Source: a virus
Length of the DNA: 64,000 nucleotides
IMG/VR virus record: IMGVR_UViG_3300044641_001047
Coordinates: 12,497 to 76,496 of that record
Reading direction: 5' to 3' (one strand)
In this document: positions 1-64,000 of the stretch, in pieces
How positions within the stretch are numbered: the first letter of the stretch is position 1
Layout: each line of letters begins with the position of its first letter
Translations under genes and position numbers: made by a program
The notes under the pieces: generated by a model
Told to the model about the DNA's origin: nothing
Seen by the model: the letters and a program-made list of their open reading frames with translations, nothing else
Database searches by the model: none

Positions 1-1868
1 GTCTCTCTACCAACTATCTTATTTTTAATCTGCTCTGTATTAAGTTTAACAACAGCAGCTTTAAATTCTTCTTTGGTTAATTTTTTATCTTCAAGTTGCT
101 TTTTTAACCTCTTATACCTATCATCTTTTCTTAGATTAAATGTCCGTTGATTGTCGGTCATGTTCTGAACAAGATCTTTAATCTCCTCGTTTATTCCATC
201 TGTCATGTAGTCAAGTAGAAGGTCAACTTGGAGGGGAATGGCTTCGTCTATATAAAATTTTTGCTGACGCTCTAGTTTATTTATAGATTCTAAAAGCTTC
301 TTTTCTACTACTGATAATGCAGAGTTAGACTTATTGCTTTTAGCAAGCTCTTCTTGCTTACTTATAATAATGTTCTTTAGTCTCCCTATAACACTATCTT
401 CAGCAAATGTCCCAGCTGTTAGATCTTTAATATTATTCCCAAGATTAAATAACTGATTAGATAATGCATGTTTTTCTGCTTCCTCTAATTTATCGTACTT
501 GCCATCAAATCTTTTTATTTTATCTACGATCTCTTGGTTCTTAGCTGTTACACGGCCTACATAGTTTACAAATCCTGCAAAAGCTTCTATCCTATTGAGG
601 GTTGTATATTTGTTTTTAGATTGTTCATCTTTAAACTTATAACGTAACTCTTTGAATTTCTCAAGCTGAGCCTTTAGTTCTATAACATCCTCATCACTCT
701 TGAAAGGATTAGACTCAAGTTTATCTAGCTGTTGTTGTAAAGTTTCACTTGTTACTTCAAGGAAGTCATTAAACTCCCTCATCTTTTTATCGAGTTCTCT
801 ACTTTGCTGAGTTTCCTTTGAAAGCTCCCCTACAAGTTCTTCTTTAGATAATCTACGACTAAGAAGTTTGGTAACCAGCTGATCTACTGCAGAGTCTGAT
901 ATCCCGAATATCTCTTTAATTCTTCTGATCAGTTTGTTAACAGCTGTCTGCAATTTGTTACTAGGCTTAGCAACTCTTTTAGCCCCTTCTCTTCCCAACA
1001 TAGTTATAAGAGTTTCTTTTGCCGCAGCCTCATCTGTAAATCCATAGACTTCTTTAACCTCTTCAAACAATGCAGACTTTTTTGCAATCTCCATTGCTTG
1101 TTTAACCAATGGGTTGTCTACCCCAAGAAGGTCTATAAGTATATGACTGAACTCGTGTATGTGAGTATCAGCTGTCATCTTCAGAGGGTTAAGAACTACC
1201 TTAGCAGTATTCTGATCTACTCTGCTAACCTCTCCCTTACTGTCTATATCGGTGCTAAACTCTACCTCGACAGTCATACCTACCTCAGCAAATGTTTCTT
1301 TAAGATGCTGTAGCTGTTCCTCAAGGTTTGGAATGTCTTCAAATGGAGCATCACTCTTAAGAGCCTTAGATTTATCAATAGGTTTTTGCTCAAACAATGC
1401 CAGCTGCTTCCCTTCTCTAAGAGATTTAATCTGAGAGAGTATAATATTCTCATCCTTAGTAGGAATAACAGCTTGCCTTGAAACAGATATAGCTCCTTCA
1501 TAATAAGACGGATTAATAGACAGTTTTGCTGAATACCCCCCTAATTTAGTATGTCTTATAGAATCAGGGATAAGAAAATTTTGAGACATCGATTTAAGTG
1601 AATTCCCAAAATGCAGTAGTACTGTATTGTTTATTCTCTCAACTATGGTTCCTTTTCCATTTGGGTGCCCTTTATATATAATGCTTCCGTCATTATCGTA
1701 TTTAAAGTGTTGTGGGAATCCATCTACCAAAGCATCTTTGATAATTCTGTTTGCCTTATCTAAAGGAACAGATGAGTCTAAGCTCTCAATTGCACTGAAA
1801 ACTTTTTCATATGCTGGAGATGGCTCTGGATATTGACTTAAATATGTTTCGTAAACTTTACAGCCCAT
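1..1868 (-). CDS. Giant ejected virion protein (third of the vRNAP cluster), N-terminal part, with zincin-like HExxH motif; truncated by window edge
   Basis: Absent from the ORF track (no stop inside the window). Manual translation from ATG 1868: MGCKVYETYLSQYPEPSPAYEKVF...VVLNPLKMTADTHIHEFSHILIDLLG; HEFSH at ~1143-1157. Directly follows the vRNAP gene. Confidence 0.85.
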   Translation of the reverse strand, partial: MGCKVYETYLSQYPEPSPAYEKVFSAIESLDSSVPLDKANRIIKDALVDGFPQHFKYDNDGSIIYKGHPNGKGTIVERINNTVLLHFGNSLKSMSQNFLIPDSIRHTKLGGYSAKLSINPSYYEGAISVSRQAVIPTKDENIILSQIKSLREGKQLALFEQKPIDKSKALKSDAPFEDIPNLEEQLQHLKETFAEVGMTVEVEFSTDIDSKGEVSRVDQNTAKVVLNPLKMTADTHIHEFSHILIDLLGVDNPLVKQAMEIAKKSALFEEVKEVYGFTDEAAAKETLITMLGREGAKRVAKPSNKLQTAVNKLIRRIKEIFGISDSAVDQLVTKLLSRRLSKEELVGELSKETQQSRELDKKMREFNDFLEVTSETLQQQLDKLESNPFKSDEDVIELKAQLEKFKELRYKFKDEQSKNKYTTLNRIEAFAGFVNYVGRVTAKNQEIVDKIKRFDGKYDKLEEAEKHALSNQLFNLGNNIKDLTAGTFAEDSVIGRLKNIIISKQEELAKSNKSNSALSVVEKKLLESINKLERQQKFYIDEAIPLQVDLLLDYMTDGINEEIKDLVQNMTDNQRTFNLRKDDRYKRLKKQLEDKKLTKEEFKAAVVKLNTEQIKNKIVGRE

Positions 1869-1878
1869 GTTATTTATT

Positions 1879-4800
1879 TTAAAGCATACATATTTGGGTG
1901 ATGTCCCCTTTTTTCTCTTCGTCCATTGTGTTATCTAAGAAGACATCTAACTTCTCTATTACAGAATCTATTGGCTTACTTTTTCCTACAACTCTTGGGT
2001 AAAGAGTAGCTCCCCCAACAAGGTGTTTTTTTTCGTTAGTAGTTTTACCTAACACCATATACTTTCCTATTTTTCCATCTTTTGATATACTACCAAGAAT
2101 ATAAACATCAGAGTCTGTTTTAGTTCTAACTACAAGAGCTGAAGGAATAGATGAGTATTCTTCTAAATTGATATCAATTTCTTTATCAGGCTTTCCTACT
2201 TCATCAAAGTTTTTACGTTGTAAAAGGTTACTTCCACCAGGTCTCATCTCCCCAAATATTCTTAGGAATCTAAGCATATCCTCCCCCTCAAAGTACCTAC
2301 CATTAGCCATTTTCATTGCCTGCTCATGAAGATAATCAGAAATGCTTATAGGTTCTAGATCTTCAGCGGTTCTATCCATAGGTTGGGTAAGGAATCTTGG
2401 GGGTAACAAGTCTGCAAAGTTAAATGGAGTTTGCTTAAATCCATTGGCAATAAGTGTATGCATTGCTAATTTATTACCTAAAGTCTTGATATCTTCAACT
2501 CCTTTCTTACGTTCAGCTATTTCTTTTTCTGTTGCCCCCTTTCTAAGTCTTGGTAAAAACTTCTCAGGTCTGTACAACATATCAGTAAGGTCATTGATGA
2601 TTCTATCCTTCTCATTTACTGTATACTGTTGCTGAGCATCAAACTGCAAGCTTCTAAAAGTCTTACTATTCTTGTTATCAGGATCTTCAGTAATCTTTAC
2701 AAAGAACTCATTACCTGCAAGCTTAGGGTATTTCTTTAAAATCATGGACATCTGCTTAAGCAGTGTTGACTTGTTTTTACTTGTACGATAGTTCTCATCA
2801 CTATACCCTTTACCAAAAAATGCTTTGAGTGGAGAGTCCTGCCTTGTAAGAATTGTGAATATTATTGCAGAGTTTATATCTCTGTGCTGATCACTTGTAA
2901 ATGTATTAGTAGGTGGAGCTGCTATCTTTCTCAAAGTATTCTTAAATCCTATGAACTCAGATGATAATGTCATTGGGAACAGTATTGATGCTACCCCTAA
3001 TGTTTCAGATATCATTTTATAGTAGCCTCTCTGTAATCCATATGGAGAATCTTCATCAAGAACTTGTTCGATTATACTCTCTGACATATTTCTTCCGTAT
3101 AGAGCTATAGGGGCATTGTCTACAAATCCATCTTTAGGGTTTGCAAACTTTTCCATTCTCTCCATATAGGCCTGCATAGCTTCTACTCTATTCAAACCAT
3201 CCATGCTATCAGGAGTAATGACCTTAAACATTTCTACAATCTGTCTTCCTCCAGAGTACATCTTCATAAAGTTTCTTAAAGCTACTGCAGGGGGTAGAGT
3301 AAAATTCATTATATCCTCTCTAGACATTGCAGTAGTCCTTTCAATTCTTTTATAATTATTTGCTATCTCAGTCTCTGGGTTTATACCGTGTAGAGCAGCA
3401 GCTTGACGATACCCATTGTTAACCATTGCAAGGTTATTGTTGTACTTATCAGACATTATGTTTACAAAATCTCTGATGATAGGCTGGTTAAGGAAGAAGT
3501 GCATTAACTCTGTATCACCGTAGAAATTAATCCATAGAACTTCTACAGGGAAAGTAACTTCATTATCATTGATGATGTAGTGGAATGGATTCTTAGAAGC
3601 ATCCACGGCAGCATTAAGATATCGAGAGATAATTTTATCTGTAAATTCCAAGTGATCGTATGCTGCAAATGGGTTATCTACTTGAGTAAGAAACTTAGTA
3701 TTTATTTTCTCTCCTGCTATCTTAACAGCAAATGAGTCAAATAGATTTATGTCTAAGTGTTGAGCTACATTCCTTCCTGCAAGAGCATTAGACCACTTAC
3801 CTCTCAGCTTGTTACCAAGAAGGTTTCTAACAGCACTGTTGGTATGGTACATACCCCCTGTAAACATTGGGATATCTTCAAGGTCAGGCATTTTTTCAAG
3901 GATACTGTCTTTGATATTACCAAGTGCAGCTGTGTCCAAAGGGCTAAGAGTTTCAGAGAAGTGAATAGGGCTACTGAGTACAGCCTCCATTGTATCAATG
4001 AAGATATTATTAAGCTGCTTCTCATTTAGTTTTGTAACCAATTCAGGATTGCTGGCAAGTTCTGCATAATTAGCAGATTCTTTAACCATAACCCCATCCT
4101 TCATGCTAACCTCAGGGAAAAGCAAAAACATTTTATCGACGTCAAAGTCAGATCCCATAAGCTTAACAAGCTGTGGTGGGACTACAATTGCTTTAGCATA
4201 ATTATCAGGTAGGACAGCTTTAATCTTTAGAATAACCATAGATGCCTTATCCTGGTTGGGGATACGATAACCAATAATTCTTCTAAGCTCTTCTGGGATG
4301 TTATCTAAATTGATCTCCCCTTCAGGTAAGTTAAACTTTCTAAGTACATCAGCTCTTATCATTATCTCTGCATGTGCCAATCTGACTCCATACTTTGTAT
4401 TGTTTGGATCATCTTCAATCTCCAAGAACTTAAGGGTTTCATTAGTCTCAAACCCACCAAGAGCTGCAGTCTGCACAGCCTCTGTCCCAGATAGCCTTTG
4501 CTTAAATACATTGTTGTTGTATATGCTAAGCAAAGCTGATTGAAACTTTTTACCAAATACAGGGTAGTCAAGTGGAATTGCAAATCTTGGGATAAGAGTA
4601 TCAGGATCTATAGTGATATCAAGAGCATCTAGATAGTTCTGGCTCATATCTCTTTCGATAGCCTGCTTCTCAAGAATGGTACGTATATTTTTAAGCAGTT
4701 CTAGCTTAGCATTTATAAAATCTTCTGAGCTCTTAAGGTGACTGATATTAACCTTACCCTTAACCTTATGCCCTTCTACAAGATTAGCAATTGCTTTACG

Positions 4801-7800
4801 GAATTTATCTAATCCAATCTCCTTATCTACACTTTCCATATCCCGTCGAATCTTCTCTTCGATGGCATTGTGGTAGATTTGAGTCATTACATCTCCGACA
4901 ACTTCTACAGAACCTTCTAGACCTGAGTTATAGTAATAGAGTCCAGCAGGATCTACGTTAGCAATAGAGTTTTTCTTAGCCTGTCTGTTAAAGATTACAT
5001 CACTTGTACCTTTAGGATCAGGTATTATCTGTGGGAATCTTAGTTTAGAAGAGTCTTGTTTAATGATTACAACGTCTTCCATCATACCAGGTCTGTACCT
5101 TTCTACCTCTTGTCCATTCTCATAAACAATCTCAGTATTCTTTGACAGATTGTAAGGCTCAGTCTTTAAACTCTTCTTAGTACTGAATGCATTAAATACA
5201 TGGACAGGCTGCAGATCATTTCTTCCTGCATAAGCCCCAGACAACTCCATACGTTGTCTTACATCATCCATGATTGGGAAGCTTCTTGTATAATCTTCTA
5301 CAAGTGGGAAGTAGGCATTCTTCTGAATCTCTGTCAGAAGTACTCCACCTACACTTTTAACATCTTCATAGTAAGGCTTAAGAGGTTTAATGATTACAGG
5401 ATCTCCAGCTTTCATTCCTTTAGGGACAAAGTTTTCTTGATATACAATACCTCCAATACTTCCTCTTTTCTTATATGCTCTGAATGCTTCTATCTCATTT
5501 TCTCCCCACTCTCCTAATCCTTCAGCTATGTATCGATACATATCAATACTGATAATAGCCAGACCATCGGTATCTTCAAAGGTGCCAGGGTTATAGCCTA
5601 GCATGAATGCTATGTCATCATCTGTATATGGGTCTCCAGTCTTAGGGTTAATTATAGATTTAAGTTTTCCCATAGTACGAGATACATACGATTTTGAAAA
5701 CTCTTCTATTGCTTTAGTTATATTACCCCTTGGGTCAAGGAATGTAGATTCATTGAATTCTGGGATCATACCATACTCTTCAACTCCGTCAGCTGGTTTT
5801 ACTCCGAGTGTACCTCTGATAGCAGTCAATGTACCTGGAGTTCCAAGTAGTCGTTGACGTTTAGTAAAGGCATCTAGAGAAGCAAAAGCAGCTCTGTTAC
5901 CACGAGTAAGCTTTATAATTTCTGCAGTCCCTACATCCTCATGAATAATAAACTCTTTTAGAAGACCTTTTATTGTAAGGACTTTCTTCATCACAGCAGT
6001 ATCTTCTTTACTCAGTCCTTCCAAAGCTTCTGCTTCATCAGCTTCCTTTAACTTTGAAAACCTTTTAGCTTCTTTAAGATCTACATCCCCATATCTTCCA
6101 GACTGTATAATCTTTTTTGCCATTACTTCTGCAGCTTGATCGTAGAATAGAGTAAGATTTGAAATCATCTGTGACATTAAATTCTCAAACTGCTTTAAAT
6201 CTCCAGTAGGAGTTTCACCAGCTTTTTTAACTTTAATGTAATCTTCTACATAGTCAGACATTTTCATCTGAACCCCATTAGATTTAATCATATAGTCCTG
6301 GACAATCCTTTCACCAGTCTTACTATTAATTCCATCTAATTGCATGTACTTACCTGACCCGTCTATACCAAGCATTTTACCTGTATGATAATCAATAGCT
6401 TTAGTAGCATTTGGATCATCAATAGTCCTTTGAGCTTGTCTGATTCTCAATAGGTCTTGAAGAATCATATCTCTAAATACCAGAGAATTAGTCTTATAGT
6501 CTAGTTTAGTGTTACCATGGCCTCTAAGTCTAGGCATAAGCATAAACTCTAGATCCTCACGGTCTGCTTGAGTTGGAATAGCACAATAGAAATAATCTTC
6601 TTTTCCATTATTTATAAAGTGATACAGCCTTGTAAATATGTGGTCAATAGTATTGAAGTTTCCATATGCTTCTCCCTCTGCCTCATCAGCTCTTTTGATT
6701 ACGTCTGCACTTACAGTACGTAGATCACTGAGATATTGAGGGTTTAGGATCATATGTCTATAGATCATACTATATCCATCCGTACCACTTTTATGATCAT
6801 GAATGTGAAATGGGTCAGTCTTTTGCAACTTAAGTGCATTCTCCCCATTCTTCTCTACATCGGTTTTAATATTAATAATTATGTCGTCAACAGGAGTTCT
6901 ATGTTGAATAGGCCATATAGCCTTCCCTTCTCCATTAACGTGGCTCTCTGCAGAGTTAGACATAAACAGTGGGGCCAAGCTTCCTAGGAACTTTACACCA
7001 GATTTCTCTGTATCAAAGAATGGTGTTATATCCTTTTTAGTGTCTCCAAAAAGAGGAACCCCTTTAGAGTCTGTCTCAACTTCAACAAAAGAACTAATTA
7101 TCGAGTAAAGACCAGAGTTTTCTACGATATAATCGAAGAGGCCTTTACCATTTAATTTTTCAAGACCCTTTTTCTTCTGCCTTACATACATACCTGCACT
7201 CATAAGACTCTGCAGGTTGTCAATTGTCTCATCTATATTGTAGTCATTCCCAAAGTTAATTCCTAAATTCCATAAAGTGTTAGCTAAAGCTATCACTGCT
7301 ACTGATGGCTCCCCTTCTTTACTAGGAAGAAAGTCTTTGTCCTGACTTGATCTCTTCTTACGAATCTCTGAAAGAGTTTTAAATGACTCTTTTACTGCTT
7401 CAAGTTTACTTTTATTTACAGTAAATGTAGATTTATCTTCTCCCTGTTCATTTTCTTCTACATTTTTATTGTATAGGGCTCTACTTTCAGAGTTTTCAAT
7501 TGCCTGCCCATCTACTTGTATTGCATTATTTCTCCATTTTCTTACAGCTTTCTGCTCTGTAGTAGTAACATTAGAGTCAAAGATTTTACTCTTCTTCCCC
7601 ATAATTACAATATGTGTCTTATTTACTGTAGTAGCAAAGTTGCTGAACAGTGCAGACTTCTCCTTAGGACTCATTCTTCTTATGCCACGAGCAATAGATT
7701 TATAGTCATCTCTATGCAGGGCAAAGTTTTCAAGCTTTATCATCATTTCCTCAAACGTCCCTGTATCTGACCACAGTTCTAATAGCTGCTTGTATACAAA

Positions 7801-9327
7801 ATTAGGATCATGGTATTTAGGACGATTGCTAAATATTGCATTCTTCTTTTCTGTTGTGATAACTTTCCCACCAGACTGCACTGTCTCTGTAATAGGGAAA
7901 CGACGTAGCATTATCTTGACAGCTTGAGATAATCTTTCTTTGTGAGGTCTCTCAATTCTTTGCTGATTATGCAAGTGCTCTTGAGCTTCTTTGGCATCCA
8001 GCTCTCTAATTTCATCGTCCCCTTCTTCAATGTCTACAAGGGTGACTTTTCCACTTTTGATTATATAGCCATAGTTTCTGAGGTTTCTTTCAACCTCATC
8101 TCTCCATGCTCTGGTTATTACGTTGCCTGTCTTAGCCTCATACTTACCCCTCCAGTTATCAATAACTTTGTAGATATACTCTCGAATCTGTCTTTGGTTC
8201 TTTGCAGCAGCCAGATCTTCTTCTGACATACCTTCTACAATTGGAGGGAAGTTGTTTAACTTAAGTCCAAACTTAGCTTTGTGCTCTTTAAAAACTTTAG
8301 CAGCCTCATCCATCTTATCTTTGAACTCAGGCCTCTTAGTATTCTCATAAGCAATTCTGTACTTATTGTATTCTTTTTCTAAAGTAAGTGCCTCTCTGAG
8401 TGGAGTGATATCTTTTCCCTTAGCTTCTCTTCCATCCTTGTATCTATAAAGATGGCTAAGCAATCCATGTACAATAGTTCCAGCAGTTTTATTATCCCCA
8501 AGTATGAGATTGATATCTGGGTTCTTCCAGTTTTGAATATCCTGAACCACCATATCAGAGATACCTTCTATGATCTCCTCTACAACTTCAGATGGCATTC
8601 CCTGTACGTGCATTTCAGGACTAATGTCACTCTTCATAAGCTCAGGGTTACGAAGAATCTTTCTCCCCAAAAGGTCGTAGTTGGTTTTGCTATTTCTAAG
8701 AAGAGAGTAAGTCTGCTTAAGAGTTACATTATCTGTAAGCATAGCTTTTATGAAATCAAATAGGTCACTAAACCACTGCTTAATCTTCTGTGGAATAGTC
8801 TTACTGCTTTCTCCCTCTGTAAGCATGTGCATTCTGAATCCTTCAGCCATCTTCTCCTCGAGTACAAGGTTGTAGGCTTCTTCATCAGATATATCGGGGA
8901 ACTGATTCTTTCTAGCTGTTACTTCTTCATCGGTTGGCTTACCAAATTCTCTCGATGTCTCAGCATATAGGAGAGATCTCTGAGCATCAGACAGCATTGT
9001 ACGGAACATCAAGTGATATCCCTCGTGGAACTCAGCACCAACCTCTGCAGCCTTCCATACATTAATTGCCCCGTTGGTTACGTGGCCATGCACAATTCTG
9101 TTACCAATTTGCTTTATGTAGTCGTAATAAAATATTTTATCCTCACCAAAGGTGTTTTTAACCCATGCAGTAGCTTTTTCTCTTCCTATACTTTCTGGAG
9201 TTTGGCCATAAAATTCAAGGGGCACTTCTCCGTTATATATACTCCATAGAGTATACGGATTTTCTACACCAGATTCTACCAGCTCTTTCCATTCAGGAAG
9301 ACTTTCAATAGGACAAGATATACCCAT
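1879..9327 (-). CDS. Virion-packaged DNA-dependent RNA polymerase (crAss-like), with N-terminal zincin-like domain
   Basis: 2482 aa. GYRIPNQ...MGSDFDVDKMF carries the catalytic DxDxD motif (4135-4149); TDG motif upstream; HEGYH (9013-9027) followed by EEKMAE. Confidence 0.92.
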   Translation of the reverse strand: MGISCPIESLPEWKELVESGVENPYTLWSIYNGEVPLEFYGQTPESIGREKATAWVKNTFGEDKIFYYDYIKQIGNRIVHGHVTNGAINVWKAAEVGAEFHEGYHLMFRTMLSDAQRSLLYAETSREFGKPTDEEVTARKNQFPDISDEEAYNLVLEEKMAEGFRMHMLTEGESSKTIPQKIKQWFSDLFDFIKAMLTDNVTLKQTYSLLRNSKTNYDLLGRKILRNPELMKSDISPEMHVQGMPSEVVEEIIEGISDMVVQDIQNWKNPDINLILGDNKTAGTIVHGLLSHLYRYKDGREAKGKDITPLREALTLEKEYNKYRIAYENTKRPEFKDKMDEAAKVFKEHKAKFGLKLNNFPPIVEGMSEEDLAAAKNQRQIREYIYKVIDNWRGKYEAKTGNVITRAWRDEVERNLRNYGYIIKSGKVTLVDIEEGDDEIRELDAKEAQEHLHNQQRIERPHKERLSQAVKIMLRRFPITETVQSGGKVITTEKKNAIFSNRPKYHDPNFVYKQLLELWSDTGTFEEMMIKLENFALHRDDYKSIARGIRRMSPKEKSALFSNFATTVNKTHIVIMGKKSKIFDSNVTTTEQKAVRKWRNNAIQVDGQAIENSESRALYNKNVEENEQGEDKSTFTVNKSKLEAVKESFKTLSEIRKKRSSQDKDFLPSKEGEPSVAVIALANTLWNLGINFGNDYNIDETIDNLQSLMSAGMYVRQKKKGLEKLNGKGLFDYIVENSGLYSIISSFVEVETDSKGVPLFGDTKKDITPFFDTEKSGVKFLGSLAPLFMSNSAESHVNGEGKAIWPIQHRTPVDDIIINIKTDVEKNGENALKLQKTDPFHIHDHKSGTDGYSMIYRHMILNPQYLSDLRTVSADVIKRADEAEGEAYGNFNTIDHIFTRLYHFINNGKEDYFYCAIPTQADREDLEFMLMPRLRGHGNTKLDYKTNSLVFRDMILQDLLRIRQAQRTIDDPNATKAIDYHTGKMLGIDGSGKYMQLDGINSKTGERIVQDYMIKSNGVQMKMSDYVEDYIKVKKAGETPTGDLKQFENLMSQMISNLTLFYDQAAEVMAKKIIQSGRYGDVDLKEAKRFSKLKEADEAEALEGLSKEDTAVMKKVLTIKGLLKEFIIHEDVGTAEIIKLTRGNRAAFASLDAFTKRQRLLGTPGTLTAIRGTLGVKPADGVEEYGMIPEFNESTFLDPRGNITKAIEEFSKSYVSRTMGKLKSIINPKTGDPYTDDDIAFMLGYNPGTFEDTDGLAIISIDMYRYIAEGLGEWGENEIEAFRAYKKRGSIGGIVYQENFVPKGMKAGDPVIIKPLKPYYEDVKSVGGVLLTEIQKNAYFPLVEDYTRSFPIMDDVRQRMELSGAYAGRNDLQPVHVFNAFSTKKSLKTEPYNLSKNTEIVYENGQEVERYRPGMMEDVVIIKQDSSKLRFPQIIPDPKGTSDVIFNRQAKKNSIANVDPAGLYYYNSGLEGSVEVVGDVMTQIYHNAIEEKIRRDMESVDKEIGLDKFRKAIANLVEGHKVKGKVNISHLKSSEDFINAKLELLKNIRTILEKQAIERDMSQNYLDALDITIDPDTLIPRFAIPLDYPVFGKKFQSALLSIYNNNVFKQRLSGTEAVQTAALGGFETNETLKFLEIEDDPNNTKYGVRLAHAEIMIRADVLRKFNLPEGEINLDNIPEELRRIIGYRIPNQDKASMVILKIKAVLPDNYAKAIVVPPQLVKLMGSDFDVDKMFLLFPEVSMKDGVMVKESANYAELASNPELVTKLNEKQLNNIFIDTMEAVLSSPIHFSETLSPLDTAALGNIKDSILEKMPDLEDIPMFTGGMYHTNSAVRNLLGNKLRGKWSNALAGRNVAQHLDINLFDSFAVKIAGEKINTKFLTQVDNPFAAYDHLEFTDKIISRYLNAAVDASKNPFHYIINDNEVTFPVEVLWINFYGDTELMHFFLNQPIIRDFVNIMSDKYNNNLAMVNNGYRQAAALHGINPETEIANNYKRIERTTAMSREDIMNFTLPPAVALRNFMKMYSGGRQIVEMFKVITPDSMDGLNRVEAMQAYMERMEKFANPKDGFVDNAPIALYGRNMSESIIEQVLDEDSPYGLQRGYYKMISETLGVASILFPMTLSSEFIGFKNTLRKIAAPPTNTFTSDQHRDINSAIIFTILTRQDSPLKAFFGKGYSDENYRTSKNKSTLLKQMSMILKKYPKLAGNEFFVKITEDPDNKNSKTFRSLQFDAQQQYTVNEKDRIINDLTDMLYRPEKFLPRLRKGATEKEIAERKKGVEDIKTLGNKLAMHTLIANGFKQTPFNFADLLPPRFLTQPMDRTAEDLEPISISDYLHEQAMKMANGRYFEGEDMLRFLRIFGEMRPGGSNLLQRKNFDEVGKPDKEIDINLEEYSSIPSALVVRTKTDSDVYILGSISKDGKIGKYMVLGKTTNEKKHLVGGATLYPRVVGKSKPIDSVIEKLDVFLDNTMDEEKKGDITQICML

Positions 9328-9329
9328 GT

Positions 9330-12300
9330 TTATTTTTTCTTTTTATTACAAAGTTTATTTACAACTTCCTCTTGTATTTTTTTAGCTTCTTTTTCATTAA
9401 TATCTATATCCAACATTTGTTTTACAAAAAATACAAAAGAGGCATTGTCCATAGCACCCATTTGAATTATTTGAGCTTTTAATTGAGCAGCACCATCACC
9501 CGATGGGCCATTTGAAGCTTTTGCAGATATTATAGATTTTGCAATATTATCCTTAGTAATCTCACCTCCGTCCTCAGTTGAAGTATCTTCATCCTCATCT
9601 TCATCTTCTTCAACTTCTCTTACCTTCTTAGTAATATTCTTTACAGGACTCTTCTTTTTAGAGTGGTTGGCAATAGCTGGATCGGAGCTTTTCTTAGCCT
9701 CTTTGTAGGCAAAGCTTACTTTTTTGTCTAGTACGTCTCCAAAATTAAGATTCAAAGTAAACTTCTTTTCTACAAAGTTACTAACTTTTAAGATAGTTCC
9801 ATCATCATCATACCTTAAAGGTATAAGTAAGGTACTTCCTTTTCTAACCATTGTAGATACATTGTTCTGTTTAGCATGCCCGTTGAACATATAAGCATAA
9901 ACACTTAGCTGTGCACCATGCTGGTCTCTCTTTGATCTACCATACTTAGTCTCCTCGTAGTTTTCAAGTCCAGAAGCTGTAAGAGTTTTTATATCATATA
10001 TACGGTACTCCCCTTTTCTATCCTTAGTAAGAATGTCAAAGGTTCCAGCTATGTTTGGGTAGTTAGGATCAGTGTTGTATACAACCATCTCTACAGCAAT
10101 TACTGTTTCTCCTCTTCCCCTTAGCATGCTTTGGATAGCTTTAGCTTGAGTTATAAGGTCGAGATAAGCTACTGAGGACACACCAGCTGGTTTAGTAGCA
10201 GGCTTACCCATAAGTAGGTTTTCAACTAAAGAGTGTACTAACTTACCAGCAGATGATGAGGCTTTCTGAGTTTCAGCAGATCCAGTAAATGGTTCTGATG
10301 TCATCTTGGATGCCCTTTCGTATTCCTCCCCATTGATAATGTAATGAGTTTCCTCCCCTGTCACGGGATCTTTTTTCATTTCTTCACGGTGTTGATTCTT
10401 CTTTATATCAGTAAGAATCTCTACCATAGGATCCCCTTTCTCCTCTTCTACCTCAGCAATAGTTCCACTAAGTCCTTGGCTTTTAATCTTTTTGCCAACA
10501 ACTACTTTTTCGTCATCTTCTTCTGTCTCTACAGTTTTAGTTCTTCTACGATTGATAGCCTTTTCCAGAGAGCTTGAATTGCTATCAGTATCTTCTTGTT
10601 CTTCTTCCTCTTCCTCCTCTATTCTCTTAGCTACTTCTCCAATTTCGTCATCATCTAGCAAAGCATTAGTAGAGTCAACTTGGTTGTCCTCCTCATCCAT
10701 ATCGGATTCGTTTGTATAATCCTCCTGCTCTTTAACTAAAGGTTCTTGTTTGGTAATCTTAGCTTTAGTTACTGTTCTAGAAGTTGTTGGCTTTTCATTT
10801 TCTGCAGCCTGTGCCTTGAATCCTTTTTCATCTGTAATCTCCCCAAAGTTCATCACCACATCAAAGTATGGGGAGAATGTTTTAGGGTTAAGATACACAT
10901 CAGAGCTAAGTATACCTGAGTGTCCCTGATCTTTTTCCATATCAGAGATTTCATCAGGGTGAGTTAAATAGTCTAAGTAAGAAGCATATACTAAGCCAGT
11001 TACTTTACTTTCGTATTCGGGGTTTTCAGTTAGAAGGTTAATATCTACTTGATACCTTCTCTTCATTATAGCCTCTTTAAATGCAGAAGCTATTGATCCC
11101 ATATGAGCAGTCCAGTCACTTCTTCCTTCTATTGGTTCAAAGTTTAGACCTCCTTCTTCACCTCTTACTGCTTCTACAAATTGGAATTTAACAAAGCTAT
11201 CAGGTTCAGTTAAAGCTAGAGCTAATTGGTCAGAGCTAATAGTAATATAAGTTTCTGCAGAAGGTAGCCAGAAGGTATAGCCTCTTGGAGCTTCTGGGTC
11301 AGACTTCTCACCATATACTTGTTCAAAAATTAGGTTCCTATTTGCATCATCAATAGCAGCTTCTGCAACTTCGTTGAAACCTACAATCTCTGCTACATCT
11401 CCAGCTCTATCATCTGTAATAGCTTCTACTACTGCATTGTATCCAACCTCAGTCATTTTCTTGGTAGTAGCCCTTATATAAGACAGATCTCCATTTGGGG
11501 TACGAACCAAGATTGCCACTTTACCTAAGTCAGCAGTTGACAATCGTGACAGCAAGTCACCTGGGATTGTTTCATCCTCTTTAAGAACATCCCCTCGGTT
11601 TGTCACCTCCCACTTTGGTTCTTTTTTGTAGGTTCTAGCAACAAGCAATGTAGGGGTATAAAGTATATTCCCATCTTCATCTACTGGGACAGGATCAAAG
11701 AAGAATACATTGCCATCCTCAGTCGCTGCATTAGCAATGTTCTGAGAGTCTACATATTTATTAGTAAGAATGGTTGTAGGAATTTTGCCGTTATCCCAAA
11801 GATTGTAGATAGTCTCCCTATCCATAGATCTGCTAGGATTAGAAGGGTTATAACCTTCAAGCAATCCAACTCTTTTAAATCCATCTTTTGTTCTAACTGC
11901 TACAAATATTGGAATGTTTTTCCAGTATTCTGACTCAGATACATTTGGATTATTTTTTACAAATTTCTGCCACCACTCAGTTTCTGGATTAACTTCAAAT
12001 CGTACTTCTGCACCATTTTCTACTATGTCAGAATCAGTCAATAGCTCAGGGAAAATTTGAATTGGAACCCATTTACCATTTTTTAATTCAAACTGTTGTC
12101 TTCCATCTTTGCCATTAGTTCCATAGTAAGAACTATTAGGAATCGGAGTACCATCCTCGTCAACAAGAATATTATCATAACCGTTAGCATACTCATGTTG
12201 GGTTTTAATTACTGCGATGCTACTCTGGTTCTCTGAATTTTTAACTTCTTCATGAACCGTTTTCTTTCTAAATTGAATGTTACCCTCATCCTCTTCTGGA

Positions 12301-15300
12301 TCTGAATCATCAGGCGTCTCTTCTTCTTCCGTTTCAAAACTTTTTGAATTGAATATATCTTGTGTTTCTCCAGTTTCTATGAATACTGGGTTGTCAATTA
12401 TTTCAGGGAGTAATGGTGCTACTTCATTTACGTCCACTGTTTCGCCTTCAGGTACTTGAACAGCTCCTTGATTCGTTGTTCCAGATCCTTGTTCTTGAGC
12501 AAGTTGCGAAGCTCTTTGGGAGTCTTGTACATCTTTGCTAGCTTGACTTGATTTTCTATATTCATACTCTTCGGTTAACTTGTTTTTATGACTCTGTTGA
12601 ATTTCTCTTTCAGCTCTTGCAACTTCTAAATCTTTTGTAAGCTTTTCAATCTTTTCTCCGTTTACAGGAGAAGCCATTCCTAGTTTTATACTTGCATCTA
12701 ATGCTGCAATTTGCTGCTCAAGCCCTATAATAGTTTCGTTTGCAAGATCGATTAAAAGTTCAGCTTCCCCAATTTTATTTTTAATTTCATTCTCAGCTTC
12801 CTCAGACATTTGACCACCTTGATCTTCCGTAGGTTCACTAACAGGAGACAACTGTGTTCTTTTAAAGTAATCTTTAGTTATGGCTTGGAATGCTTTAAGA
12901 GTTGTAGAATACATTGCTCTTGCTCTCTGCACATCTGGATCTTGGTTCATTTCGGCCATGGTCTTACCCTGCCTCATGAACTTCTCCTTAGCCATATTAT
13001 AAACAGAAAGGATGTCAAGAAGATGAGTTCTATGACTATCCATCAACTTCTGTAAAGCTTTATCAGTTATAACATTAGGATCGTACTTAGCCTTACTTCT
13101 TAATGCCTCAGATAAATTTTGCAATGCATTAAGTCTAGATTGAATCTGCTTTCTAAGTTCTACTTCACTAAGTCCTAAGCTTTCTATAGTTCCTTGAGAC
13201 TGATAAGCCATCAGGATTATCTCTGCAAGTTCTTTTGCAACAGTATCTTTAAACTCAACTGTTTGGTTTTGCTCATTGTGCAGTACTACTTGAGATACTA
13301 TAATAGAACCTGTAAGAGCACTAGCGGGTTTATATTCTGTTATACCCTCTGTCTTAATATCTTCTAGCATCTGTGGATAAGATGCAGCATGCCTATCTAT
13401 TGTCTCATCGGATACATTTGCTCTGTTAACTCCTGCTGCGATATCTGCTTTTATTCTTTGTTTAGCTAATTCAGCATTTAAAGGCATTAACTTATACTGA
13501 ATATTAGCACCAGGTATTGCTTTTTTAACAGCCTCTATAAACGGTCTTCTTTTTTCTTTAGTTAAATTGGTGGTATCAAATACCACCTGTTTACCATTCT
13601 TCACAGCTTCTACTGCTCTTTTAGCAGCTTCAATGTAAATTTCTTTATCTTTAGATTTATCATTTATATCTCCTGTAAACTCAGCTCTCATATCATCAGG
13701 AGAAATAACTACTAAATTTTCTTGAGGTAAACTTTTTATAAAAGTAGATTTCCCACTTCCAGAAGTTCCTATAGGTAAAATAATATCAGCTTTAGTAGTC
13801 GTAGAGGTGCTGCTTGTTTTAGGTTTAGAAGAAGTAATCTTTTTACCTAATTGTTGTTCTACATGCTTTCCAATTATGTCAACAAATTCATTTGCTAACT
13901 GATTAGTAAGTGCAGCATATCTTTTTTCTACAGCTACAGTTCTTCTATCAGCAGAAGATATATCAGTAGTATTTATTTTACTTAACTCTCCTGCTAAAGG
14001 TCTTAATGCATCTAGTCTTTTTTTATCCTCTTCACTAAGAAAATCAAACTCATTAAGATTTAAGTCTGCTAATACAATTAAATTATCAGCAACTTTTCCC
14101 ATTGAAGCTTTAAAAGCATTTAATCTACCTTTAGGCCTAGCTCCTTCATAAAAATCAGATGGCAATACTACTTTAGCATTTCCATAGCCATCTAATCTTT
14201 CATTAAGTCCTTCTATAGGTGTTTTTGTGTTATCATCTGCAGCAGGAGTTTCAGACTGCATGTCCCATTCATAGCCATACCTAATAGCATCTACTGGGTT
14301 TTCATTAAGGTTCTGATATACTGTCCCGTTAACTCTTATTGTTCTTCCATCGGTACTAAGTAATGCAAAGCTATTTTCATAAACCTTCCCACTTAAATCT
14401 GGATCTGCTTTCTCATCAGCTTCTTCAGAGAATCCTTTCTTAAGTGCATCTTCTGCTTCTTTCTTAGCAGCTGCTTCAGCAGGAGTTAACTCTCCTTCTT
14501 TTATATCTTTCTGCTCAAGACTTTCATTTTTCTTAGCTTCAAGAACAGCAAGTAGTGCTGCAGCTTTAGCAGGAGATTCTTCTTCAATACTTTCAATATC
14601 TGCAACTAACTCTTCAAGAACCTCCAGTGGGATGTCTTGATAGTCTTTCATGTACTTATCCTCTATAGCCTTAAGCTCTTTATATTTCTTTCTAACCTTA
14701 GCTTTCATTTCAGGACTAAGGTTTTCATGATCTATAAGTTCATCAAGTTCTCTAGTAGAATCTGCATTGTCAACAATTGAGTCAGCTTCTTTATTTGACT
14801 TTGCTACTTTAGCTCGTTGCTCAGCAGCTTGTTTAGCAGCTAGAACAATTTCTCTTTTTTCTGGAGATTTTATCAGCTCGTCAAATGCAGTAGATGCAAG
14901 TTCTCTTGTATATATTCCTGTAATAAAGTCAGCAAGAGCCTTATCAAAGTCCATCTTCTGCAGCTTATCTAAGGTTTCAGATTCTTCTACTGCTGTCCTA
15001 AGAGCTCCAGTTAAACTTTCATTCTCTTTAATATTCTTCTTCTTTGCAGCCTCTTCCGTGGTTGGGTCAGGCTTTGGTTCCCCTTCTTTCTTCTCTTGCT
15101 CCTCTACATCACTAACACTTACGTCAACCAAAGATTTAGGGAGAACTAGATTACCCTGTGCATCTGCTGTTATTTGGTTTCTTTTTATTAGAGTTACAAG
15201 TTTATTTCTGTCAAAATTTTTAAGAGCTGGAGATAGAGATACTAGTTTTTCATATGCATCGTTAATCTCCTCATCTCTAGTCTCCATACTAATCATGTTA

Positions 15301-17270
15301 GTAAGGAGTATATTTTTAAGTCTTTGATTGTATAGATCTTGGGCAGCTTTTTGAATTTTCTGCTCTTTGTTCATGGTTAGTTTAGCAAGTCCAGATTGAT
15401 TAGGGCTCATAAATTGAATAATGTTATCCAATCTTTTCCCCATATCTGAATACTTCTTCATCTCTCCTTTCCACTCTTCTACAATCCCTGACTGAGTTTT
15501 ACCTCCTGATTGCTCCAGTAATGGCTTAGACTTATCATAGCCATTTAAATCCATGAAGTCAGCTTCAGGCATTTTGGCCATGTCATCTAGTTTCTCATAA
15601 GCTAGATCTATAGCATCGAGATTATCAAACATGATTGCATGCTGAGCCATGAAGTTTTTACGTAGCTCGTTTGCAAGCTTGTAGTTACCAAGATCAGTAG
15701 CAGCTTTTAGAGCAGCAGAGAATTGTGCTAATTCCTTTTTCTGCTCAAAGCTCTTTCTCATGTTTAAGAAAGTCTCAGAGTTTGTAATGGCCAACAGCTT
15801 TTCTGTATTAGCTTTAACCATTGCTCTTTGTTTAGCAGCTGTTCCAAATGATGTGCTGGTTGCACCCATACCTCCACCAATAAGAGCACCTAGCAGCATG
15901 CTCTCTATTCCATCTGCAGTTCCAAAGGTTTTAGATAGCCCTCTTACTGCAGCTCCTGTCATATCTTCTACCCCAGAATCAAATTTATTCTTGTAGTAAT
16001 CTATTGCAGTCTCTCCAATCATGAACTGAGCACCTTCTTGGAAAGCCTCTGTTAAAGAATTCTCATAGATAGGGGCTGTATATTTTTGAGCTCTATTTAA
16101 AAATCTTCCAACTCCCGTTGTTGGAAGAGATACTATTCTTTTACCTGCTTGGTCTAAAACAGTTTCTGCTGTAGCTCTTTCCCCAATTTTAACTCCTCTT
16201 GCAGCATTGCCAAACATTAAAAGATTGCTAGTCATAAGAACAGGCATATTCCACCCAAAAGTAAAGTTCTCTACAGCTCTAGCTTCTTCATTTATCCTCT
16301 CTCTATCACTAGCAGGCATATCCTCTAATGACATTCCTGGGTTATTCTCAAGCCACTCAGACTCTCTTTCCTGAATAAATTGTTTAGACTTTTCTCTAGC
16401 TTCTACAGAAGACTCAGCAAGAGACATCATGGCCCCTACTTCTAGAGTTTTAGCAGCATTTAAGGTTCTAGCTATATTCCCATATTTAGCAATATCAGCG
16501 GTAAGTTTTGTACCAGTAGCTATCATTTTAGAGGCAGCATATATATTCTTCATAGCCTCCCCTGTAGACACAAGTTTACCTACTTGTCCTGCTCTTCCTG
16601 CTGCAGCCATAGCTTTACCAGCTAAATTAACACCTCTTCCTAATAGCCCAGCTCCACCACTCATCCATGCAGTTGCTAATGATCCTAGTGAATATCCTAA
16701 TCCATTGGCAAATTTATCTGTCCAAAAGTTAGCACTTCCTAAGTTATCCAGCATGCTACGGTCTGGATCTAACTCTGCTTTAGTGTAGTAGTGTGGAAGG
16801 TTTTCACTCATCCATTCATTTGCACTATCTACACTTCTTCCTACAGGATTATTTGCATATGTACCTCCAGCAAGCATAGAGCCTATTCCCCCGATAATAC
16901 CTATGGTATTTTCTGCTACTGCCCCTACTATAGTGGCCCCCATTTTAAGAGCACCGTATCCTAACTTTTGACCAATGCCTTGGTTCTCTGCTCGAATCTC
17001 ATTCCAGTCTGCATATGGACTAAGAGGGACTTTATAGCTAGCATAGTTAGCTATTGGATCAGTATAGACATTTGTAAGATCTATAGATCGTGCTTGTAAG
17101 TCTAGACCAGAAAGTTCGTATGGAGATTCCTTAGCCTTAGGGGCAAGTGGTTCACCTACAAATTCTGAGAAGCTACTTAGAGCATCTTTTGGCTTAGATA
17201 ATTCTTTTACTGGTAGTCCAGTAAACTTACTAAAACTTTCTAATGGTGCACTTTCTGTTGGTTCTGCCAT
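9330..17270 (-). CDS. Giant ejected (cargo) protein with N-terminal hydrophobic Gly/Ala helices, inserted P-loop kinase domain and C-terminal PD-(D/E)xK nuclease domain
   Basis: 2646 aa. GTSGSGKST...SPDDMR...VVFDTTNL (13330-13790); GKLVH...IAGTFD...IYDIKT...HGAQLSVY (~9750-10350). Position matches the crAss ejection cluster. Confidence 0.85.
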   Translation of the reverse strand: MAEPTESAPLESFSKFTGLPVKELSKPKDALSSFSEFVGEPLAPKAKESPYELSGLDLQARSIDLTNVYTDPIANYASYKVPLSPYADWNEIRAENQGIGQKLGYGALKMGATIVGAVAENTIGIIGGIGSMLAGGTYANNPVGRSVDSANEWMSENLPHYYTKAELDPDRSMLDNLGSANFWTDKFANGLGYSLGSLATAWMSGGAGLLGRGVNLAGKAMAAAGRAGQVGKLVSTGEAMKNIYAASKMIATGTKLTADIAKYGNIARTLNAAKTLEVGAMMSLAESSVEAREKSKQFIQERESEWLENNPGMSLEDMPASDRERINEEARAVENFTFGWNMPVLMTSNLLMFGNAARGVKIGERATAETVLDQAGKRIVSLPTTGVGRFLNRAQKYTAPIYENSLTEAFQEGAQFMIGETAIDYYKNKFDSGVEDMTGAAVRGLSKTFGTADGIESMLLGALIGGGMGATSTSFGTAAKQRAMVKANTEKLLAITNSETFLNMRKSFEQKKELAQFSAALKAATDLGNYKLANELRKNFMAQHAIMFDNLDAIDLAYEKLDDMAKMPEADFMDLNGYDKSKPLLEQSGGKTQSGIVEEWKGEMKKYSDMGKRLDNIIQFMSPNQSGLAKLTMNKEQKIQKAAQDLYNQRLKNILLTNMISMETRDEEINDAYEKLVSLSPALKNFDRNKLVTLIKRNQITADAQGNLVLPKSLVDVSVSDVEEQEKKEGEPKPDPTTEEAAKKKNIKENESLTGALRTAVEESETLDKLQKMDFDKALADFITGIYTRELASTAFDELIKSPEKREIVLAAKQAAEQRAKVAKSNKEADSIVDNADSTRELDELIDHENLSPEMKAKVRKKYKELKAIEDKYMKDYQDIPLEVLEELVADIESIEEESPAKAAALLAVLEAKKNESLEQKDIKEGELTPAEAAAKKEAEDALKKGFSEEADEKADPDLSGKVYENSFALLSTDGRTIRVNGTVYQNLNENPVDAIRYGYEWDMQSETPAADDNTKTPIEGLNERLDGYGNAKVVLPSDFYEGARPKGRLNAFKASMGKVADNLIVLADLNLNEFDFLSEEDKKRLDALRPLAGELSKINTTDISSADRRTVAVEKRYAALTNQLANEFVDIIGKHVEQQLGKKITSSKPKTSSTSTTTKADIILPIGTSGSGKSTFIKSLPQENLVVISPDDMRAEFTGDINDKSKDKEIYIEAAKRAVEAVKNGKQVVFDTTNLTKEKRRPFIEAVKKAIPGANIQYKLMPLNAELAKQRIKADIAAGVNRANVSDETIDRHAASYPQMLEDIKTEGITEYKPASALTGSIIVSQVVLHNEQNQTVEFKDTVAKELAEIILMAYQSQGTIESLGLSEVELRKQIQSRLNALQNLSEALRSKAKYDPNVITDKALQKLMDSHRTHLLDILSVYNMAKEKFMRQGKTMAEMNQDPDVQRARAMYSTTLKAFQAITKDYFKRTQLSPVSEPTEDQGGQMSEEAENEIKNKIGEAELLIDLANETIIGLEQQIAALDASIKLGMASPVNGEKIEKLTKDLEVARAEREIQQSHKNKLTEEYEYRKSSQASKDVQDSQRASQLAQEQGSGTTNQGAVQVPEGETVDVNEVAPLLPEIIDNPVFIETGETQDIFNSKSFETEEEETPDDSDPEEDEGNIQFRKKTVHEEVKNSENQSSIAVIKTQHEYANGYDNILVDEDGTPIPNSSYYGTNGKDGRQQFELKNGKWVPIQIFPELLTDSDIVENGAEVRFEVNPETEWWQKFVKNNPNVSESEYWKNIPIFVAVRTKDGFKRVGLLEGYNPSNPSRSMDRETIYNLWDNGKIPTTILTNKYVDSQNIANAATEDGNVFFFDPVPVDEDGNILYTPTLLVARTYKKEPKWEVTNRGDVLKEDETIPGDLLSRLSTADLGKVAILVRTPNGDLSYIRATTKKMTEVGYNAVVEAITDDRAGDVAEIVGFNEVAEAAIDDANRNLIFEQVYGEKSDPEAPRGYTFWLPSAETYITISSDQLALALTEPDSFVKFQFVEAVRGEEGGLNFEPIEGRSDWTAHMGSIASAFKEAIMKRRYQVDINLLTENPEYESKVTGLVYASYLDYLTHPDEISDMEKDQGHSGILSSDVYLNPKTFSPYFDVVMNFGEITDEKGFKAQAAENEKPTTSRTVTKAKITKQEPLVKEQEDYTNESDMDEEDNQVDSTNALLDDDEIGEVAKRIEEEEEEEQEDTDSNSSSLEKAINRRRTKTVETEEDDEKVVVGKKIKSQGLSGTIAEVEEEKGDPMVEILTDIKKNQHREEMKKDPVTGEETHYIINGEEYERASKMTSEPFTGSAETQKASSSAGKLVHSLVENLLMGKPATKPAGVSSVAYLDLITQAKAIQSMLRGRGETVIAVEMVVYNTDPNYPNIAGTFDILTKDRKGEYRIYDIKTLTASGLENYEETKYGRSKRDQHGAQLSVYAYMFNGHAKQNNVSTMVRKGSTLLIPLRYDDDGTILKVSNFVEKKFTLNLNFGDVLDKKVSFAYKEAKKSSDPAIANHSKKKSPVKNITKKVREVEEDEDEDEDTSTEDGGEITKDNIAKSIISAKASNGPSGDGAAQLKAQIIQMGAMDNASFVFFVKQMLDIDINEKEAKKIQEEVVNKLCNKKKK
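12428..12565 (-). CDS. Putative overprinted 45-aa basic helical protein nested in the 2646-aa gene
   Basis: Alternative frame MNIENQVKLAKMYKTPKELRNLLKNKDLEQRIKELFKYLKAKQWT*; A-rich upstream sequence with A at -3; the host frame here is an S/Q-rich linker. Confidence 0.45.
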   Translation of the reverse strand: MNIENQVKLAKMYKTPKELRNLLKNKDLEQRIKELFKYLKAKQWT

Positions 17271-17271
17271 G

Positions 17272-19563
17272 TTAAAACTTTATTTTTCCTGTTCCTACTA
17301 TTTGCTGTACATCTGGATCGTCGATTGCTCTAAACATTGTACTTGGGTTTCCATTTGCACTTTGGAATATAGGAGCACCTAAGTCATCAGAGAAACTTAT
17401 TGTTGGATTATTATCTCCAACACTTCTAATAGTTAGTTTTCCAGGTACCTCTCTTGTATAAGTTTGATTCGTAAGCCTGTCTACTTCAGATTTTTCTATA
17501 TAGATATCTCTAGTGTAAATTTTAGGATTATTTACATTCCCACCTCTTGGGGCTTCCATTTGAACTACACTAGCAAGTATAACAGTTGGGTCACTAAGCT
17601 TTCTTAAAATTGGCAAGTTAGCAGTTAAGTAAGCCCCATCTACGTGTACTGTCTTGAATTTATTAACAGCATCTGGATTTTTAGTTTCTAGGATCATTTC
17701 CCACGTATTGGTATTTGGATCCCATCCGTAATCTTTAACTACGAATCCATCTAGTATAGCAGGATTTGTTATCTTTTGTCCTGCAGATACGTCGTAAGCA
17801 GTAGGAATTGCTACAGCACTTATTGACTTTCCTAGTAAAAAGTCATCTAGAGCTTTTGTAATGGCTATATTTTCCTGGGCATTACCAGTTTGAATTGTTC
17901 CATAGTTGAATACAGAAGATGTTTTAATCTCTGCAAACTTTGCATCAATTTTATCTTTATATACAGATTTAAATTTGTCTACAACTACTTCCGAAGTATT
18001 TAGTTGTTCACCTATAGTTGCATCATAGTTATAGGTTCCTGTACCATATAAGTGAGCTTCAAGTGCTGTAGCACCGTATTTACTATTAAATATTTTCTCG
18101 AAGTCTTTATAATCTTGATCGTCTTTATTATCAAAGGTCGTTAAAATTCTCTGGTATATTTCACCTGGAGATGCCCCTTGCATTTGATCTTTAAATATAC
18201 TTACAATTTTAGGATCTTGTTTTTCCAAATCATCCATAGAAATAGAAGAGCCAGAGGCTTCATTTATTAAGTATTTCTGGTGATTTATCTTTGCAGTATT
18301 TGCTCTTTTTTCGGCAAGCAAGTTTTCTTTTTGTTTTTGAGATAGATTACTTCCTGGACCTACTTCTATGTCGATGTCCCTATTTCTAGCTTCTAGAGAG
18401 GAAATGGTTTGCATTTTTTCACTAAGTGTTGCCCCACCTACCATATTTGCTGTTACCTCAGAATTTTTATAGATTGGTACATTGTTCTTAGCTGCCTCCA
18501 TAGCTTCTTTTCTACGTTCCATGTAAATAGGATCATACTCGTATATAGTACTAGACTTAGTATTTTTATATGCATACTGCATTGCTAAATCCCTTGTAGG
18601 ATTAATTATCTCCTGTTCTATTTTGGATTTTACGTAATTATAAGATGTAGTAGGATCTTTAGCTGCTTCTGTGGCACTGTTTATCTCAGACTGCATTATA
18701 TTTATAGCCTTTTGATACTGTGCTTTTTCAGAAGCAGACATCGTTTTAGAAGCCATCTCTTTCTTATAACCTTCTATTATTTTACCATACTGGTCAATTG
18801 TAGCCTGTATGGTTTGTGGCATAGCTCCTGATTTTTGAATATCATATGTCCTCATATCAGCTTTTTGCTGAACGGCCATTTTAACATCAGGATCAGCCAT
18901 TACATAGTCAAAAGCTTTTTGAACCTCTTCTGGGGTAACCTGTTCAACTCCGTATTCGTTAGTTACTGTATACTTTCCGTCAGGTCCTACCGAAAGTTTG
19001 TTACTTTTATTGTCGTACTTATCTGGTTTTATAATAGCTAAAGCTTTTGTTAGCTTATCCATTACATCTACATCATTGTAGATGGTAGGGGCAGAAAACA
19101 TTGAACCCTCTTTTACTCTTCCAGTATTAGGATCCATCTCGAATCCTTTATAGTCTCTGGTTATATATGAACCAGATCTAGCATAGGTTTCAGCATCAAT
19201 GCTTTTCTTATCATACCTATCTTGTAGATCCTTTAGAGCAGCTTGATATCTATCGTAGTTTTCTTTTATAGGGGCATACTTTTTACTAAAATCTTTTGCT
19301 GCTCTGTGTACAGCAAACCCAAGATTCTCATAGTCACCTCTCTCTGATAGAGATGTTAGAGTTTTATCTATCTCACCCTGCAGTTCTTTTTTTCTATTAA
19401 CATCATTCTCAAATGGCAAAGCAGCCTGCATTTGATCTACTGCCAAGGCTAACTCATCATTTGCTTTAAAATTATCTAGATACCTATTACGTAGTATTTC
19501 AGAGATCTTTACAGATTGAGGATCTACATAAGTACTGACATACTCACCAAACTGATACGGCAT
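17272..19563 (-). CDS. Virion cargo/ejection protein
   Basis: 763 aa, helical N-terminal half; lies between the cargo-1-like gene and the giant ejected proteins as in crAss-like phages. Confidence 0.65.
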   Translation of the reverse strand: MPYQFGEYVSTYVDPQSVKISEILRNRYLDNFKANDELALAVDQMQAALPFENDVNRKKELQGEIDKTLTSLSERGDYENLGFAVHRAAKDFSKKYAPIKENYDRYQAALKDLQDRYDKKSIDAETYARSGSYITRDYKGFEMDPNTGRVKEGSMFSAPTIYNDVDVMDKLTKALAIIKPDKYDNKSNKLSVGPDGKYTVTNEYGVEQVTPEEVQKAFDYVMADPDVKMAVQQKADMRTYDIQKSGAMPQTIQATIDQYGKIIEGYKKEMASKTMSASEKAQYQKAINIMQSEINSATEAAKDPTTSYNYVKSKIEQEIINPTRDLAMQYAYKNTKSSTIYEYDPIYMERRKEAMEAAKNNVPIYKNSEVTANMVGGATLSEKMQTISSLEARNRDIDIEVGPGSNLSQKQKENLLAEKRANTAKINHQKYLINEASGSSISMDDLEKQDPKIVSIFKDQMQGASPGEIYQRILTTFDNKDDQDYKDFEKIFNSKYGATALEAHLYGTGTYNYDATIGEQLNTSEVVVDKFKSVYKDKIDAKFAEIKTSSVFNYGTIQTGNAQENIAITKALDDFLLGKSISAVAIPTAYDVSAGQKITNPAILDGFVVKDYGWDPNTNTWEMILETKNPDAVNKFKTVHVDGAYLTANLPILRKLSDPTVILASVVQMEAPRGGNVNNPKIYTRDIYIEKSEVDRLTNQTYTREVPGKLTIRSVGDNNPTISFSDDLGAPIFQSANGNPSTMFRAIDDPDVQQIVGTGKIKF

Positions 19564-19568
19564 AGCTT

Positions 19569-22568
19569 TTAGATATTAAATGTTTTTTTACCCTTTGATA
19601 ATTGGCCGAGACGACTTGTATATTTTCTAGCTCCCCCCATCTTTTGAGTATTCTTATCCTCTTCTTCTTTTTTACCAAACATGCTTTGATTAACAGTATT
19701 AGAAGCAATCTTTTTCAATTTATCATCACTCATACCATAGTAAGGAGAGTCTTTTCTTTTAGATTCTCTTTTAAGATTCTCGTAAACAGTCCTACGATTG
19801 TATGATCCTGTTTCATCAAGTGCATCAGCAAGACGTTCTTGAGCTCTATAGGATCTCTCATCTTTAACAATACCAGCAATACGGCCTGCTGCTTTATCTA
19901 AAGCACCAAGAATCTCTTCCCTCTTATATCTCTTCTCATCAATCTTCAATTTAGCTTCTTGAATACCAGCTTCAAGATTAGCTTTATTAACTGCAAGTCT
20001 ATTTTCTACATTAGCCATGTTAGCTCTTTGGGCCATAGCTGCATTAGTTGTAGATGCCTCTTGTCCAAGCTTTGCTTCTTCTGCAGCAAGTTGCTTATTA
20101 GCTTCTTGCTCTTGATTAGCAATTGTAAGCATCTGAGTATTTTGTGCTGTATTAGCAGCCATCATAGCAGCTATACCTCCAGGACCTGCATTGGTATTTT
20201 GAATTGCATTTTTAATTGCTACAGTATTTCTTTCTGCTGCAGCTCTTTCAGCATTCATATTAACTCTAGGAAGAATGGCACCTCTAACACTACCAGCTCC
20301 AACATTTCCTCCACCTACCATTCTAGGGAGATTACCTTCGGTCTTATATTTATTAAATAATGCATATCCTACAGGAACTAATTGTCCAAGACCTGCAAGT
20401 AAAGAACCGTTAATTCCTCTTCTAGTATCTGCTACTTGTAAATCAGTAGTTTTTTCAGATTTTGGTAAGCCTGTATCTTTAGTTAAGTCTATTTCAGCTT
20501 TTTTAATAGGCTCGTCTAATCCTCCTTTTGTTGGTATATCTTTTAGATTTGCTACATAAAGTCTAGATGTAGCAGTCTGCTCACCAAATTTACCATCTTC
20601 TTTAAGTTTTTCCCCACTTCTAACTCGGCTATTATATTCTTTTTGGAAGTTTAGAACTTGATCTTTATTAGAAGGATCAAAGTTTGAAAAGTCAAACCAA
20701 GGATTAGCAGCCTTCATATCTGCATATTGTGCCTCAGTAACATTTCCGTAGAATTTAGCACCTTCATGTTGACCACTAGGAACTCCCTGCATAGATGTAC
20801 TTGTACCATATTCACCTGCTGCAAGAGGTCGTGTTCCTTCTGGGAATCCTGCAGTTTGGTATGTTTTAACCATACCACTATTAGTAGTACGTTTGCCAGG
20901 AGCAGCAGACTGTTGATCACGTGGAGCCATAGCATTAGCTTTATTAACATCTCTAAGTGTTACATTAGCTGCATCCATGTTAGATTGGGCCATAGCTGAT
21001 TGTTCTGGTCCAGCCATTTTGTAATGGTGAATACCACCATAAGCTGCTATTTGCTCAGGGCCTCTATCTGGTTCTTTCTTGCTAGCTACAGCTTCTTGCA
21101 TTTTAGCAAGTCTTTGGATGTCTGCCTGACTGCCACCAGATTTTAGAATCTCTTTATGTCTTTTAGCAAATGACTTACCACCAAGTTTAAGGTAAGATGA
21201 GAAGAAGTAATCATTAGGCTTACCACCATTCATCATTACCTGATCCATAGTCTCTCCACCTTCTACTTCAGTTTTAGGATCAATCATTATTCCTCCTTGA
21301 GAGTGTTTTCTTCCAACAAACTCTACTGCATCAGAACCTTTGATAGGGACAATTTGTCCCCCTGGAACTTTTCTAGCTCCACCAGTTTCTCCATAGAAAG
21401 AACTAGTAGGCTGCATGTTCATATTAGTTGAAGTATTGTACCCAAAGCCAGTTTGCATTCCCATAAGTCTAGATCCAGTAAATGCTTGATTATATCTTTG
21501 GGCTAAGATATCTTTCTGCTTTGTAAGCTCTGCTTTTCTTTTTCTTTCAGCTTCTGCTCTTTCTGCTTCAAGTCTTCTTTGCTCTTCAGCGTATTCATCA
21601 GCAATTCTTTTAGACTCTTTGTTTTCTTTTCTTGCCTTAATCAATCCACCTATTGCTCCTACTGCTCCACCAATTATTGCTCCTCCTACTGTTCCTATTG
21701 GACCACCAGCACTACCGATTATAGATCCCAGTGCTGCTCCTCCTCCAACTCCCGCACCAGCAACTTTCATTGCTTCTCCTAGTGTATTTCTTCTCCCTTC
21801 TTTTCCAGTAAATGTAGTAGGGTCATTATCGTCTCCACTTTTTTCAACTAACATTCCCCCAATATTTAAACCTAGGCCAATACCTGCAGTTGCTAATCCA
21901 GTTCCTATGCTAGCTCCTGTACCAGCTACATTTGCACCTGTACTAGCGGCAGTTGAACCTGCTGTATTAGTTAGTCCAGGTACAATTACATTTCCAACAT
22001 CATCCACAAGTTGGGTAGCCGCTGCACTTGCCATTCCAGAACCACTTGCTGCAGCTGTTGATAAAGCAGGAGTAGCTGCATTAATAGCTGTAGGGGCTGC
22101 TGAACTTACTCCACTAGCTATTGCAGAGGTGGCTCCAGTAGTTAGTGCATTAGTAGCAGTTTTTGTAGCAGCTTCCTCTGCAGCTTTTTGTGCAGCTTTT
22201 TGTTTAAAGTAGCTTGTAGTTAACTCTAGTCCTGAGGTTAGCCCAGATGAAAGAGAGGAATTAACTTCTTGTTGATTAGCAAGTTTTGTCTCAGCTTTAA
22301 CTTGATCTAAAGCTGCTTTTTCACTTGCTTCTCTTGCTTTTCTATCTGCATCTACTTTAATTTGTTCAGCAGCTGCAAAGTCCCCTAAGGATATAGCTTC
22401 TTTATAAGCTCTGTCAGCCTCTTGTGCAGATTGCTCAGAGAAAGTACCACTTATATAGTAAGGATTGGCTACTTGTTGATAGGTTGAAGAGTTAGCTCCA
22501 GCGAACTGATACTTCTTAACTAATTGTTTAGTAGCTGGTTTAGATTTAGTTATGGTTTTTCTAGCCAT
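19569..22568 (-). CDS. Cargo protein 1-like internal virion protein with transmembrane Gly/Ala-rich segments
   Basis: 999 aa. Hydrophobic GLATAGIGLGLNIGG and GAIIGGAVGAIGG segments; GRKHSQGGI...EVEGGET motif; directly downstream of the muzzle-like gene. Confidence 0.7.
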   Translation of the reverse strand: MARKTITKSKPATKQLVKKYQFAGANSSTYQQVANPYYISGTFSEQSAQEADRAYKEAISLGDFAAAEQIKVDADRKAREASEKAALDQVKAETKLANQQEVNSSLSSGLTSGLELTTSYFKQKAAQKAAEEAATKTATNALTTGATSAIASGVSSAAPTAINAATPALSTAAASGSGMASAAATQLVDDVGNVIVPGLTNTAGSTAASTGANVAGTGASIGTGLATAGIGLGLNIGGMLVEKSGDDNDPTTFTGKEGRRNTLGEAMKVAGAGVGGGAALGSIIGSAGGPIGTVGGAIIGGAVGAIGGLIKARKENKESKRIADEYAEEQRRLEAERAEAERKRKAELTKQKDILAQRYNQAFTGSRLMGMQTGFGYNTSTNMNMQPTSSFYGETGGARKVPGGQIVPIKGSDAVEFVGRKHSQGGIMIDPKTEVEGGETMDQVMMNGGKPNDYFFSSYLKLGGKSFAKRHKEILKSGGSQADIQRLAKMQEAVASKKEPDRGPEQIAAYGGIHHYKMAGPEQSAMAQSNMDAANVTLRDVNKANAMAPRDQQSAAPGKRTTNSGMVKTYQTAGFPEGTRPLAAGEYGTSTSMQGVPSGQHEGAKFYGNVTEAQYADMKAANPWFDFSNFDPSNKDQVLNFQKEYNSRVRSGEKLKEDGKFGEQTATSRLYVANLKDIPTKGGLDEPIKKAEIDLTKDTGLPKSEKTTDLQVADTRRGINGSLLAGLGQLVPVGYALFNKYKTEGNLPRMVGGGNVGAGSVRGAILPRVNMNAERAAAERNTVAIKNAIQNTNAGPGGIAAMMAANTAQNTQMLTIANQEQEANKQLAAEEAKLGQEASTTNAAMAQRANMANVENRLAVNKANLEAGIQEAKLKIDEKRYKREEILGALDKAAGRIAGIVKDERSYRAQERLADALDETGSYNRRTVYENLKRESKRKDSPYYGMSDDKLKKIASNTVNQSMFGKKEEEDKNTQKMGGARKYTSRLGQLSKGKKTFNI

Positions 22569-22579
22569 TTCGTTAAAGG

Positions 22580-25500
22580 TTATCTAGGTGATACTCTCAG
22601 GGCAGCCGTCACAGTATACAAATTTATCAAATTTTTCGATAAGTTGTTAGCTATTAAACGAATTCCTAAAAATTTATCTACGAACTTTCTTTGTTCGTAC
22701 CAAGGTTTATTAGAGTCTATATAATTTGAGTTTATAATTCCTTCAGATAGGAACATAGGTTCAGTTGCAATTGGAGCAGAAGTACTTGTGTAAGGAGTTC
22801 CTTGTACGTTAATCTGTCCTACAGCTAATCCACTGTTACTTACTATTTTAGAAAGGTCCCTGAATGCATTCACATTCCAAGTGTTATCTGTCTTCCTGAT
22901 ATTATTCAAATAAACAAAGTCTATCTCTCCAGATATCTGAGTAGTATTGTATACATAGAAGCTTGTGAATCCAGGGCTGAATTGTTGTTCTACAGGAAGA
23001 GATGTGTTAAACTTAGTAAACACATCAGCCGTATACTTAAATCCTGAGTATACAGCATTTACTGGAGCTGTAAAGATACAGTCTATTTCAAAGTTGTAGA
23101 CTGTACCATAAAATCTTCCAGGGTTACTTATATCACTATGTTCATATATACTTGAGGTAAGTCCACCAGGGCTAAGTACTGTACTAAAGCTATACATGTA
23201 TTTAGAGTTATAGCCATACAATAGAGGTATATAAGAGTGTCTACTAGCCCATACTGATAGGCTATTAGAGAACGATATTGTCCATCCACCTCTTTCAAAG
23301 TATAGTCCTACCTCTAATGGAATCAATACTCCTCCTGGTAAATTAAAAGTAGCCTTGCCCCTTGAGTATGTTATTGACCCTTGAGTAAACTCATCTATAA
23401 ATAGTTGAGTAGGTACAAGTTCTCTTTTAGTAATAAGAGTACGTTTAAACAGAGGATCATAACTAACAAGAAATCCAAAGTCTCCCGTAGGAGCATCGGT
23501 AGGTATTCCTGCATAATCTGGATCCCATCCATAAGCTTCTAAAGCAAATGGAATGTTCTCCCTAGCCCAAGCATTTATTCCTAGCTGAGTTAAGTCAATA
23601 ACTTCATCTTTGACTAAGAAGATTTTACGAGACTTTCTAGCTACAAAGATATACCCATCCTTGGTTACCAATGATCCCATCTTGTTGTATAGGCCGTTGT
23701 AACCTTCTATACTCTGTATGAATTCATCAGGTTCTTGAGCAAACAAGTCTCCAGATCCAATGTAAGCCTGAGTAGCATCCCCAAGTTCAATGTTCTGTTT
23801 ACCCTTAGTTCTAAATAAGCTTCTCTCAGTGTGGATGTAAAGGAGAGCTTTTAAGTTGAAGATGTTGGTGATAGGCCCTTTGTTAACTGCAAAGTCTTTG
23901 TATTGAATACCAAGGAAGTATCTATAGGTATCATTAAAGTTACCATCTTGAGTGGCAGATCTAATTACTCTATTAGGGTAAGCAATAGTAACAGTAGTTT
24001 CTTTTGGGAATGCTATTGGTACTCTAATGTCTTGAAGAGCTGAGTAATGATCTTCATACAAGATATTGTCCATTTTAGTTAAGTCTCCGAGAGGGCTTCT
24101 ATACAATACGTCAGCTGCTACATATTTATCGAAGAACATACTGTTTATTTCACTGACTCCTAGTTCAGGATCTCCTGCATGTCGGTAGTTAATGTTATCA
24201 TCAGATTCTACCATATATTGGTAAACTGTAGTGAAGACTTCGAATCCTGATGTACTCCAGTTGTTGTTGTTAAAAATAGAGTTTTTTCTAGCTCCATTAA
24301 ATTCATTTCCAGCTCCTTCTATGACAGAGGGAGTAGCAGTAGAATCAGGAGCTCCTCCCCACCAAAGTACATTGTAATCTACTGCAGTTTGATCGTAGAT
24401 GTTGTTTAGATAGCTAGGAGTTTTACCAGTATTCATATCTAGAGGGATATCCCCCCATAGATATGCCATATAGGTTCTTAGATTTATCAAAGTTGAATTC
24501 GATGTTGCTTGGTAAACAGCTTCATTATTTACCCCTTTTTTAAATCTTCCTAGACCATAGAGGTTAGATGTGGTTCTATAGCTATATCTGCAGATATAGG
24601 TATCTCCTCCAAGGATATCTCCAGATTCTGAAGAAGACGATGCATCTCCATAATAATAGTTGCCATCAGCATCTATTCCAGTTGTTATATCTGCAGTTGA
24701 GAGACTTTTATAGTAACCAGTCCAAACCAGCTGCTGCTTATCAAATGGTTCGAATACATCAGTTTTATTTGAACACAGATTGATTAAATAGGTATTAGGT
24801 CTAGCTTTAGGATTGTTATTTGCGTTTCCTGGAGCATTTGAAACAGCTCCACCTACAACCTGATAATGGTACTGGCCAGCTGGGGGAATAGTAGATAGTA
24901 CTAGATATCCATCATGATCATTTTGACTAAGATTATAAGTATTTAGTACTGTGGCACTAAATGTTGGTCCATCTACTGAATTAACGGTATGTCCTGGAAT
25001 TATATTATTAATATTCCCAGGAGGGTTACTCCATTGAATATCTAACACAAACTGGCCATATGCACTAGCTAGTCTTCCTACTATATTTGCTATAACACTT
25101 GAACCAGAAGATATAGGAGGAGTTTGAATATTAAATGGTTGTCTAAGACTGCTGTGCCCAGACATCATTACTTTAAGAAATTCATTTTCTACAAAGTACC
25201 AATACCCATCACCTGTGTTAGTACTACTAACACTACTACTCCATACATTTCCTCTTCTAAAGTTTATATCATGACCGCCAACTAATGTATAAGATGAGCT
25301 TGCAATAGTATTATCAAGTACATCACCACTACTTATGTTAAATTGTGGATATATTCTTAGACTCCAAATTAAGTTACTTAATCCTACATAGCTCCACTCG
25401 TTAGTTATATATCCCCCTAGCATCGGAAGACCTGAAGCCAAGCTAATAGCTATACAGCTTTCCCCAAATGAATTGTATAAATATGTGGCACCTTTAAATC

Positions 25501-28447
25501 CAGTAGCTGTAGTTGATTTTAAAATACTTAGACCATTAACATAGGTAGCCCCATCTTGCTCAATCATTAATACAGTCTGAGTATTAGATAAAAGAGAAGA
25601 TTGGGAGGCTGCTAAGCTAGGATATTGGTTTATATCCCCTATATATCTTTCTGCACCTGAACCTGGTTCTGTCCACAGTATTCCTCTGTCTACTTGATTA
25701 CCAGTAGAGTCATTAAAAGCTCCTGGGGTGTAATATCTAGCTGCTATAAAGACATTTCCCCAAAGAAGTTTAGGACCTGGGTTGTCAAAGTAATCACTTT
25801 CAGGGTTATCTATATTAAAATCGAACATGTTGCCTAGGTCTTCATGTATCCAAGCAAATGTGTCTTCTCCTATCCCAGATCTAAATGCCCTGTAATATTG
25901 ATTACGAGTATCACTGTTAGTAGCATCTGGAGTGTGAAATCTTAGTGCTCCTTTATACCCACCTCTCCAGCTCTCCATTAAACATATGTATTGTATGTCA
26001 ATGTGAGTAGCAGTAGCAATTGTAGGACGTTTTCTTAAAAGATTGAAATCATGGAACTTAAATACAGGGTTGCCTATATAGTTCATTTGAGGAGTATCGT
26101 CATCAAAATTCCTCATCTCAGAAGTATACCCATATATTCGTAGAGTATCAGGGACTTGTGTCCATAAACTATCTGATATTGCTAATCCTCCATACTTAAG
26201 GTGTCCGTCTAGTGACCATATATTAAAGAATGGTCCAGTCCTTGCATTTTTAGTTGAGTTTGATAAGTTAGAGGCTAAGTGTGAGGTTGCAGGGTGTGCC
26301 CCACTTTGACCAATGATTGTTTTATTACCTTGAGTTCTCTTAGCGTAGTAAACCTTATAACCTTGAACCTGGTTAAGTATAAACTTTGGAATTTTTAAAT
26401 TCGTAAGTTTAATTCCAAGTATTCTAACCTGATCATTAAATACCCTATATCCATCTGCATTAGATAAGTAATTAGGATCATCTAATGGAATATCTCCAAA
26501 GTAAGTATCTCTAACCATATGGCTATATGCACTATTGTGGTTAGAAGGCATTTTATGATGCCTAATATTGCTATTAATTAGTGATGACAGATAAACAGAT
26601 TGCCCAGAAGCATCTACTCCCCATACTTCAAAGTTTTTGTTATCTGGATAGAATTCATTTAAGTTTTGCCAATATCCCATGTTAGAAACAGTAGGCACTG
26701 TCCCCATGTAACTTGTATCAAAGTATTGGTATACTCTAGAGTTAGGATCGTAGCTTTTTATTTCTCCTGTTTTTATGCCTAATCCTATAGCTCCTAAATT
26801 AAATCCTACCCCTGTTTCAAAAGTTGTCCAATCATCTTCAAATGCATCTACTTTATCCCTCCCAGGAATATGATAAGCAAATGATTCACTTCCATCTTTT
26901 AAAATAAACGAAATATAAAATGCATAGACTTCTCCTCTTCTGTATCCTTTTTTCTTAAATAAGTTATTAGGATCTCTATATCCTGCAGACTTACCTTGTT
27001 GAATAGGCATAATAACACTAGTTACATAAGCTTCTGATACCCCATCTAATGCTTGAAATTGAGTATGCCTTATATTAGTTGTTAACTCTCCCATTGGTCC
27101 AACAATTGCACCATTTACTGTACTACTTAATGAATTCCAAGTAGTCGGAGAGCTGCCAGGATAACTAGATGCATCAGGATAAACTAACTGAGAGTAACCC
27201 TCATTTAAGGTGTAGATATCATATCTTCTAGGATCAAATGGGCTTACTAATTCTACTACAGGTTCTATCTTAATATTATTAGCAAATCTCTGATATCCTA
27301 AATCTGGACGACTAGTGAGATTAGCAGCATATAACATATTATCTAATTGGGTAATTGACTTAGCAGTTAAGAATCTAACTTTATCAATTACTGCCTCTCT
27401 AATATCAGATGCTGCGACTTTCTCTAGGCCACTGTATACAACATTTACTGTGCTCCCTGTGATATTTACATTTTCTAACTTATAGACAAATTGAGATTTA
27501 CCACTATATTGAACTACGTAAGGTACTAAATACTTGTATTCTTGATTGATATTAGTCAATCTCCACTGAATTGACTTATCAGTTTGTGTTCCGTTAGGGG
27601 CTCCAGTTATTGTCTCTCTAGGAAAGCTATCATCATTAGCTGGGACAATGTAAACTGGGTTAGATACAGTAAGTACATTGGTCTCTGTCCTATCATCATC
27701 AGCATATCCTACCCCTAGATAGTATGCTCCTGTAATTACCCCTCCACCTTTTAATATAACAATATCGTCAAATTCTGGTATTCTCCCAGAATCCATAAAT
27801 AGATTCAAAAACTCTACTCTACTAAAATTACCATATAAGTTAGTTGGATCTAATGTTGTAACTAAAGATGCTTCTTGTTTAGTTATATTAAATACTCGTG
27901 GAGGATTATATTCAGATACATATTCTATGCTAGTAGCAGGATCAGCAATAAATGTATACTTATTGTCTGTAAAGTATATAATCTCCTCTTGAGTTGGAGA
28001 CTCTCTTAATTCAGCTGTAACTGGATGATTAACATCAAAGTTTAAGTGACCTAAGGGGTTTATGGTACCTGGAGATGTAGATACAACATTAGTTGTATAG
28101 TAAAGTATTGTAGCTAATCTTGTAGCTACGTTCACTTTATGAATTGTAGATACTGTTACTACTATACCACCAATAGTGGTAAATTCCCCAGCTCCAAATA
28201 TTATGAAGTTGTCATCTAGCAATGCTATTTGTCCAACAGCATTTATTGGTACACTTGTAAAAGCTCCACCAAATGTTGGGACAGTTACATTAAGTGTTCC
28301 TACAGAAATAGTTCCATACTCATTGGCTACATTAAGCTTTAAATCGTCTACAATAAGATTGAGGGCATCTCTGTAAGTGCCATCTACCTGGTCCATACGA
28401 CCAGTATCTTTTAACATACCTTTTAAAGGCTTAAATGAATCTGCCAT
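22580..28447 (-). CDS. Tail muzzle / stabilisation protein (crAss-like)
   Basis: 1955 aa beta-rich. N-terminal KGMLKD...YRDALN, KGYRRGEVYAFYI and GGDTYI motifs, C-terminal WTISF...WASRHSY; syntenic position. Confidence 0.75.
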   Translation of the reverse strand: MADSFKPLKGMLKDTGRMDQVDGTYRDALNLIVDDLKLNVANEYGTISVGTLNVTVPTFGGAFTSVPINAVGQIALLDDNFIIFGAGEFTTIGGIVVTVSTIHKVNVATRLATILYYTTNVVSTSPGTINPLGHLNFDVNHPVTAELRESPTQEEIIYFTDNKYTFIADPATSIEYVSEYNPPRVFNITKQEASLVTTLDPTNLYGNFSRVEFLNLFMDSGRIPEFDDIVILKGGGVITGAYYLGVGYADDDRTETNVLTVSNPVYIVPANDDSFPRETITGAPNGTQTDKSIQWRLTNINQEYKYLVPYVVQYSGKSQFVYKLENVNITGSTVNVVYSGLEKVAASDIREAVIDKVRFLTAKSITQLDNMLYAANLTSRPDLGYQRFANNIKIEPVVELVSPFDPRRYDIYTLNEGYSQLVYPDASSYPGSSPTTWNSLSSTVNGAIVGPMGELTTNIRHTQFQALDGVSEAYVTSVIMPIQQGKSAGYRDPNNLFKKKGYRRGEVYAFYISFILKDGSESFAYHIPGRDKVDAFEDDWTTFETGVGFNLGAIGLGIKTGEIKSYDPNSRVYQYFDTSYMGTVPTVSNMGYWQNLNEFYPDNKNFEVWGVDASGQSVYLSSLINSNIRHHKMPSNHNSAYSHMVRDTYFGDIPLDDPNYLSNADGYRVFNDQVRILGIKLTNLKIPKFILNQVQGYKVYYAKRTQGNKTIIGQSGAHPATSHLASNLSNSTKNARTGPFFNIWSLDGHLKYGGLAISDSLWTQVPDTLRIYGYTSEMRNFDDDTPQMNYIGNPVFKFHDFNLLRKRPTIATATHIDIQYICLMESWRGGYKGALRFHTPDATNSDTRNQYYRAFRSGIGEDTFAWIHEDLGNMFDFNIDNPESDYFDNPGPKLLWGNVFIAARYYTPGAFNDSTGNQVDRGILWTEPGSGAERYIGDINQYPSLAASQSSLLSNTQTVLMIEQDGATYVNGLSILKSTTATGFKGATYLYNSFGESCIAISLASGLPMLGGYITNEWSYVGLSNLIWSLRIYPQFNISSGDVLDNTIASSSYTLVGGHDINFRRGNVWSSSVSSTNTGDGYWYFVENEFLKVMMSGHSSLRQPFNIQTPPISSGSSVIANIVGRLASAYGQFVLDIQWSNPPGNINNIIPGHTVNSVDGPTFSATVLNTYNLSQNDHDGYLVLSTIPPAGQYHYQVVGGAVSNAPGNANNNPKARPNTYLINLCSNKTDVFEPFDKQQLVWTGYYKSLSTADITTGIDADGNYYYGDASSSSESGDILGGDTYICRYSYRTTSNLYGLGRFKKGVNNEAVYQATSNSTLINLRTYMAYLWGDIPLDMNTGKTPSYLNNIYDQTAVDYNVLWWGGAPDSTATPSVIEGAGNEFNGARKNSIFNNNNWSTSGFEVFTTVYQYMVESDDNINYRHAGDPELGVSEINSMFFDKYVAADVLYRSPLGDLTKMDNILYEDHYSALQDIRVPIAFPKETTVTIAYPNRVIRSATQDGNFNDTYRYFLGIQYKDFAVNKGPITNIFNLKALLYIHTERSLFRTKGKQNIELGDATQAYIGSGDLFAQEPDEFIQSIEGYNGLYNKMGSLVTKDGYIFVARKSRKIFLVKDEVIDLTQLGINAWARENIPFALEAYGWDPDYAGIPTDAPTGDFGFLVSYDPLFKRTLITKRELVPTQLFIDEFTQGSITYSRGKATFNLPGGVLIPLEVGLYFERGGWTISFSNSLSVWASRHSYIPLLYGYNSKYMYSFSTVLSPGGLTSSIYEHSDISNPGRFYGTVYNFEIDCIFTAPVNAVYSGFKYTADVFTKFNTSLPVEQQFSPGFTSFYVYNTTQISGEIDFVYLNNIRKTDNTWNVNAFRDLSKIVSNSGLAVGQINVQGTPYTSTSAPIATEPMFLSEGIINSNYIDSNKPWYEQRKFVDKFLGIRLIANNLSKNLINLYTVTAALRVSPR

Positions 28448-28449
28448 AT

Positions 28450-29346
28450 TTATAGAATTCCGTAGTTAGTATATCTTCCTCTATCTAAAGTCTCTCTAGT
28501 TCCAAGGTTTTCAAAGAAGTTAGCATGTCTGTTGAGGTTAGGAACAAGACGAACCCACTGGTTCATGAATGATTCGTACTTATCAATGCTTGGGAAGTTA
28601 GATTGGTTTCTAGCTTGTGAGCAGTAGAACTTCCACTTGTTATCAGCAAAGTCATACCCGATACCGTTCATAGATGGGGTATATCCTCCAAGCAACATCT
28701 GCTTGTATACATACCAGAATAAAGCTTCTTTAAAGCTTACATTATCTGGGATCATTGGGTAGCAGTCTTCATCAATTGGGAATGCAGTGTAGCTTAAGCA
28801 TACAGCTCCGTCTTGGAATGAAGTCTTAATGTAATCCCCATCGATGGTATAGTTAGGCTTAACTACACCGTATAGGTTCTTACAATCTTCACATTCTAAA
28901 CTGTTAGAGAATGTGGTAGTTCCATATTGCAATGGAGTAAGTGGTTGACCTGTATTCATGTACAGGTTCTCAAGCACAACTATCCTAGAGTTTAACTCTC
29001 TAAGTTGATAGTTATATGCAATCTTATCGTTTGGGTCAGATACGATTTGAGCATTTAAAGTCTTTACTTGATCTAATAGTTCAGTAAGCTCTACAGATAT
29101 AGAAGGGTTAACAGAGTTGTTAACTGCTACTTGCTGTACATAGTAGAGGTCCATTGGGAGTAGAGCCTTAAAGTTCTTAATAGGCAAAACACAGCCCTTT
29201 TGACTGAGCTGTGGTGCAGAGCCTATATGCTCTAATGCTTCCCCCATCCATTCTACTGCATCATCAATCCAGTTATCTCCAGGAGGTTTTAAGTCCCTCA
29301 TAACTTTTCTGATAATGACCTTACTTGATATTAGTTTGTACAGCAT
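28450..29346 (-). CDS. Tail ring / head-tail adaptor protein
   Basis: 298 aa. IEW-like DAVEWMGEALEHIG, YIKTSFQDGAVCLSY and YPMIPD motifs; immediately upstream of the muzzle-like gene. Confidence 0.7.
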   Translation of the reverse strand: MLYKLISSKVIIRKVMRDLKPPGDNWIDDAVEWMGEALEHIGSAPQLSQKGCVLPIKNFKALLPMDLYYVQQVAVNNSVNPSISVELTELLDQVKTLNAQIVSDPNDKIAYNYQLRELNSRIVVLENLYMNTGQPLTPLQYGTTTFSNSLECEDCKNLYGVVKPNYTIDGDYIKTSFQDGAVCLSYTAFPIDEDCYPMIPDNVSFKEALFWYVYKQMLLGGYTPSMNGIGYDFADNKWKFYCSQARNQSNFPSIDKYESFMNQWVRLVPNLNRHANFFENLGTRETLDRGRYTNYGIL

Positions 29347-29349
29347 CTT

Positions 29350-29856
29350 TTAATGTTTATGAAACCCAGGTACGTATTTCTTAAACCGTAAGTAGGCTAG
29401 GTCATCAGTGTGTAAAAGGGCAGTAAGCTTTTCCTTATTGCCCTTCACACCTCTAGTAGCATCAAACCTATATGCGGTTTTATTTTTAATCTTAGCACGG
29501 CTCTTGGTCCAGTGGAACTTACAGTAGAATTTATCTGTATAGTAAATGTGCCACTTTTCCCCTTCCCCTGTTCGGCTATCATAAAGCTCTACACCTTTGT
29601 CAAGTAGTTCCTTCTTGTATTTCGTAGTCTCTCCCCAGTCAATCTGTGGTTTTCTTGGGTCCCTTTCTACTCTTCTAACTGATACTGTACCTAGGTTATT
29701 CTGCAAATTGAATTCGTATCCGTTAAGTAACTCATTAAATATTGCAATGTTAAACTCAGAACATATGTCAGAAAATACTCGGTAATCTATCTTGTCTTCA
29801 GTGTTTTCGTCGTAGTCTTTAAATATAGCTCTAATTGTATGTGATTTGGTTTGCAT
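29350..29856 (-). CDS. crAss-type IHF/HU-like protein
   Basis: 168 aa. NGYEFNLQNNLGTVSV (HU-like), IDWGETTK, YRFDATR; conserved position between ring genes. Confidence 0.65.
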   Translation of the reverse strand: MQTKSHTIRAIFKDYDENTEDKIDYRVFSDICSEFNIAIFNELLNGYEFNLQNNLGTVSVRRVERDPRKPQIDWGETTKYKKELLDKGVELYDSRTGEGEKWHIYYTDKFYCKFHWTKSRAKIKNKTAYRFDATRGVKGNKEKLTALLHTDDLAYLRFKKYVPGFHKH

Positions 29857-29861
29857 AAGTA

Positions 29862-30434
29862 TTAATCAAAGCATATCTCTCCTCTGTTGCATTTACCAAT
29901 GTTCTTTCTAGCTTTTTTGGTACGTTTAACATTAGGCCCTGTATCACGAGTTCCTGATGAACCCTTCTTCGGTTTCTTTGGACCCATAGCCTCCATCATA
30001 TCCATACCAGCATCGTTAGCACTAGTAGAATCAGACATGCCACCAAGACCTTTTTTGCCTGCAGCAGCCATTTCTTGAAACTTAGATTTGCCATACTTTT
30101 TTCTTCCTATAGAAGCAGCAATAGCTTTAGCAGAATCTTCCGATTTACCTTTACCTTTAAGTTTGCTAACCATAGCAGCAAATCTTCCACCACCACCTGG
30201 CTCCATAGACTTGCCACCAGACTTCTTCATATCTACACCTCTACCTTTCAATACGTCTGCTTTGGTTACTTTACCATCACCAGTAAGGTCAGGGAATCCA
30301 CCTGCTTTATACTTCATTCCACCATAGCCTTTTTTCATCAGCTTGTTTCCAAAAGTAATTTCTTTTGACTCCTCCATGAAGGAGCTTTTCTTTTTAGAGG
30401 ACTTCTTGCCTCCCTTTTTATACATTGGTACCAT
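29862..30434 (-). CDS. Lys/Gly-rich basic protein, probable internal DNA-condensing protein
   Basis: 190 aa; many K-x-GG motifs; FPDLTGDGKVTKADVL EF-hand-like motif. Confidence 0.55.
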   Translation of the reverse strand: MVPMYKKGGKKSSKKKSSFMEESKEITFGNKLMKKGYGGMKYKAGGFPDLTGDGKVTKADVLKGRGVDMKKSGGKSMEPGGGGRFAAMVSKLKGKGKSEDSAKAIAASIGRKKYGKSKFQEMAAAGKKGLGGMSDSTSANDAGMDMMEAMGPKKPKKGSSGTRDTGPNVKRTKKARKNIGKCNRGEICFD

Positions 30435-30445
30435 CTTATTCTTTA

Positions 30446-30685
30446 TTAACAGTTTTTACCACCCATTCTTTTCTTAGACTTACCTCCGAACTTAAGTTCC
30501 TTGGATTCCTCTAGAAAATTATACATTGATTTACCACCAGTCTTTTTAGAGGAGGCTTTAATTTTCTTTTCTTGTTTAAGCATCTCTTTAGTTGGTTCTT
30601 TACCAGAGCCTTTGTTTGCCCTGATATTATCCCATAGACCTCTTTGACTAGTAGAGCCATCAGCTCTTTTAAGCATTTTCTTCAT
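30446..30685 (-). CDS. Small basic hypothetical protein
   Basis: 79 aa; GLWDNIRANKGSGK; overlaps the upstream gene end. Confidence 0.6.
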   Translation of the reverse strand: MKKMLKRADGSTSQRGLWDNIRANKGSGKEPTKEMLKQEKKIKASSKKTGGKSMYNFLEESKELKFGGKSKKRMGGKNC

Positions 30686-30899
30686 TTTCTGTAAGTTTTT
30701 TATCGTACATGGCTCTCTGCTTTCTTGCAGTCAAAGCACGTTCTATGTTAAACCAAATAAGGGTAATACCCCCTACTATTCCTAATCCCCAGGTTATAGC
30801 ATTGGACATCATTGCTACAGTCCATCCAGCCCATACAGCATTAAGTCCGATCCATTCAAGTTGGTGAGTCATATTGTCATCAAATTCTAAGTTTCTCAT
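30669..30899 (-). CDS. Small membrane protein (holin-like)
   Basis: 76 aa; two short hydrophobic segments and a charged C-terminal tail. Confidence 0.45.
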   Translation of the reverse strand: MRNLEFDDNMTHQLEWIGLNAVWAGWTVAMMSNAITWGLGIVGGITLIWFNIERALTARKQRAMYDKKLTENEENA

Positions 30900-30902
30900 T
30901 GT

Positions 30903-31169
30903 TTACCAGTTTGAGCAGCTCCCACATCTCCAGACACGAAGAGCTTTGTTTATTCTTGAATTTGGGTCGTTTGCAGTTTTGCTTGATGTCAGCTTAGACT
31001 TCATCCCACACATCCTGTTACAGAATGAGTTACGTCGTTTTCCACCCTTAGGTTGTGGGGCCCCTAGTTTAGATCCAGGGTTAGCGGCACGGTAAGAAGC
31101 TCTGCCTTTTGCATTTAATCCTCCTTTTGGATTCTTACCTTCTGATCGTTGCCAAGCTGGTGATGCCAT
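30903..31169 (-). CDS. Conserved basic phage protein (DUF6321-like)
   Basis: 88 aa; PAWQRSEGKNPKGGLNAKGRASY...SFCNRM...DPNSRINKALRVWRC pattern recognised from aquatic phages. Confidence 0.6.
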   Translation of the reverse strand: MASPAWQRSEGKNPKGGLNAKGRASYRAANPGSKLGAPQPKGGKRRNSFCNRMCGMKSKLTSSKTANDPNSRINKALRVWRCGSCSNW

Positions 31170-31174
31170 CGTTA

Positions 31175-31182
31175 CAAAGTTA
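31175..31182 (-). promoter_or_regulatory. Bacteroidota sigma70 -7 element (TAACTTTG)
   Basis: Matches TAnnTTTG; intergenic; 5 nt before ATG 31169. Confidence 0.6.
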
Positions 31183-31190
31183 ATTTAAAA

Positions 31191-31913
31191 CTACTGAGGT
31201 TGGTTATCGTAGTTAGAATTTTGTTGAGCTGTTTGTGGAGCCTGAGGAGTTAAGTCCTGAGTTCTATCTGCAGTGGTATCTGTAAATGTACCAGCAAGTA
31301 ATCTTAGTTCTCCAGCCATCATGCCTTGGGTAATGGCTTGTACCATGTCCATCGGCATAGGAAAGGGAGTGTCATCAGTATAACAAGGCAAACCATTACA
31401 ATCACTAAATTTAGCAACTTCCTCTGGATTTTCGAATATACCTCTGACATTGACATAGTCTGCACCTTTATTATTTAGAATGTATAAGTAATCTTCAATC
31501 ATGTAAGCCTTCATGTTCTTCCCAGTGAATTTATCAGCTGAGATATAAGCTACTTCAAAAGGCTTAATCATCTGCACCCTTGCAGTTCCTGTGATATCTC
31601 CTACGTAGGTAATAGCTTCTTCGAAGTTAAACCTTACAGTTCTAGGGATAGGCTTAACACTTCTCCAGGCTGGGCAGTCTATATTAATGTTACAACACTT
31701 AGATAAGTCAACTCTCTCAAGTTGCACACATCTTAAATCTTGCTCTAAATGCCTTGTTACCAGTCCATTTCTGGCATAGTCTCTACGAATGAATACAGCA
31801 CGGTAGTGCTTAATATTAAACTTAATCTGATCGAGAGAGACGTTATCATCGTTTGAGGACCTACCCCCTCGAAAGGCATTTAGAAGGTTATATGCAATCT
31901 CATCTAAGGTCAT
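31191..31913 (-). CDS. Tail ring protein
   Basis: 240 aa; MTLDEIAYNLL...SNDDNVSLDQIKF...YRA, VRGIFENPEEV and FPMP motifs of crAss-like ring proteins. Confidence 0.7.
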   Translation of the reverse strand: MTLDEIAYNLLNAFRGGRSSNDDNVSLDQIKFNIKHYRAVFIRRDYARNGLVTRHLEQDLRCVQLERVDLSKCCNINIDCPAWRSVKPIPRTVRFNFEEAITYVGDITGTARVQMIKPFEVAYISADKFTGKNMKAYMIEDYLYILNNKGADYVNVRGIFENPEEVAKFSDCNGLPCYTDDTPFPMPMDMVQAITQGMMAGELRLLAGTFTDTTADRTQDLTPQAPQTAQQNSNYDNQPQ

Positions 31914-31924
31914 CTATGAATGTT

Positions 31925-32224
31925 TTAATTACTTATTTTATTAGTCATTTCTTCCTTAGCTTTCACCAGGTCGATACATTTTTCGTATTCTTCGTTCTGT
32001 TCAAAATAACTTATCATAAGGTCTGCAACATTCAAAAAGTCCTCGAGCCTGCTAGGGTTAAATGGAAATATAACCACAAGCTTCTCGGCAGTTAATTCAG
32101 CTAATGTTCTTTTAGCTGTGATTAACTTGTATCCATTGTTGTAACAAGCATCTATTGATGCTACTTTATCGAAGAACTCTTCCATATCCTGGTCGAATTC
32201 TTCGTCGTATTCATCTTGACTCAT
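31925..32224 (-). CDS. Hypothetical protein (C-terminal UVR-like helix pair)
   Basis: 99 aa; YFEQNEEYEKCIDL; ATGA-coupled to the phosphoesterase gene. Confidence 0.6.
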   Translation of the reverse strand: MSQDEYDEEFDQDMEEFFDKVASIDACYNNGYKLITAKRTLAELTAEKLVVIFPFNPSRLEDFLNVADLMISYFEQNEEYEKCIDLVKAKEEMTNKISN

Positions 32225-33372
32225 TTTACAATAGTTTGTAGATAACCCTCCAGCCCATTAGTTTTACTCCAGATATAAGCCTGGCCTGTTCTAAGAGCTG
32301 AGTATCCCATTGTTCTGTGCCAGTCATCATTAGCACAGATGGAGGGGATAAATCTTACTTTAATTCCACGGTATTCATTAACCATTTCCTTGTGTAAGTG
32401 CCCACAGTGCACCTCTCTAACTGAGCATCTGGCAAACATCTCTGGTTGCTCAGTTGCCATAATCAGTGGCATTTCACTTGGCTTCTCCTTATCCCCGTGA
32501 GTATACATTATCATGTTTACCCCGTACTCTACATACTTCCTACTTTCCATGCTGTTATCTACAACGACATTTTTATCGTTACGATACCATCCTTTGATGA
32601 CATCCCCAGCATAGAACATTCTTTCAAAATCGTGATTCCCTGATATAACTACTACATGAACTGGAGCTTTAGTCTTTAGAAAGTCTATAGCTTTAGTCAT
32701 CAAGTTGCAATATCCCTGGAAGCTTTCTCTCCATCCTATTGCATCATGCTGAAAAGTTCCTTTGGTTGTAGTCAACCTCAGTCCTTCAGAATTCATTCCG
32801 TCATTCCCGATAGGAAGAATGAATTTCTCAATATTCAATCCTTTTGCTTTATCTACTAAGTTGTAGACTGTGCTCATGAATTGTTCTTCAACTGCCTGCA
32901 TGGATAGCTCCGTTAGCTTACCATAGTGTATATCAGGAAGAGAAATCTCGTAGGCTACTCCTTCATCTCCTGCTTGGAATGGGGCTGACTGCTTGTATAC
33001 AGTTGGACTAAATATAGCAGCAAACTCCTCAATCTCCATCTTTATCTCAGCCATTGAGATTTTATCACCCTTTGTAACTACAGAGAACCGTTGTTCTCCT
33101 CCCATTGTTTGCCAGAATTTAACAGATGATACATCATCTCTGTTAATTCCGTTTTCTAACAGATAGCTTTCAAACTCAGTTATTACACTGTCGTTTTCGT
33201 TAGAGTTATCAGTGAGGCCAAGTCTAGCTTGCTTAAGCAGTTTCTTAGCCTCCCTGATTGCCTCTAATGCTATCTTTTCTTCAACATCGAACGTGGTAGA
33301 TACTCTGCTAGGGCCACTTTTAAGGTAACCTGGTTTTAGCTTTAGTATGTCTACCAGTTCTTTTAAACTCAT
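32221..33372 (-). CDS. Calcineurin-like metallophosphoesterase
   Basis: 383 aa with all five motifs: PDIHYG, GNDG, SGNHD, THGD, GHLH. Confidence 0.85.
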   Translation of the reverse strand: MSLKELVDILKLKPGYLKSGPSRVSTTFDVEEKIALEAIREAKKLLKQARLGLTDNSNENDSVITEFESYLLENGINRDDVSSVKFWQTMGGEQRFSVVTKGDKISMAEIKMEIEEFAAIFSPTVYKQSAPFQAGDEGVAYEISLPDIHYGKLTELSMQAVEEQFMSTVYNLVDKAKGLNIEKFILPIGNDGMNSEGLRLTTTKGTFQHDAIGWRESFQGYCNLMTKAIDFLKTKAPVHVVVISGNHDFERMFYAGDVIKGWYRNDKNVVVDNSMESRKYVEYGVNMIMYTHGDKEKPSEMPLIMATEQPEMFARCSVREVHCGHLHKEMVNEYRGIKVRFIPSICANDDWHRTMGYSALRTGQAYIWSKTNGLEGYLQTIVK

Positions 33373-33797
33373 TAATGTACGATTTTGATTAGAGCTTCTA
33401 ACTGCTCAGCTGATAAATCTTCTGGCAGATGAGCTTCGTTAACCATTTTCAATTCCAAAGTAGCAGTCTCATCTAGCTTTGAATTAACTAGTTCCATCTG
33501 CTTCTTTCTTTCTTCAATTACCTCTGAATGCTCTTCTTCAAATTTCTTCAAGCCTTCTCCGTCCTCAGCTTGAATGTACTTTTGAGCTTCCAAAGAGAGT
33601 AACATAAATGCTTCTGAGGGTTTAGCTTGCTCTTCAATTGGATCTAAATGAGCTTTGATAACCTCAGAGTTTTTAACTACTGCCTTAGCATAAGCTACTC
33701 CTTTAGTTGATCTTGTCTCATTCAGAGTTTTAAAGATGTTCAAAAACTCTCTGTTCGTCGCTGTTACGTGTACTCCGTACTTCTCTGTCTGGTTCAT
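33372..33797 (-). CDS. Hypothetical helical protein (possible tail-fibre chaperone)
   Basis: 141 aa coiled-coil protein downstream of the fibre genes. Confidence 0.5.
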   Translation of the reverse strand: MNQTEKYGVHVTATNREFLNIFKTLNETRSTKGVAYAKAVVKNSEVIKAHLDPIEEQAKPSEAFMLLSLEAQKYIQAEDGEGLKKFEEEHSEVIEERKKQMELVNSKLDETATLELKMVNEAHLPEDLSAEQLEALIKIVH

Positions 33798-33824
33798 TTA
33801 TATTTGGTTTTAAAAAATTTGCAA

Positions 33825-34262
33825 TTATTGGTTATATATCTCTGCAGTTAGTTTATATCTTGCCGAGCTATTAGCAGGCGGTACTACTGCTGCTGTCATT
33901 AAATATTCAACTTCTACTTTTTTTATTATAAAAAATGCTCTGTTACCTCCAGTAATAGCTAAATAATCTGTAGCCGCTGTTCTTACTAATGTTCCTAGTG
34001 CCTCGTCTATATCGGTTGTAAATTTGCCGTCAGTTACACCCACTAACAGAAATCCAACTATTTCTTTCATTGAAACACCACTAGCACCTGTATAAACAGA
34101 TGCTCCAGCCGCAGCAAATTCTTGAGGAGTTTTTATTAAAAAATTTGACCCAGTAGAAGAAATTATCATTCCACATACACTTGGGAAATCTCCTTGATCT
34201 ATAGAATTAGTATTAGTAACTATGTTACTTAGTAAATTATCGGTTGTTGAATTATAAGCCAT
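33825..34262 (-). CDS. Hypothetical protein (tail-fibre associated)
   Basis: 145 aa intact ORF in the tail cluster. Confidence 0.55.
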   Translation of the reverse strand: MAYNSTTDNLLSNIVTNTNSIDQGDFPSVCGMIISSTGSNFLIKTPQEFAAAGASVYTGASGVSMKEIVGFLLVGVTDGKFTTDIDEALGTLVRTAATDYLAITGGNRAFFIIKKVEVEYLMTAAVVPPANSSARYKLTAEIYNQ

Positions 34263-34280
34263 TATTTTAAATTTTAAAGT

Positions 34281-35564
34281 TTATTCTGCTGTGGCGTATA
34301 CTCTAATCCAAGCATCTACACCGTTAATTTTAACTTTGATAGCTCCAGTCTTAGCAGCAGCTGATGCTGTAGAACTAGAGAGTGAGTTAGCACTAGCTGC
34401 TCCACTAGTTCCGACAAAGTTAATGAAAGATTCGTCTGTGTCAAGTTGCTCAATTACGGCTACGGGAATATTAGCAGTAGTACCATCTTGTTTAGCATGT
34501 AAAGGACTTGAAGGTGCATCTGTATTAATACCTACACGTCTGCTTGCCCCTTTAAGAGTCATAATTTTTTGAGCAACTGCTGATGAATCGTATCCCCAGA
34601 AAGTATAATCTCCTGATGAACCTGTACCATCATGGTTACCTACATAAAATTCTACTTCTCCACCTGCATTAGCTCCTTGAGAGTTACCAGCTTTAATATA
34701 CAATGCTCCACCTTTGTTAGATGCGTTAGCAGTTCCACCTTGTACGTACAATGGAGCAGGAGCACCGCTAGATGTTAGCAACATTCCAATTACCTGGGCA
34801 GAGTTACCATTTAAAAATATATTGCTAGATACGTTTAAATCTCCTGAGAAGAATGGAGTTGGGCTACCGCTACCAATAAATGTTTGACCATTAGTATTTA
34901 CTTTAATACCTCTATTACCACTATCTCCATTTAACCATCCAAATCCATAGATGTTGTATGTAGATGCATTCAAAGCATTTGCTAGAGTAGCTATAGTAGC
35001 AGCAATTGTTATTGTTCCAGATCCGTTAGTAATAGTGATATTAGAACCAGCTGTTAAGTTAGCCATTACTGGAGCTAGACCAGTTCTTCCTATTATAATT
35101 TGACCGTTAGTTCCAAATGCCAAAGATGTTAGAGCCCCTAAGCTATTAGCATATAAGAAGGTGTTAGTTCCTAGAGTACTTACTCCAGTACCTCCATTAG
35201 CAATTGGTAGAACTCCTGTAACATCAGAAGTTAGATTAGCTGTAGTTAAGAAACCAGCCGTACTATTATCACAGTTAGCAAGATCTATATTAGCCTCATT
35301 AACCTGAAGAGTGATGTTATTACTAGCTGTAGCAACAGTTAGAATATTATTTAGAGATTTAATCCCTTTGAAGTTAAGTGTGTTTTTGCTAGTAATGTTT
35401 ACAAACAAAGACTCACTGCTAGTTCCAAGTGTGTTGACAATTGGGAATAGATCTTGAAGCAAGAACTTATTATTAGCAGGGGTAGATGCATTTGCTGTTA
35501 ACAAGTAGTCATTAGCAGTTACACTTGTTTTGGCTAAGGCTGTTAGGCTGGTTATAGTTGCCAT
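34281..35564 (-). CDS. Tail fibre / spike protein
   Basis: 427 aa, T/S/N/G-rich; TGVLPIANGGTG, RVGINTDAPSSPLH and terminal IKVKINGVDAWIRVY fibre motifs. Confidence 0.75.
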   Translation of the reverse strand: MATITSLTALAKTSVTANDYLLTANASTPANNKFLLQDLFPIVNTLGTSSESLFVNITSKNTLNFKGIKSLNNILTVATASNNITLQVNEANIDLANCDNSTAGFLTTANLTSDVTGVLPIANGGTGVSTLGTNTFLYANSLGALTSLAFGTNGQIIIGRTGLAPVMANLTAGSNITITNGSGTITIAATIATLANALNASTYNIYGFGWLNGDSGNRGIKVNTNGQTFIGSGSPTPFFSGDLNVSSNIFLNGNSAQVIGMLLTSSGAPAPLYVQGGTANASNKGGALYIKAGNSQGANAGGEVEFYVGNHDGTGSSGDYTFWGYDSSAVAQKIMTLKGASRRVGINTDAPSSPLHAKQDGTTANIPVAVIEQLDTDESFINFVGTSGAASANSLSSSTASAAAKTGAIKVKINGVDAWIRVYATAE

Positions 35565-35566
35565 TT

Positions 35567-37093
35567 TTATATAGTAATTTTTTGATTAAACTCAGTGGTT
35601 ATATCTATTCCTGTCTCACTCTTTAAGTCTGATGTTGCAATATCCAATCCTACACCTCCTGTAGAACCACTAGTTGATCCAGATGATCCAGTTGTGCTGC
35701 TAGTAATTGATGTAGATGCTGAACAGTCTGCACAGAATCTATTTGCAAAGTTTATAAAAGTCTCTAAGTAAGTTGTAGTACTTTCTGCATCTTGAACTAA
35801 GCAGATATCATATCCAGTATAAGTTGTAGAAAATGCAGAGTCTAGAAGTATTGTACTTTGGCTAGTTCCAGAGTCAAATGTTACATCTATCATTTTTCTA
35901 GAAGCAAGTACCACTGAAGTAGATGGGTTTACTACTTGAAGATTAAATGTTTCAAATGGAGTGTAATCCCCATTAATAGTTAATGGATTGGCAGTGTTTA
36001 TAGTTAAGCCACTAACACTACACGGGATAGGCTCGTAAGTAGCTGTTACCACATCCTTTCTATCGTAAATGCAATCCAGGGCTCTGTCTTTATCTTTTTG
36101 AGCTAATAGCTCTGTGATAAGTTTAAGTTTAGTGAGCTCTCTATAGTCACAGTTAACTCCCCCAATAACTTTATTGTAGAATGTAGTTCCTTTTTCTGCT
36201 AAGCAGTTTTGATATTGAGAAAGCTTAGTATTGTAATCTACCCCGTTAAGTGTAAGTGGAACTTCAGCTATTTCTGAGTATGGGATTACAACAATTGGAT
36301 CTCCCCCAACAGCTGTACGATATGCACATACATTATCAATGAATCTACCTTTACCTCCAGATGTGGAACCGTAGCATTGGTTTGGATCATACATCTCTAT
36401 TTTAAGAGTAGTATTTCCTTCACAGGTAAGCTCTACTTCTAAGTTTTGTAAAGCCGCTCCAGTGTCATCTAGTAGATGCGTATAAACTTTTGTACCAGCA
36501 TATATTTTTAAATATGCTTGAGAAATTTGAAATGGGGTGCAATAGCCTGCTCTTGTACTTGTAGCATAGTCAAGACTTATTACAAAGGTATCTCCTACAG
36601 TTAATACATTTGTTTGAGTTATGGAGCTTAAAAGAGCAGTATTAAATTTTACTGATCCTCCGTAGTCTCCAGCCCATGCCCCATTTGCAACAGTCCAACC
36701 TGTAGGATCTGAGTCAAAAGTCCCGTTACTATTAAGACAAGTTAAAGAAGGCCCTTGATCAATTGCAACATCTATAGCAAAAGATGTAAATGCTCTTCCA
36801 ACTTCTACCCACCCAGTTGTAGGTGGGCATATATTATTGGCTGTCCCAGTATCTACAGAGTAAGCCTCTTTAATTCCTGAGTTATTTAGTACAACCCATT
36901 GAGAGCCTGTATAAGTGATAGTATATGTATCTCTCCCTACAGCAAAGACGTAGTCATATCCTGTTAAAGAGTTTACATTAACTACTGCAGTAGCAGAGAC
37001 TGTTATTAATTCACCAGTAGAAACTAATTTAACAGTTACTTCTACTCCATTGCATGGAATATTATCTTGTATACAATCTAAACAAATTGGCAT
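35567..37093 (-). CDS. Tail hub-like protein with inserted beta-sandwich (CBM-like) domain
   Basis: 508 aa, Cys-rich; NGTFDSDPTGWTV; YLETFINFANRFCADC; follows the short Cys-rich hub-like gene. Confidence 0.5.
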   Translation of the reverse strand: MPICLDCIQDNIPCNGVEVTVKLVSTGELITVSATAVVNVNSLTGYDYVFAVGRDTYTITYTGSQWVVLNNSGIKEAYSVDTGTANNICPPTTGWVEVGRAFTSFAIDVAIDQGPSLTCLNSNGTFDSDPTGWTVANGAWAGDYGGSVKFNTALLSSITQTNVLTVGDTFVISLDYATSTRAGYCTPFQISQAYLKIYAGTKVYTHLLDDTGAALQNLEVELTCEGNTTLKIEMYDPNQCYGSTSGGKGRFIDNVCAYRTAVGGDPIVVIPYSEIAEVPLTLNGVDYNTKLSQYQNCLAEKGTTFYNKVIGGVNCDYRELTKLKLITELLAQKDKDRALDCIYDRKDVVTATYEPIPCSVSGLTINTANPLTINGDYTPFETFNLQVVNPSTSVVLASRKMIDVTFDSGTSQSTILLDSAFSTTYTGYDICLVQDAESTTTYLETFINFANRFCADCSASTSITSSTTGSSGSTSGSTGGVGLDIATSDLKSETGIDITTEFNQKITI

Positions 37094-37102
37094 GTTTATA
37101 TA

Positions 37103-37588
37103 TTAGCAACCACATGCACAGGTCTCTATGCAGAAGTCTTTTGCTTTATTGTATTTGTTAATAGCGTCAGTTATATTAGTAGCTGAGTAAGTAGCATGTT
37201 GTGCTGACTTAATCAACAGATCAATCTTCTCGGCCTTTCTTAGGTCTTCATCACATCTATCACAGTGACAGTGACAGTCAATGGCAGATTGAACTAGAGC
37301 TGCAATGCAGCAGTAAATTTCACAAGCTCCTACTGAATAGCTTGTAGGATTAGAACTATCTACGGTATCTGTAATGCTAATTACCCCATTAAACAACTCT
37401 CCAGCTGTCTCGTTATCTAGAATCCAGGTGTAGGCTCCTCCAGTTGTGGATACAGTACCTGAATCTTTTGTAGTTTCAGTTATAAAGTTGTAGTATACAA
37501 GCTTAGCAGTTGCTGCAGCTCCAGAGATTACAACAGTTAGCTTTTTACAATCAGGGGAGATAGTTATTGAGTCTATTACTGTAGCCAT
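37103..37588 (-). CDS. Tail hub-like protein (Cys-rich C-terminus)
   Basis: Start revised to MATVIDS (37588), downstream of the terminator; ends CIETCACGC; syntenic with crAss hub genes. Confidence 0.6.
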   Translation of the reverse strand: MATVIDSITISPDCKKLTVVISGAAATAKLVYYNFITETTKDSGTVSTTGGAYTWILDNETAGELFNGVISITDTVDSSNPTSYSVGACEIYCCIAALVQSAIDCHCHCDRCDEDLRKAEKIDLLIKSAQHATYSATNITDAINKYNKAKDFCIETCACGC

Positions 37589-37611
37589 TAGATAGTTTTT
37601 GTAAAGATAGT

Positions 37612-37641
37612 AAAAAGCAGGGGATTGCTCCCCCACTTTTT
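37612..37641 (-). terminator. Rho-independent terminator
   Basis: Minus strand GTGGGG-GAGCAAT-CCCCTGC hairpin followed by TTTTT, after the auxiliary capsid gene. Confidence 0.7.
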
Positions 37642-37657
37642 AATGATTAATTTTAGA

Positions 37658-38671
37658 TTAGAACAATCTTTCAACTGCAGCAGTGCCCCAGTCTGAAGTG
37701 TCGCTATTCAAGAACACCAAGTCAGCCTTAGTAGATCCTTCTGCAGCTACTTTGCTGTAGATCTTAATAGTGTTCAATTCACCTGCACGGGCAATACCTG
37801 TGTCAGCTGGGTGATTGTGTACGTACTGAATTTGAACAACTTCGTAAGTATTTCCACTAACTGCAAACTCAGGGAATGCAAATGGGAAGTACATACGGTT
37901 GAAGTTTCCGTAACGAGCACGTTGTGATTTCTCGTCAGACAAAACCTGCCAGTAGTTACCAGCTCCATCATTGTAACCAGTCATAGTTGGTGCAGCCAAA
38001 GTACCAGACTTGTCGCTGTAAGCAAGAGTGATATCAAATACAACTCCAGCATGACGAGCAGTCAATACCATGTCAGTACCATTATCAGTGGTAGTAAACA
38101 AAGAATTCAAAGTAGGATTAGCTGCAATTTTAGCAATAATCTGATCGTACAAAGTAGCCTCTGTTCCACCATGTTCAGAACTACCAACTTCAATGTTGAA
38201 GATCATACGACCTGCAGAGAAGTTACCGAGCAATGGAAATTCTTTACCACCACCAGACAAATCTAATGCAGTACCATTTTGATAGTAGTTAGCATAAGCA
38301 GTTGGAGCAGTACGAAGTGCAATACGTACCATTACATCTTTGGTAGATGTCGGAGCTCCTACATTAATAGCTGCTGAATGTCTAACTGATGCAGCGTAGA
38401 TATCATACTTAATTCTCTTTATATCTTTGATATCGATAATAGGAGAAGCAATAGGATTTCCAGAAGGCATAGTTTGCACAATTTGGATAGGACCAACTGC
38501 TGCTGTCAAAGAAGTTGTCAGGTATGCTCCAGTAGCAAGATCCCACACACCAACTTTAGAAGCAGACGCTGCTGCATTAACTGAAAAAGTAGAGCCTGTG
38601 ATCAAGCTTCCGTTGGTAGTATCGCTAATGTCGTTAGCTACAAATACCTGATTTAAATTAGAAGGTGCCAT
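37658..38671 (-). CDS. Auxiliary capsid (decoration) protein
   Basis: 337 aa; codon style like the MCP gene; followed by a terminator; position matches the crAss auxiliary capsid gene. Confidence 0.6.
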   Translation of the reverse strand: MAPSNLNQVFVANDISDTTNGSLITGSTFSVNAAASASKVGVWDLATGAYLTTSLTAAVGPIQIVQTMPSGNPIASPIIDIKDIKRIKYDIYAASVRHSAAINVGAPTSTKDVMVRIALRTAPTAYANYYQNGTALDLSGGGKEFPLLGNFSAGRMIFNIEVGSSEHGGTEATLYDQIIAKIAANPTLNSLFTTTDNGTDMVLTARHAGVVFDITLAYSDKSGTLAAPTMTGYNDGAGNYWQVLSDEKSQRARYGNFNRMYFPFAFPEFAVSGNTYEVVQIQYVHNHPADTGIARAGELNTIKIYSKVAAEGSTKADLVFLNSDTSDWGTAAVERLF

Positions 38672-38706
38672 TTTTTATTAATTTAGGCGTTAAACATTGA
38701 TTTTAG

Positions 38707-39876
38707 TTATTCACTTTCGAGGTTTTCCATCGATTGCGAGTTATACCTTTGGGATTCGATACCCTCCAGTATGCTTTTAATAGTCATTTCTACAATCTCC
38801 TGGTGAGTGTGCTCAGCAAGCTCACATCCAACCCCTGAAGTTATAGAGATGGCTTTTGGTTTTCTTATATAAACGATGAATACTTTAGGGACAATGAATG
38901 TATTGTCTGAGTAAACATCGATAAAGTTCTCTTTTACAGAATAAGGGATATAGTCGAAAGATGTTCTATTAAAGGGATCTTTCATGATAGTTGGGATGTC
39001 ATCACTTTGAGCAAACCAACATTGACTTATTCTTTCTAATGGTCTTGGGGCAGCTATACCTTTTATATCTCTTGTAGTTACCCCAAAAGTCTTTAAATTA
39101 TCTTCTTCTCTATATGTCCATCCAGTACCTGATGGAGTTGTCCAGCTAGTTCTGATATATCCTCCAGTTAAGGGGTCTGGGTACATATCATTTAAAGTCC
39201 CAATATAGATGTGATTACTATCTACAGGGGGATCAAGTGCAGCTCCTGTATCATTTAAGGTTTCTACTACATTAGCATTATAAGATGGGAAGAAGTTATT
39301 TAAGTAGTTATTAGTCTTAATTAACTCATCTCTAGATATCTCCTGACCTGCTGGGGTATTCATCATACTTACCCACACTGATCCATCATAATAAGCTATG
39401 TCTGTAAGAACGTGTCCTGCAACTGGGGGAGTTAAATCTAACTTAACCCAACTGTAGTTATTCTTATTTAGGGCTATTGCATATGCTATATTCCCGTTAC
39501 ATACGTAATTAACTTGAGCAGAAACAGATACAAGGAAAAGGTAATCCAAAGGTAGGGTTGCCCTTTCCACGTAAATGTTAGTATTGCTAGTATTATAAAT
39601 GTAAGTACCTATTGCATCAGTGAGGAATCCTCCAGAAGAGATAGTACTAGAACTAGTAGTAACTACTAGATTTCTTAAGTCATCTATTCTCTTCTGAGAT
39701 TGCTCAAAGCCCTTACCTTGTCTGTTAGATGATGGGTTATACCGTTGCTTAATGAATCTCATCATAGCAATGTTTAACTCAAAATCTATCTCTTGAGGTA
39801 AGAGTACGTCAGCCTGGAAGGATGCAATCTTTTGCACCCCCAGGTTGACAGCTATATGCATTTCGTTTACAGTCAT
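38707..39876 (-). CDS. Tail ring protein
   Basis: 389 aa; GFEQSQKRIDDLRNLV, LPLDYLFLV, YIRKP and CELAEHTHQEIVEM motifs. Confidence 0.75.
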   Translation of the reverse strand: MTVNEMHIAVNLGVQKIASFQADVLLPQEIDFELNIAMMRFIKQRYNPSSNRQGKGFEQSQKRIDDLRNLVVTTSSSTISSGGFLTDAIGTYIYNTSNTNIYVERATLPLDYLFLVSVSAQVNYVCNGNIAYAIALNKNNYSWVKLDLTPPVAGHVLTDIAYYDGSVWVSMMNTPAGQEISRDELIKTNNYLNNFFPSYNANVVETLNDTGAALDPPVDSNHIYIGTLNDMYPDPLTGGYIRTSWTTPSGTGWTYREEDNLKTFGVTTRDIKGIAAPRPLERISQCWFAQSDDIPTIMKDPFNRTSFDYIPYSVKENFIDVYSDNTFIVPKVFIVYIRKPKAISITSGVGCELAEHTHQEIVEMTIKSILEGIESQRYNSQSMENLESE

Positions 39877-39883
39877 CTAGTAA

Positions 39884-40690
39884 TTAAGATACTTCTTTGA
39901 GCCTTGCTCTCATTGTATTTACTTGACCAGAGTTCTTCTTATTCTTGAAGTAAACAATTGCATCTTTCATATCTTCTCCGATTGTTTCGTCTTGGAAAAT
40001 AACTTGATTTCCAATTCGACGGAGGATATCCTTTGCAACCATTTCTTCAATCTCTGCCTGAACTTCTAAGTTGTCGTCCATGCAGTATTTCAAGAATTTC
40101 TCTGGGTTACTTCCTTTGTAATCGTACAGGGTATTTTCGATTTCCATGTCTGAGAGTCTTTCTGGATCTCCGTCCACAAGTACTCTAAGCAACATTTTCA
40201 TCTTCTCGACGTTGCCAGTGAGTTTAATAAACTCTTTGTCAGCATCTTTTCTAACCTGCACTTTAGCATTCTTCTTAAGAAGGTCTTTCTGTGGATCGTA
40301 GATATAAAATCTTTTATTCGAATCCAGTTTCATTTCTTCTTCAGAAGTTGCCACATGTCTGTGCTTGAGGCACCACTTATAATAAATGTAATCCATTGCA
40401 TTAATTGGACTGCCATCATCATAAGTACCGATCTCAAGTTCTGCCCCTTCAAAAGGAACTTTAAGGCTAAGGCTAGCCCAGAAGTCTTTTGTTTTTGAAG
40501 GCCAATCTTGATGACCAGCTGGTACATCAATAAAGTTTTTCAATAATTTTGCTTCTTCTTCTCCGTCAACTCCTTTGAGTGGGAGACGATCTACATACAT
40601 AGATCCAAGTTTAACTTTTGCTCCAGCTCTGATTTCCTTTGGAAGGTGATTCAGAACTTCTTTGCGTCTAATAATAACTTTACGTTCCAT
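39884..40690 (-). CDS. Conserved crAss-like protein downstream of the major capsid gene
   Basis: 268 aa; FWASLSLKVP...PINAMDYI...RFYIYDP; conserved position. Confidence 0.65.
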   Translation of the reverse strand: MERKVIIRRKEVLNHLPKEIRAGAKVKLGSMYVDRLPLKGVDGEEEAKLLKNFIDVPAGHQDWPSKTKDFWASLSLKVPFEGAELEIGTYDDGSPINAMDYIYYKWCLKHRHVATSEEEMKLDSNKRFYIYDPQKDLLKKNAKVQVRKDADKEFIKLTGNVEKMKMLLRVLVDGDPERLSDMEIENTLYDYKGSNPEKFLKYCMDDNLEVQAEIEEMVAKDILRRIGNQVIFQDETIGEDMKDAIVYFKNKKNSGQVNTMRARLKEVS

Positions 40691-40753
40691 AATTTTAGTT
40701 CTTTTTATTAGTTAAGCTTAGGAAAAGAATAACCTAAGGTTTTATATATTTTT

Positions 40754-40780
40754 AAAAGGGGGCTTTAACACCCCCTTTTT
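40754..40780 (-). terminator. Rho-independent terminator after the MCP gene
   Basis: AAAAGGGGG-N8-CCCCCTTTT inverted repeat. Confidence 0.75.
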
Positions 40781-40799
40781 ATTGCAAACCAAACACAAA

Positions 40800-42224
40800 T
40801 TACGATGCAGTACATTGAAGGTCAAGGCTAGTATCGAAACGACGAAGTAGGATACCAGCAGTCTTCAACATATGAACAGAAGCACCGTCTATGTCACTTG
40901 CACGAGTGTCAGTTTCTGTGAATCCTTTTGGAACAACAGAACCTGCTACACACCAGCGCAGAAGTTCACGACCTTTCTTATTTACCATTTGCAGGTTGTT
41001 CTCACCATCATAAGTAGACTGGTCAACAAAAGTCATACGGTAAGACTCAAGTGGAAGACCAGTTACTGGGTGCTTCTTAGAAGCTTGAGCCACAGGACCG
41101 TGATCGAACAAAGGAGATTTAACTACATTAACTCTGTGACCATCTACGTGATCGTAGCTAGTGAAGTAACCAGTAATACCGAGGTTACGACCGCTACCAG
41201 TGATGAACGTAGGTTGAGTGGTCTGGAGGTAAGTGTTTGCACCATAGTATGACTTAAGTGCTTTATCGAATTCACGAGCACCACCAATACCAGTGTACAA
41301 AGTAACTTGCTTGTCAGTAGCATCAGTCATACCATAGAACAAGTCTCCGATAGTCTCCTCAAGTTTAGCTTGAGTAAGAGTAGAGTAAGTGTCTTTGTTG
41401 ATGATCTGCTCAAACAAACCAGGACCAGAGATTACAGGTTGACCGTTCTCATCGAGCATAGTGCTAACACCATTAGCATCGTGAGTCTTCTGGCCATACC
41501 AGTAGTACATTTCACACTCTTCTTTAAACTTAAGCATGTGACGGTACTCTTCGTAATCCATCCACAACTTAGTCTTAGAACCCTCTTTCAAAGGCAATTC
41601 GAACTGAGCTACATAGTCTTTAGCATTTCCAGAGAAGTGGTAAGACTTACGTACAGTACCAATCTTAGAACGAACAAGACCTGGAGCAGTCCAGTTAGAT
41701 GCATTACCACGTGAGAAGTCAATACCCACGTTAGCATACAACATACCCCAAAGAGCACCTGGAGAAGCATCTGCAACAGATACTGAAGCAGTATCAGGAG
41801 ATACAATCTTCAAAGTGTATTTCCAACCAGCACCATCAGCTACTGGCTCGTTCATAATACGAGCAAGAACACCAGACTGAGATACCAAGGTGTAAGGGAA
41901 AATGAACCACTTATCAGGGAAGGTAAGGGTGAATGGGGCACCACCTGCACCAACTGCAGCACCAGGTGCAGCAGAGACAACAGGACGAACATTGATTTCG
42001 TGTGTTTTAACACGATACTCATACTCGAAACGGTCGATAGAACGAGTATTGCCGACACCTTCAGTCAAGAAGGAGAGTGGGAATTTCTTTTCTTCACGAC
42101 CTGCCAAGTGAGTGATAATCGGAGACAACTCCGCTGGACGTTCCATAAGTGCATTTGCCAACGAGTTACTGTCGGTCATCTGCGAATCGTTATAGTACGT
42201 CTTAAGTACTTGCATTAATGACAT
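40800..42224 (-). CDS. Major capsid protein (HK97 fold, crAss-type)
   Basis: 474 aa; TDSNSLANAL, LSFLTEG, GPGLFEQI and TLYTGIGG motifs; follows the acidic scaffold gene and precedes a terminator. Confidence 0.9.
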   Translation of the reverse strand: MSLMQVLKTYYNDSQMTDSNSLANALMERPAELSPIITHLAGREEKKFPLSFLTEGVGNTRSIDRFEYEYRVKTHEINVRPVVSAAPGAAVGAGGAPFTLTFPDKWFIFPYTLVSQSGVLARIMNEPVADGAGWKYTLKIVSPDTASVSVADASPGALWGMLYANVGIDFSRGNASNWTAPGLVRSKIGTVRKSYHFSGNAKDYVAQFELPLKEGSKTKLWMDYEEYRHMLKFKEECEMYYWYGQKTHDANGVSTMLDENGQPVISGPGLFEQIINKDTYSTLTQAKLEETIGDLFYGMTDATDKQVTLYTGIGGAREFDKALKSYYGANTYLQTTQPTFITGSGRNLGITGYFTSYDHVDGHRVNVVKSPLFDHGPVAQASKKHPVTGLPLESYRMTFVDQSTYDGENNLQMVNKKGRELLRWCVAGSVVPKGFTETDTRASDIDGASVHMLKTAGILLRRFDTSLDLQCTAS

Positions 42225-42262
42225 GATTCTATAATTTTAAAAAGTTAATTGTTGTTTAAATC

Positions 42263-43411
42263 TTATTCAAACAGCTTCTTCATATCCAGTTGGTCTGGAT
42301 CAAATTTCTTTGCTTTGCCTTTTTCAATCTTTCCGTAGTTCTTAACTCTCTCTTCGTTACGTTGGATTTTATCTCTCAAGCTCTTTACACTTTCGGTCTT
42401 AGCCTTAGTAGTGATGATATCTTGAAGATTCATTCCTTTGTACATCAAGTAGTCAATAGCCAGTTTAACATCGAGCTCTGAATTAGCATAATCCATGTCT
42501 CTACGTGTTCTGCCTGATTTATCTACAGGTGCGGAAATATAATCAAAGAACTTAGCTTTCTCTTTTTCAGGAATTCTGATTCCAGCAAACTCTTTACCTT
42601 GGTCAATTGTAGAGGCTACATTCTCCCAAAATTCTTGTTGCTGTTTTTCTTGCTCCTGTCTTTCACGTTTCTGTTGCTCTACTATCTGTTCTCTTTCTTT
42701 AGACTGAATAGTAGCTAATTGTTTTTGAGCAACTATTGCTTTGTCATAGAGTTTACCAGAGTCCTCGTAGTCCTCGAGCATATCTTTAATGAACTCTTCA
42801 TCGTGTCCTTTAGTTTTAAAGTATTCAGACACAAATGCTTTTTGAGTTCTTGCATCATTCTGATCGATCTCATATTGAGAGTAATCCAAATTTGGATTAT
42901 AAGCTTGGAAGAACTTTTCAGAATCTCCACCTGCAAGTACAAAGTCAAGATGCTTTTGTACTAGTGGGAATTGCTGAAACAACTCATTAAGCTGATCCTC
43001 TGCAATATTCTGAGCAATGTCTTTAGTAAATTCTACTAAACCTTCCTCAGTATCAGCATACGTATTTTCAATATCGTAACCCAGTGCCTTTGCAATGGAT
43101 TCTGCTACAGACCCAGACTCTTCTGAATCTTCTTCATCAGATTCATCATCATCTTCTTGGTCTTCTCTAGCATACTTTTTTGATTGGAGTTCTTCATCGT
43201 CTTCGTCGTCTTCGTCTGTACGTTTTCTACTGGACTTGGACTCGGGTTCGGACTCGGACTCTGAATCGTCTGATTCTTCTTCTGATTCTTCTTCATTTTC
43301 AAGTTCGTCTTTTGTTGTTTCCTCTTTTTCATCAAGAGTGTTCAGACCATCACCAATAAAATCGTCGAAGGTGATGTCTGCAATGTTCAATTTTTGTTCT
43401 TTGGTTGCCAT
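42263..43411 (-). CDS. Capsid scaffolding protein (acidic)
   Basis: 382 aa; D/E-rich N-terminal third plus coiled coil; immediately upstream of the MCP gene. Confidence 0.7.
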   Translation of the reverse strand: MATKEQKLNIADITFDDFIGDGLNTLDEKEETTKDELENEEESEEESDDSESESEPESKSSRKRTDEDDEDDEELQSKKYAREDQEDDDESDEEDSEESGSVAESIAKALGYDIENTYADTEEGLVEFTKDIAQNIAEDQLNELFQQFPLVQKHLDFVLAGGDSEKFFQAYNPNLDYSQYEIDQNDARTQKAFVSEYFKTKGHDEEFIKDMLEDYEDSGKLYDKAIVAQKQLATIQSKEREQIVEQQKRERQEQEKQQQEFWENVASTIDQGKEFAGIRIPEKEKAKFFDYISAPVDKSGRTRRDMDYANSELDVKLAIDYLMYKGMNLQDIITTKAKTESVKSLRDKIQRNEERVKNYGKIEKGKAKKFDPDQLDMKKLFE

Positions 43412-43416
43412 ATTTA

Positions 43417-43424
43417 CAAAGGTA
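43417..43424 (-). promoter_or_regulatory. Bacteroidota sigma70 -7 element (TACCTTTG)
   Basis: TAnnTTTG match, 5 nt before the scaffold ATG. Confidence 0.6.
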
Positions 43425-43454
43425 TTGGTTTACTTATAGTTAAAAAGTATAAAT

Positions 43455-46400
43455 TTATCTTTTATACTTAGCTTTATTGTATAGCACTCTGTTCTTTAAT
43501 CCCCCCTTAATGTACCTCTTTCTAGAGTCCTCTGGGAGCCCAGATTTCCATTCGTACATAGCTGTTTCTTGTTTAGTTTGGTATGATCCACCCATCTGCT
43601 TTACTGTATAGTTGTCTGCATCTTGATACTCACGTACTCCCCCATCTTTCTTTTTAATAGCCTCAAAAGAGTTATTAAGTTTCTCAACACCATATTGAGG
43701 TAGCATTATATCATTTGTAGCTGGATCTATGTACGGAGGATTAGTTCCTAGATTTAAAGATGTTTTATTCTTACGTTGAATTCTATTCAAGTTTGAGTTT
43801 ACGAACTTCAACACGTCCTCTGTAGACTGTCCAGATTGAGATAAAAATCCAGCACTATTCATTGGTTTATAACCTAGAAATACAGGTTTAGATAAACCTT
43901 GTGTACCAGCATTTTTAAATACAAAGTCCATTTGAGGTAGATATGAGTTATAACTTGTATTTGTAGAACCTGTTATAACCGAACCTACTGGAGCATCTTT
44001 AATATGAGTTTCAATTTGATTCTTTACAAATGAAAGCATATCTTTTTTGTTACTAAAAGATCTAGCATCTAACGAAGGTACTGCCTTAATACTAGCATTA
44101 CTTTCACGTTGTTTAAACAAACCTTTTGCACTTTTATATACATCCCTTAGAGATACGGGATCAAGTTGAATATCTGCAATATTTTGATCTATCCCATACC
44201 AACCATAATCCACCAATCTTTCCAATCTTTCCATGTCTCGATCTGAAATTGTTCTTACAACTTGTGGATTATCAATGGTATTGTTTAGAGTAACATTTCT
44301 TCTAATATATGCAGGAACACTATAATCAGGTCCACCCTCTACACTACTCCATCCAGTTCCAGTTATATCAATCTCTGGCGGAGGAGGGGGGAGCTCTTCA
44401 TTCATATTGATCATATCCTCAAAGTTTGCATCGTAGTCAGCTTCTGACATCCTCTGTGGTTGTATTTCAGATCTATTACTAAATCTACGTAGATCTATTC
44501 TCCGTGGATCTGGGCTAGATACTATATTTTCTATTTTTTCTGGCTCTGCCTGGTGTGGATGGTGAATTATTTCTTCTCTACTTACTCCAAAAATCTGACG
44601 AATCTCGTCATCTGTCAGTGATGATTTTGTTACAAATTGCTTAATAGCTTCTTCTTTATTAGCACTATTGTACGCTGTTAATGACATCCCTTCATCTATT
44701 TGCTTTAATCTTGAAAATTCTTCAGGGGTAAGAACATTAGTTAACTCAGCTTTTTTAGGAGATGCTGCAAAAATTCCTTGTTTATATTTTAAAAAATCAT
44801 CTAAGCCTCTTATTCCTTTTTTGTAAGTCTTTTTTGTAGCATTTCCTATGCCCCCAAATATTTCATCTCCAGTAAGAAATAAAGGATCTGTACCAGCAGT
44901 CATTACCCCGCTAGCAATGGAAGCTTCTGTAGGAGATGTACCTGCAAGATCACTACTTACAAAATAGGGAGAGGGTGTACGTCCTTTAACTGCATCTAGA
45001 AATTCTCCTTTCACTGCTCCTCTTACTAAGTTTCCAGGGTATTCAAAAGGAGCAGCTAAGTTTCCAAGAGTCTCAAGATTAAGGTCAAGATTAAGTTTTG
45101 GGGAACTTGATGGTGTAGGTACTAAGTCTTTAAGGCCTGTAACAAATCTTGCTCCTACAGAAGGCTCAAATCTGTTAGCATACTCAGACTTTTTTATAAA
45201 CTTTATTTGCTCAGGAGTAAGATTTTCTGGATCTTCTTTTAGATATTGTTTAGCTAATGTATTATAGGCAAATTGATTTGCTCTTTTAATTACATTCTTT
45301 CTATCATATCCTAGCTTATCATACCAATGTCTAAAGAACTTTTTATCTTTAGCAATATACTCATCCCGTAACTTATTCCTTTCTATTTCTTCAGCTGTCC
45401 AGTCAGGAGTTATAGTTACTTCTGGCTGACTGTATTGTGCCTCATATGTACCTTCCTCAGTCTCTGATTCAAAGAAAGGTTGGTCAGGATCTCTTCTTTT
45501 ACTCCCAGTTTGATACTTACGTATTCCTCCAGAGTTAAATTTTATTTTTTTAGACACATATAAATCAGATGGAACTCCTTCAATAGGTCTCCACACTCCT
45601 GAAAGTTTTTCATCTTCTTTTGCATAGTGTGTAAACTTTCCCTCAGGCCCATATTCCTTTACACTGTAAGGAGACTTATCATAGACTTTTCGGTATTTAG
45701 GATTTAAATCTGATACTGTGTACTCACGAACAAGTTTATCTTTTGATTGGTCAGCTTTAGTTAAATCTACATCCTTATAAGCAATAGGTTTTAATTGCTC
45801 ATATACTGGCTCCTCTGTCGGTTTTTTATATTTTTTTAAACTATAATCACTCCCACTTGCAGTTTTAAATCTGTAAACTCCTACTGATCTAGCATTTTTA
45901 GCATCGAAGTTATAATACTGGTCTTCTACATCTTTTCTGCTAATATTTAATCCAAAACTCTTCCATTTTTTATAATCTTCATCTATAGCTTGGTCATTAG
46001 TAAGCTCTCTATATGGCGTCGAAGTATCTATTAGTGTCCCTAAGTCTGTTTTCTTTTCTTTTAATATTTTTTTAAGCCCTTTTGTTGTAAAATTATAAGT
46101 ATCTAAACTATCATTATAAGCTCGATTAGCTTCTGCAAATTTTAAGGGATCGTTATAGATTTTTTGATGAAATCCTCCTTTCTGCATTCTAGCAGGAGAT
46201 TCAATTACTGTTCCTTCGTAAGGCCCAGTAGGAAGATTAGCTATCCCAGGAGGGACAGCTTTATAAGACTCTACTAAGTTACCTTGATTATCAATCTTAT
46301 CTATATTGATAGGGACTTTCATCCCCATAGTATTAAAACTCTGCCCAGGTTGCACATTAGGGAAGGCCATAGATTGGTTAATTTGCCCTTGTTCGTGATA

Positions 46401-46601
46401 CGGGCGTAATCCTTGCCCTTGTTCTTCTGGAGTTTGAGCAACTTGCATTTGAGGCTGCATAGCAGCTTGTTGTTGCTGATTTACAAACTCCCCAATTAAA
46501 TCTCTACCTTGCTCGTAAGCAGTAAAAGCATCTAAGATACTACCAGGATATCCAGTAGATCTAGCTCTATCTAATAACTGTCTTCTGGTAGAGTTATCCA
46601 T
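43455..46601 (-). CDS. Large mosaic protein, probably internal virion, punctuated by x-x-GG motifs
   Basis: 1048 aa; RMQKGG, KFNSGG, KKDGG, KQMGG, YIKGG; located between the portal and scaffold genes. Confidence 0.6.
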   Translation of the reverse strand: MDNSTRRQLLDRARSTGYPGSILDAFTAYEQGRDLIGEFVNQQQQAAMQPQMQVAQTPEEQGQGLRPYHEQGQINQSMAFPNVQPGQSFNTMGMKVPINIDKIDNQGNLVESYKAVPPGIANLPTGPYEGTVIESPARMQKGGFHQKIYNDPLKFAEANRAYNDSLDTYNFTTKGLKKILKEKKTDLGTLIDTSTPYRELTNDQAIDEDYKKWKSFGLNISRKDVEDQYYNFDAKNARSVGVYRFKTASGSDYSLKKYKKPTEEPVYEQLKPIAYKDVDLTKADQSKDKLVREYTVSDLNPKYRKVYDKSPYSVKEYGPEGKFTHYAKEDEKLSGVWRPIEGVPSDLYVSKKIKFNSGGIRKYQTGSKRRDPDQPFFESETEEGTYEAQYSQPEVTITPDWTAEEIERNKLRDEYIAKDKKFFRHWYDKLGYDRKNVIKRANQFAYNTLAKQYLKEDPENLTPEQIKFIKKSEYANRFEPSVGARFVTGLKDLVPTPSSSPKLNLDLNLETLGNLAAPFEYPGNLVRGAVKGEFLDAVKGRTPSPYFVSSDLAGTSPTEASIASGVMTAGTDPLFLTGDEIFGGIGNATKKTYKKGIRGLDDFLKYKQGIFAASPKKAELTNVLTPEEFSRLKQIDEGMSLTAYNSANKEEAIKQFVTKSSLTDDEIRQIFGVSREEIIHHPHQAEPEKIENIVSSPDPRRIDLRRFSNRSEIQPQRMSEADYDANFEDMINMNEELPPPPPEIDITGTGWSSVEGGPDYSVPAYIRRNVTLNNTIDNPQVVRTISDRDMERLERLVDYGWYGIDQNIADIQLDPVSLRDVYKSAKGLFKQRESNASIKAVPSLDARSFSNKKDMLSFVKNQIETHIKDAPVGSVITGSTNTSYNSYLPQMDFVFKNAGTQGLSKPVFLGYKPMNSAGFLSQSGQSTEDVLKFVNSNLNRIQRKNKTSLNLGTNPPYIDPATNDIMLPQYGVEKLNNSFEAIKKKDGGVREYQDADNYTVKQMGGSYQTKQETAMYEWKSGLPEDSRKRYIKGGLKNRVLYNKAKYKR

Positions 46602-47008
46602 TAAGACAAGAATTTAAGTTTATATTTAGCAGAGTTAAGAGCAGACTTGATGTTATCTAAATCGTTAACTATCTCAGAGAACTCACATCCGTCTTGAACT
46701 CTAGTTATTTTAGTATGCAATTGATCAATATAATTAATTGCATCTTTTACTGACCTCATAGTTGGGGCAGATATATTATCTGGGTAATCTGGAATTGTAC
46801 CAGTTGCTCCTTGATATCCTTCGGCTACTGCATCTGCAAGTCCTGGGAGTGCATCATAAAGTTCGTTAAGTGCTTTGTGTGCAGCATAAGAACCTGCCCC
46901 TGTTACTGTTAGATGTAAAACGTGGAACTTAGTTGCAGCATCCATCAATTCTACGGCTAATGCTGGGATAGATTCTTTTTTAGATTTCATCTTTTCTATA
47001 TAGCTCAT
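46601..47008 (-). CDS. Ferritin/Dps-like four-helix protein (DUF5856-like)
   Basis: 135 aa; FHVLHL...SYAAHKALNELYD...DAVAEGYQG...KYKLKFL. Confidence 0.7.
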   Translation of the reverse strand: MSYIEKMKSKKESIPALAVELMDAATKFHVLHLTVTGAGSYAAHKALNELYDALPGLADAVAEGYQGATGTIPDYPDNISAPTMRSVKDAINYIDQLHTKITRVQDGCEFSEIVNDLDNIKSALNSAKYKLKFLS

Positions 47009-49212
47009 TCTGCTAGATTTTGGTTAGCCTTCATTTCAATTTCTTTTTCTTTTAAGGCTAATTGTTGTTGTTTAATTTGAAAGTCCTGCATCATCTTTTC
47101 AAGATTATTGCTAGTTGACTTATCTTGTGCTTCAGCTGCAATCAAAGCTTTCTCAATCTCTAGCTGTCTATCTTTTTCTTTATCTAAAGCTGCTTGCTGA
47201 ACTTGTTGTTGTTGTAGCTGTAACTCTGCTTGCTGTTGTTGCTGTTGAGCTTGCTCTTGTGCCTTTCTCAATTCGTCAGCTTGCTTTTCAGCTTGCTTAA
47301 TCTTATCCTTAATTTGAGAGAAGCTATCACTTTCAAATATAGATATAACTGTTGACATAGGTACACCGTTCTGTACAGCTGCTTGTGCCAAGCCTTCAAT
47401 CTTCTGTTTCTTCTCTGCATCTTTCCCTGCATCAGAAACAAATATTCCGTACTCTGCCTCCATGTGAGTTACTGGTTCTACATCAATCTCGTCCATACTG
47501 CCATCAGGCATTACGTACATAGCCTTCTTTCCATTGAGCCAAGCCTCCTTTGAGTAATCCAAAAGTCCTTGGAGCTCTCTTCTTTCAAAGTTAGCAAATT
47601 TTCTAAAGATATCCTCTGTAATGTGAGAAGACTGCACAATGCTCTGCTGAGACGTAGCTTTTCCTTCATAAGAACTCATTTGGCCCTGTCTCTGCCTAGT
47701 CACTCCACTAACTTTCTCCCACTCGACCATAATAGACTCTAGCAAGGTAAGGTATTGAGATATCGTCTTAATAGACATATCTAATACTGACTGATGCTGA
47801 GGAGATAACTGAATTCCTTCTTTGTTGTAATCTACCCAAGCTATACCTGTACCCTCTACAAAATACATGAACTTATCCATGTCCCAGTTCTTAGGGATCA
47901 TGTTAATGTCGAACTGAGCAATGATATCTTTACTACGTGCAATAGCTAGTTCAAGACGGTATTTGTAAATATTGTAATTGAGCTGATAAGCTATTCCTAA
48001 GCTTACCAAAGAAATACTCTGAGAGTTAATGTCAGAGTATTTTCTTCCATTGATTGGGAGTTTACATCTAGAAGGATTGTCTAAGCTGCTTCGTTGGTTC
48101 TTATATGGACGAACATTGATGAAGAATCTTCTATCAATTCTAGTTCCCTCCCATACTTCGTTTACCCACTCCCATTCCATCTTAGCATTAAGATCTTTGA
48201 GTTCTTGAGGTAATTTGTATCCCTCTTCTACGTCAAACATCTCAGTATTTCCTGTATTAGGATCGTCATAAGTCACAAATCCAATACGCTTCCTACTCTT
48301 CCAGTAAACCGTTATTATCTCAATTAACCTATTACGGTATATGTTGTCATCTGCTCCACTTGCTTCTGCTCTATACAAGAGATAAGCTTCAGCTGATGTA
48401 TGTGTTGGAGATTCTAACTCAAGAACCTGCTCATCAGATAAGTATTCCCCAAATATGTCAATGATGGTAGATGCGTGAGAATATTTTCTAATGATGGCCC
48501 AGTCGGCATCTTCAACAAAATCGATGTCAGGATCTTTGTCATAGTCGATATCTAAAGGATTAACTACTTCGTAAAATACTTCATCTCTTCTTACCCCCTT
48601 ATGTGAATATGTCTCCCCTGTAACCAGGAAGTGGAAGAACAGCTTTTGAAATTTATCATATACTTCATTGTAGTACATCATATAATTCAAGGCCGCCTGC
48701 CCCATCACTGCTCTGTGGTCTACATAACTTCTTTCAAATTCCTCTGCTACTTGTTTTGGGAGAGGGGGCTCTTGCTGCTCTGGGAGTTCTACCTCTTGTT
48801 GTTTAGCTAGCTCAGCTAGGAACTTAGCCTTAAGGTTAGATAAGATTAAGTTCTTCAATGCCTCTTCTTTCATACTGATTGAATCAGCATTCTGCACAGT
48901 AACCGTGTACTCTAAAGGACGTTTAGACTTCTCCCCAAGCAACAGATCGATGATGGGCTTAATGATCGGGTAGTTACGGAGCTTTGATGGAAAGTGGCTT
49001 CTAGTTTTGCCATAGGGTTTAAGGACATAGTTGTAGTCCTCCTCGTCGATTACCCCGTTATAGTAATCATATAGAGATTTAAGGTAGCTGCGTCGTTCGC
49101 TAATGCCAAACTTAGATAGGTTAATAAAGGCATTGACACAGTCTTCTTTCCACTTGTCATCTTTCTGAGAGAAGGGGATTCGTTGCTTGGGGATTGTAGC
49201 TTGTCCGAACAT
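47005..49212 (-). CDS. Portal protein
   Basis: 735 aa; NYPIIKPIIDLLLGE, WEWVNEVWEG and SGVTRQRQG motifs; Q-rich coiled-coil tail; downstream of terL. Confidence 0.9.
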   Translation of the reverse strand: MFGQATIPKQRIPFSQKDDKWKEDCVNAFINLSKFGISERRSYLKSLYDYYNGVIDEEDYNYVLKPYGKTRSHFPSKLRNYPIIKPIIDLLLGEKSKRPLEYTVTVQNADSISMKEEALKNLILSNLKAKFLAELAKQQEVELPEQQEPPLPKQVAEEFERSYVDHRAVMGQAALNYMMYYNEVYDKFQKLFFHFLVTGETYSHKGVRRDEVFYEVVNPLDIDYDKDPDIDFVEDADWAIIRKYSHASTIIDIFGEYLSDEQVLELESPTHTSAEAYLLYRAEASGADDNIYRNRLIEIITVYWKSRKRIGFVTYDDPNTGNTEMFDVEEGYKLPQELKDLNAKMEWEWVNEVWEGTRIDRRFFINVRPYKNQRSSLDNPSRCKLPINGRKYSDINSQSISLVSLGIAYQLNYNIYKYRLELAIARSKDIIAQFDINMIPKNWDMDKFMYFVEGTGIAWVDYNKEGIQLSPQHQSVLDMSIKTISQYLTLLESIMVEWEKVSGVTRQRQGQMSSYEGKATSQQSIVQSSHITEDIFRKFANFERRELQGLLDYSKEAWLNGKKAMYVMPDGSMDEIDVEPVTHMEAEYGIFVSDAGKDAEKKQKIEGLAQAAVQNGVPMSTVISIFESDSFSQIKDKIKQAEKQADELRKAQEQAQQQQQQAELQLQQQQVQQAALDKEKDRQLEIEKALIAAEAQDKSTSNNLEKMMQDFQIKQQQLALKEKEIEMKANQNLAE

Positions 49213-49217
49213 TAATA

Positions 49218-49225
49218 CAAAAGTA
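49218..49225 (-). promoter_or_regulatory. Bacteroidota sigma70 -7 element (TACTTTTG)
   Basis: TAnnTTTG match, 5 nt before the portal ATG. Confidence 0.6.
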
Positions 49226-49298
49226 GGTTTGTTTTACAGCGGGTCTTTAAAATAAGTTGATTTGTGATGTTGTTTATTATATCACACTCTTACTTCTC

Positions 49299-51266
49299 TT
49301 ATTTATACATCTTATCAAACCAATCATTGCTAGAGTTATCAGTGTCATTAAAGCTTAACTCCTTGTTGTACAGTTCTCTAGTGTGGTACATCCCCACCAT
49401 CAAAGCCATAACACGGTCAAAGTTACCTTTCCTATTAAACTTGATTAACTCTTGCAGCAATGCAAGGTCGTAAATCTTTTGCAAGTTAAGGGTAATATTG
49501 CCTTCTTCGTCAGCTCCCCTACCAGAAATTAACCAGTCTCTGATATAAAGTTCTCCCTGAGACTTTCTCTGCTCGGTCATGTGCATACCAAACTGACGTT
49601 TAACATTCTTACTTCGTAGTTCTTTCTTATCCAGCATTTCGAATTCCTCTTGCAGCAAGTGCATTTTACGAAATCTTTTGGCATAAGCTATTACTTCTCC
49701 TCGGTCATTTTCAAATCCTATCTTAGCATTGTAGTATTCTGCTAGCATAAATAGAGTTCTATTGTACTCATCCTGAGTCTGAGGACGGCCTACGTAAGAT
49801 GCTACGATTAAGTCATCTGGCTTAGACATGTTGTTGGGTACCTTAATAACATAAGCTGCTCCAAGAGAGCTCGAGCTTTCTGCCTTTCCCTGTGCATAGG
49901 GGTCATGGCAAATAACGTAGAGATTCTTTGGGGTTACTTCTTCTACCTCTGTTTTAAATGGAGGTTCGTAGATTACTACAGCCCCAGTTAAGTCATCATC
50001 TTTTCTATGAGGGAATTTAGATATAGGACGTAGATTATTGTTAGGGGTGAAGTCAGCTTTCCCTTTAGAGTTGTAATACATCTCTCCTACTACCCCGATA
50101 CTATCCAGATTACCAGATATGACTTTGTTGTACTGTTCTTTCAGGGAGTTAACGTCAAATGTATTGGCTGTTACTTGAAGTGTTGCTTCTTGAGGAGTAA
50201 AAGGATGTTCAGCTATATACTGATCGTAGGACTTAGGGTCATTCCCTTTCTTTTTCTTTTCTCTCTGCTCTTCTTCGTACTCAACTGCTTCGTTAACTAA
50301 GCTATTCCCATTCTCGTCTATAAATCCATCTAGATTCTTGTAGATTGGAACGAAGTAACCACAGATTGTCCCCATAGCCCCAGCATCCCAGTCGTTCTCA
50401 AACCCTAAACAGTTGTAAGCATCAGGGTGATAGAACAATTCTTCTAATCCCTCGAATCCAGGGCCCTCTTCTCCACCAGTTCCAAAGGCAATCATAGTTC
50501 CCAGTGTCTTAGAACCCTGTCTCATTGTAGGCATAGCTACCTCCCAAGCTTTAAGTAAGCCTGAGAATGAACCTGATTCTTCAAAGAAGATTAATTCCCC
50601 TGCTTTACCACGTATCTTGTCTGGGTCATCCTTTAGAGATACCCCAATTATCTGTGATTTAAACCCTAGAGTTACGTCAGCTCCGTTTACATTCTTCTTA
50701 TACCCTGATTGCTTGTGCATCTCACGGTCAATCAGACGTGGCTGTGTCCAAGCTGTGTTATCGTCTATGAAAGATATGATATCCCAAGCCTTAGACAGCA
50801 TTCCATCCCCAGTTAAGTACTGCTTATCCGATGCAAATACGAAGTTCTTACTATTCCGTAGGTGAAAGTAGTTCCTACATAGCATAGCTGCAGCTTTATA
50901 AGAGAATCCCTTACGTCTAGCCTTTAATACAACCATGTGTTTGTTCTCTCTTCTAGCCTTATCTACAGCATTAAAGTATTCAAAATCCCCATCATAAAAG
51001 GCTGGAAATGTCCTATCTCTCCTAGATATTATCTCCCCATCTGGCTGCTCTTCATCTATAATCCTGTCAATAGGACAGTAGTTAAGGTAGAAATAGTGGA
51101 ATCCTGATATCTTAACCCCATTTACCTCATAGCCATGCATGCATCTAAACTGTTCCCTATCCCAATAGTCGTAGTATTGCTTAGTTCCAGGTAGGGCATC
51201 AGTATAATGCCCATATTCGATATAGTGCTTAGCAACTTCTGAGAATAGATGGGTATCCTTTAACAT
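49299..51266 (-). CDS. terL: Terminase large subunit
   Basis: 655 aa; HYFYLNY, Walker A LKARRKGFSYK, Walker B LIFFEESG, FGTGG, nuclease HDPY and NFDRVMA. Confidence 0.93.
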   Translation of the reverse strand: MLKDTHLFSEVAKHYIEYGHYTDALPGTKQYYDYWDREQFRCMHGYEVNGVKISGFHYFYLNYCPIDRIIDEEQPDGEIISRRDRTFPAFYDGDFEYFNAVDKARRENKHMVVLKARRKGFSYKAAAMLCRNYFHLRNSKNFVFASDKQYLTGDGMLSKAWDIISFIDDNTAWTQPRLIDREMHKQSGYKKNVNGADVTLGFKSQIIGVSLKDDPDKIRGKAGELIFFEESGSFSGLLKAWEVAMPTMRQGSKTLGTMIAFGTGGEEGPGFEGLEELFYHPDAYNCLGFENDWDAGAMGTICGYFVPIYKNLDGFIDENGNSLVNEAVEYEEEQREKKKKGNDPKSYDQYIAEHPFTPQEATLQVTANTFDVNSLKEQYNKVISGNLDSIGVVGEMYYNSKGKADFTPNNNLRPISKFPHRKDDDLTGAVVIYEPPFKTEVEEVTPKNLYVICHDPYAQGKAESSSSLGAAYVIKVPNNMSKPDDLIVASYVGRPQTQDEYNRTLFMLAEYYNAKIGFENDRGEVIAYAKRFRKMHLLQEEFEMLDKKELRSKNVKRQFGMHMTEQRKSQGELYIRDWLISGRGADEEGNITLNLQKIYDLALLQELIKFNRKGNFDRVMALMVGMYHTRELYNKELSFNDTDNSSNDWFDKMYK

Positions 51267-51763
51267 TATTCACTGTATTTGTTAGTCTTAACCCCTGCTC
51301 TGTTAGGATTGTCCTTAGCCTGTTGCTTCTGTACCAGTTCTTCTAGTCTATCTAATCCTTCGATTACCTCTCCAATCTTAGATAGGTTAGCAACAAGGTC
51401 TTTTGCTTGGTAGAGAAGCTTCCCGTTCTCATCCATAGCTGTTAAGTCTATGTCTTTGAAGTACTTTTCTAGCTTGTTAACTGCAGACCTAGCAGACTTA
51501 AGTAGTTTGATAGCATGTGTATCGGCTAGTTCCCTATACTTCTGCAATCCTGCATGTAAGTTAGGGGTTGACTTGACTTTTAAGTCTTCAAGTAGCTTAT
51601 CTTTTCTCTCATTTTCATCATAGGCTGCGTAGCTGGACCTATGATCTGCAAAAAAGTAGATAAATGCTAACTCTTTAGTAGTTAACTTCTCGAATTCAGG
51701 GATAGTCAGCGCATAAGCTGACGGGATAACTACGTTATTATTTACTGTTAGCAAGTCTTTCAT
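51266..51763 (-). CDS. Conserved protein upstream of terL (candidate terminase small subunit)
   Basis: 165 aa, helical; stop codon overlaps the terL start. Confidence 0.5.
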   Translation of the reverse strand: MKDLLTVNNNVVIPSAYALTIPEFEKLTTKELAFIYFFADHRSSYAAYDENERKDKLLEDLKVKSTPNLHAGLQKYRELADTHAIKLLKSARSAVNKLEKYFKDIDLTAMDENGKLLYQAKDLVANLSKIGEVIEGLDRLEELVQKQQAKDNPNRAGVKTNKYSE

Positions 51764-51974
51764 TTTTACGCCTGGTTTTCTCGTTTAGATGGGCTATTCT
51801 TTCTGATTTAGCAGAGAATGCCCCAAAATATGGGAGTCTGATTGTAGCAAACCCCCCTTCTTTCATGATTTTAGCTACGTACTTAAACTGATAGTAGATA
51901 ATCTCCTCTACTTTCTGTAGTGGGAGGTTATGCTTGGTAGCTAACTTCTGAATGATTACTTTTTCTTTGTTCAT
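51738..51974 (-). CDS. HU/IHF-like DNA-binding protein
   Basis: 78 aa; IIQKLATKHNLP...VEEII...TIRLPYFGAF. Confidence 0.7.
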   Translation of the reverse strand: MNKEKVIIQKLATKHNLPLQKVEEIIYYQFKYVAKIMKEGGFATIRLPYFGAFSAKSERIAHLNEKTRRKNERLANSK

Positions 51975-52261
51975 TTCCGAAGATTAATCGGTTTTCCCGA
52001 CTTTCCTACTGAGACAGGCTTCCATCTAGAAGGTTCATCAGGACATTTGGCTGTTTGCCAGCTAGCTTTCTGCTCAATGTAGCATCCACATAGGCCACAC
52101 TGCTTAGTTTCTTCTTTCAAGTGTGGACATTCGTGACATGTTACTACTCTTTCCTCGTACTCTTCTTGAGTTACTGAGGGCATTCCAGCTGCAATGTACT
52201 CTGCAGATGCTTTTGCAAAGTTTGAAGCCATTTTAAGAAATGATGGGGTCTTTTTACTCAT
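51971..52261 (-). CDS. Cys-rich zinc-binding protein
   Basis: 96 aa; R..TCHECP...CGLCGC...KA......CP....W pattern. Confidence 0.65.
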   Translation of the reverse strand: MSKKTPSFLKMASNFAKASAEYIAAGMPSVTQEEYEERVVTCHECPHLKEETKQCGLCGCYIEQKASWQTAKCPDEPSRWKPVSVGKSGKPINLRK

Positions 52262-52404
52262 TCTTCTTCGATAATTGGTTCTACTAATTCTGTTAAATGC
52301 ATTCCTTCTACGTTCCCATATCCATCTTGTATCACCATTAGGGAGTAATACCCTATATAAAAGAAGGTGAGTACCTTAGTTGGGGGGATAAATACTGGAT
52401 TCAT
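52258..52404 (-). CDS. Small hypothetical protein (48 aa)
   Basis: Below the ORF-track cutoff: MNPVFIPPTKVLTFFYIGYYSLMVIQDGYGNVEGMHLTELVEPIIEEE*; ATGA overlaps with both neighbours fill the gap exactly. Confidence 0.65.
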   Translation of the reverse strand: MNPVFIPPTKVLTFFYIGYYSLMVIQDGYGNVEGMHLTELVEPIIEEE

Positions 52405-52730
52405 ACTGGGAGGATGTGTAATTCAACTGGCTCTCTCTTTAAGATAGCAGCTAATTCATACCCGTTCTTAGTTTGCGTGATTGCTCCCTTATCTTTCAAT
52501 CTTTTCACGTAGTTATTAAGGGTATTGTGGTCCTTAATTCCTAGCTTTTCCGATATCTTCTTCTTATTTGCTGGGGAGCATAGGTTGACAGTCTCGCTTG
52601 AATCAATGAATTCAGCTAAGACTTTAAGCTCAGTGTCTGTCAGCTCTAGTATCCCGTTAAATATCTGGAGAAATTTCTGGGTCGTATCCGTCTTGATTAC
52701 GATTCTCCGTACTTTCTGTTGATTCTTCAT
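52401..52730 (-). CDS. Winged-helix DNA-binding protein (RepL-like)
   Basis: 109 aa; LTDTELKVLA...KKISEKLGI...TLNNYVKRLKDKGAI. Confidence 0.7.
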   Translation of the reverse strand: MKNQQKVRRIVIKTDTTQKFLQIFNGILELTDTELKVLAEFIDSSETVNLCSPANKKKISEKLGIKDHNTLNNYVKRLKDKGAITQTKNGYELAAILKREPVELHILPV

Positions 52731-52962
52731 TTGTAATTTGGATTTTAGCTCGTCCTTCGACTATCTTAATCTTACATCTTTTAGAGTAACTGTTGAATTC
52801 CTCAACATGATCGTCAATATTCTCTCTAGTTATTAGAAAAGAGAGAAAAACCTCCAATTCCTTGGCGGCTTTTACGATCTCATCCGTTACTTTATTCCCT
52901 GATTCTGCTTGTTTACGAAGGGCTTCAAAGTCAGCTAGGGAAATTGTTACTGTCCCTACCAT
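52657..52962 (-). CDS. Hypothetical protein
   Basis: 101 aa; GTVTISLADFEAL N-terminus. Confidence 0.6.
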   Translation of the reverse strand: MVGTVTISLADFEALRKQAESGNKVTDEIVKAAKELEVFLSFLITRENIDDHVEEFNSYSKRCKIKIVEGRAKIQITNEESTESTENRNQDGYDPEISPDI

Positions 52963-52966
52963 TCTT

Positions 52967-53236
52967 TTACTTGTTAATTACCCCAAGAAGCATGAATTCA
53001 TTTACCATTACATACTCGTTGCCATCTACTTCGATGAGTACTCCTGTAGTTTCAGGGTGTACGTACACGGTATCTCCTTGCTTGACTTGCTTGCACTCAG
53101 GGCCAGCCTTTAGTACTTCAAGGATGTTAGACTTAAGTGAACTAGCAGCTTGCTCTGATAAAAGAATTCCGCTGTCTGTTACTTTCTTGTTTGGGATTGG
53201 GAGAACTACCCAATCTCTGGTAGGATTAAAGTTCAT
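52967..53236 (-). CDS. groES: Co-chaperonin GroES (Cpn10)
   Basis: Start revised to MNFNPTRDWVV; mobile loop TDSGILL, VLKAGP, VKQGDTV, EVDGNEYVMVNE..LLGV. Confidence 0.85.
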   Translation of the reverse strand: MNFNPTRDWVVLPIPNKKVTDSGILLSEQAASSLKSNILEVLKAGPECKQVKQGDTVYVHPETTGVLIEVDGNEYVMVNEFMLLGVINK

Positions 53237-53254
53237 ATTACGTTTGGTTTTATG

Positions 53255-53262
53255 CAAATGTA
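53255..53262 (-). promoter_or_regulatory. Bacteroidota sigma70 -7 element (TACATTTG)
   Basis: TAnnTTTG match in the gap upstream of groES. Confidence 0.6.
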
Positions 53263-53292
53263 ATAAGACTTTTTATATAGTCAATACTTTTA

Positions 53293-53748
53293 TTAAAAAA
53301 TTGCAAAATAAGCTGTAGTTAAGGCTAGGCCTCCTACTCCGATAGTCAGGATGGTGTTTTCTAGCTTAAGAACCTTAACTTGCTTCTTAAGATCATTGAC
53401 TTTATTCTCGTTTTCAGTCTTAAGTTTAGTCTCAACTGCTACTTTGTTTTCATATACGATTTGTAGGTCTTGGACACTAGTAGCCTGTACCCCTGTTATC
53501 TTGGAGTAGTAGTCAATCTTTTCCTTTTGGATGTTGTACAGCCTCTCCATCCTGGAGGCGGCATCGTACCAGTACATCATCGAGTTAAAGTTGAGGTTAA
53601 TTAAGCTCGTTTGGTATGTTGATAGTGCGGGAAAAGAATCCAGCTTTGAGGAGGGAGTCTGAAACTTTAAGGACTTCTGCGAGCTTGCGGTTAGCACCAC
53701 GAGCATCAGCACTAAGGATATTGTAAACCTCTTGATTGTAGTATTCAT
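53293..53748 (-). CDS. Spanin-like component (signal peptide, coiled coil, C-terminal TM)
   Basis: MNTTIKRFTISLVLMLVVLTASS signal; terminal ILTIGVGGLALTTAYFAIF; overlaps the upstream gene by ~150 nt. Confidence 0.5.
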   Translation of the reverse strand: MNTTIKRFTISLVLMLVVLTASSQKSLKFQTPSSKLDSFPALSTYQTSLINLNFNSMMYWYDAASRMERLYNIQKEKIDYYSKITGVQATSVQDLQIVYENKVAVETKLKTENENKVNDLKKQVKVLKLENTILTIGVGGLALTTAYFAIF

Positions 53749-53998
53749 TGACAACTGATTGTTTGTTAATTATCGTATCTGATAGTAGATCTAGTGAGTC
53801 TATCTTAAGGTATAGAGAATCTATCTTAATTGAGTTCTCCATTACCTCTTGCATTAAGCTATCATTGATCTCCTCTAGTCTATCCTGCAGTGGATCGCTA
53901 TCCTCCTTCTTACAAGTTTTAACTGTGATAGCAATTGCTATAAGAAGCAGTGTAGCTGATAACGCTTGAATTACTTTGATTGTTACGCTTTTTTCCAT
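53597..53998 (-). CDS. Spanin-like component (N-terminal TM/lipoprotein-like Cys, coiled coil)
   Basis: 133 aa; LLLIAIAITVKTC followed by a coiled coil; downstream of the endolysin. Confidence 0.5.
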   Translation of the reverse strand: MEKSVTIKVIQALSATLLLIAIAITVKTCKKEDSDPLQDRLEEINDSLMQEVMENSIKIDSLYLKIDSLDLLSDTIINKQSVVNEYYNQEVYNILSADARGANRKLAEVLKVSDSLLKAGFFSRTINIPNELN

Positions 53999-54552
53999 CT
54001 GGTTATGTGTAAGTTTCGTGACAATGGACGTACTTTTCTAAATACCCCATCCCCTGTTCTTGAGTCTCTAGTCCCTCTTTCGTTAGTATTCCCTTCTATG
54101 GTTCTAACTGAGTGTTTCCCTATTAGTTCTACTACGCCTGTATGCCCGATACCTTTGTATCTAGTCCTGTCATACCCATAGCTTAAAGTCATGATTAACA
54201 CGTCAGCTGGATTATAGTTTTGCTTAAACTTTCCATCCGTGAATATCACATCTTTTCTATTGTACGCAGTTGGGGCCCACCCAGTTATAGTGTTAGGGAT
54301 GTCACACTCATCTAGTACCCCCATGACAAAGAAGCTACACCAAGCATAACCTGGTTTCCATCCTTGCTTCTCCATTAGTCTACGAAAATACTTATCCGTA
54401 AACCCCTTGTTATTCCCACCTTTCTCGCTAATTCCAATGAAAGCTTCTGCAGTTAATCTTACGCAGTAGCCGTCATTACTAACCAAAGGATTAGTAGGAA
54501 GGATAAGAGAAATCCAAAGTAAACAAGCAGATATAATTTTATTTTTTGCCAT
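53983..54552 (-). CDS. CHAP-domain endolysin with N-terminal signal/anchor
   Basis: 189 aa; AWCSFFV, GHTGVV and TIEGNT catalytic motifs. Confidence 0.85.
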   Translation of the reverse strand: MAKNKIISACLLWISLILPTNPLVSNDGYCVRLTAEAFIGISEKGGNNKGFTDKYFRRLMEKQGWKPGYAWCSFFVMGVLDECDIPNTITGWAPTAYNRKDVIFTDGKFKQNYNPADVLIMTLSYGYDRTRYKGIGHTGVVELIGKHSVRTIEGNTNERGTRDSRTGDGVFRKVRPLSRNLHITRWKKA

Positions 54553-54839
54553 GTGGTTAGCTCTGTCTTTGCATAGTACTTCAAGTCTTTCGAGTAGAAG
54601 TCCTTTTGCAATTGTCTAAAGTTAAAGTTAATTCCAAGGAATACTACAAAGTTAGCAAATACAAGGATTAATGCAGCCATTAAAACTTGTTGCAAGTACT
54701 CGATAGATATAAGTGGATCCCCAAAGTAGACTGAGCTTATGTACCCAAACGCTGTGAAGGCTACGAAAGCCAGTGGGATGGACCACAATCCGTCAAAGAG
54801 TTGTAGTTTATACTTGATTGCTTTTATTAAATCTTTCAT
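54459..54839 (-). CDS. Holin (three TM segments)
   Basis: 126 aa; three hydrophobic segments; overlaps the endolysin start. Confidence 0.6.
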   Translation of the reverse strand: MKDLIKAIKYKLQLFDGLWSIPLAFVAFTAFGYISSVYFGDPLISIEYLQQVLMAALILVFANFVVFLGINFNFRQLQKDFYSKDLKYYAKTELTTWQKIKLYLLVYFGFLLSFLLILWLVMTATA

Positions 54840-55897
54840 ATGAATAAGTCTTTGGTCATTGTATCTAAATATAGCTGTGAACCGTTAGTCTCGTTCTTTC
54901 CTTGAGCAGGAAGGAACTCATAGTCAAACACTAGTCTGCTATTTGGGGGATAAGTTAAAGTGTTAGTTATTGCATCATACACAACTTTGTCCCCCTTCTG
55001 CAAGTTTAAGGTTGAATCCTGATTTGATGCAAATGTTTTATCCCACGCAGTCCCGAATACGTTGGTTCCGGTCTTTGTGAACTTATCATTGTACAGCTTC
55101 CACCTACACACGAAGTCCGGGAGTTTTTGAAAGTACGAGCTAATAAGAGTTGTGTACGGAATATCTTTGCTAAGTATCCCGTTAATGTACGCTTCTCCCT
55201 TCACCGTATCTTCATCTACAATCACAATATCTGAGGCTATATTTAAGCAGTGAGTATCATGACTCTTAAACTCTACATGCCATGTAGTCCCAAACGCTGC
55301 AGCTAACTGTAAGTCAGTAAACCCTGTTTTTCTTTTAAGTTCAGCTATTGTGTACTTAGGGTACGATTTGCTGAATCGGGTGGGATTGGGTGTAGATGTG
55401 GTTTTGATAAATGTTTTTCTTAAGATAGACCTCCACGTGATGTTCTCATCGTGTGGGTAGTACACCCCGAAGTAGTTGTTAAAGCCCTGCTCGTAGTAGA
55501 AGTTGTAGTTATATCCATTAGCTGTTGGAACGATAGATATTTCATTCCATCCTACCCAACTTGTCTGTGTATCAGATATAGTTATCTCCTGGAATGGCCG
55601 ATAGAGAGTAAATGAATTATTCTCCATGCTAACCAATTCCATATTACTAGAATGCAAGTGAATAGCAACTAAGTTTAGTGGGTAAGCCCCGAATAAAGAT
55701 TCAGATGACTCGATGACATAGCTAAATGTAGTCGTAGGTTCAGACTTCCCAGTTGTGGGATTCTTCACCATCTTAGTAAAATCCATTAAGCAGTGTTCAA
55801 TTAGAGTCTTAGTTGTTCTCTTGTTGATCTGTCCGTTAATCGCTCCTAGCTCTGTTGGGAGGTTAAGGAGTCTTAGTGATTTTTCTAAATTTTGCAT
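54836..55897 (-). CDS. Hypothetical protein
   Basis: 353 aa intact ORF coupled to both neighbours; no motif recognised. Confidence 0.6.
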   Translation of the reverse strand: MQNLEKSLRLLNLPTELGAINGQINKRTTKTLIEHCLMDFTKMVKNPTTGKSEPTTTFSYVIESSESLFGAYPLNLVAIHLHSSNMELVSMENNSFTLYRPFQEITISDTQTSWVGWNEISIVPTANGYNYNFYYEQGFNNYFGVYYPHDENITWRSILRKTFIKTTSTPNPTRFSKSYPKYTIAELKRKTGFTDLQLAAAFGTTWHVEFKSHDTHCLNIASDIVIVDEDTVKGEAYINGILSKDIPYTTLISSYFQKLPDFVCRWKLYNDKFTKTGTNVFGTAWDKTFASNQDSTLNLQKGDKVVYDAITNTLTYPPNSRLVFDYEFLPAQGKNETNGSQLYLDTMTKDLFI

Positions 55898-56094
55898 TAT
55901 TCTGGATTTATTGGTTCTTCTGGAATTATAGGTTCGGGATCTGGAATAGGTTCTATTGGACTATTTAGATCGGGAACCAAATTGTTGCATACTTTACAAA
56001 TATAAGTTCTATATAAGTCAGGAGTTACTACCTCAACATCTATATACCCTATCTCTGTTGAGCATACGCTACAAGTCATTATTATCCTTTCCAT
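55897..56094 (-). CDS. Small Zn-ribbon protein (possible fibre assembly factor)
   Basis: Start revised to MERIIMTC, 1 nt after the fibre gene stop; CxxC...CxxC with a P/E-rich tail. Confidence 0.55.
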   Translation of the reverse strand: MERIIMTCSVCSTEIGYIDVEVVTPDLYRTYICKVCNNLVPDLNSPIEPIPDPEPIIPEEPINPE

Positions 56095-56095
56095 A

Positions 56096-58477
56096 TTATG
56101 ATGAGAATGTACAGGTTCCACCAGCCCCACCCGCACTACCAGCTGTAGTTGTCGGTATAGCTGGGATAGCCCCTGAGTTACCTGTTCCGTTTACTTGAGT
56201 AATTGTATTATTTCCTAAGCATATAGCGGTTATTCTTCCACCACTTCCACCTTGTCCTCCTTGCCCACCAGTACCAGTTCCAAGACCATTACCTCCGTTA
56301 CCACCTGTTCCTCCGTTAGCTGAAACAAAAGTAAACGATCCCCCTGTTATAGTTCCATAAACAAGATAGACGTATCCACCTCCTCCAGCTCCTGCACCAC
56401 CAGATCCAGCTGTATTGTTAAATGTAACAGAAAATCCAGAACCACCATTTCCACCTCTTGATGCAATAGCATTTGAAGCTGTACTTGCCCCAACTATAAT
56501 GTTTCTTGCATAAACAATAGTGTTTCCACCTCCACCGCCTCCGGCTCCTCCTCCCCCACCACTAGCAACTGCTGACGAACCTCCCCCGCCACCACCACCA
56601 CCGTGTCTTCCTCCTACGGCATTTGTTGTAGTCGGTGTACCTAATGTATTCTGTGTAGTTCTAGATAAAAATGCAAGACTTTGTACAAATGTCCTAACAA
56701 CAAAAGTACCTGCTGCAATTGCTTGTCCAGCTCCTCCCACAGCTCCTGTACCAATAGCGCTATCTCCCCCTTCTCCTCCTGATCCCCCAGCTCCTCCTGT
56801 TACTGGAGATGTAGCTTGTGCAGTTTGAATACCTGCTGCGGCATTGTTTAAATTAGCCTGTGCCCCATTTCCTCCATTACCTCCTCTGTAGAGCAGGTTA
56901 CTTCCACTACCTCCTGAATAATATCCTGAAGTAGTTACTCCATATCCGCCTCTTCCAAAAGTCCCCGGACTTCCATTAGATGCTCCTGTAGCACCAGTTG
57001 AAGAAGCCCCCACATACCCATTATTAGATATTGCATTAGACCCTGCATTAGATAAATCTAAAGTACCATTTACAAATAGTCTATAACCAGCAAGGTCTAT
57101 AGCTCCTGCACCACTAATGGTAAGGTCGGTGTAGTATGTATCTTCAGTTAAACTTATTGCTCCTGTAATAGTACCAGCTCCATTTGATCCATCCCCAAAT
57201 ACACTTATCTGTGATAATGCTGTTTGGTTAGCTGGGGTATAGCCAAGTATAGTTGAGATACTCTTAGGCTTCCATAAGTCAGGAGTTGTACTAGTATCAA
57301 AAACAAGTACGTCGTTATTTACAGGGGCAGTAGATACTAAGTCTACATTGTGTATTTCGTCTAGCTCATACCCATTCTGTGGTTTGATATAGATCTGACC
57401 ATTCCCTGCGTTTGCCCTCTCTACAATCCCGATATATACTAAGTGGTTTGGGGCATAAGGCTTTATCTTTGTCAGTGTCCCAGCTGTTGCCCCTAAGTAC
57501 AACTGATCCCCAGGGTTATAAGCTGCTGTGTTTACCCCTGAGATAACTCCTTGAGTAATTATAAATCCTCTTTGGTTTGGGGCAATTGATGTAGAGAACA
57601 CAACCCCAACTGTTTGTGCTGATGTAGCATCTGATGAGTTATTGGCTAGCTTAACACTCATCCTATTCCCAGCTGCCCCAAAGGCATACACAGGTTGTCC
57701 CTTGTTTATCGTAACTGAGTCATCGTTAGTTACATAAGCAAAGAGTTGGTTAGGGGCTACCCCAAGAGTTTGGAAGTTAGTCCCATCATAGATGATAATC
57801 AAATCTTGCCCCGATACGATATCTCCCCCAGTAAGCTGAACATTAAACTCTTTAACTAGGGTTTTAACCCCCAACCCATTGATGTTGATATCAGAGTCTG
57901 CATCATTCCCGTTAGTAAACTTGATGATGTAAGCATCCCCATCTGTGTAACTAGTTACTCCTGAGATAGTTACAGTATAGTTATTGGTTCCAGAGGCAAC
58001 TCCATAAGGCATTCCACCACTAGTTCCAGTAGCGTTAATAGTAAAGTTAGGGTAAGTCCCAGTTACATTTATCCCCGTTCCGTTGTTTAAAACGACAGTT
58101 TGGTCTGGGGCTGTGTTGGTTACAGTGAATGTTCCCGACGTGGTTATAGGCCCAGCAGGAGATACTGATATACCTGTTCCCCCATCTACATCTATAGAGG
58201 ATACCCCACCCCCACCTCCTCCTGTAGCAGCAATGGTTAATATCCCTGAGTTATTAGTGATAGTAACCCCACTCCCAGCTACAATAAGATCAGTTAGGTA
58301 CTTAAATCTAAATGCATCTCTACGTAGTTTGTTAGTATAAGATGTAAGGACTTGGTTAGGATAGATGTTATCTGTCCTTTTGTAATACAGCTCATTAGTT
58401 GTATCTACATCAAGAAGCTGCTTAAGGCTAATATCAACCTTAACTATCTTACTTTGTTTATAAAACGGGGATTGCAT
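56096..58477 (-). CDS. Tail fibre / receptor-binding protein with glycine-rich C-terminal domain
   Basis: 793 aa; AGSGVTIT, TNTAPDQTVVL and GQIYIKPQNGYELDEIHNV motifs; poly-Gly repeats. Confidence 0.8.
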   Translation of the reverse strand: MQSPFYKQSKIVKVDISLKQLLDVDTTNELYYKRTDNIYPNQVLTSYTNKLRRDAFRFKYLTDLIVAGSGVTITNNSGILTIAATGGGGGGVSSIDVDGGTGISVSPAGPITTSGTFTVTNTAPDQTVVLNNGTGINVTGTYPNFTINATGTSGGMPYGVASGTNNYTVTISGVTSYTDGDAYIIKFTNGNDADSDININGLGVKTLVKEFNVQLTGGDIVSGQDLIIIYDGTNFQTLGVAPNQLFAYVTNDDSVTINKGQPVYAFGAAGNRMSVKLANNSSDATSAQTVGVVFSTSIAPNQRGFIITQGVISGVNTAAYNPGDQLYLGATAGTLTKIKPYAPNHLVYIGIVERANAGNGQIYIKPQNGYELDEIHNVDLVSTAPVNNDVLVFDTSTTPDLWKPKSISTILGYTPANQTALSQISVFGDGSNGAGTITGAISLTEDTYYTDLTISGAGAIDLAGYRLFVNGTLDLSNAGSNAISNNGYVGASSTGATGASNGSPGTFGRGGYGVTTSGYYSGGSGSNLLYRGGNGGNGAQANLNNAAAGIQTAQATSPVTGGAGGSGGEGGDSAIGTGAVGGAGQAIAAGTFVVRTFVQSLAFLSRTTQNTLGTPTTTNAVGGRHGGGGGGGGSSAVASGGGGGAGGGGGGNTIVYARNIIVGASTASNAIASRGGNGGSGFSVTFNNTAGSGGAGAGGGGYVYLVYGTITGGSFTFVSANGGTGGNGGNGLGTGTGGQGGQGGSGGRITAICLGNNTITQVNGTGNSGAIPAIPTTTAGSAGGAGGTCTFSS

Positions 58478-58484
58478 TCTATTA

Positions 58485-58715
58485 CTAGTTCTTCTTAACT
58501 TGAGCTTGTATTCTAAGGTGTGTCTTTTCTTGTTCTGCAGCCATTATCCCCATAATCCCCCTGAGTTCTTCGTAGCTAAATTGGCATACAAACTTCTCAT
58601 CCTCATCTAGGAACTGCACAACTTTATCGTCTATGTACACTAGCATATAAGTTAGAGACTCATCCCCTTCGGTAAACGGAGGTTGGTACATCCCTGCTTT
58701 AATGTTAGTTGCCAT
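58485..58715 (-). CDS. Hypothetical protein
   Basis: Start revised to MATNIKAG (58715); preceded by promoter-like TACCTTTA at 58731-58738. Confidence 0.6.
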   Translation of the reverse strand: MATNIKAGMYQPPFTEGDESLTYMLVYIDDKVVQFLDEDEKFVCQFSYEELRGIMGIMAAEQEKTHLRIQAQVKKN

Positions 58716-58789
58716 TTCTGAAAATTTAGATAAAGGTAAGGATAATTTCCCAAATGGGCACACCTATCCCCTTAGAGATTTTTTTGTTT

Positions 58790-59012
58790 AAAATTGATTT
58801 TCAGTTCTGCCGTCTTTAGCCTTCGGTGGGACATTTCTTTCAGCCTATAGTCTTGATCCACCCCAGAACCTTATGTCAATTCCATTTCAGCAACTATCGG
58901 GGACAACTTTCATACTCTATGTAGTTGAGAATGAGTATGATAGAACCCAACGTCTGACCCCTTACTTACCTTCGGCCCTCAGGGGTGATCATCCAAAGTG
59001 GATGGTTGCTAT
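58790..59012 (-). ncRNA. Candidate structured ncRNA (~220 nt), class unknown
   Basis: Starts just after TACATTTG (59016-59023); at least seven complementary stems; G-U pairs favour the minus strand; no >=60-aa ORF on the transcribed strand. Confidence 0.55.
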
Positions 59013-59028
59013 CTGCAAATGTAACAAA

Positions 59029-59169
59029 TTAACCTTGCCCTCTAGAAACTTTTTTGTAAAGTTTTGAACTTTTTAGTTTTGAGAACTTCTTCTTAGAATG
59101 CACCTCTGGTCTCTTTCTTCTAGGGTTTGGACTGAATGAATTCGACGTACCTGCTTTAATCTTAGACAT
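59029..59169 (-). CDS. Small very basic protein (46 aa, ends RGQG)
   Basis: MSKIKAGTSNSFSPNPRRKRPEVHSKKKFSKLKSSKLYKKVSRGQG*; TAACTTTG promoter at 59201-59208. Confidence 0.7.
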   Translation of the reverse strand: MSKIKAGTSNSFSPNPRRKRPEVHSKKKFSKLKSSKLYKKVSRGQG

Positions 59170-59200
59170 TTTACTAGTTTGTTTCGTTTCTTATTTATCC

Positions 59201-59239
59201 CAAAGTTAGTATAAAATGGAATTGGATTTAGTATCTTCG
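59201..59239. promoter_or_regulatory. Divergent sigma70-type promoter pair
   Basis: TAACTTTG on minus (59201-59208) and variant TATCTTCG on plus (59232-59239). Confidence 0.5.
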
Positions 59240-59272
59240 TACCTTAATTTAAATTTTAAAATCTTAAATCAC

Positions 59273-59593
59273 ATGTTTCCAATTTCATCAACCAACGAAG
59301 AGAAAGTTCTCGTATCTATTAACCCAACAACTGCTGCTGGTAATCCTGCAACTGTTGACGGAGTTCCAACCTGGACTGTTGTGTCTGGTGACTGCACTGT
59401 TGAGCCTGCTGCTGACGGTCTTTCTGCCTACATCGTTTCAGGTCAACCTAACGTAGCTAACTTGATTGAAGTTTCAGCTGATGCTGATCTTGATGCTGAG
59501 GAAGTTCGTACTATTACTGAGACTATCGTTTACACAGTAGTAGCTGCTGAAGCTCAAGCTCTCGGAATTGTATCTGCTGTTGAACCTAAGTAA
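59273..59593 (+). CDS. Ig-like domain protein
   Basis: Start revised to MFPISS; beta-rich VDGVPTWTVVSG...VEPAADGLSA. Confidence 0.6.
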   Translation: MFPISSTNEEKVLVSINPTTAAGNPATVDGVPTWTVVSGDCTVEPAADGLSAYIVSGQPNVANLIEVSADADLDAEEVRTITETIVYTVVAAEAQALGIVSAVEPK

Positions 59594-59605
59594 TCTTAAA
59601 CTGAG

Positions 59606-59911
59606 ATGAATCTTAACGTATACTTCGACAATGCTTCTGTTTACAACTTTGAAAAACTCGACGTTAGTGTTGGGGAGAAATTCAAGGTAGAAGCAGTTAA
59701 TGCTCCTAGTGGAGTTGCATGGTTCTTCGATAATGACCCAGTCGTAGAGGCTGAGACTATGGAGAATCAAGCAATCATTACGGCAGCTAAAGAGGGGATG
59801 ACTACCGTACTATTTGTAGTTAACAATAGTCAAGTTATCCACAAGTTTACTATTAACGTAGTAAATCCCGTAAATTTGAACCCTGTAGTTCTAAACGTAG
59901 AGCTAAAATAA
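59606..59911 (+). CDS. Ig-like domain protein
   Basis: 101 aa; VSVGEKF...WFFDNDPVV...ITAAKEGMTTV (Big_2-like pattern). Confidence 0.6.
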   Translation: MNLNVYFDNASVYNFEKLDVSVGEKFKVEAVNAPSGVAWFFDNDPVVEAETMENQAIITAAKEGMTTVLFVVNNSQVIHKFTINVVNPVNLNPVVLNVELK

Positions 59912-59933
59912 ATCCGTTTTAACCCTAAGAACT

Positions 59934-59963
59934 AGCCTCAAGCAATTGGGGCTTTTTCTTTTT
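59934..59963 (+). terminator. Rho-independent terminator
   Basis: AGCCTCAA-GCAA-TTGGGGCT followed by a T-tract. Confidence 0.75.
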
Positions 59964-60026
59964 ACCTATGTTATGTAAACTCGTATTAAAATTTGGAAAA
60001 ATTCATGCAGCTTAAATCATTCACTA

Positions 60027-60130
60027 AAACCACATTATAGTGTGAATCTAGCTGTATCCTATATCTGATAAGGAGTTTATTACCCTTAAACCACATTATA
60101 CTGTAACAAATCTGTGTAAAATTTGTTACA
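60027..60130. repeat. Direct repeat (AAACCACATTATA x2) and 10-bp perfect inverted repeat
   Basis: Direct repeats at 60027-60039 and 60088-60100; TGTAACAAAT (60102-60111) / ATTTGTTACA (60121-60130). Confidence 0.7.
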
Positions 60131-60256
60131 AAAAATTTTTTAAAATCTGGGAAAATTTTGTGGGAGTGAGGCCCTACGTATTCAAAGACCCCCGCTAAGT
60201 TTTGGGCATTGGAAATGTCCCCTATTTAATCGTAAACTCTTAAATTTATATAAGCA

Positions 60257-60589
60257 ATGTCAACGAAAGTTAAAGCTTCCAGTACAACCCAAGAGGCTTG
60301 GTTTGTACCCGTTCATGCAACTTTGTACAAGAACGATGCCAACACTAAGGTGGTTGGTGTTTACGTTACTGACACCCTTCCGCAGCAAGCTGCTGTTCAG
60401 GGTACCAGAAACAAACAGGGCAAAATAACCTTAAAGGTTAAAGCCCTTGCTGTAGATCCTAAGAAGACTAAGTCTTCAAGGCTCTTCAACTTTGTAAACA
60501 CAACCAATCCTGAGTGGAACATCACGATTGAGTTTCTCGTGCAAGAAGGTATTCTTGACGAGTCTGCCTTAGAGTTGCTCGTAGAGTAA
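60257..60589 (+). CDS. Hypothetical protein (first early-strand gene)
   Basis: 110 aa ORF followed by a strong terminator. Confidence 0.65.
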   Translation: MSTKVKASSTTQEAWFVPVHATLYKNDANTKVVGVYVTDTLPQQAAVQGTRNKQGKITLKVKALAVDPKKTKSSRLFNFVNTTNPEWNITIEFLVQEGILDESALELLVE

Positions 60590-60592
60590 GGC

Positions 60593-60622
60593 AAAAGGGG
60601 AACATTCGTTCCCCTTTTTTTT
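60593..60622 (+). terminator. Rho-independent terminator
   Basis: AAAAGGGGAAC-ATTC-GTTCCCC followed by T8. Confidence 0.8.
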
Positions 60623-60830
60623 ATTGTAAATTAGGCTTCATGTAGCACGTACGATTAAATAGTGACTAGCAGTGATTAAATAAAAATAATATTTGTGGTC
60701 ATAGTGAAGGACAGATGATTGTGTCCCAACTACTATCCCCACAATAAGTGTGGTATCATGATGACTGTGTAATCAGTTGTATAACATGGTATCACACTTT
60801 ATTCCTTTGTAATCAATACCTATATATACA

Positions 60831-61067
60831 ATGGATTCTTTAGATGCAGTTATTATTCCAGTTACAATACTGGAATATGATACCTATGATGATGCTATGC
60901 TACACTTAAATGACCAAGGTGTTACTCACTTGGGTTGGCTTAACAGTGGTATTAGTATCCCTGAACATTATACATTTGAAAAAGTGTATTCTAATTGGTC
61001 AGGTTCTTCGTGTCTTTATTGTGATCCTATCTATAGAGTATCATACTCTGTAGACATGGGTGACTAG
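60831..61067 (+). CDS. Hypothetical protein
   Basis: 78 aa; preceded by TTTGTAATCAATA. Confidence 0.55.
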   Translation: MDSLDAVIIPVTILEYDTYDDAMLHLNDQGVTHLGWLNSGISIPEHYTFEKVYSNWSGSSCLYCDPIYRVSYSVDMGD

Positions 61068-61241
61068 CAGAGGAGATAACCAAACGTAACGTGGAACAAC
61101 TCATGAAAGCATAATGAGCCACACATAACAGGAGTTAGGCATTTGGAATCTACGGTTTTATACCTGGGGATTTTACGACTTTATACTGTTATTTATATTT
61201 GTAATCAATAACTTAAATCAATAACAAACACTTAAATCATC

Positions 61242-61511
61242 ATGAGTTACACTCTTAACTTCATCAAAGTAATTACTCAGATTGCAGTAGTTGCTACACT
61301 TACATTCATTACTCCTGCTGCATTACATGCAGTAGTTGCATTCAATCTCGATTGCTATTTCACTGACATTACTAGTGGTGACTACCAATTCGGGATGGGC
61401 TTTGCAACTGTAATCATCACCATCATCTATATTGTAGCATACAGTATGGAGATGGAGGAACGTGCTGAACGTAGACGTGCTGAACATATTAAAACTCTTA
61501 CTAAGTTCTAA
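61242..61511 (+). CDS. Small membrane protein (2 TM)
   Basis: 89 aa; two hydrophobic segments and a charged tail. Confidence 0.6.
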   Translation: MSYTLNFIKVITQIAVVATLTFITPAALHAVVAFNLDCYFTDITSGDYQFGMGFATVIITIIYIVAYSMEMEERAERRRAEHIKTLTKF

Positions 61512-61523
61512 TACTATAGCACT

Positions 61524-61718
61524 ATGAAAGAGAACAAGCACAAATTTGCAGAAGATATCACAGCCTTCGGGTTGTTTATCATAGGGATTATCTTAGTTGT
61601 AATCTTCATGACATCATGTTCTACATCTAGAGGATATGGATATCATGACCATCTAAGGACTACACATCACAAGAACTTTATCTCTAAAGATAATGGTGGT
61701 TGTGGTTGGAATAGATAA
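61524..61718 (+). CDS. Small lipoprotein
   Basis: 64 aa; hydrophobic segment then FMTSC lipobox-like Cys. Confidence 0.55.
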   Translation: MKENKHKFAEDITAFGLFIIGIILVVIFMTSCSTSRGYGYHDHLRTTHHKNFISKDNGGCGWNR

Positions 61719-61814
61719 GGACTTTAACTATTGGACTTCATACAATAGTAGCTTGACGGTGAGGCTTAAACCGTTACTTTTATTTTGTAATCAATAACAA
61801 ACACATATAAAATC

Positions 61815-62384
61815 ATGACAAGAGAAAGAGCTAAAGAACTTATCCCTGTATATACTGCATGGGTTGAAGGCAAGACCGTAATGTACCAAGATCATCACGG
61901 AGAATGGAGAGAGATAGATCACTCCATTGGATTAGGTATGCATCCCTCTAAGTATAAAGTAGTAGAGGACGAAGGTGATGGCATCATGCCTGAAGAACCT
62001 GTGGAGTCTTACAAAGATGAACAGTGGTTCATTGATATGGTTAATGAAGATGCTAAATCAGATGCTGAATACTACGGCAATGATTCTCGCGAACGTGCTG
62101 ATGTACCAGAGTACATCGTTGCATCTACTAGTTATGATGCTCGTGAGACATATGTATTCGAAGCTACTGCTGATGGTAAGATAGTAACTTATGATGAGTA
62201 TGGTGGATTAGCAGAAAGATGGGGTGATACTAATTGGTATAATCCTGAAGCTGCTGTTAAATCATGCATGCCGAATACATACCATGCAGTATCTTCTAAA
62301 GGTAACTCTGTCTTATTCAAGATAGTTACACCTGATGAGTGCACTTATTTCGATGGTGATGAATCAGATAGAATCAGCTACTAA
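61815..62384 (+). CDS. Hypothetical protein
   Basis: 189 aa, acidic; MTRERAKELIPVYTAWVEGKTV N-terminus. Confidence 0.65.
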   Translation: MTRERAKELIPVYTAWVEGKTVMYQDHHGEWREIDHSIGLGMHPSKYKVVEDEGDGIMPEEPVESYKDEQWFIDMVNEDAKSDAEYYGNDSRERADVPEYIVASTSYDARETYVFEATADGKIVTYDEYGGLAERWGDTNWYNPEAAVKSCMPNTYHAVSSKGNSVLFKIVTPDECTYFDGDESDRISY

Positions 62385-62385
62385 T

Positions 62386-62754
62386 ATGAAGACACTTACC
62401 TACATCAAGAGAGTTGAGATAGAAGAAACAATACCGTTTCCTATCATCACATTTGTTGCTGAGAAAGTGCGAGTTTGTACAGGAGATAGCTCATGGTTTG
62501 ACATGGGCTATACTCCTAGACTCGATGGTCTAACACTACATCAGTATCGTAAACTTCATAATGCTTGGGATAGAGATATCGAGAAAGCCTTAGAAGAATA
62601 TGTAAAGACTACATATAATCTAAGTAGTGGATGGGGTTATATAGATCACCATGTTTATTCAGCTAAACAACTTGGGATGCCTGACCTCCCCAAAGTTGAT
62701 CCAAAGTTTAACGATGATCATGCTGATCTAGTTAGAATGTTTAAAGGGGCTTAG
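62386..62754 (+). CDS. Hypothetical protein
   Basis: Start revised to MKTLTYIK, immediately after the upstream stop. Confidence 0.6.
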   Translation: MKTLTYIKRVEIEETIPFPIITFVAEKVRVCTGDSSWFDMGYTPRLDGLTLHQYRKLHNAWDRDIEKALEEYVKTTYNLSSGWGYIDHHVYSAKQLGMPDLPKVDPKFNDDHADLVRMFKGA

Positions 62755-62763
62755 TCCCCTTTT
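62743..62763 (+). terminator. Terminator-like hairpin overlapping ribozyme P1
   Basis: AAAGGGG-CTTAGT-CCCCTTTT. Confidence 0.55.
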
Positions 62764-62820
62764 ACTAATGCAGCCAGGTAACACTGAAGGTCACAAGCCC
62801 TTTAATGCAGAGTGGTAAAA
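62760..62820 (+). ncRNA. Twister self-cleaving ribozyme, type P1
   Basis: P1 TTTTAC/GTAAAA; U|AA site (62766/62767); P2 TGCA/TGCA; GC; P3 CAG/CTG; P4 AAGG/CCTT with loop TCACAAGC; GA then GTG pairing with CAC (T1); GC/GC (T2). Confidence 0.88.
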
Positions 62821-62860
62821 CAATTTATTCATTTAATTTATTATTTAAATCATCAAAATC

Positions 62861-63466
62861 ATGATGAACAACACAATCAACAGTGGCTCGTTGCAGGGAT
62901 TGCAAGCGGGTCAAACCCTTTTACTCCAAGCTCGTAAGGTTAATGGAGACAAGATTCAATTGGAATTTGCTGAGATTGTCAAAACACAATCTAATGCAGC
63001 AAATCCACTTGCTCTATTTAACAAGTCAGACGACCGTTTCTCACAAGGCAATGGTGCACGTCGTGCTTGGTTAACTGCTGAAGCTAAGGATGCTTCAGTT
63101 TATCTCAACATCAACCTGATGGATGATGCTGACTGGCAAGTTGACCAAATGGGAAGAGAGATTCTCCCACTGAATGTCATCAATCCAGTAGCTCACATCA
63201 ATGGTGAAGCATTCCCATTGAAGGTGCAAGTTGAGGAGACTGTTACTCCTACGGATTGGCAGGCAAACAACATCCCAACTGCGGCTAAACGTCGTGGTAA
63301 AGATGGGGACTTCATCACTCACCAAGGTATGTATATCTTTGCTAACACTCGTGTAGTGTTTAACAAAGCTACTCACGTATTCCTTGAGGCTGATGCTGTT
63401 AAGTCTACTACAACTGGAGGTATCCGTGTAGGTGAAGACTTTGACTCTAGTCCGTTCTTCAGCTAA
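62861..63466 (+). CDS. Putative single-stranded DNA-binding protein
   Basis: 201 aa, beta-rich; acidic/aromatic C-terminus EDFDSSPFFS; early region. Confidence 0.45.
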   Translation: MMNNTINSGSLQGLQAGQTLLLQARKVNGDKIQLEFAEIVKTQSNAANPLALFNKSDDRFSQGNGARRAWLTAEAKDASVYLNINLMDDADWQVDQMGREILPLNVINPVAHINGEAFPLKVQVEETVTPTDWQANNIPTAAKRRGKDGDFITHQGMYIFANTRVVFNKATHVFLEADAVKSTTTGGIRVGEDFDSSPFFS

Positions 63467-63479
63467 TCATAGCTGAGTA

Positions 63480-63562
63480 AATCAGGTAGCTCAACTGGTA
63501 GAGCATAACGAGTTTTGTACTATTCTCGTTAAGGTGTGGGTTCGAATCCCACCCTGATTTCA
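63480..63562 (+). tRNA. tRNA-like RNA with enlarged, non-canonical anticodon arm (isotype undetermined)
   Basis: Acceptor AATCAGG/CCTGATT; D-arm GCTC-AACTGGTA-GAGC; T-arm GTGGG-TTCGAAT-CCCAC; anticodon arm 26 nt (7-bp stem, 12-nt loop). Confidence 0.7.
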
Positions 63563-63564
63563 TT

Positions 63565-63680
63565 AGTTGTAATAGTTTAATTGCTGGTAAACAAACAAGC
63601 CAGATTCAGGTGAAAAACTAATCCTGACAATTAAGTAGGAGTGAGATCCTATTATCCTACTCAAGGATACTATTGCAACT
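63565..63680 (+). ncRNA. Candidate multi-junction structured RNA
   Basis: 12-bp closing stem, nested three-way junction, additional hairpin and possible pseudoknot. Confidence 0.5.
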
Positions 63681-63832
63681 TACCTTATAAATCCTCCACA
63701 TTGCTTAGAGTTTAATTAAAGACAACGAACTATAATGAGTCTGAGGATGCTCATTGTTCGTTGTTTTTAATCAGGATGTTTTGTGTATGTACAGCTTACG
63801 GAACAATTTAATTTAATCTAAATCAATAACTT

Positions 63833-64000
63833 ATGTCAAGAATGAAATTAGTATTTGACTTGATGGAGTCTGGGACTTATCAAGCGTTTGAATGTCAGGC
63901 TATGTTAGCTGCTGAACGTGGGGAAAAGCACTTTCAGTTTGGTAATGCATCGTATGATGTAGAGTTTGCTGCCAATGTGATGGCTTATATTTACCACAAA
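63833..64000 (+). CDS. Hypothetical protein, truncated by window end
   Basis: MSRMKLVFDLMESGTYQAFEC... is open to 64000; preceded by AATCAATAAC. Confidence 0.6.
   Translation, partial: MSRMKLVFDLMESGTYQAFECQAMLAAERGEKHFQFGNASYDVEFAANVMAYIYHK

Follow-up and report, generated by a model that had tools for sequence, protein, structure and literature searches.

Paired terminal cysteines at the junctions of the RNA-polymerase-associated cargo proteins of crAss-like phages and a probable end-to-end link

No phages are more abundant in the human gut than the crassviruses, which have five cargo proteins. Three of these, the giant RNA-polymerase-associated ones, are probably joined end to end, and the likeliest link is a disulfide bond, as judged by analogy with a solved structure from cyanophage A4. 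At each gene junction, a cysteine near the C-terminus of one protein faces a cysteine near the N-terminus of the next, and both are lost where the junction is fused. This pattern was recognized in a stretch of viral DNA of 64,000 nucleotides (positions 12,497 to 76,496 of IMG/VR record IMGVR_UViG_3300044641_001047), hereafter the window, and was followed across Crassvirales. The terminal-cysteine rule appears to be new for this order: a literature search that covered subscription papers only in part returned no account of cysteines at the termini of crass cargo proteins, and the cysteines of these proteins are unmentioned in the papers on crAss001 (PMC10172136) and phi14:2 (10.1101/2020.03.07.982082).

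The cargo trio of the window

Proteins C, B and A, the first, middle and last links of the proposed chain, are encoded on the minus strand. Protein C (9330..17270; 2646 aa) is the orthologue of crAss001 gp47 (phmmer, E=1e-29) and contains an AAA_33/PNK-like kinase insert at residues 1164-1298 (window 13377-13781). Its sole cysteine, Cys2641 (TGT codon, 9348..9350), lies at position -6 (KLCNKKKK), and its N-terminus is free of cysteine. Protein B (1879..9327; 2482 aa) is the orthologue of crAss001 gp50 and phi14:2 gp66. It has Cys5 in a C-P-x motif (TGT codon, 9313..9315), Cys2480 at position -3 (QICML; TGT codon, 1888..1890) and a single internal cysteine, the non-conserved Cys915 (6583-6585). 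The window contains the first 622 residues of protein A (3..1868), which according to the whole-genome sequence extends past the window to genome position 9802 and has a full length of 1520 aa. Protein A matches crAss001 gp49 (phmmer, 8e-45) and phi14:2 gp65 (8e-27), of which it is the orthologue, and bears a zincin HEFSH motif (window 1143-1157) whose HExxH is invariant in the A-family alignment. Its sole cysteine is Cys3 (MGC; TGT codon, 1860..1862), and its C-terminus has none. In the proposed chain, Cys2641 and Cys2480 would serve as C-terminal donors, and Cys5 of B and Cys3 of A as N-terminal acceptors. A recount from the sequence bore out all the cysteine positions that an earlier note, written from the sequence alone, had given for these proteins.

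Protein B, which the earlier note had correctly called a vRNAP, is identified as the crass vRNAP by its catalytic motif, homology and gene context. The DFDVD motif (4135..4149, minus strand; residues 1727-1731) lies within GSDFDVDK (residues 1724-1731), and D1727, D1729 and D1731 are invariant in an alignment of 30 homologues. The family-alignment profile of B matches PDB 6VR4 chain A, which is phi14:2 gp66 (E=9e-64), whereas a phmmer search of the PDB with B as a single sequence gave only noise; phmmer also matched B to crAss001 gp50 (E=5e-25). Likewise, an IMG/VR scan with B as a single protein retrieved no close relative, but a scan with the vRNAP family alignment did find relatives. Pfam and PHROGs gave no match for B or D, and Pfam gave none for A. 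Tail ring proteins 1 and 2 are encoded upstream of the three genes. In this crAss-like phage, C, B and A make up the RNA-polymerase-associated cargo trio. Virion packaging of the trio is documented in orthologues only, by mass spectrometry of crAss001 and phi14:2 virions (PMC10172136; 10.1101/2020.03.07.982082), gp47, gp49 and gp50 being the crAss001 members (PMC10172136). As these orthologues are virion proteins, the window proteins would be ejected as well.

Three further large proteins are encoded on the minus strand next to the trio. Protein D (17272..19563; 763 aa) and protein E (19569..22568; 999 aa), cargo proteins 2 and 1 by position, are both free of cysteine, as had been noticed earlier, and the positional counterparts of D in relatives (n=44, 32,819 aa summed) contain no cysteine at all. 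Protein E matches phrog_36695 (virion structural protein), and its glycine zipper match is weak. Protein F (22580..28447; 1955 aa) matches phrog_15100 (virion structural protein) and is a muzzle-type tail protein by position; with five internal cysteines and none at its termini, it stands outside the chain.

Cysteine is scarce throughout the cargo block. Proteins A to E have five cysteines in 8410 aa (0.06%), compared with about 0.9% in the remaining genome. All five fall within the 6648 residues of C, B and A, and four of them occupy the inner termini, at C -6, B +5, B -3 and A +3. Under random placement, the probability that at least four of five cysteines fall inside four 6-residue inner-terminus zones is ~3e-10.

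Terminal cysteines across Crassvirales

The comparison set comprised 76 distinct loci together with crAss001, DAC15, phi14:2 and Suoli- and Intestiviridae genomes, the Intestiviridae being represented by genome cr3_1. At every split junction in this set, the upstream protein has a cysteine at its C-terminus and the downstream protein has one at its N-terminus. Among the 76 loci, A-type proteins have an N-terminal cysteine in 61/61 cases and a cysteine at the outer C-terminus in 0/60, and C-type proteins have a C-terminal cysteine in 36/36 cases and one at the outer N-terminus in 0/35. In each of the three family alignments, the columns of the terminal cysteines are invariant, as are those of the catalytic residues, even at 23-27% identity. 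These columns include Cys2641 of C, Cys2480 of B, Cys3 of A, and Cys5 of B, which is invariant across 30 vRNAPs of 23-71% identity. The conservation in orthologues that the earlier note had anticipated is therefore observed.

The conserved cysteines lie 1-9 residues from the facing ends, and their exact positions vary. The equivalent layout in crAss001 gp47/gp50/gp49 is -3 | +5, -9 | +5, and that in phi14:2 gp67/gp66/gp65 is last residue | +3, -2 | +3, although the window proteins are only 23-35% identical to those of these two phages. Lys or Arg adjoins both kinds of tip cysteine at a frequency of 37-44%, as opposed to 13%, an enrichment loosely in keeping with what would be expected of reactive thiolates. 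Apparent exceptions were traced to details of single loci. The closest cysteine of L073 is at -16, a positional exception; the open reading frame of L068 is frameshifted, and its final fragment terminates in KKCK; and in L021 a gap of 850 nt precedes the vRNAP gene.

The cysteines might be thought a product of chance or a nucleotide-level by-product of tight gene junctions, for example of translational coupling signals. Gene ends do overlap initiation regions in the window, where B starts 2 nt past the stop of C and A starts 10 nt past the stop of B. Against this reading stands the probability calculated for the window alone. In addition, in crAss001 and DAC15 the gene for the first trio protein is on the strand opposite to the others, unlike that for C in the window, and yet its product keeps the C-terminal cysteine. 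Finally, the DNA at the junctions differs, from genes that overlap by 4 nt to genes set 27 nt apart, as do the cysteine positions, and a search for a DNA cassette common to the junctions, as a possible source of the splits, found none. The opposite-strand genes and the diversity of the junction DNA place the signal in the proteins, and together with the probability they refute the chance or by-product reading, to which practically no credence is given.

Cysteine loss in fused genes

In some lineages two or all three of the genes are fused, in forms that range from 3200 to >6400 aa and match the trio of the window in their domains and domain order. In the CB|A, C|BA and CBA architectures, precisely the cysteines of the fused junction are gone and the other pair is kept, and no cysteine remains in the fully fused polyproteins, which measure 5005, 5555 and at least 6415 aa. 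State changes on the vRNAP tree number at least 10 and at least 6; in independent pairs, junction and cysteines co-vary in 9/9 and 5/5 cases (14/14). Consequently, the cysteines are required only at chain breaks; the disappearance upon fusion that had been predicted occurs over many independent fusion and fission events. Lineages with one junction manage with only two cysteines in >5000 aa, which indicates that neighbors pair, the C-terminus of B with the N-terminus of A and the C-terminus of C with the N-terminus of B. A physical junction at each cysteine pair is accordingly held with high confidence.

These data also bear on whether each tip cysteine acts independently, as an anchor for a third partner (portal, DNA end, membrane or lipid), as a processing signal, or as a catalytic or regulatory residue. 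The N-terminal M-(A/G/S)-C recalls acylation motifs known elsewhere. Yet outer termini never carry a cysteine, signal peptide and lipobox are absent, and recombinant phi14:2 gp66 is active in DTT. The absence of cysteines from full fusions, together with the loss of only the fused pair in single fusions, largely refutes independent roles, which are considered very improbable.

That some crAss-like phages encode the trio as a fused polyprotein was described by Yutin et al. (2018), as cited by Drobysheva et al. (10.1101/2020.03.07.982082), where the polyproteins are considered "likely cleaved into individual components". The literature thus assumes cleavage, whereas the cysteine rule suggests that selection favors connection, which cysteine pairs restore where the genes are split. 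If the polyproteins are in fact cleaved, the need for connectivity at ejection becomes less convincing. In the N4-like Schitoviridae (N4 gp50, DEV gp71-73; PMC11445570), the ejection proteins are cysteine-free, and cysteine is thus strongly suppressed in the proteins that cross the periplasm, including the vRNAP. The N4-like vRNAP is one chain of ~3500 aa with no cysteine and no terminal pairs, which corresponds to the fully fused state of the crass trio.

Chemical nature of the junction

The closest precedent comes from cyanophage A4 (Anabaena phage A-4L, Saffermanviridae), in which cryo-EM resolved a disulfide between gp27 Cys1715 and gp26 Cys5 (PNAS 2025, PMC12002296). These two large internal, or ejection, proteins are a pre-ejectosome pair encoded by consecutive genes. 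In the A4 genome (KF356198), gp27 has 1717 aa with a lone cysteine at -3, and gp26 has 1114 aa with Cys5 as its only cysteine. The layout is that of the window (-6 | +5, -3 | +3): in otherwise cysteine-poor proteins, the upstream cysteine is near the C-terminus and the downstream one near the N-terminus. A4 differs in having one link between two proteins and no RNA polymerase in the chain, as opposed to two to three links in crassviruses. Searches with phmmer found no match between A4 gp26, gp27 or gp28 and the crass chain proteins, and hhalign gave probabilities of 0.3% and 1.4%. Because homology is not detectable, the likeness is one of design rather than family, and the precedent serves as an analogy. 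Taken together, the A4 and crass systems suggest that disulfide coupling of ejection proteins may have had more than one origin.

Inter-subunit disulfides also occur in purified crassvirus particles, since bonds have been reported in tail and portal-vertex proteins and in the gp57 dimer of crAss001 (PMC10172136, Extended Data Table 2). These bonds join structural ring, hub and gp57 subunits; they do not involve cargo and are not head-to-tail. By analogy with these bonds and with A4, the junctions are likely to be head-to-tail disulfides that stand in for peptide bonds, a claim made with somewhat less assurance than that of a physical junction. The earlier note had proposed a C-to-N disulfide chain as a substitute for gene fusion. 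Neighbor pairing and the substitution for fusion are strongly supported by the comparison, and the disulfide chemistry draws on the analogies just given. The crystal structure of phi14:2 gp66, in which no residues but the tips are untraced, and the activity of this enzyme in DTT are likewise in favor of the linked chain.

Disulfides normally do not form in the bacterial cytoplasm, where the particles are assembled, and this counts against such a bond. A thiol oxidase or thioredoxin was sought among 10 small window proteins that are cysteine-rich or cysteine-tipped, and none was found; the identifiable members were only tail ring proteins 1 and 2, DUF6321, DUF6171 and a CHAP domain. The gut hosts live without oxygen, and the bond may therefore arise only after release of the particles, or never in nature. 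Cytoplasmic assembly favors metal thiolates, and a clasp in which facing cysteines share a Zn, Fe or Cu ion, together with additional ligands or another chain copy, could form under reducing conditions; the pairing and fusion-loss data suit any two-cysteine link equally. Each tip, however, has one conserved cysteine, with neither CxxC nor a conserved adjoining His or Asp, and two cysteines in >5000 aa would not suffice for an ordinary tetrahedral site unless chains pair. Moreover, the only solved example of the layout, A4, is a disulfide. The single four-cysteine form of the shared metal site raised in the earlier note is unlikely, given that one-junction lineages manage with two cysteines, and a two-cysteine metal link retains a small probability.

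Alternatively, disulfides could act as structural staples that lock an ordered pre-ejection assembly in the capsid, without serial towing through the tail, such that the proteins could come apart before or during exit. In A4, the bond stabilizes a C-terminal helix inserted in a cleft on the neighboring protein, as part of a ring with five-fold symmetry about the portal axis, and its authors describe it as a stabilizer of the pentameric ring, neither a general rule nor a substitute for gene fusion (PMC12002296). In contrast, the crass cysteines lie within 1-6 residues of the chain ends, so that the join is almost linear, and fully fused polyproteins are equivalent in function; both points suggest that linear connectivity itself is selected. 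Furthermore, the crAss001 trio showed no ordered internal assembly, being without clear density in the reconstructions (PMC10172136). The staple is regarded as a rather unlikely but serious alternative to a chain that is threaded through the tail.

Proposed mechanism and implications

A mechanism built on head-to-tail disulfide linkage can be outlined as follows. Like other proteins whose way out of the capsid leads through the tail and then the periplasm, the trio is purged of cysteine, and the four leftover cysteines would join the proteins as C-(S-S)-B-(S-S)-A. The virion would then hold the three as one joined unit, a counterpart of the single polyprotein of other crassviruses, and the link could maintain their order and a 1:1:1 stoichiometry while they are packaged and while they leave. 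In the host cytoplasm, reduction of the thioredoxin type may uncouple the three proteins. Threading of the chain followed by reductive release is a possibility that we would put below even odds, well short of the disulfide itself.

The rule, which holds across Crassvirales, predicts specific covalent links, gp47-gp50-gp49 in crAss001 and gp67-gp66-gp65 in phi14:2. It accounts for the free splitting and fusing of the trio genes in evolution and challenges the assumption that polyprotein cleavage is obligatory. Terminal cysteine pairs provide an annotation marker for ejected cargo chains, and reduction becomes a candidate redox trigger for release or activation of the vRNAP.

More speculatively, and with considerable doubt, cysteine-tipped termini can be pictured as a portable "redox snap-link" that turns separate modules into an injected train. 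Genes could then be split, fused or extended freely, and reduction would uncouple the modules and perhaps activate the vRNAP; cytoplasmic reduction might be the missing switch for an auto-inhibited virion RNA polymerase. Under such a scheme, splits could arise by events such as homing-endonuclease insertion, and plug-in effector modules could be added with connectivity kept. At locus L044, a nuclease gene has been inserted, and the chain includes an additional 289-aa module with a cysteine at each tip.

Identity of the cargo block

The giant genes of the window are grouped in one minus-strand block, with tail ring proteins 1 and 2 encoded upstream of the cargo genes. In order, the block encodes F, a muzzle-type tail protein by position (28447..22580; 1955 aa); E and D, which by position are cargo 1 (22568..19569; 999 aa) and cargo 2 (19563..17272; 763 aa); and the three giant cargo proteins C (17270..9330; 2646 aa), B (9327..1879; 2482 aa), and A (start at 1868; 1520 aa). 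The genome from which the window comes is a single contig of 76,496 bp, and it contains protein A in full. B is the vRNAP: it contains GSDFDVDK, the catalytic motif of two-barrel RNAPs, and its family profile matches 6VR4, the solved phi14:2 gp66 polymerase (E=9e-64). Its identity to the best database phage match is 23-38%, over part of the vRNAP only. Among characterized phages, B is matched by crAss001 gp50, C by crAss001 gp47, and A by crAss001 gp49 and phi14:2 gp65. Cargo 1 and 2 of crAss001 (gp45 and gp46) and the RNAP-associated gp47, gp49, and gp50 were detected in virions by MS, and all five were placed in cargo zones within the particle (PMC10172136). The phi14:2 orthologues of the trio are likewise virion proteins. 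From these matches and virion data, the window is identified at the sequence level as carrying the cargo block of a divergent Crassvirales member.

Other features of these proteins concern enzyme domains. A contains the zincin motif HEFSH (residues 238-242; window 1143-1157, minus strand), which corresponds to an invariant HExxH in 26 A-family members and agrees with a metalloprotease domain reported in orthologues of phi14:2 gp65. Candidate substrates are peptidoglycan, the vRNAP, and the chain itself. Inserted in C is an AAA_33/polynucleotide-kinase-like domain (residues 1164-1298; window 13377-13781, minus strand). Domains sharing 65-93% identity with it occur in about 20 giant proteins of 1900-4500 aa that are otherwise unrelated (P0187-P0206). 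The remainder of C is far less conserved, and relatives with 76-91% identity align over just 38-50% of its length. This enzyme module looks to have been shuffled recently among cargo proteins.

Cysteines at the protein ends

Of the 8410 residues in proteins A to E, 5 are Cys (0.06%); for the other proteins of the genome, the share is about 0.9%. D and E are devoid of Cys, and the five Cys of F are all internal. The single Cys of C lies sixth from the C-terminus (-6; 9348-9350), that of A is Cys3 (1860-1862), and B has Cys5 (9313-9315), Cys915, and Cys2480 (-3; 1888-1890). TGT encodes all five. With random placement, at least four of the five would fall within 6 residues of the four inner ends with a probability of about 3e-10. 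Rechecking of positions and codons confirmed in full what the earlier note had seen, namely terminal Cys in C, B, and A and none in D and E. B has a single internal Cys, Cys915 (6583-6585, minus strand). Only the four relatives closest to B (70-80% identity) have it too, at positions 915-918; in a few that are more distant a Cys lies nearby (919-936), and most homologues have none around there.

The same arrangement recurs across homologues. Of 111 homologous vRNAPs, the most distant about 24% identical, nearly all carry one Cys at position 3-8 and a second at -1 to -6, with internal Cys numbering 0-2, and in an alignment of 30 vRNAPs (23-71% identity) C5 and C2480 are invariant columns, like the catalytic aspartates. 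Almost all A homologues have a Cys at 3-5 and none has one at the C-terminus; in C homologues the single Cys lies at -1 to -6, and the N-terminus never has one. The cleanest case is phi14:2, in which the sole Cys of gp67 (1797 aa) is its last residue, gp66 (2180 aa) has just Cys3 and Cys2179, and gp65 (1421 aa) just Cys3. For crAss001, the positions are -3 in gp47, +5 and -9 in gp50, and +5 in gp49. All chain proteins together hold 199 terminal and 108 internal Cys in 391,693 residues. The crAss001 gene for gp47 is encoded on the strand opposite gp50-gp49, and the gp47-like gene of DAC15 is likewise on the opposite strand. In other lineages, the spacing at junctions varies between a 4-nt overlap and a 27-nt spacer, and the DNA there has no sequence in common. 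These findings argue that the terminal-Cys signal is a protein-level one and not a property of gene junctions. Five Suoliviridae references (L083, L085, L086, L090, L091) have 4-78 in-frame TAG codons per cargo gene, a known reassignment; TAG-reassigned Suoliviridae loci obey the terminal-Cys rule but tolerate more internal Cys (5-9 per protein).

Terminal cysteines in split and fused genes

An alignment-based search of IMG/VR gave 78 loci, and addition of Steig-, Suoli-, and Intestiviridae references (three read with TAG as Gln) brought the set to 87 loci with 76 distinct vRNAP ORFs. Four architectures occur: C, B, and A as separate genes; CB with separate A; C with separate BA; and CBA. The vRNAP has an N-terminal Cys in 46/46 cases where C and B are split and in 0/26 where they are fused; its C-terminal Cys is present in 70/72 cases where B and A are split and in 0/9 where they are fused. 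The two exceptions are L068, where the ORF is frameshifted and its final fragment ends in KKCK, and L073, with its Cys at -16. Partner proteins obey the same rule (A-type N-terminal Cys, 61/61; C-type C-terminal Cys, 36/36), and outer ends lack Cys in 60/60, 35/35, 24/24, and 8/8 cases. Cargo-2-like proteins (n=44) have no Cys in 32,819 residues. A fused CB protein (3600-5200 aa) typically has a single, C-terminal Cys, and the fully fused CBA proteins have none (L076:1906-21150, at least 6415 aa; L036:4031-20698, 5555 aa; L055:2043-17060, 5005 aa; all plus strand). These three ORFs are among the longest Cys-free proteins encountered.

Sister pairs L051/L055 and L061/L053 have lost both Cys at the fused junction and retain the helix after the N-terminal Cys-Pro-Asn motif. 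On a FastTree phylogeny built from the vRNAP core, one junction state changes at least 10 times and the other at least 6, and Cys state co-varies with the junction in 9/9 and 5/5 phylogenetically independent pairs (pooled 14/14), counting only pairs on well-supported branches of a tree with some long ones. The disappearance of terminal Cys on fusion, raised in the earlier note, is thus borne out at both junctions.

Cys-Pro-Asn is the vRNAP N-terminal motif in the clade of the window, where B itself has Cys-Pro-Ile (9307-9315). When C and B are fused, it is found instead at the A-type N-terminus (many loci, e.g., L057, L060, L062, L073, L082, L084, L085); the motif therefore tracks the acceptor end and not a particular protein. 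A fourth link occurs in L044, where a 289-aa protein with Cys3 and a Cys at -2 lies between C and B. Together with a GIY-YIG/NUMOD3 homing endonuclease gene, it occupies L044:8273-9804 (plus strand), between the C-type and vRNAP genes, and matches ART-PolyVal (ADP-ribosyltransferase of polyvalent proteins) weakly, below threshold. This insert may exemplify a plug-in module and nuclease-driven gene splitting.

Pairing and probable nature of the link

Lineages with a single junction retain precisely the Cys pair that flanks it, which argues for pairing between neighbours: the C-terminus of C with the N-terminus of B, and the C-terminus of B with the N-terminus of A. This retention speaks against pairing of B's own two ends and makes a single four-Cys site unlikely. 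Because fully fused forms lack Cys, the tip Cys have no role except at a chain break, which all but removes binding to a third partner, lipidation, and catalysis from consideration. Judged by this comparison, a Cys pair stands in functionally for a peptide bond.

The bond between facing Cys is probably a disulfide, by analogy with cyanophage A4. Cryo-EM of A4 revealed a disulfide between gp27 Cys1715 and gp26 Cys5 that stabilises the gp27 C-terminal helix inserted in gp26 (PMC12002296). In the A-4L genome, gp27 (1717 aa) has its sole Cys at -3 and gp26 (1114 aa) has only Cys5, the same layout as in the crass trio, although homology to the crass chain proteins is not detectable. Other disulfides are present in crAss001 particles (PMC10172136). 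Lys/Arg are enriched next to both Cys. In the crystal structure of recombinant phi14:2 gp66, every residue is traced except those of the tips, and this polymerase is active in DTT, in line with tips that are exposed and a monomer that is active when reduced. Counting against a disulfide, phages assemble in a reducing cytoplasm and the gut hosts are anaerobes. Moreover, no thiol oxidase was found among the scanned proteins of the window, and crAss001 maps have no clear density for the trio (PMC10172136). These arguments therefore leave some room for a two-Cys metal clasp; however, each tip has a single conserved Cys and lacks a metal-binding motif, and such a clasp is improbable.

Proposed function of the link

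Cys suppression in ejected proteins is known from N4-like phages, where it was attributed to periplasm passage (PMC11445570). A pre-formed disulfide at the extreme ends would yield a nearly linear, polyprotein-like unit whose order and stoichiometry would be maintained and which cytoplasmic reductases could uncouple. Such a unit may be threaded through the tail; rather than threading, it may act as a staple within an ordered assembly inside the particle, like the bond in A4. A published guess holds that fused crass polyproteins undergo cleavage, which is hard to square with the terminal-Cys rule, because split genes could do without Cys pairs if the proteins were meant to come apart.

Published work already covers gene fusion within the trio, the scarcity of Cys in ejected proteins, and a single disulfide-linked pair (A4). 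For Crassvirales, the literature, of which coverage was incomplete, yielded no description of the terminal-Cys rule, of its polarity, or of how it covaries with gene fusion. The rule has strong comparative support from protein sequences, and the mechanism is a proposal; the link in crassviruses is open to direct experimental tests.

Terminal Cys also occur in two small proteins whose minus-strand genes lie between those for tail ring proteins 2 and 1. The 79-aa protein (30446-30685) ends in Cys, and the 190-aa protein (29862-30434) has Cys at -9 and -3. Neither has a Pfam match, and both may be part of the tail disulfide network described for crAss001.

Follow-up and report, generated by a model that had tools for sequence, protein, structure and literature searches.

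A mobile polynucleotide-kinase-type cassette in the hypervariable slot of a giant, putatively virion-delivered protein of a crAss-like phage

The giant gene P0001, located in the window (the whole 64,000-nucleotide stretch of viral DNA analysed here), contains an in-frame mobile cassette that is predicted to encode a Pnk/Pnkp-type polynucleotide 5'-hydroxyl kinase lacking a phosphatase or ligase domain. The explanation that we favour, and consider somewhat probable as a whole, is that this mobile cassette is delivered in the virion and phosphorylates 5' ends as a healing reaction against host defence. The cassette recombined recently, beside a separately mobile helical module, into the hypervariable slot of a gp47-like protein. 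The carrier, which is made late and is encoded next to a virion-type RNA polymerase (vRNAP), would by homology be packaged and expelled with the DNA, placing the kinase inside the host cell ahead of all phage gene expression. Its likeliest activity would be ATP- or GTP-dependent phosphorylation of RNA 5'-OH ends, and possibly of DNA ends. Ends cut by host defence nucleases might then be healed, or nucleic-acid ends otherwise reset, with the kinase acting as one tool of a polyvalent preloaded kit.

The carrier gene and the features that define its setting are as follows.

9330..17270, minus strand: giant carrier gene P0001, 2646 aa, from the ORF list and its translation
9861..10121, minus strand: PD-(D/E)XK nuclease domain near the P0001 C-terminus, aa ~2384-2470 (Pfam PDDEXK_1, E 2.1e-5, 25 bits against a cutoff of 22)
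1879..9327, minus strand: virion-type RNA polymerase gene, downstream neighbour of P0001, 2482 aa, with DFDVD at aa 1727 (motif scan)

In P0001, a gp47-like N-terminal region is followed by a variable slot, then by a central region and finally by the C-terminal nuclease; PF12705 was also present in the orthologues P0021, P0022, and P0024. The slot is occupied by the following elements.

13293..14234, minus strand: inserted block in the hypervariable slot, aa 1013-1326, with borders set by orthologues
13821..14252, minus strand: module 2, a conserved domain of ~140 aa upstream of the kinase, aa ~1007-1150
13304..13795, minus strand: kinase cassette as a DNA unit, aa 1159-1323, with 92.9% DNA identity to L003/L004 over exactly that span
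13377..13781, minus strand: Pfam AAA_33 core, polynucleotide-kinase fold, aa 1164-1298 (E 5.1e-16, 59.7 bits against a cutoff of 27)

The block was missing at this slot in 31 of the 31 backbone homologues. Flank alignments with P0002-P0031 ended at query positions ~996-1020 and restarted at ~1321-1327, and the slot of the homologues held 0-154 aa of unrelated sequence, being empty in P0012, P0015, and P0019. The flanks of P0002 were 96.7% and 91.1% identical to those of P0001, yet P0002 lacked the block and held a different module of 105 aa in its place. The GC content of the insert was 0.33, compared with 0.38 in the remaining gene, and its GC3 was 0.133, compared with 0.261. A sequence-only reading of this DNA had described an AT-richer block of ~0.9 kb at 13320-14250, bounded by T/S/P linkers and recently acquired, and had suggested a sliding GC window and a survey of orthologues as checks. 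The orthologue-defined borders fall close to those positions, and the T/S/P-rich linkers are present around the block (…QSETPAADDNTKTP…, …SSKPKTSSTSTTTK…, and …EYKPASALTGS…). The AT-richness is real, the insert having the lowest GC3 among same-size windows of the gene, although the contrast in overall GC is modest. Recent acquisition is strongly supported by the absence of the block from all backbone homologues, by the GC3 deviation, and by the 92.9% DNA identity to the copy of a distant phage. No exact repeats of at least 12 nt were found at 13293, 13800, and 14234, and searching GenBank phages with the nucleotide sequence of the insert returned no match. The strings 'KADIE…/…AELAALE' were considered as general junction markers and rejected, as they border the slot modules of several orthologues without being general in kinase carriers.

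The second domain of ~130 aa that had been noticed in the block proved to be real, measuring ~140 aa and being conserved in other giant ORFs. This module 2 was 63-85% identical to modules in P0045, P0047, P0050-P0052, and L028-L036, and its DNA was 86% identical to that of L032; on these comparisons, it is mobile independently of the kinase. It is probably helical, given an AF2 model with three long helices, which was weak (pLDDT 53) and therefore unsuited to a fold search. Pfam, PHROG, NCBIfam, and the ESM Atlas gave no match for module 2.

The motifs of the kinase domain are listed below; all of those quoted in the sequence-only reading (IGTSGSGKST, SPDDMR, VVFDTTNL, and KQRIKAD) lie in frame in ORF 9330-17270, minus strand.

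13743..13772, minus strand: P-loop IGTSGSGKST (K1174, S1175), aa 1167-1176, of which GTSGSGKST (aa 1168-1176) fits the pattern GxxxxGK[ST]; invariant in 18 cassette copies and aligned with the CthPnkp P-loop
13686..13703, minus strand: SPDDMR, aa 1190-1195, in frame in P0001
13686..13700, minus strand: PDDMR, in which D1192 and R1195 form the D-x-x-R pair of polynucleotide kinases and align with the Asp/Arg of CthPnkp SSDFCR
13563..13586, minus strand: VVFDTTNL, aa 1229-1236, with D1232/T/N invariant in 18 copies
13443..13463, minus strand: KQRIKAD, aa 1270-1276, in frame in P0001
13419..13463, minus strand: lid-like basic segment KQRIKADIAAGVNRA, with K1270, R1272, K1274, and R1283 invariant in 18 copies

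D1192 and R1195 were invariant across the 18 cassette copies, while the positions between them varied; according to studies from the Shuman laboratory, the Asp and Arg of D-x-x-R, which follows strand 2, are reportedly catalytic in polynucleotide kinases, with Asp as the general base. The profile and structure searches that had been proposed gave a consistent result. In addition to Pfam AAA_33, P0001 matched PHROG 505 'polynucleotide kinase' (E 2.3e-13), and the best NCBIfam match of its kinase was bacterial Pnkp (E 9.4e-11). Sequence and profile matches in the PDB were to CthPnkp, Pnkp1, PSTK, mammalian PNKP, and T4 Pnk; the top profile match of the cassette, 3jqh, was discarded as a repeat artefact made up of seven stretches of ~4 bits each. 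The AF2 model of the kinase (pLDDT 83.7) gave 4gp6/4gp7/4jst, the Clostridium thermocellum Pnkp (CthPnkp) kinase, as the top Foldseek PDB folds, with TM 0.71-0.74. Ranks 1-8 were CthPnkp, Pnkp1, and mammalian PNKP, T4 Pnk was at rank 16, and adenylate and APS kinases were further down the list. The kinase domain is compact (~155 aa), as in CthPnkp. Sequence alignments with CthPnkp stopped before or within the lid, and the PDB alignment spanned only the first ~115 residues, so that the equivalence of the lid segment is presumed rather than aligned; R1272 and R1283 would be the candidates for lid arginines in contact with the transferred phosphate. In the cassettes of other phages, this segment is interrupted by nested inserts of ~100-840 aa; those of L024-L026 had no Pfam ASCH match at E<=0.01. 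The earlier assignment to the T4 Pnk-type (AAA_33) kinases agrees with these results, since nearly all matches are to polynucleotide or tRNA kinases and D-x-x-R is invariant in the 18 copies. Both sequence and model thus support a Pnk/Pnkp-type polynucleotide 5'-kinase.

The same data bear on the idea of a small-molecule or nucleotide kinase, which might phosphorylate a cell-wall precursor in the manner of a zeta toxin and thereby facilitate entry, or might modify a nucleotide or a defence signal. Weak Pfam Zeta_toxin matches covered the kinase in several copies (22-28 bits; E 2e-5 to 1.6e-6), zeta-like kinases occur in polyvalent proteins (Iyer et al. 2017, PMC5512222), and adenylate and APS kinases were among the lower fold matches. 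However, P0001 had no Zeta_toxin match at E<=1, and those in the other copies were borderline and weaker than AAA_33. At E<=1, zeta toxins were missing from the PDB matches of the cassette profile, and its significant matches, apart from the 3jqh artefact, were polynucleotide and tRNA kinases. The compact size shared with CthPnkp and the alignment of D-x-x-R with the PNK catalytic pair also argue against such a substrate, and we regard it as unlikely.

The polynucleotide-kinase-type cassette is mobile between very different giant proteins. Its DNA was 76-88% identical to 25 loci other than L003/L004, and in the DNA comparison with L003 its ends were sharp, although the L003 vRNAP was merely 21-26% identical to that of the phage carrying P0001. 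Copies of the cassette with 65-93% identity were present in 30 further giant ORFs, which represent 27 backbone clusters; beyond the cassette, none of these ORFs resembled P0001 at E<=1e-10, and the carrier backbones were ~20-25% identical to proteins of P0001's phage. A library search with the cassette returned 128 representatives at E<=1e-30, and among the 150 best matches listed, 129 were new representatives, 51 of them of at least 1000 aa. When a viral collection was scanned with two short forms, copies were found in giant ORFs only. In many phages, the vRNAP-containing polypeptide itself carries the cassette as a fusion. The cassette is under purifying selection (dN/dS 0.07-0.26). One close copy, L027, was frameshifted, implying that the cassette is dispensable in some lineages.

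A 5'-kinase alone is unable to repair 2',3'-cyclic-phosphate breaks. No 3'-phosphatase domain of Pfam was found in P0001, and PNK3P was absent from the phage genome, which is 92% complete; a Metallophos match in this genome reached only 15.6 bits, below the cutoff, and lay in a gene other than P0001. The Rnl2-type RNA ligase family PF09414 likewise had no match in the 92%-complete genome. With no 3'-phosphatase and no PF09414 ligase found in this genome, a T4-style heal-and-seal pathway is probably not encoded here. The sequence-only reading had proposed that the kinase heals RNA ends or inactivates a defence nucleotide. Neither role was borne out: the 92%-complete genome yielded no phosphatase or ligase partner, and a small-molecule substrate found no support. 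We infer both the substrate and the counter-defence role of the kinase, and regard end-healing as a plausible form of counter-defence.

A genuine 5'-OH polynucleotide kinase might also serve an offensive purpose, or requirements of the phage itself, instead of repair. Conversion of 5'-OH RNA ends to 5'-P could block RtcB-type religation or promote 5'-P-dependent decay of host RNA, and the kinase might also prepare the ends of phage DNA or RNA. In favour of such a use, the module encodes a kinase without a phosphatase or ligase, P0001 also carries the PD-(D/E)XK nuclease, and in P0036 a NUDIX domain lies directly upstream of the kinase, which, if RppH-like, would also give 5'-monophosphate ends. 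In contrast, the other co-carried domains fit repair or counter-defence better than attack: an AlkB-like oxygenase accompanies the kinase in P0046, a CCA-adding enzyme head and an HD domain accompany it in L021, and NADAR occurs in homologues. We therefore judge offensive or phage-own use to be improbable, much as we do the small-molecule substrate. ART-PolyVal was also found in kinase-bearing giants. A NADAR-like motif seen by eye after the kinase in L027 was not retained, as it had no Pfam support in the ORF tested. As a tentative generalization, which we put at rather less than even, crAss-like phages may share a pool of in-frame enzyme cassettes (PNK-type kinase, helical module, NUDIX, AlkB-like, CCA-adding/HD, NADAR, and nuclease) that are recombined among virion-packed giants co-expelled with the DNA. 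The result would be a customised preloaded nucleic-acid-repair and anti-defence kit, the phage counterpart of polymorphic toxin systems, in which the kinase would be the first packaged polynucleotide kinase, active before any phage transcription.

Delivery of the carrier was assessed by homology and gene position. Residues 99-456 of P0001 resembled the crAss001-type 'putative RNA-polymerase subunit' at the gp47 position (tblastn, E 8e-11), and the N-terminal region also matched a structural protein of Cellulophaga phi17:2 (E 2e-14). The gene is separated from the vRNAP gene by 2 nt, both being in the late structural operon, and shares its strand and block with the genes for terminase, portal, major head protein, and virion structural proteins. 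DFDxD is the catalytic motif of crAss vRNAP (bioRxiv 10.1101/2020.03.07.982082). By these similarities, P0001 is predicted to be a giant cargo protein of the gp47 type, encoded by a crAss-like phage. The crAss001 gp47 protein has been found in virions, and its ejection was proposed (PMC10172136). In phi14:2, the proteins adjoining vRNAP are in virions, and the vRNAP-containing protein is translocated into the host (bioRxiv 10.1101/2020.03.07.982082). The carrier would accordingly be packaged and expelled with the DNA, so that the kinase would be in the host before any phage gene expression. The earlier description of P0001 as an ejected virion protein is in part sustained, with the gp47 homology, the vRNAP neighbour, and the late operon in its favour, whereas virion proteomics comes from relatives only. 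That the carrier stays undelivered, or that the kinase works only late in the producing cell, for example in assembly, is nevertheless quite improbable. Virion presence is known for distant homologues only (24.7-27.4% identity, with 36-46% of the N-terminal 1000 aa covered), but the late operon position beside vRNAP, the cassettes within vRNAP-containing polypeptides of many phages, and the entry of the phi14:2 counterpart into the host all speak for delivery. A catalytically inert nucleotide-binding domain or structural spacer, as might be imagined from the absence of the cassette in orthologues and its frameshift in L027, is very improbable, because the catalytic-type residues are all invariant in 18 copies on different backbones and dN/dS is low.

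The proposed virion-delivered kinase shares features with several known systems. With bacterial Pnkp (C. thermocellum; Capnocytophaga Pnkp1) and T4 Pnk it has in common the P-loop fold (TM 0.71-0.74 to CthPnkp), the aligned P-loop Lys/Ser and Asp-x-x-Arg, and a compact size of ~155-170 aa. Sequence identity to them is only about 25%, however. The P0001 kinase is not fused to a 3'-phosphatase or ligase domain, the 92%-complete genome yielded neither a Hen1 nor an Rnl partner, and the kinase forms an internal cassette within a late virion-type protein of 2646 aa, whereas its counterparts are free early or cellular enzymes. T4 Pnk is an early-expressed enzyme that heals tRNA cut in defence by the PrrC anticodon nuclease; if the P0001 kinase is delivered with the genome, this paradigm would be extended to an enzyme present at the moment of entry.

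Polyvalent proteins (PMC5512222) are likewise giant and multi-domain, are encoded among virion genes, and are predicted to enter the host with DNA. P0001 resembles them in combining two disparate enzyme domains (AAA_33 kinase and PDDEXK_1 nuclease), and its relatives carry ART-PolyVal, NUDIX, helicase, and other domains; its backbone, in contrast, is a crAss transcription-block protein family. Cassette-like recombinational variability of polyvalent proteins was proposed by Iyer, Burroughs, Anand, de Souza, and Aravind in 2017 (PMC5512222). The kinases in that work are protein-kinase-like or zeta-like, and its text does not mention polynucleotide kinase, crAss, or NADAR (PMC5512222). Multi-enzyme injected 'polyvalent' proteins are thus already known, whereas a packaged kinase of Pnk type has not yet been described. 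The vRNAP-adjacent virion proteins, crAss001 gp47 and those of phi14:2, have a homologous N-terminus and similar size and are late genes beside a DFDxD vRNAP; however, no kinase insert is reported there, and the similarity to P0001 covers only ~360-460 aa at 25-27%. Polymorphic toxin systems also show closely similar modules with sharp borders on very divergent backbones, but the P0001-type modules are internal rather than C-terminal tips, resemble repair or counter-defence enzymes rather than toxins, and show no immunity genes, spare cassette arrays, or repeat junction at the P0001 borders.

If this interpretation is true, the little-understood giants encoded by the phage order that is most abundant in the gut and the environment would be carriers of exchangeable counter-defence enzymes. 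The sharp cassette borders could help in the design of cargo proteins with chosen domains. P0001 and P0002, with near-identical backbones and different modules at one slot, provide a clean natural comparison.

The window, positions 12497-76496 of an IMG/VR virus contig of 76,496 bp (CheckV completeness 92%), represents the late, structural portion of a crAss-like phage. The following genes were located:

49299-51266 (-), terminase, strong PHROG match
47005-49212 (-), portal, strong PHROG match
40800-42224 (-), major head protein, strong PHROG match
9330-17270 (-), gene of the carrier P0001, 2646 aa, stopping 2 nt ahead of the polymerase gene start
1879-9327 (-), virion RNA polymerase (vRNAP) gene, 2482 aa, with DFDVD at aa 1727 (4135-4149)

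After the head genes, very large genes follow in a run (1955, 999, 763, 2646, and 2482 aa), and a further ORF crosses the window edge with 622 aa inside it. DFDVD corresponds to the catalytic motif described for the virion RNA polymerase of crAss phages (bioRxiv 10.1101/2020.03.07.982082), and the 2482-aa neighbour of P0001 is a polymerase of this type. It also contains a zincin-like HEGYH at aa 101, and the protein next downstream has HEFSH at aa 238.

A whole-protein search with P0001 returned 31 backbone homologues (P0002-P0032). All 31 alignments spanned approximately residues 1-1000 of the query, restarted at approximately 1321-1327, and never covered the block between, confirming the proposal of the sequence-only reading that this block is an insertion. 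The features of P0001 considered below are as follows:

13293-14234 (-), inserted block, aa 1013-1326, borders set by the orthologues
13304-13795, DNA unit of the kinase cassette, 92.9% identical to viral loci L003/L004, with sharp ends
aa 1164-1298 (-), Pfam AAA_33 match, E 5.1e-16
aa ~1007-1150 (-), module 2, a small domain with its own set of carriers
9861-10121 (-), PD-(D/E)XK nuclease near the C-terminus, Pfam PDDEXK_1, 25 bits

P0002, whose N-terminal and C-terminal flanks are 96.7% and 91.1% identical to those of P0001, fills the slot with 105 aa of unrelated sequence. The slot is practically empty in P0012, P0015, and P0019, and the remaining homologues have small modules of several unrelated kinds there, 6-154 aa long. 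The distant homologue P0028 (N-terminal region 32% identical) carries the kinase about 700 aa further on, in a 4526-aa protein. The block was also AT-richer, as had been noticed (GC 0.33 vs 0.38 around it; GC3 0.133 vs 0.261), and its GC3 was the lowest among all equal-size windows in the gene. The T/S/P-rich linkers lie at its ends and divide its two parts, and the expected second domain was found upstream of the kinase, with a length of about 140 aa. The slot modules of P0002, P0005, P0006, and P0021-P0024 (aa ~990-1120) often start with KADIE(R/K)RRQE and end with AELAALE(G); these segments may be connector helices. AELAALE was also found after the kinase in P0028 and in two other giant proteins, P0035 and P0033.

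The motifs on which a T4 Pnk-type (AAA_33) kinase had been recognized are all present in P0001, in frame, and this assignment agrees with the Pfam match. The domain matched PHROG 505 "polynucleotide kinase" (E 2.3e-13), and its top NCBIfam match was bacterial Pnkp, in the kinase region (E 9.4e-11). By sequence and by profile, the domain matched PDB entries of the Clostridium thermocellum Pnkp (CthPnkp) kinase at E 1e-7 to 1e-6, followed by Pnkp1, PSTK, mammalian PNKP, and T4 Pnk. These are polynucleotide or tRNA kinases, one spurious row aside (3jqh, a top row and a repeat artefact), and no zeta toxin appeared among the PDB matches at E<=1. Over 18 cassette copies, the P-loop, D1192-x-x-R1195, D1232/T1234/N1235, K1270/R1272/K1274, R1283, D1288, and R1293/H1294 were invariant, and dN/dS of the other copies against the P0001 copy was 0.07-0.26. 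D1192 and R1195 aligned onto the Asp-x-x-Arg of CthPnkp, which we take to be D38/R41 there and D35/R38 in T4 Pnk from work of the Shuman laboratory; the Asp is reportedly the general base and the Arg a substrate- or phosphate-contacting residue. The AF2 model of the kinase (pLDDT 83.7) had CthPnkp as its top fold matches (TM 0.71-0.74), with Pnkp1, mammalian PNKP, PSTK, and T4 Pnk next, and many of its viral fold matches were annotated as polynucleotide kinases or PseT. The profile, PDB, invariant-residue, and fold results therefore place the domain, as judged from sequence and model, in the polynucleotide 5'-kinase family.

The block consists of two independently mobile cassettes, the kinase and module 2. 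The kinase part (aa ~1160-1313) was 65-93% identical to segments of giant proteins otherwise unlike P0001. Scans of a viral collection gave 31 distinct cassette loci, in 30 of which the cassette lies at a variable position within a very long open frame (up to >6300 aa); the exception, L027, has a cassette broken by a frameshift. At L027:9926-10619 (+), the cassette DNA is 87.8% identical, the kinase is split into ORFs of 106 and 130 aa, and the surrounding giant gene is fragmented, a sign of gene decay or else of an assembly error. When the cassette was masked, the carriers, 31 with P0001 included, fell into 27 backbone clusters, and none of the others resembled the P0001 backbone at E<=1e-10. 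The vRNAP core itself is part of many carriers. The L003 carrier shares 23% identity with P0001 over a short N-terminal stretch only, and the L003 polymerase is 21-26% identical to that of this phage. When 1.84 billion representatives were searched with a profile, 128 proteins matched at E<=1e-30, and free-standing proteins of ~150-160 aa formed a more distant tier; the best 150 matches listed included 129 new representatives, 51 of them at least 1000 aa long. No direct repeats were seen at the insert borders in this gene. In the DNA, the stretches homologous to L031 (module 2) and to L003 (kinase) share about 12 nt at 13783-13795, which code for TKAD and are a possible microhomology junction. 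Cassette copies in L011, L018, L019, and L021 had a GC of 0.26-0.35 vs 0.21-0.40 for the carrier loci, lower than that of GC-rich carriers and higher than that of very AT-rich ones, a pattern consistent with ongoing exchange. Nested inserts of ~100-840 aa occur inside the cassette lid (after KQRIKAD...) in L024, L025, L026 (near 10350-10790), P0046, P0048, and P0049; the three scanned had no Pfam family.

Carriers of module 2 show 63-85% protein identity to it and have no kinase after the module, and its DNA is 86% identical to L032. Mean column identity over nine copies was 72%, and dN/dS was 0.2-0.42, indicating weaker constraint than on the kinase cassette. The module had no family match, is predicted to be helical (its AF2 model was poor), and may be an adaptor or spacer.

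That the carrier is an ejected virion protein, as had been suggested, is backed by homology and context. Residues ~90-546 of P0001 resemble a Cellulophaga phage "structural protein" (phi17:2 and phi4:1) as well as the product of the gene at the gp47 position in crAss001-type phages; gp47 was found in crAss001 virions, and its ejection has been proposed (PMC10172136). [quoted passage not shown] For the cassette family in general, delivery appears likely because the cassette frequently forms a fused part of polypeptides that include vRNAP.

The closest known concept is that of polyvalent proteins (Iyer et al. 2017, PMC5512222), which combine several enzymes, have their genes among those for the virion, and are predicted to be injected; cassette-like variability is possible in them. 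A text search there turned up neither polynucleotide kinase nor crAss nor NADAR. In Yutin et al. 2021, where the transcription block is said to comprise "several large, multidomain proteins", the one occurrence of "kinase" located by a term search was deoxynucleotide monophosphate kinase, named in a figure legend. A literature search combining "polynucleotide kinase" with Crassvirales or crAss-like gave nothing relevant.

We lean towards a delivered polynucleotide 5'-kinase that would heal or reset nucleic-acid ends as infection begins. The domain lacks the features of a bifunctional end-healing enzyme. Pfam detected no phosphatase domain in P0001, and the 92%-complete genome contained no PNK3P, Metallophos solely under the cutoff, and no Rnl2-type ligase. 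With this kinase-only architecture, a complete T4-type heal-and-seal pathway is apparently not encoded here; overall, the observation held and its interpretation was supported in part. The Metallophos match (32461-32694 (-), 15.6 bits), in the ORF 32221-33372 of a 383-aa late protein, is probably insignificant.

The company of the cassette in other giants gives circumstantial backing to a role in RNA or nucleic-acid repair and counter-defence. NUDIX lies immediately upstream of the kinase in P0036, an AlkB-like oxygenase occurs in P0046, and ART-PolyVal and a cpYpsA SLOG domain also occur in cassette-bearing giants. The 4072-aa giant ORF L021:6932-19147 (+) carries the cassette at aa 1028-1163 with an SF1 helicase (275-680), a CCA-adding/poly(A) polymerase head (1838-1973), and HD (2078-2211), a set resembling an enzyme for tRNA/RNA 3'-end repair within a virion-type giant protein. 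In the backbone homologues P0030 and P0031, NADAR (aa ~2062-2177) stands near the place of the PD-(D/E)XK nuclease of P0001 and instead of it, suggesting a second variable slot.

Follow-up and report, generated by a model that had tools for sequence, protein, structure and literature searches.

On the evidence of comparison among relatives, the minus strand of the window analyzed here, a stretch of 64 kb, encodes a genuine, conserved, and structured RNA of 258 nt (58756..59013). This RNA constitutes a new, uncatalogued family at a biologically important position, whose function might tentatively be placed in the control of the genes that follow. The element comprises a first domain (helices P1 to P5), a second domain (P6 to P9), a pseudoknot, and a 3' tail. 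An earlier note, made from the letters of the window, had proposed at this site a promoter-driven and highly structured late noncoding RNA of ~220 nt belonging to no known class; of which description the presence of a structured RNA stood and the extent did not, the element being longer and reaching ~58756 with its pseudoknot and tail, and the term "late" applies to the RNA by position only. The covarying pseudoknot, the test of the link with the neighboring peptide gene, the tail's closeness to the start codon of the endolysin, and the variant in a chromosomal island are new in the present analysis.

The window is the right-hand part of a 76.5-kb virus record that is ~92% complete, and the source virus is a freshwater crAss-like phage, whose large terminase is ~43% identical to those of the gut Crassvirales. 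The minus strand carries the portal, the terminase, and several giant ORFs; the RNA tops this 59-kb virion block, and the plus-strand genes start at ~59273, on its right. The order on the minus strand after the gene for a 46-aa peptide (59029-59169) is the RNA, a 76-aa ORF (MATNIKAG...; 58485..58715), to which no Pfam family matched, and a 793-aa Gly-rich, tail-fibre-like ORF (56096-58477). In this genome, and likewise in that of the relative L167, the RNA is the head of a long co-directional virion block, just past a divergent switch region. Elsewhere in the window, a scan against Rfam at the gathering score returned as its sole match a tRNA (63480-63560; 57 bits), and gave neither a twister nor any other ribozyme at 62743-62860, for which site a twister had been proposed.

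Covariation, fold, and promoter of the RNA

Folding energy alone was not significant, the minus strand having a z of -1.59, with 13 of 200 shuffles as good, and the plus strand a z of -0.06. Anchoring the search on the 76-aa ORF and on the terminase, we fetched 158 IMG/VR loci, among which nhmmer revealed a gene-free stretch of ~250 nt that was conserved upstream of the 76-aa ORF homologues. From 30 copies RNAalifold derived a structure of 38 pairs, and compensatory changes were seen in 24 of these. In a plain MAFFT alignment of 63 homologues, which result was independent of any fitting to the structure, 90.2% of the cells of the hand-drawn structure held standard pairs, and 35 of the 48 pairs had undergone double changes; when the 3' partners were slid by 1-3 columns, those figures were 34-50% and 14-18 pairs, and the covariation score was 0.05-0.11, as opposed to 0.459. 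Upon shuffling, the observed value was reached in none of 500 trials for three of the four covariation measures and in 2 of 500 for the further pair types. The covariance-model alignment of 80 copies (68 distinct), which alignment is itself fitted to the structure, gave 94.2% of cells paired and double changes in 40 of the 50 pairs, versus 36-50% and 11-17 pairs in its slid controls. Such a collection of homologues with a test of covariation had been recommended in the earlier note, whose claim of a highly structured RNA was borne out well above the slid and shuffled controls.

The G-U pairs of P3 and P4 would be A-C mismatches on the other strand, and for that reason we assign the RNA to the minus strand, as had been maintained before. 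Certain columns of high mutual information (e.g., alignment columns 69/201/222/290) were left out of the pairs, since they track the split of the two main clades. Nucleotide identity to the relatives is 75% in the RNA versus 64-68% in the DNA of the peptide gene and the 76-aa ORF, for the same pairs; and a covariance model of 247 positions and 47 pairs (R1) found one copy in the 76.5-kb genome, with 241 bits and an E value of 5e-66. A 276-nt contig from a riverine metatranscriptome, belonging to a relative, covers the equivalent of 58751-58987, and other runs hold fragments; contigs of this kind give no ends, strand, or level, and may stem from carried-over DNA.

All eight helices named in the earlier note are present, at the coordinates given there, and are supported by covariation. 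In what follows, position n of the RNA corresponds to window coordinate 59014 - n, and every feature lies on the minus strand. In domain 1 the helices P1, P2, P3, and P4 meet at a four-way junction. P1 (TAGCAAC/GTTGCTG; 59005-59010 with 58889-58894, span 58889..59010) closes the domain, and five of its six pairs are compensated, one of them occurring as AU 30, CG 24, GC 6, and UA 5 times. The hairpin P2 (CATCCA/TGGATG; 58999-59004 with 58990-58995, span 58990..59004) has a loop that is variable in sequence and length, and all four of its modelled pairs covary (in one instance GC 38, AU 18, UA 9). P3 (ACCCCT/AGGGGT; 58981-58986 with 58957-58962, span 58957..58986), which encloses a small variable hairpin, is paired in 99% of cells, and five of its six pairs covary, with counts such as AU 34 / GC 30 and CG 34 / GC 27. 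P4 (GTTGGG/CCCGAT; 58946-58951 with 58896-58901, span 58896..58951) is 100% paired, one pair being distributed as CG 41, UA 19, and UG 6 and two others alternating between G-U and A-U; this helix encloses P5 (TCATACTC/GAGTATGA; 58933-58939 with 58911-58917), whose five modelled pairs all covary despite a variable length and whose loop ends in a conserved ACAUAG. The junction GUUGUCCCC is invariant except for the covarying bases of the pseudoknot.

Domain 2 (58792..58881), likewise delineated by covariation, is a long hairpin in which P6 (AATTGA/TCAATT; 58876-58881 / 58792-58797), P7 (GTTCTG/CAGAAC; 58864-58870 / 58803-58809), and P8 (GGTGG/CCACC; 58858-58862 / 58825-58829) covary in six of six, five of five, and three of five pairs, respectively. 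To these we add P9 (58850-58852 / 58830-58832), with covariation at all three pairs. The 17-nt terminal loop UAUAGGCUGAAAGAAAU (58833-58849) and the 15-nt junction GAAGGCUAAAGACGG (58810-58824) are both near-invariant, and the domain contains a conserved internal loop with UAUAA opposite GAAAU.

A scan for mutual information revealed, in addition, a 3-bp pseudoknot, which is new relative to the earlier note, between the GUU at 58905-58907 (nt 107-109), which precedes an invariant GUCCCC, and the AAC at 58786-58788 (nt 226-228), directly 3' of P6 (span 58786..58907). Among 66 distinct sequences, 100% of the pairs are standard and two of the three covary (UA 49 / CG 17; UA 63 / AU 3); moreover, the UA/CG split runs inside the clade in which an endolysin gene follows the RNA and not along the main clade division. 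By this pseudoknot the two domains are joined in a single fold. Pairings between the P5 and P9 loops and between the P9 loop and the P8-P7 junction were rejected, there being no compensating changes; for the former, AUAG in the P5 loop and CUAU in the P9 loop, a candidate for a covarying loop-loop contact of the pRNA type, were uncompensated in L020 (CUAAGG) and L054.

The 3' tail (58756..58785) consists of an A-rich linker, an invariant AAGGGG (58768-58773), and a UGUG/AYC (UGURYC) motif, and is conserved in all clades, including the variant in a chromosomal island. Between its invariant GGGGA and the likewise invariant UCCCC of P4 a pairing could form, on which covariation is silent, neither strand ever varying. 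We considered the tail as a Shine-Dalgarno sequence with a conserved start and discarded that idea, no start codon being kept at any position after AAGGGG. A likeness of P2-P3 to the 3' end of the 16S rRNA was also dropped, the endolysin clade being devoid of the AUCACCCC string. The fold as a whole comprises 10 covarying helices, the pseudoknot, and many invariant unpaired bases (GUUGUCCCC, CUAUAGGCUGAAAGAAAUG, GAAGGCUAAAGACGGC).

Ahead of P1 by 5-8 nt lies the -7 box TACATTTG (59016..59023, minus strand), of the Bacteroidota TAnnTTTG type. This motif is exact in 53 of 62 homologues and has one mismatch in the other nine, and its distance to P1 is fixed whether the upstream DNA is coding or not; a TTG or TTTG-like element at -33 is seen in many of those copies, though not in all. 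By itself the motif is not enriched in the window, with 79 matches against 66 expected. The arrangement, as far as can be judged from the letters, is that of a Bacteroidota sigma-A promoter, with TAnnTTTG at a fixed distance from a transcription start that we would locate at ~59010-59014, a few bases past the box; and the proposal that the RNA is promoter-driven gains by this conservation.

Distribution and genomic neighbors

A degenerate 28-nt pattern from domain 2 occurred in at least 85 IMG/VR stretches and, among the matches listed, in at least 120 metagenome contigs, TARA samples included; the RNA is present in at least 200 contigs of uncultured aquatic phages, both marine and freshwater. 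The same pattern, run over one genome each of 185,579 prokaryote species, yielded only two contigs, both metagenome-assembled. The absence from catalogued classes that had been claimed for the RNA was upheld: no family of Rfam 15 (4227 models) matched it when the whole window was scanned at the gathering score, and at E values of up to 10 the copy of the window and three others (L064, L103, L251) obtained chance-level scores of 10-22 bits, versus thresholds of 38-80. Nor was there any match to GenBank phages by blastn with three members of the family, and R1, with E values of up to 10 allowed, had no hit in the complete genomes of phi14:2, crAss001, and cr52_1; a literature search, by topic and by conserved sequence strings in full text, found nothing on the RNA.

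The application of R1 to 151 Bacteroidia genomes and to 58 genomes of one Bacteroidia family returned sporadic copies in mobile elements only, among them a divergent form of the RNA (22-63 bits) in five of those 58 (L254, L335-L338). This form keeps domain 1, the pseudoknot, P6, and the AAGGGG...UGUAUC tail, and differs in the inner part of domain 2; P3 contains insertions, with the helix kept. In one genome (G106; L254, C3:27000-46000) it marks one end of an ~8-kb island, inserted at the 3' end of glmS with sodA on the other side, and heads a co-directional gene block, the island encoding two serine recombinases and an excisionase-like protein. In another (G186) it directly follows an altered 3' end of glmS, the last codons of which are replaced at the junction. 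The existence of the island form implies that the family is one of Bacteroidota mobile elements and not strictly of phages.

The RNA is co-oriented with the next gene in every case, and the nature of that gene differs among the clades. In ~26 distinct copies, those of the clade of the window, the RNA is followed by the 76-aa ORF and the tail-fibre gene, with a 33-aa ORF between the RNA and the 76-aa ORF in one sub-clade (L150, L153, L156, L158, L169). In ~27 distinct copies an Amidase_2 endolysin follows, whose ATG lies 1-5 nt past the tail motif and 13-16 nt after the GGGGG; and that gap leaves no space for a separate promoter, so that in this clade the RNA must necessarily be the 5' UTR of the endolysin mRNA. 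The remaining followers are a DUF5675 protein (three copies), a Cpn10 (one), and large proteins (six, one of which matches a phage depolymerase domain). The 76-aa ORF, for its part, is kept in 78 IMG/VR loci, and of 16 more distant phages that were read, at least 15 have it immediately behind a gene showing metallophosphoesterase-like GHEY...GHFHR motifs, in place of the RNA.

In the clade of the window, 40 nt separate the end of the tail from the ATG, and this interval holds another -7-like box, 15-25 nt ahead of the ATG. This box, which is TATCTTTG in relatives of the L103 clade, reads TACCTTTA here (58731-58738, minus strand; 15 nt before the ATG) and differs from TAnnTTTG by one base, in agreement with the promoter-like box that had been attributed to the next gene. 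Its presence suggests a very short-leadered transcript in tandem with the promoter of the RNA. Six copies of the endolysin clade are intra-operon, located 4 nt after a thioredoxin-like ORF, and five of those six have the off-by-one -7 box TATATTCG. In L160, L165, L176, L177, and L213 the RNA, with the box TATATTCG, is preceded by an OmpA-like 347-aa ORF, by the gene for a membrane protein of 94 aa, and by that for a thioredoxin-like lipoprotein; L194, a similar intra-operon copy, retains TATATTTG.

From 58300 to 59400 the minus strand contains nothing that resembles a terminator, and in 16 representatives no conserved hairpin with a U-tract lies downstream of the RNA, the folds of the tail being inconsistent across clades. 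The RNA had been described as discrete, which description gained no support, since no terminator follows and the copies of the endolysin clade form the 5' leader of an mRNA.

Upstream, the 46-aa Lys/Arg-rich peptide gene (59029..59169, minus strand), with a box of its own, TAACTTTG, at 59201-59208, proved to be, as had been claimed, a real coding gene: its invariant residues are encoded by up to five synonymous codons, and third-position changes numbered 4520, versus ~1900-1980. Ten residues are invariant in 24 diverse homologues, the consensus being R-P-G-[VI]-H-x-K-x-K-x-S-x-x-K-x-S-K-x-Y-x-K-x-x-x-G-Q-G and the motif ending in GQG[RK]. A profile search assembled a family of 295 clusters at 50% identity, nearly all of ~42-50 aa and without domain fusions, for which the Pfam, NCBIfam, PHROG, and PDB profiles and the ESM Atlas offered no annotation; a likeness of the N-terminus to the eukaryotic eL29 was dropped, Pfam having given no match.

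Among 141 RNA-bearing loci, 100 have the peptide gene upstream on the same strand, usually ending within 6 nt of the promoter region of the RNA; the window and its duplicate locus L245, whose peptide the search pattern missed, carry it as well, and in most of the remaining loci the flank is too short to tell. Certain RNA-bearing phages have their peptide gene at a distance of 0.3-4 kb from the RNA, or even on its downstream side, and no such gene was found in the 19 kb around the island variant. The reverse association fails: R1 had a match within 3 kb in one of 80 further peptide loci, a match already known, and of the 69 loci in which the peptide ORF was placed, 68 had no RNA within that distance. 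In those loci the next ORF usually begins less than 60 nt after the peptide gene, mostly leaving no gap. These loci (L255-L334) include many phage contigs of 50-166 kb, and varied genes usually follow the peptide gene at once, among them those for a chaperonin-like protein of 515 aa and a MDIRKISVGPDYK protein of 74 aa. From the failure of the reverse association, we consider the peptide to be a widespread one that often opens the late block, and not a dedicated partner of the RNA.

Possible roles of the RNA

The RNA is promoter-proximal, co-oriented with the next gene, not followed by a terminator, continuous with the start of the endolysin gene, and at the head of a late block or an island operon, from which properties we tentatively propose that it acts in cis as a 5' leader gating the late or lysis genes, though with a confidence that falls somewhat short of even. 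In such a mechanism, the host RNA polymerase would start a few bases past the TAnnTTTG box, yielding a transcript that folds into the four-way-junction domain (P1-P5) and the long hairpin domain (P6-P9), tied by the 3-bp pseudoknot, whose 3' strand runs straight into the A-rich linker and the AAGGGG tail. The formation or not of this compact fold, perhaps through a phage or host protein or a small molecule, might then determine the read-through or the translation of the downstream genes. The intra-operon copies with an off-consensus box fit a role on the following gene better than an independent gene. The diversity of the genes downstream, which differ by clade in a manner unusual for a gene-specific regulator, speaks against a leader of that type, and would be better accommodated by a control of timing or of polymerase processivity than by a gene-specific operator. 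Also to be weighed against a leader is the number of invariant unpaired bases, more typical of ribozymes or ribonucleoproteins; and in the clade of the window, the next gene may not need the promoter of the RNA, since the second -7-like box precedes its ATG. We found no covarying alternative pairing that might constitute an expression platform, and a simple masking of the start codon is not evident, because only weak folding (-5 to -7 kcal/mol) is computed around the start of the endolysin mRNA.

The main rival to the leader is a stand-alone, trans-acting noncoding RNA, which may be processed from the late transcript and might serve a structural purpose, act as a catalytic cofactor, or manipulate the host; its standing would resemble that of other large RNAs carried by phages whose function has yet to be assigned. 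Such an RNA would account for the consensus promoter that begins right at P1, the compact pseudoknotted fold with its many invariant unpaired bases, the variety of the genes downstream together with the promoter-like box of the next gene in this clade, and the occurrence in a nonphage integrative island; the missing terminator and a tail that abuts the endolysin ATG in ~27 relatives nevertheless render this interpretation less likely than a leader. More doubtful still is that the RNA represents a new class, a large pseudoknotted RNA specific to Bacteroidota mobile elements, both crAss-like phages and small integrative islands, and working at the head of the late or lysis genes in the manner of a sensor or a ribozyme, where it may time lysis through a phage- or host-derived signal or modify the RNA polymerase or the ribosomes for the late operon. 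The dedicated ribonucleoprotein that the earlier note had suggested, composed of the RNA and the adjacent peptide, we judge improbable; for, although the peptide is strongly basic, conserved, and encoded next to the RNA in most of the loci, strict co-occurrence fails in the other peptide loci, in the phages with a distant or downstream peptide gene, and in the island variant, while the adjacency is equally explained by the location of both at the start of the late block.

Slightly less credit still can be given to a ribozyme, e.g., one by which the transcript would cleave or process itself, thereby defining where the late or lysis mRNA begins. A catalytic RNA would agree with the size, with the pseudoknot, and with the invariant unpaired GUUGUCCCC, CUAUAGGCUGAAAGAAAUG, and GAAGGCUAAAGACGGC, and processing would make sense for the intra-operon copies; against which considerations no Rfam ribozyme model matched any of the four divergent members at E up to 10. 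The flanking ORFs, moreover, are complete, and the downstream Amidase_2 matches its Pfam profile from residue 2, so that the RNA is not an intron; group I and group II introns were in fact rejected, no intron model having matched and the upstream ORFs ending in stops. That the site is no RNA at all, being a signal in the DNA (a pac site or an origin) or the plus-strand 64-aa ORF, whose conservation had been named as grounds for abandoning the RNA, we regard as extremely improbable. The opposite strand does have fairly long stop-free runs, with a median of 60 aa; yet of 514 indel runs 405 have a length not divisible by three, the ATG of that ORF is ATA in most relatives (the CAU of J6/7 becoming UAU in the RNA), the G-U pairs and G-U intermediates function on the minus strand only, and what the covariation preserves is pairing, not sequence.

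Significance and comparison with known systems

Few phages on Earth are as abundant as the Crassvirales, and to our knowledge there is no account of how they turn on their late and lysis genes with the host polymerase. The RNA is widespread, strongly constrained, and located exactly at the late/lysis switch, touching the endolysin start codon in many relatives, and its architecture is defined enough for direct experiments; the relative at the head of the glmS-linked island hints that mobile elements of the Bacteroidota may use this device more generally. If the RNA were a sensor, a ribozyme, or a modifier of the polymerase or the ribosome, it would be a new RNA class, with a mechanism that has no described counterpart in the Bacteroidota; and even if it were merely a stabilizing leader, it would still be of use for recognizing and annotating phages of this lineage.

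Among known RNAs, GOLLD (RF01998) and ROOL (RF03087) are similarly complex, covarying RNAs of phages and mobile elements that came from comparative genomics and whose function is undefined; but those measure ~580-800 nt, versus ~250 here, and belong to tRNA clusters, whereas the present RNA, for which Rfam gave no match at either the gathering score or E values of up to 10, goes together with a promoter and with the beginning of the next gene. The pRNA of phi29 (RF00044) is also a structured RNA encoded by a phage, on a scale of 120-174 nt, though again no Rfam match was found and nothing links the present RNA to the portal or the terminase. With riboswitches and translational operators it shares, in the endolysin clade, a conserved aptamer-like fold directly upstream of a start codon, with the 3' strand of the pseudoknot adjoining the linker to the start region; unlike riboswitches, it does not precede bacterial metabolic genes, as judged by the pattern scan of the 185,579 species and the search of the Bacteroidia with R1. 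The put sites of phage HK022 (~70 nt, two stem-loops) and the EAR element of the Bacillus eps operons (~120 nt, an Rfam family) are much smaller, and the EAR model gave no match; like the RNA described here, both are promoter-proximal structured RNAs that precede very long co-directional operons of mobile elements, and a likeness to antitermination of this type would fit a role that is independent of the identity of the next gene.

Finally, in the late leader of the lambdoid phages the PR' promoter is followed by a "6S" RNA of ~194 nt and the terminator tR', which is read through under the action of Q. The leader of lambda ends in an intrinsic terminator and is itself no conserved complex fold, whereas here there is a complex fold and no terminator; in both systems, however, a promoter of the host consensus stands directly before the genes of lysis or of the virion, with a leader of ~200 nt transcribed first, and that promoter and leader are found at the head of the late block in the present genome and in L167 or, in ~27 relatives, immediately ahead of the Amidase_2 endolysin.

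Follow-up and report, generated by a model that had tools for sequence, protein, structure and literature searches.

The role of the thousands of self-cleaving ribozymes carried by bacteria and phages is still open (PMC6765202). A short stretch of viral DNA raises this question in a compact form: what would a twister ribozyme do between two small phage genes, when a terminator-like hairpin directly precedes it? The sequence considered here (the window) is a 64 kb stretch of DNA that constitutes the final portion of a 76.5 kb IMG/VR viral contig. The twister site is located in a short block of small genes on the + strand near the contig end, between open reading frames of 139 and 201 amino acids (ORF139 and ORF201). 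All features of this site are on the + strand, and positions are given in window numbering.

A PHROG search assigns the large terminase protein (TerL) to phrog_6681 (E 5e-130) and the major head protein to phrog_11589 (E 2e-87), two families that we take to be of crAss-like type. As typed from the terminase and capsid through this presumed PHROG identity, the source is probably a freshwater crAss-like phage, and near-identical DNA is present in lake and freshwater metagenomes. A blastn search against deposited phage genomes gave no match, and hence there is no cultured relative from which annotation could be drawn. The window encodes a 2482-residue protein, a putative RNA polymerase, which matched nothing in PHROG, Pfam, or PDB sequence searches but has at residue 1727 a DFDVD motif, of the DFDxD catalytic form. 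Another large protein, of 2646 residues (positions 9330-17270), carries a polynucleotide-kinase-like domain and may be a virion protein. In phage phi14:2, gp66 transcribes the early genes, and no promoter motif is common to the 5′ ends of the early transcripts (bioRxiv 10.1101/2020.03.07.982082). The idea that a putative virion RNA polymerase would transcribe the present gene block draws on likeness to phi14:2 and is unsupported.

The initial annotation proposed a complete twister at this site, and each of the parts that it named, P1 to P4, both pseudoknots, the U62766/A62767 site, and G62810-A62811, was recovered where it had been placed. Helices P1, P2, and P4, together with the optional P3, are arranged in type-P1 order around the U-A step. 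The 5′ strand of P1 (UUUUAC, 62760-62765) pairs with its 3′ strand (GUAAAA, 62815-62820), such that U62760-C62765 faces G62815-A62820, and 95% of the helix-1 cells are paired; the two strands are assigned from the sequence, the Rfam alignment, and pair counts. As the initial annotation also stated, this 5′ strand contains the U-run of the upstream hairpin (62760-62763), and its first three U's double as the U's of the A-U pairs in that hairpin, here referred to as P0. The predicted cleavage site, U62766/A62767, aligns with the invariant UAA of RF03160, consistent with twister cleavage at a U-A step (PMC6154101). Mg2+-dependent cleavage at this position would leave an upstream RNA with a 2′,3′-cyclic phosphate end and a downstream RNA that begins with the 5′-OH of A62767.

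Downstream of the cut, the P2 5′ strand (UGCA, 62769-62772), which is invariant in seven relatives, pairs with the identical sequence at 62806-62809, as identified by the Rfam alignment and pair counts. The next two residues, GC at 62773-62774, form the 5′ side of pseudoknot T2 and pair with G62797-C62798 in loop L4. The Rfam alignment then places P3 at 62775-62786, a hairpin of three pairs (C62775-G62777 with C62784-G62786, CAG/CUG) closed by a 6-nt loop, and P4 at 62787-62802 (A62787-G62790 with C62799-U62802, AAGG/CCUU), with UCACAAGC as L4. Pseudoknot T1, defined as the pairing of L4 with the strand that intervenes between P2 and P1 (PMC6154101), involves C62792-A62793-C62794 (CAC, 62792-62794) and G62812-U62813-G62814. 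The latter residues are part of GAGUG (62810-62814), which aligns with GAGGG in RF03160 and comprises G62810, the conserved guanine adjacent to the active site, followed by A62811 and the 3′ side of T1 (62812-62814); a role for this guanine, and one for the adenine that follows the cleaved bond, have been described (PMC6154101). The conserved nucleotides are all present: UAA at the cut, GCC after P2, U-C-N-C-A-A-G-C in L4, AA before the P2 return strand, and G-A after it. Departures from the twister consensus are limited to positions that are paired and compensated. The linker between P4 and P2 is short (UAA) and P3 has just three pairs, as in other natural copies. Among twisters in general, the optional stems P0, P3, and P5 occur in 21%, 78%, and 1% of the members, respectively, and cleavage does not require P1 (PMC6154101, a review citing the original description).

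The search with the Rfam twister-P1 model (RF03160) that the initial annotation suggested as a check likewise agrees with the assignment. The model aligned from end to end (model positions 1-68) with 62762-62818 at 48.1 bits, corresponding to E 6.1e-10 in a 301-nt search and E 1.3e-7 over the whole 64 kb window with all 4227 families, though the curated gathering score, which is an operational cut-off and not a structural feature, is set higher, at 67.2 bits. Since 48.1 bits falls short of that value, a standard scan misses the twister, and a default Rfam scan at the gathering cut-off reported the tRNA alone. With E-value thresholds, neither the window nor the 76.5 kb contig has any ribozyme match besides the twister. 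One twister copy each, in the same cassette (52-59 bits), is present in four related genomes, of which three are complete, and the Rfam search returned no twister for one more distant relative. All subtype copies inspected in another 13 viral loci likewise stayed unreported at the RF03160 gathering threshold. This threshold consequently misses a whole viral subtype, present on more than 100 viral contigs, and phage annotations therefore under-report twister-P1 ribozymes.

Comparison with the type-P1 twister (RF03160), exemplified by Oryza sativa Osa-1-4 (PDB 4OJI), reveals the same order of elements, that is, P1, U/A, P2, (P3), P4, and the return strands. Shared as well are the L4 motif UCNCAAGC, both pseudoknots, the G-A after P2, the optional P3, and a hairpin equivalent to P0. 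The window copy differs in that T1 is CAC/GUG instead of CCC/GGG, with one C-G pair changed to A-U, in its A/U-rich P1, in a P3 of three pairs, and in a P4-P2 linker of 3 nt. It differs also in its score of 48 bits, below 67.2 as for every tested copy of the viral subtype, and in its setting in a crAss-like freshwater phage. The element is, in other words, a twister with known optional parts and belongs to a known ribozyme class; it is not a new kind of element.

To what extent the fold has been maintained can be judged from 27 viral loci (numbered with the prefix L) that were retrieved via the ORF201 protein, which they encode at 46-93% identity. The ribozyme is found at the same place in 11 of the 27 (listed: L002-L009, L014, and L027), representing seven distinct sequences. 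L015 and L017 have a twister of another subtype, one gene farther upstream, and the Rfam search found nothing at the equivalent position in L010-L013 and L018-L026. A pistol-like reading of a hairpin-pseudoknot in L010 and L015 was considered and dropped, because no conserved P2/P3 was visible.

In the seven distinct copies from homologous loci, 96% of the cells are paired, pseudoknots included, compared with 30-46% when the partners are slid. Nine pairs have changed on both sides, two of them in T1 and one in T2, a number reached by none of 500 shuffles, and compensatory changes are seen in P1, P3, P4, and both pseudoknots. Three of four P3 pairs are compensated in relatives (L008, for instance, has CAUC-GAAA-GAUG), as are two pairs in P4 (in L008 and L015; the former has AGAG/CUCU). 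T1 is CAC/GUG in the window and CCA/UGG in L015, where the Rfam consensus has CCC/GGG; all cells are paired, which means that two T1 pairs are compensated, and the T2 pair G62773-C62798 is replaced by A-U in L009. The same picture emerges from the wider subtype, whose pattern is matched by more than 113 viral contigs. Over 86 distinct viral cores, the T2 pair is G-C in 80 and A-U in 6 with no mismatches, as counted with a search pattern that permitted all T2 combinations, while P4 occurs in 24 different strand combinations and is fully paired in 76 of the 86. Judged by this comparative evidence, the twister is genuine and under selection for its fold.

The GC-rich hairpin directly 5′ of P1 (62743-62762) requires a separate discussion. 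A62743-G62749 pairs with C62756-U62762 (AAAGGGG/CCCCUUU) around the loop CUUAGU, with a folding energy of -8.9 kcal/mol according to RNAfold. The hairpin adjoins and overlaps the 5′ strand of P1, which is the position of a P0 stem; P0 reportedly lies 5′ of P1. It is also listed as terminator-like by a simple terminator scan; its tail, CUUUUACU, has five T's in eight positions but only four consecutive U's. As used here, an intrinsic terminator is a GC-rich stem-loop with a directly adjoining U-rich tract of about 7-9 nt.

How common such a hairpin is at viral twisters bears on its interpretation. Counting hairpins with at least four pairs, at least three of them G-C, we find one that ends no more than 6 nt before the cut in 66 of 98 distinct viral twisters of the subtype, compared with 11% of random positions and 12% of matched positions after other ORF ends. 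The gap between hairpin and P1 ranges from -3 to +1 nt in 54 of these 66, such that the two abut or overlap slightly. At least four T's in the following 8 nt are present in 10 of the 66 only, and two of those T's derive from the invariant U/AAU. Where there is an upstream ORF, its stop codon is within the hairpin in 28 of 50 cases; likewise, the TAG of ORF139 is in the loop of the window hairpin. L008 and L014 retain the GGGG/CCCC stem with loops of three different kinds. The presence of the hairpin at 66 of 98 viral twisters, the scarcity of a U-run (10 of 66), and the existence of a known P0 stem in the family together make P0 the simpler reading, and we consider that the hairpin is best read as the optional P0 stem of the twister family, which might have a weak terminator role in addition. 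In the clade to which the window belongs, the U-run may be no more than an A/U-rich P1 in a genome rich in A and T.

The initial annotation described the twister as fused to a terminator. The simple scan agrees with that description, whereas the weakness of the hairpin and the rarity of a U-run in the subtype do not. According to the corresponding model, the hairpin and U-run constitute a working intrinsic terminator, the twister is a fail-safe that cuts read-through RNA almost where termination occurs, and ORF201 is expressed solely from processed read-through RNA. Besides the scan result obtained with CUUUUACU as the tail, the model can draw on preservation of the U-run in the close relatives L002-L008, L014, and L027, and on the interval between the twister and the ATG, in which no promoter-like site is present. 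However, a stem of -8.9 kcal/mol followed by four consecutive U's is weak, and stronger canonical terminators occur in the same gene block, such as that at 60593-60618 with 11 pairs and eight T's. Furthermore, L009 has a twister that no hairpin abuts, with a separate terminator about 20 nt upstream, and the U-run can be accounted for by base composition as noted above. We regard the terminator model as improbable, albeit one that could hold together with the reading that we prefer, given that the two can coexist.

Known hairpins offer two further points of comparison. A Rho-independent terminator likewise consists of a GC stem-loop followed by U's; in the window, however, the stem is weak and the four U's serve as a strand of P1, and most other twister hairpins are devoid of a U-run. 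In hatchet ribozymes, a P0 upstream of P1 is present in about 90% of the environmental representatives and does not contribute to cleavage (PMC10761166). It resembles the hairpin discussed here in being an accessory hairpin just 5′ of the ribozyme that is kept on the upstream product, although hatchet is another ribozyme class and the window hairpin contains, in addition, the upstream stop codon and a U-run.

If the hairpin is P0, where do the borders of the P0-twister unit lie relative to its genes? Upstream is ORF139 (62335-62754), a protein of 139 residues without known function for which no Pfam or PHROG match was obtained, and whose TAG (62752-62754) is in the P0 loop. In L008, L014, and L027, this gene is swapped for others while the hairpin and twister are kept. 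Downstream of the twister, a 40-nt A/U-rich leader without a Shine-Dalgarno sequence (62821-62860) leads to ORF201 (62861-63466). The last approximately 20-35 nt of this leader (from 62827 or 62841) align with the twister-less L010, L011, and L013, and neither the sequence nor a scan shows a promoter-like site between twister and ATG. ORF201 encodes a phage protein conserved over the 27 related viral loci and is followed by a tRNA-like gene with an enlarged anticodon arm (63480-63561), which scores 57 bits with the Rfam tRNA model, has a 16-nt insert, and is labelled "tRNA-???" by ARAGORN.

The name "SSB-like" that was first given to the ORF201 product finds no support: Pfam, PHROG, and a PDB profile search gave no match for the protein, and fold matches are nonsignificant (E > 0.01, Z <= 3.3). 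Its AlphaFold model (pLDDT 77) gave no significant annotated match in Foldseek searches of PDB and BFVD or in the VIA-align wide search, and ESM Atlas likewise yielded none. The best annotated Foldseek rows, DUF669 and phage SSBs, are weak (E 0.015-0.3), and the VIA-align Z score for OB-fold/SSB is at most 3.3. One nameless viral protein matches ORF201 at E 1e-15.

Alignments by blastn locate the edges of the unit. The 5′ edge of P0 (62736-62742) is where homology to L008, L014, and L027 sets in, despite their different upstream genes, and homology to L009 begins at 62761. In most relatives, the homology blocks end at 63551-63565, just past the tRNA-like gene (63486 in L008), while the twister-less relatives align only from 62827-62841 onward. 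Homology that spans from the P0 edge to the tRNA-like gene indicates that P0, the twister, ORF201, and the tRNA-like gene travel as one cassette, of which the ribozyme is an optional 5′ cap. Comparison of 84 viral loci gave 56 pairs that share the downstream gene without the upstream one, 42 of which break at the P0 edge, whereas the upstream gene alone is common to 13 pairs only; locus pairs are not independent, and these break counts are therefore taken as qualitative. In this context, the similarity among GC-rich P0 sequences could alone extend BLAST matches to the P0 edge.

Across the subtype, the twisters occupy narrow intervals that separate small genes of the same direction: the preceding stop codon usually ends 10-20 nt ahead of the cut, and the following start codon is found 14-50 nt past the core. 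The genes downstream of 62 other viral twisters belong to no common family and include those for regulators, an antitoxin, and FtsK-like, Gam, and helicase proteins, which indicates that the ribozyme is not restricted to a particular gene. The same loci also contain Hammerhead II, twister-P5, and RAGATH-28 RNAs, and represent the known ribozyme-rich phage neighbourhood.

Taken together, the anatomy, conservation, and covariation of the twister, the enrichment of P0, and the cassette boundaries lead us to the following reading, in which we have moderate confidence: a functional type-P1 twister with an optional P0 forms the 5′ end of a mobile cassette, and intercistronic self-cleavage uncouples this cassette from what lies upstream. 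On the arrangement of the sequence, the twister probably cuts a shared transcript between the two small genes. The + strand gene block would give rise to a polycistronic or read-through RNA in which 62760-62820, once transcribed, would fold and cut itself between U62766 and A62767. The ORF139 mRNA would be left with the P0 hairpin and a 4-7 nt tail bearing a 2′,3′-cyclic phosphate. A hairpin with a cyclic-phosphate tail is a poor loading site for bacterial 3′ exonucleases, and such enzymes would be expected to load poorly on this end. The ORF201 mRNA would begin with a 5′-OH and the compact pseudoknotted ribozyme, followed by the 40-nt A/U leader, expected to be unstructured. Self-cleavage would thus make expression of the cassette independent of whichever gene recombination has put upstream. 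The initial annotation suggested that this 5′-OH leader may be more stable; whether a 5′-OH stabilizes or destabilizes the mRNA depends on the host RNases. Processing of polycistronic transcripts has been suggested, without proof, for bacterial twisters and hammerheads (PMC6765202).

Contigs of four metatranscriptome runs extend over ORF201 and a portion of ORF139, at about 90-99% identity. The interval 62591-62782 is spanned by none of them, and two, from separate studies, stop at about 62780 and 62789, 13-22 nt 3′ of where cleavage is predicted. Contigs do not reveal RNA ends, the stops are at two places, and RNA libraries may contain DNA; with respect to cleavage or transcription, we take the coverage and the stops as no evidence either way.

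Intercistronic cleavage of phage transcripts is familiar from phage T7, the early genes of which are separated by RNase III sites, with a protective 3′ hairpin on the upstream mRNA. Both systems would share cuts between the cistrons of a polycistronic phage transcript and a protective hairpin at the upstream 3′ end. In T7, however, a host enzyme cuts, while here a putative self-cut would generate a 2′,3′-cyclic phosphate and a 5′-OH. Another parallel is RiboJ, reportedly an engineered hammerhead insulator with a hairpin downstream of the ribozyme. In both cases, a self-cleaving RNA placed between a variable upstream sequence and a gene would give the mRNA a constant 5′ end. Here, the ribozyme is a natural twister, its hairpin is upstream, and the insulating effect is one that we infer.

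The opposite effect on expression has also to be weighed, namely that host RNases attack the exposed 5′-OH, such that the twister lowers expression of ORF201 and the tRNA-like gene. There is a precedent in the glmS ribozyme of Bacillus, where RNase J1 acts after cleavage (PMC6765202), and the optional nature of the twister, with the same gene being present without it in L010-L013 and L018-L026, would be in keeping with such negative control. However, the cleavage would be constitutive and the RNA has no ligand domain, which leaves nothing to regulate, and it would be odd for a purely harmful ribozyme to co-travel with the downstream gene. ORF201 is also covered by contigs from RNA libraries, but these may contain DNA, as mentioned above. 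We consider negative control quite unlikely.

Slightly less probable again, in our judgment, is that the P0-twister is a passenger of no use to the phage that spreads with mosaic cassettes or marks sites of recombination, irrespective of whether it cleaves. Its occurrence as one copy per genome, missing from some relatives and situated at homology breakpoints, and the diversity of the flanking genes across the subtype are what a passenger would predict. Purifying selection on the structure is strong, though, with compensatory changes in the helices and in both pseudoknots, and the placement between stop and next start codons is precise, which argues against a role as mere passenger. Least credible of all is a chance resemblance, that is, a terminator hairpin followed by an unrelated twister-like sequence: the score under the Rfam gathering threshold and a minimum free energy fold of 62740-62825 no better than that of shuffled sequences (z = -0.41) would fit, the latter value being set aside since such folding is blind to pseudoknots and hence uninformative for a pseudoknotted RNA, but, judged on the sequence evidence, this explanation is already refuted by E 1.3e-7 over the window, the presence of all conserved nucleotides, and covariation in both pseudoknots.

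Returning to the preferred reading of a twister that uncouples its cassette, a more far-reaching but less probable version can be put forward tentatively. The P0-twister might act as a portable natural insulator at the 5′ boundary of exchangeable phage cassettes, where recombination would form new joins at the P0 edge, cleavage would free the cassette mRNA, the neighbouring message would be protected by the hairpin, and the 5′-OH and 2′,3′-cyclic phosphate ends would perhaps be handled by the polynucleotide-kinase-like domain of the 2646-residue protein. In vivo cleavage, the fate of both products, and the insulator role are in this scheme deduced from the arrangement of the locus. A literature search, outside of which were the original twister papers, identified no account of a hairpin-twister unit as a cassette boundary or protective end, and within the same scope no twister was found reported in the crAss-like phage group.

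The locus offers a natural test case: one ribozyme per genome, two small flanking genes, a stop codon inside the accessory hairpin, a position at the recombination boundary of a conserved cassette, and relatives that carry ORF201 but no ribozyme. The location at the edge of a cassette, combined with a stop codon in P0, suggests a concrete idea of what a twister may do for a phage. If the insulator reading is true, it would provide a biological role for many orphan phage ribozymes.

The location of the ribozyme inside the small-gene block differs among relatives, since in L015 and L017, two viral loci with an ORF201 homologue, the twister sits one gene upstream of that homologue. These plus-strand copies (L015:1429-1493 and L017:2365-2429, 57 bits) belong to a second twister-P1 subtype, in which pseudoknot T1 is CCA/UGG. 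The position equivalent to that of the window's twister is occupied in L015, L017 and a further ORF201-bearing locus, L010, all without a twister there, by a conserved hairpin (L010:960-1058; L015:1965-2065; also in L017). Its loop, UCUCUGU, is complementary to ACAGAGA approximately 20 nt downstream, and the two might form a pseudoknot of 7 bp. Compensatory change is seen in the stem, which reads CUGCAGG/CCUGCAG in L010 but CUGUAGG/CCUACAG in L015; an Rfam search (E <= 0.1) gave no match for this element. L010 also has a group I intron match (L010:3483-3698, plus strand) about 1.8 kb downstream of its ORF201 homologue, scoring 53.2 bits and thus above the gathering score of 50. In the window, the small-gene block that includes the twister carries a strong terminator-like hairpin at 60593-60618, scored on both strands. 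Its plus-strand stem has 11 pairs and is bordered by A's and a T-run; the hairpin adjoining the twister is much weaker by comparison.

The 67.2-bit twister-P1 cut-off appears too strict for viral copies. At the Rfam gathering threshold, none of the window's subtype was reported in 13 viral loci bearing such copies (L030, L033, L049, L055, L079, L088, L095, L100, L103, L111, L117, L135 and L136). The same scan reported Hammerhead II (two in L033), twister-P5 in L136 and RAGATH-28 in L030 and L033.

At its 3′ end, the conserved cassette is delimited by a tRNA-like gene (window 63480-63561, plus strand; Rfam tRNA model, 57 bits). In place of the expected 7-nt anticodon loop it has 16 nt, and ARAGORN could assign no identity to the gene. 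The ORF201-bearing locus L019 encodes a canonical tRNA, with the loop UUUGUAC, approximately 120 nt downstream of the homologous gene. Because this heptamer is also present within the 12-nt loop of the window's gene, the latter appears to be a derived tRNA whose anticodon arm is enlarged.

Residues 1162-1325 of a 2646-aa ORF (window 9330-17270, minus strand) form a polynucleotide-kinase-like segment (phrog_505, E 2.3e-13); the ORF adjoins a 2482-aa ORF bearing a DFDVD motif at residue 1727. The presence in one genome of a putative 5′-OH-end kinase and a ribozyme predicted to yield 5′-OH ends hints at a possible functional tie.

Among Shine-Dalgarno-using phages, the ribosome-binding site is supplied by the P1 3′ strand itself (GAGAGGAG...), about 14 nt ahead of the ATG, as seen in the twister 3′ flank of L029, L042, L047, L065, L121, L128 and L139. 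The window's twister falls outside this scheme, as there is no Shine-Dalgarno sequence there. Since the P1 3′ strand has this double role, P1 formation and its release after cleavage could gate translation in such Shine-Dalgarno-using phages.
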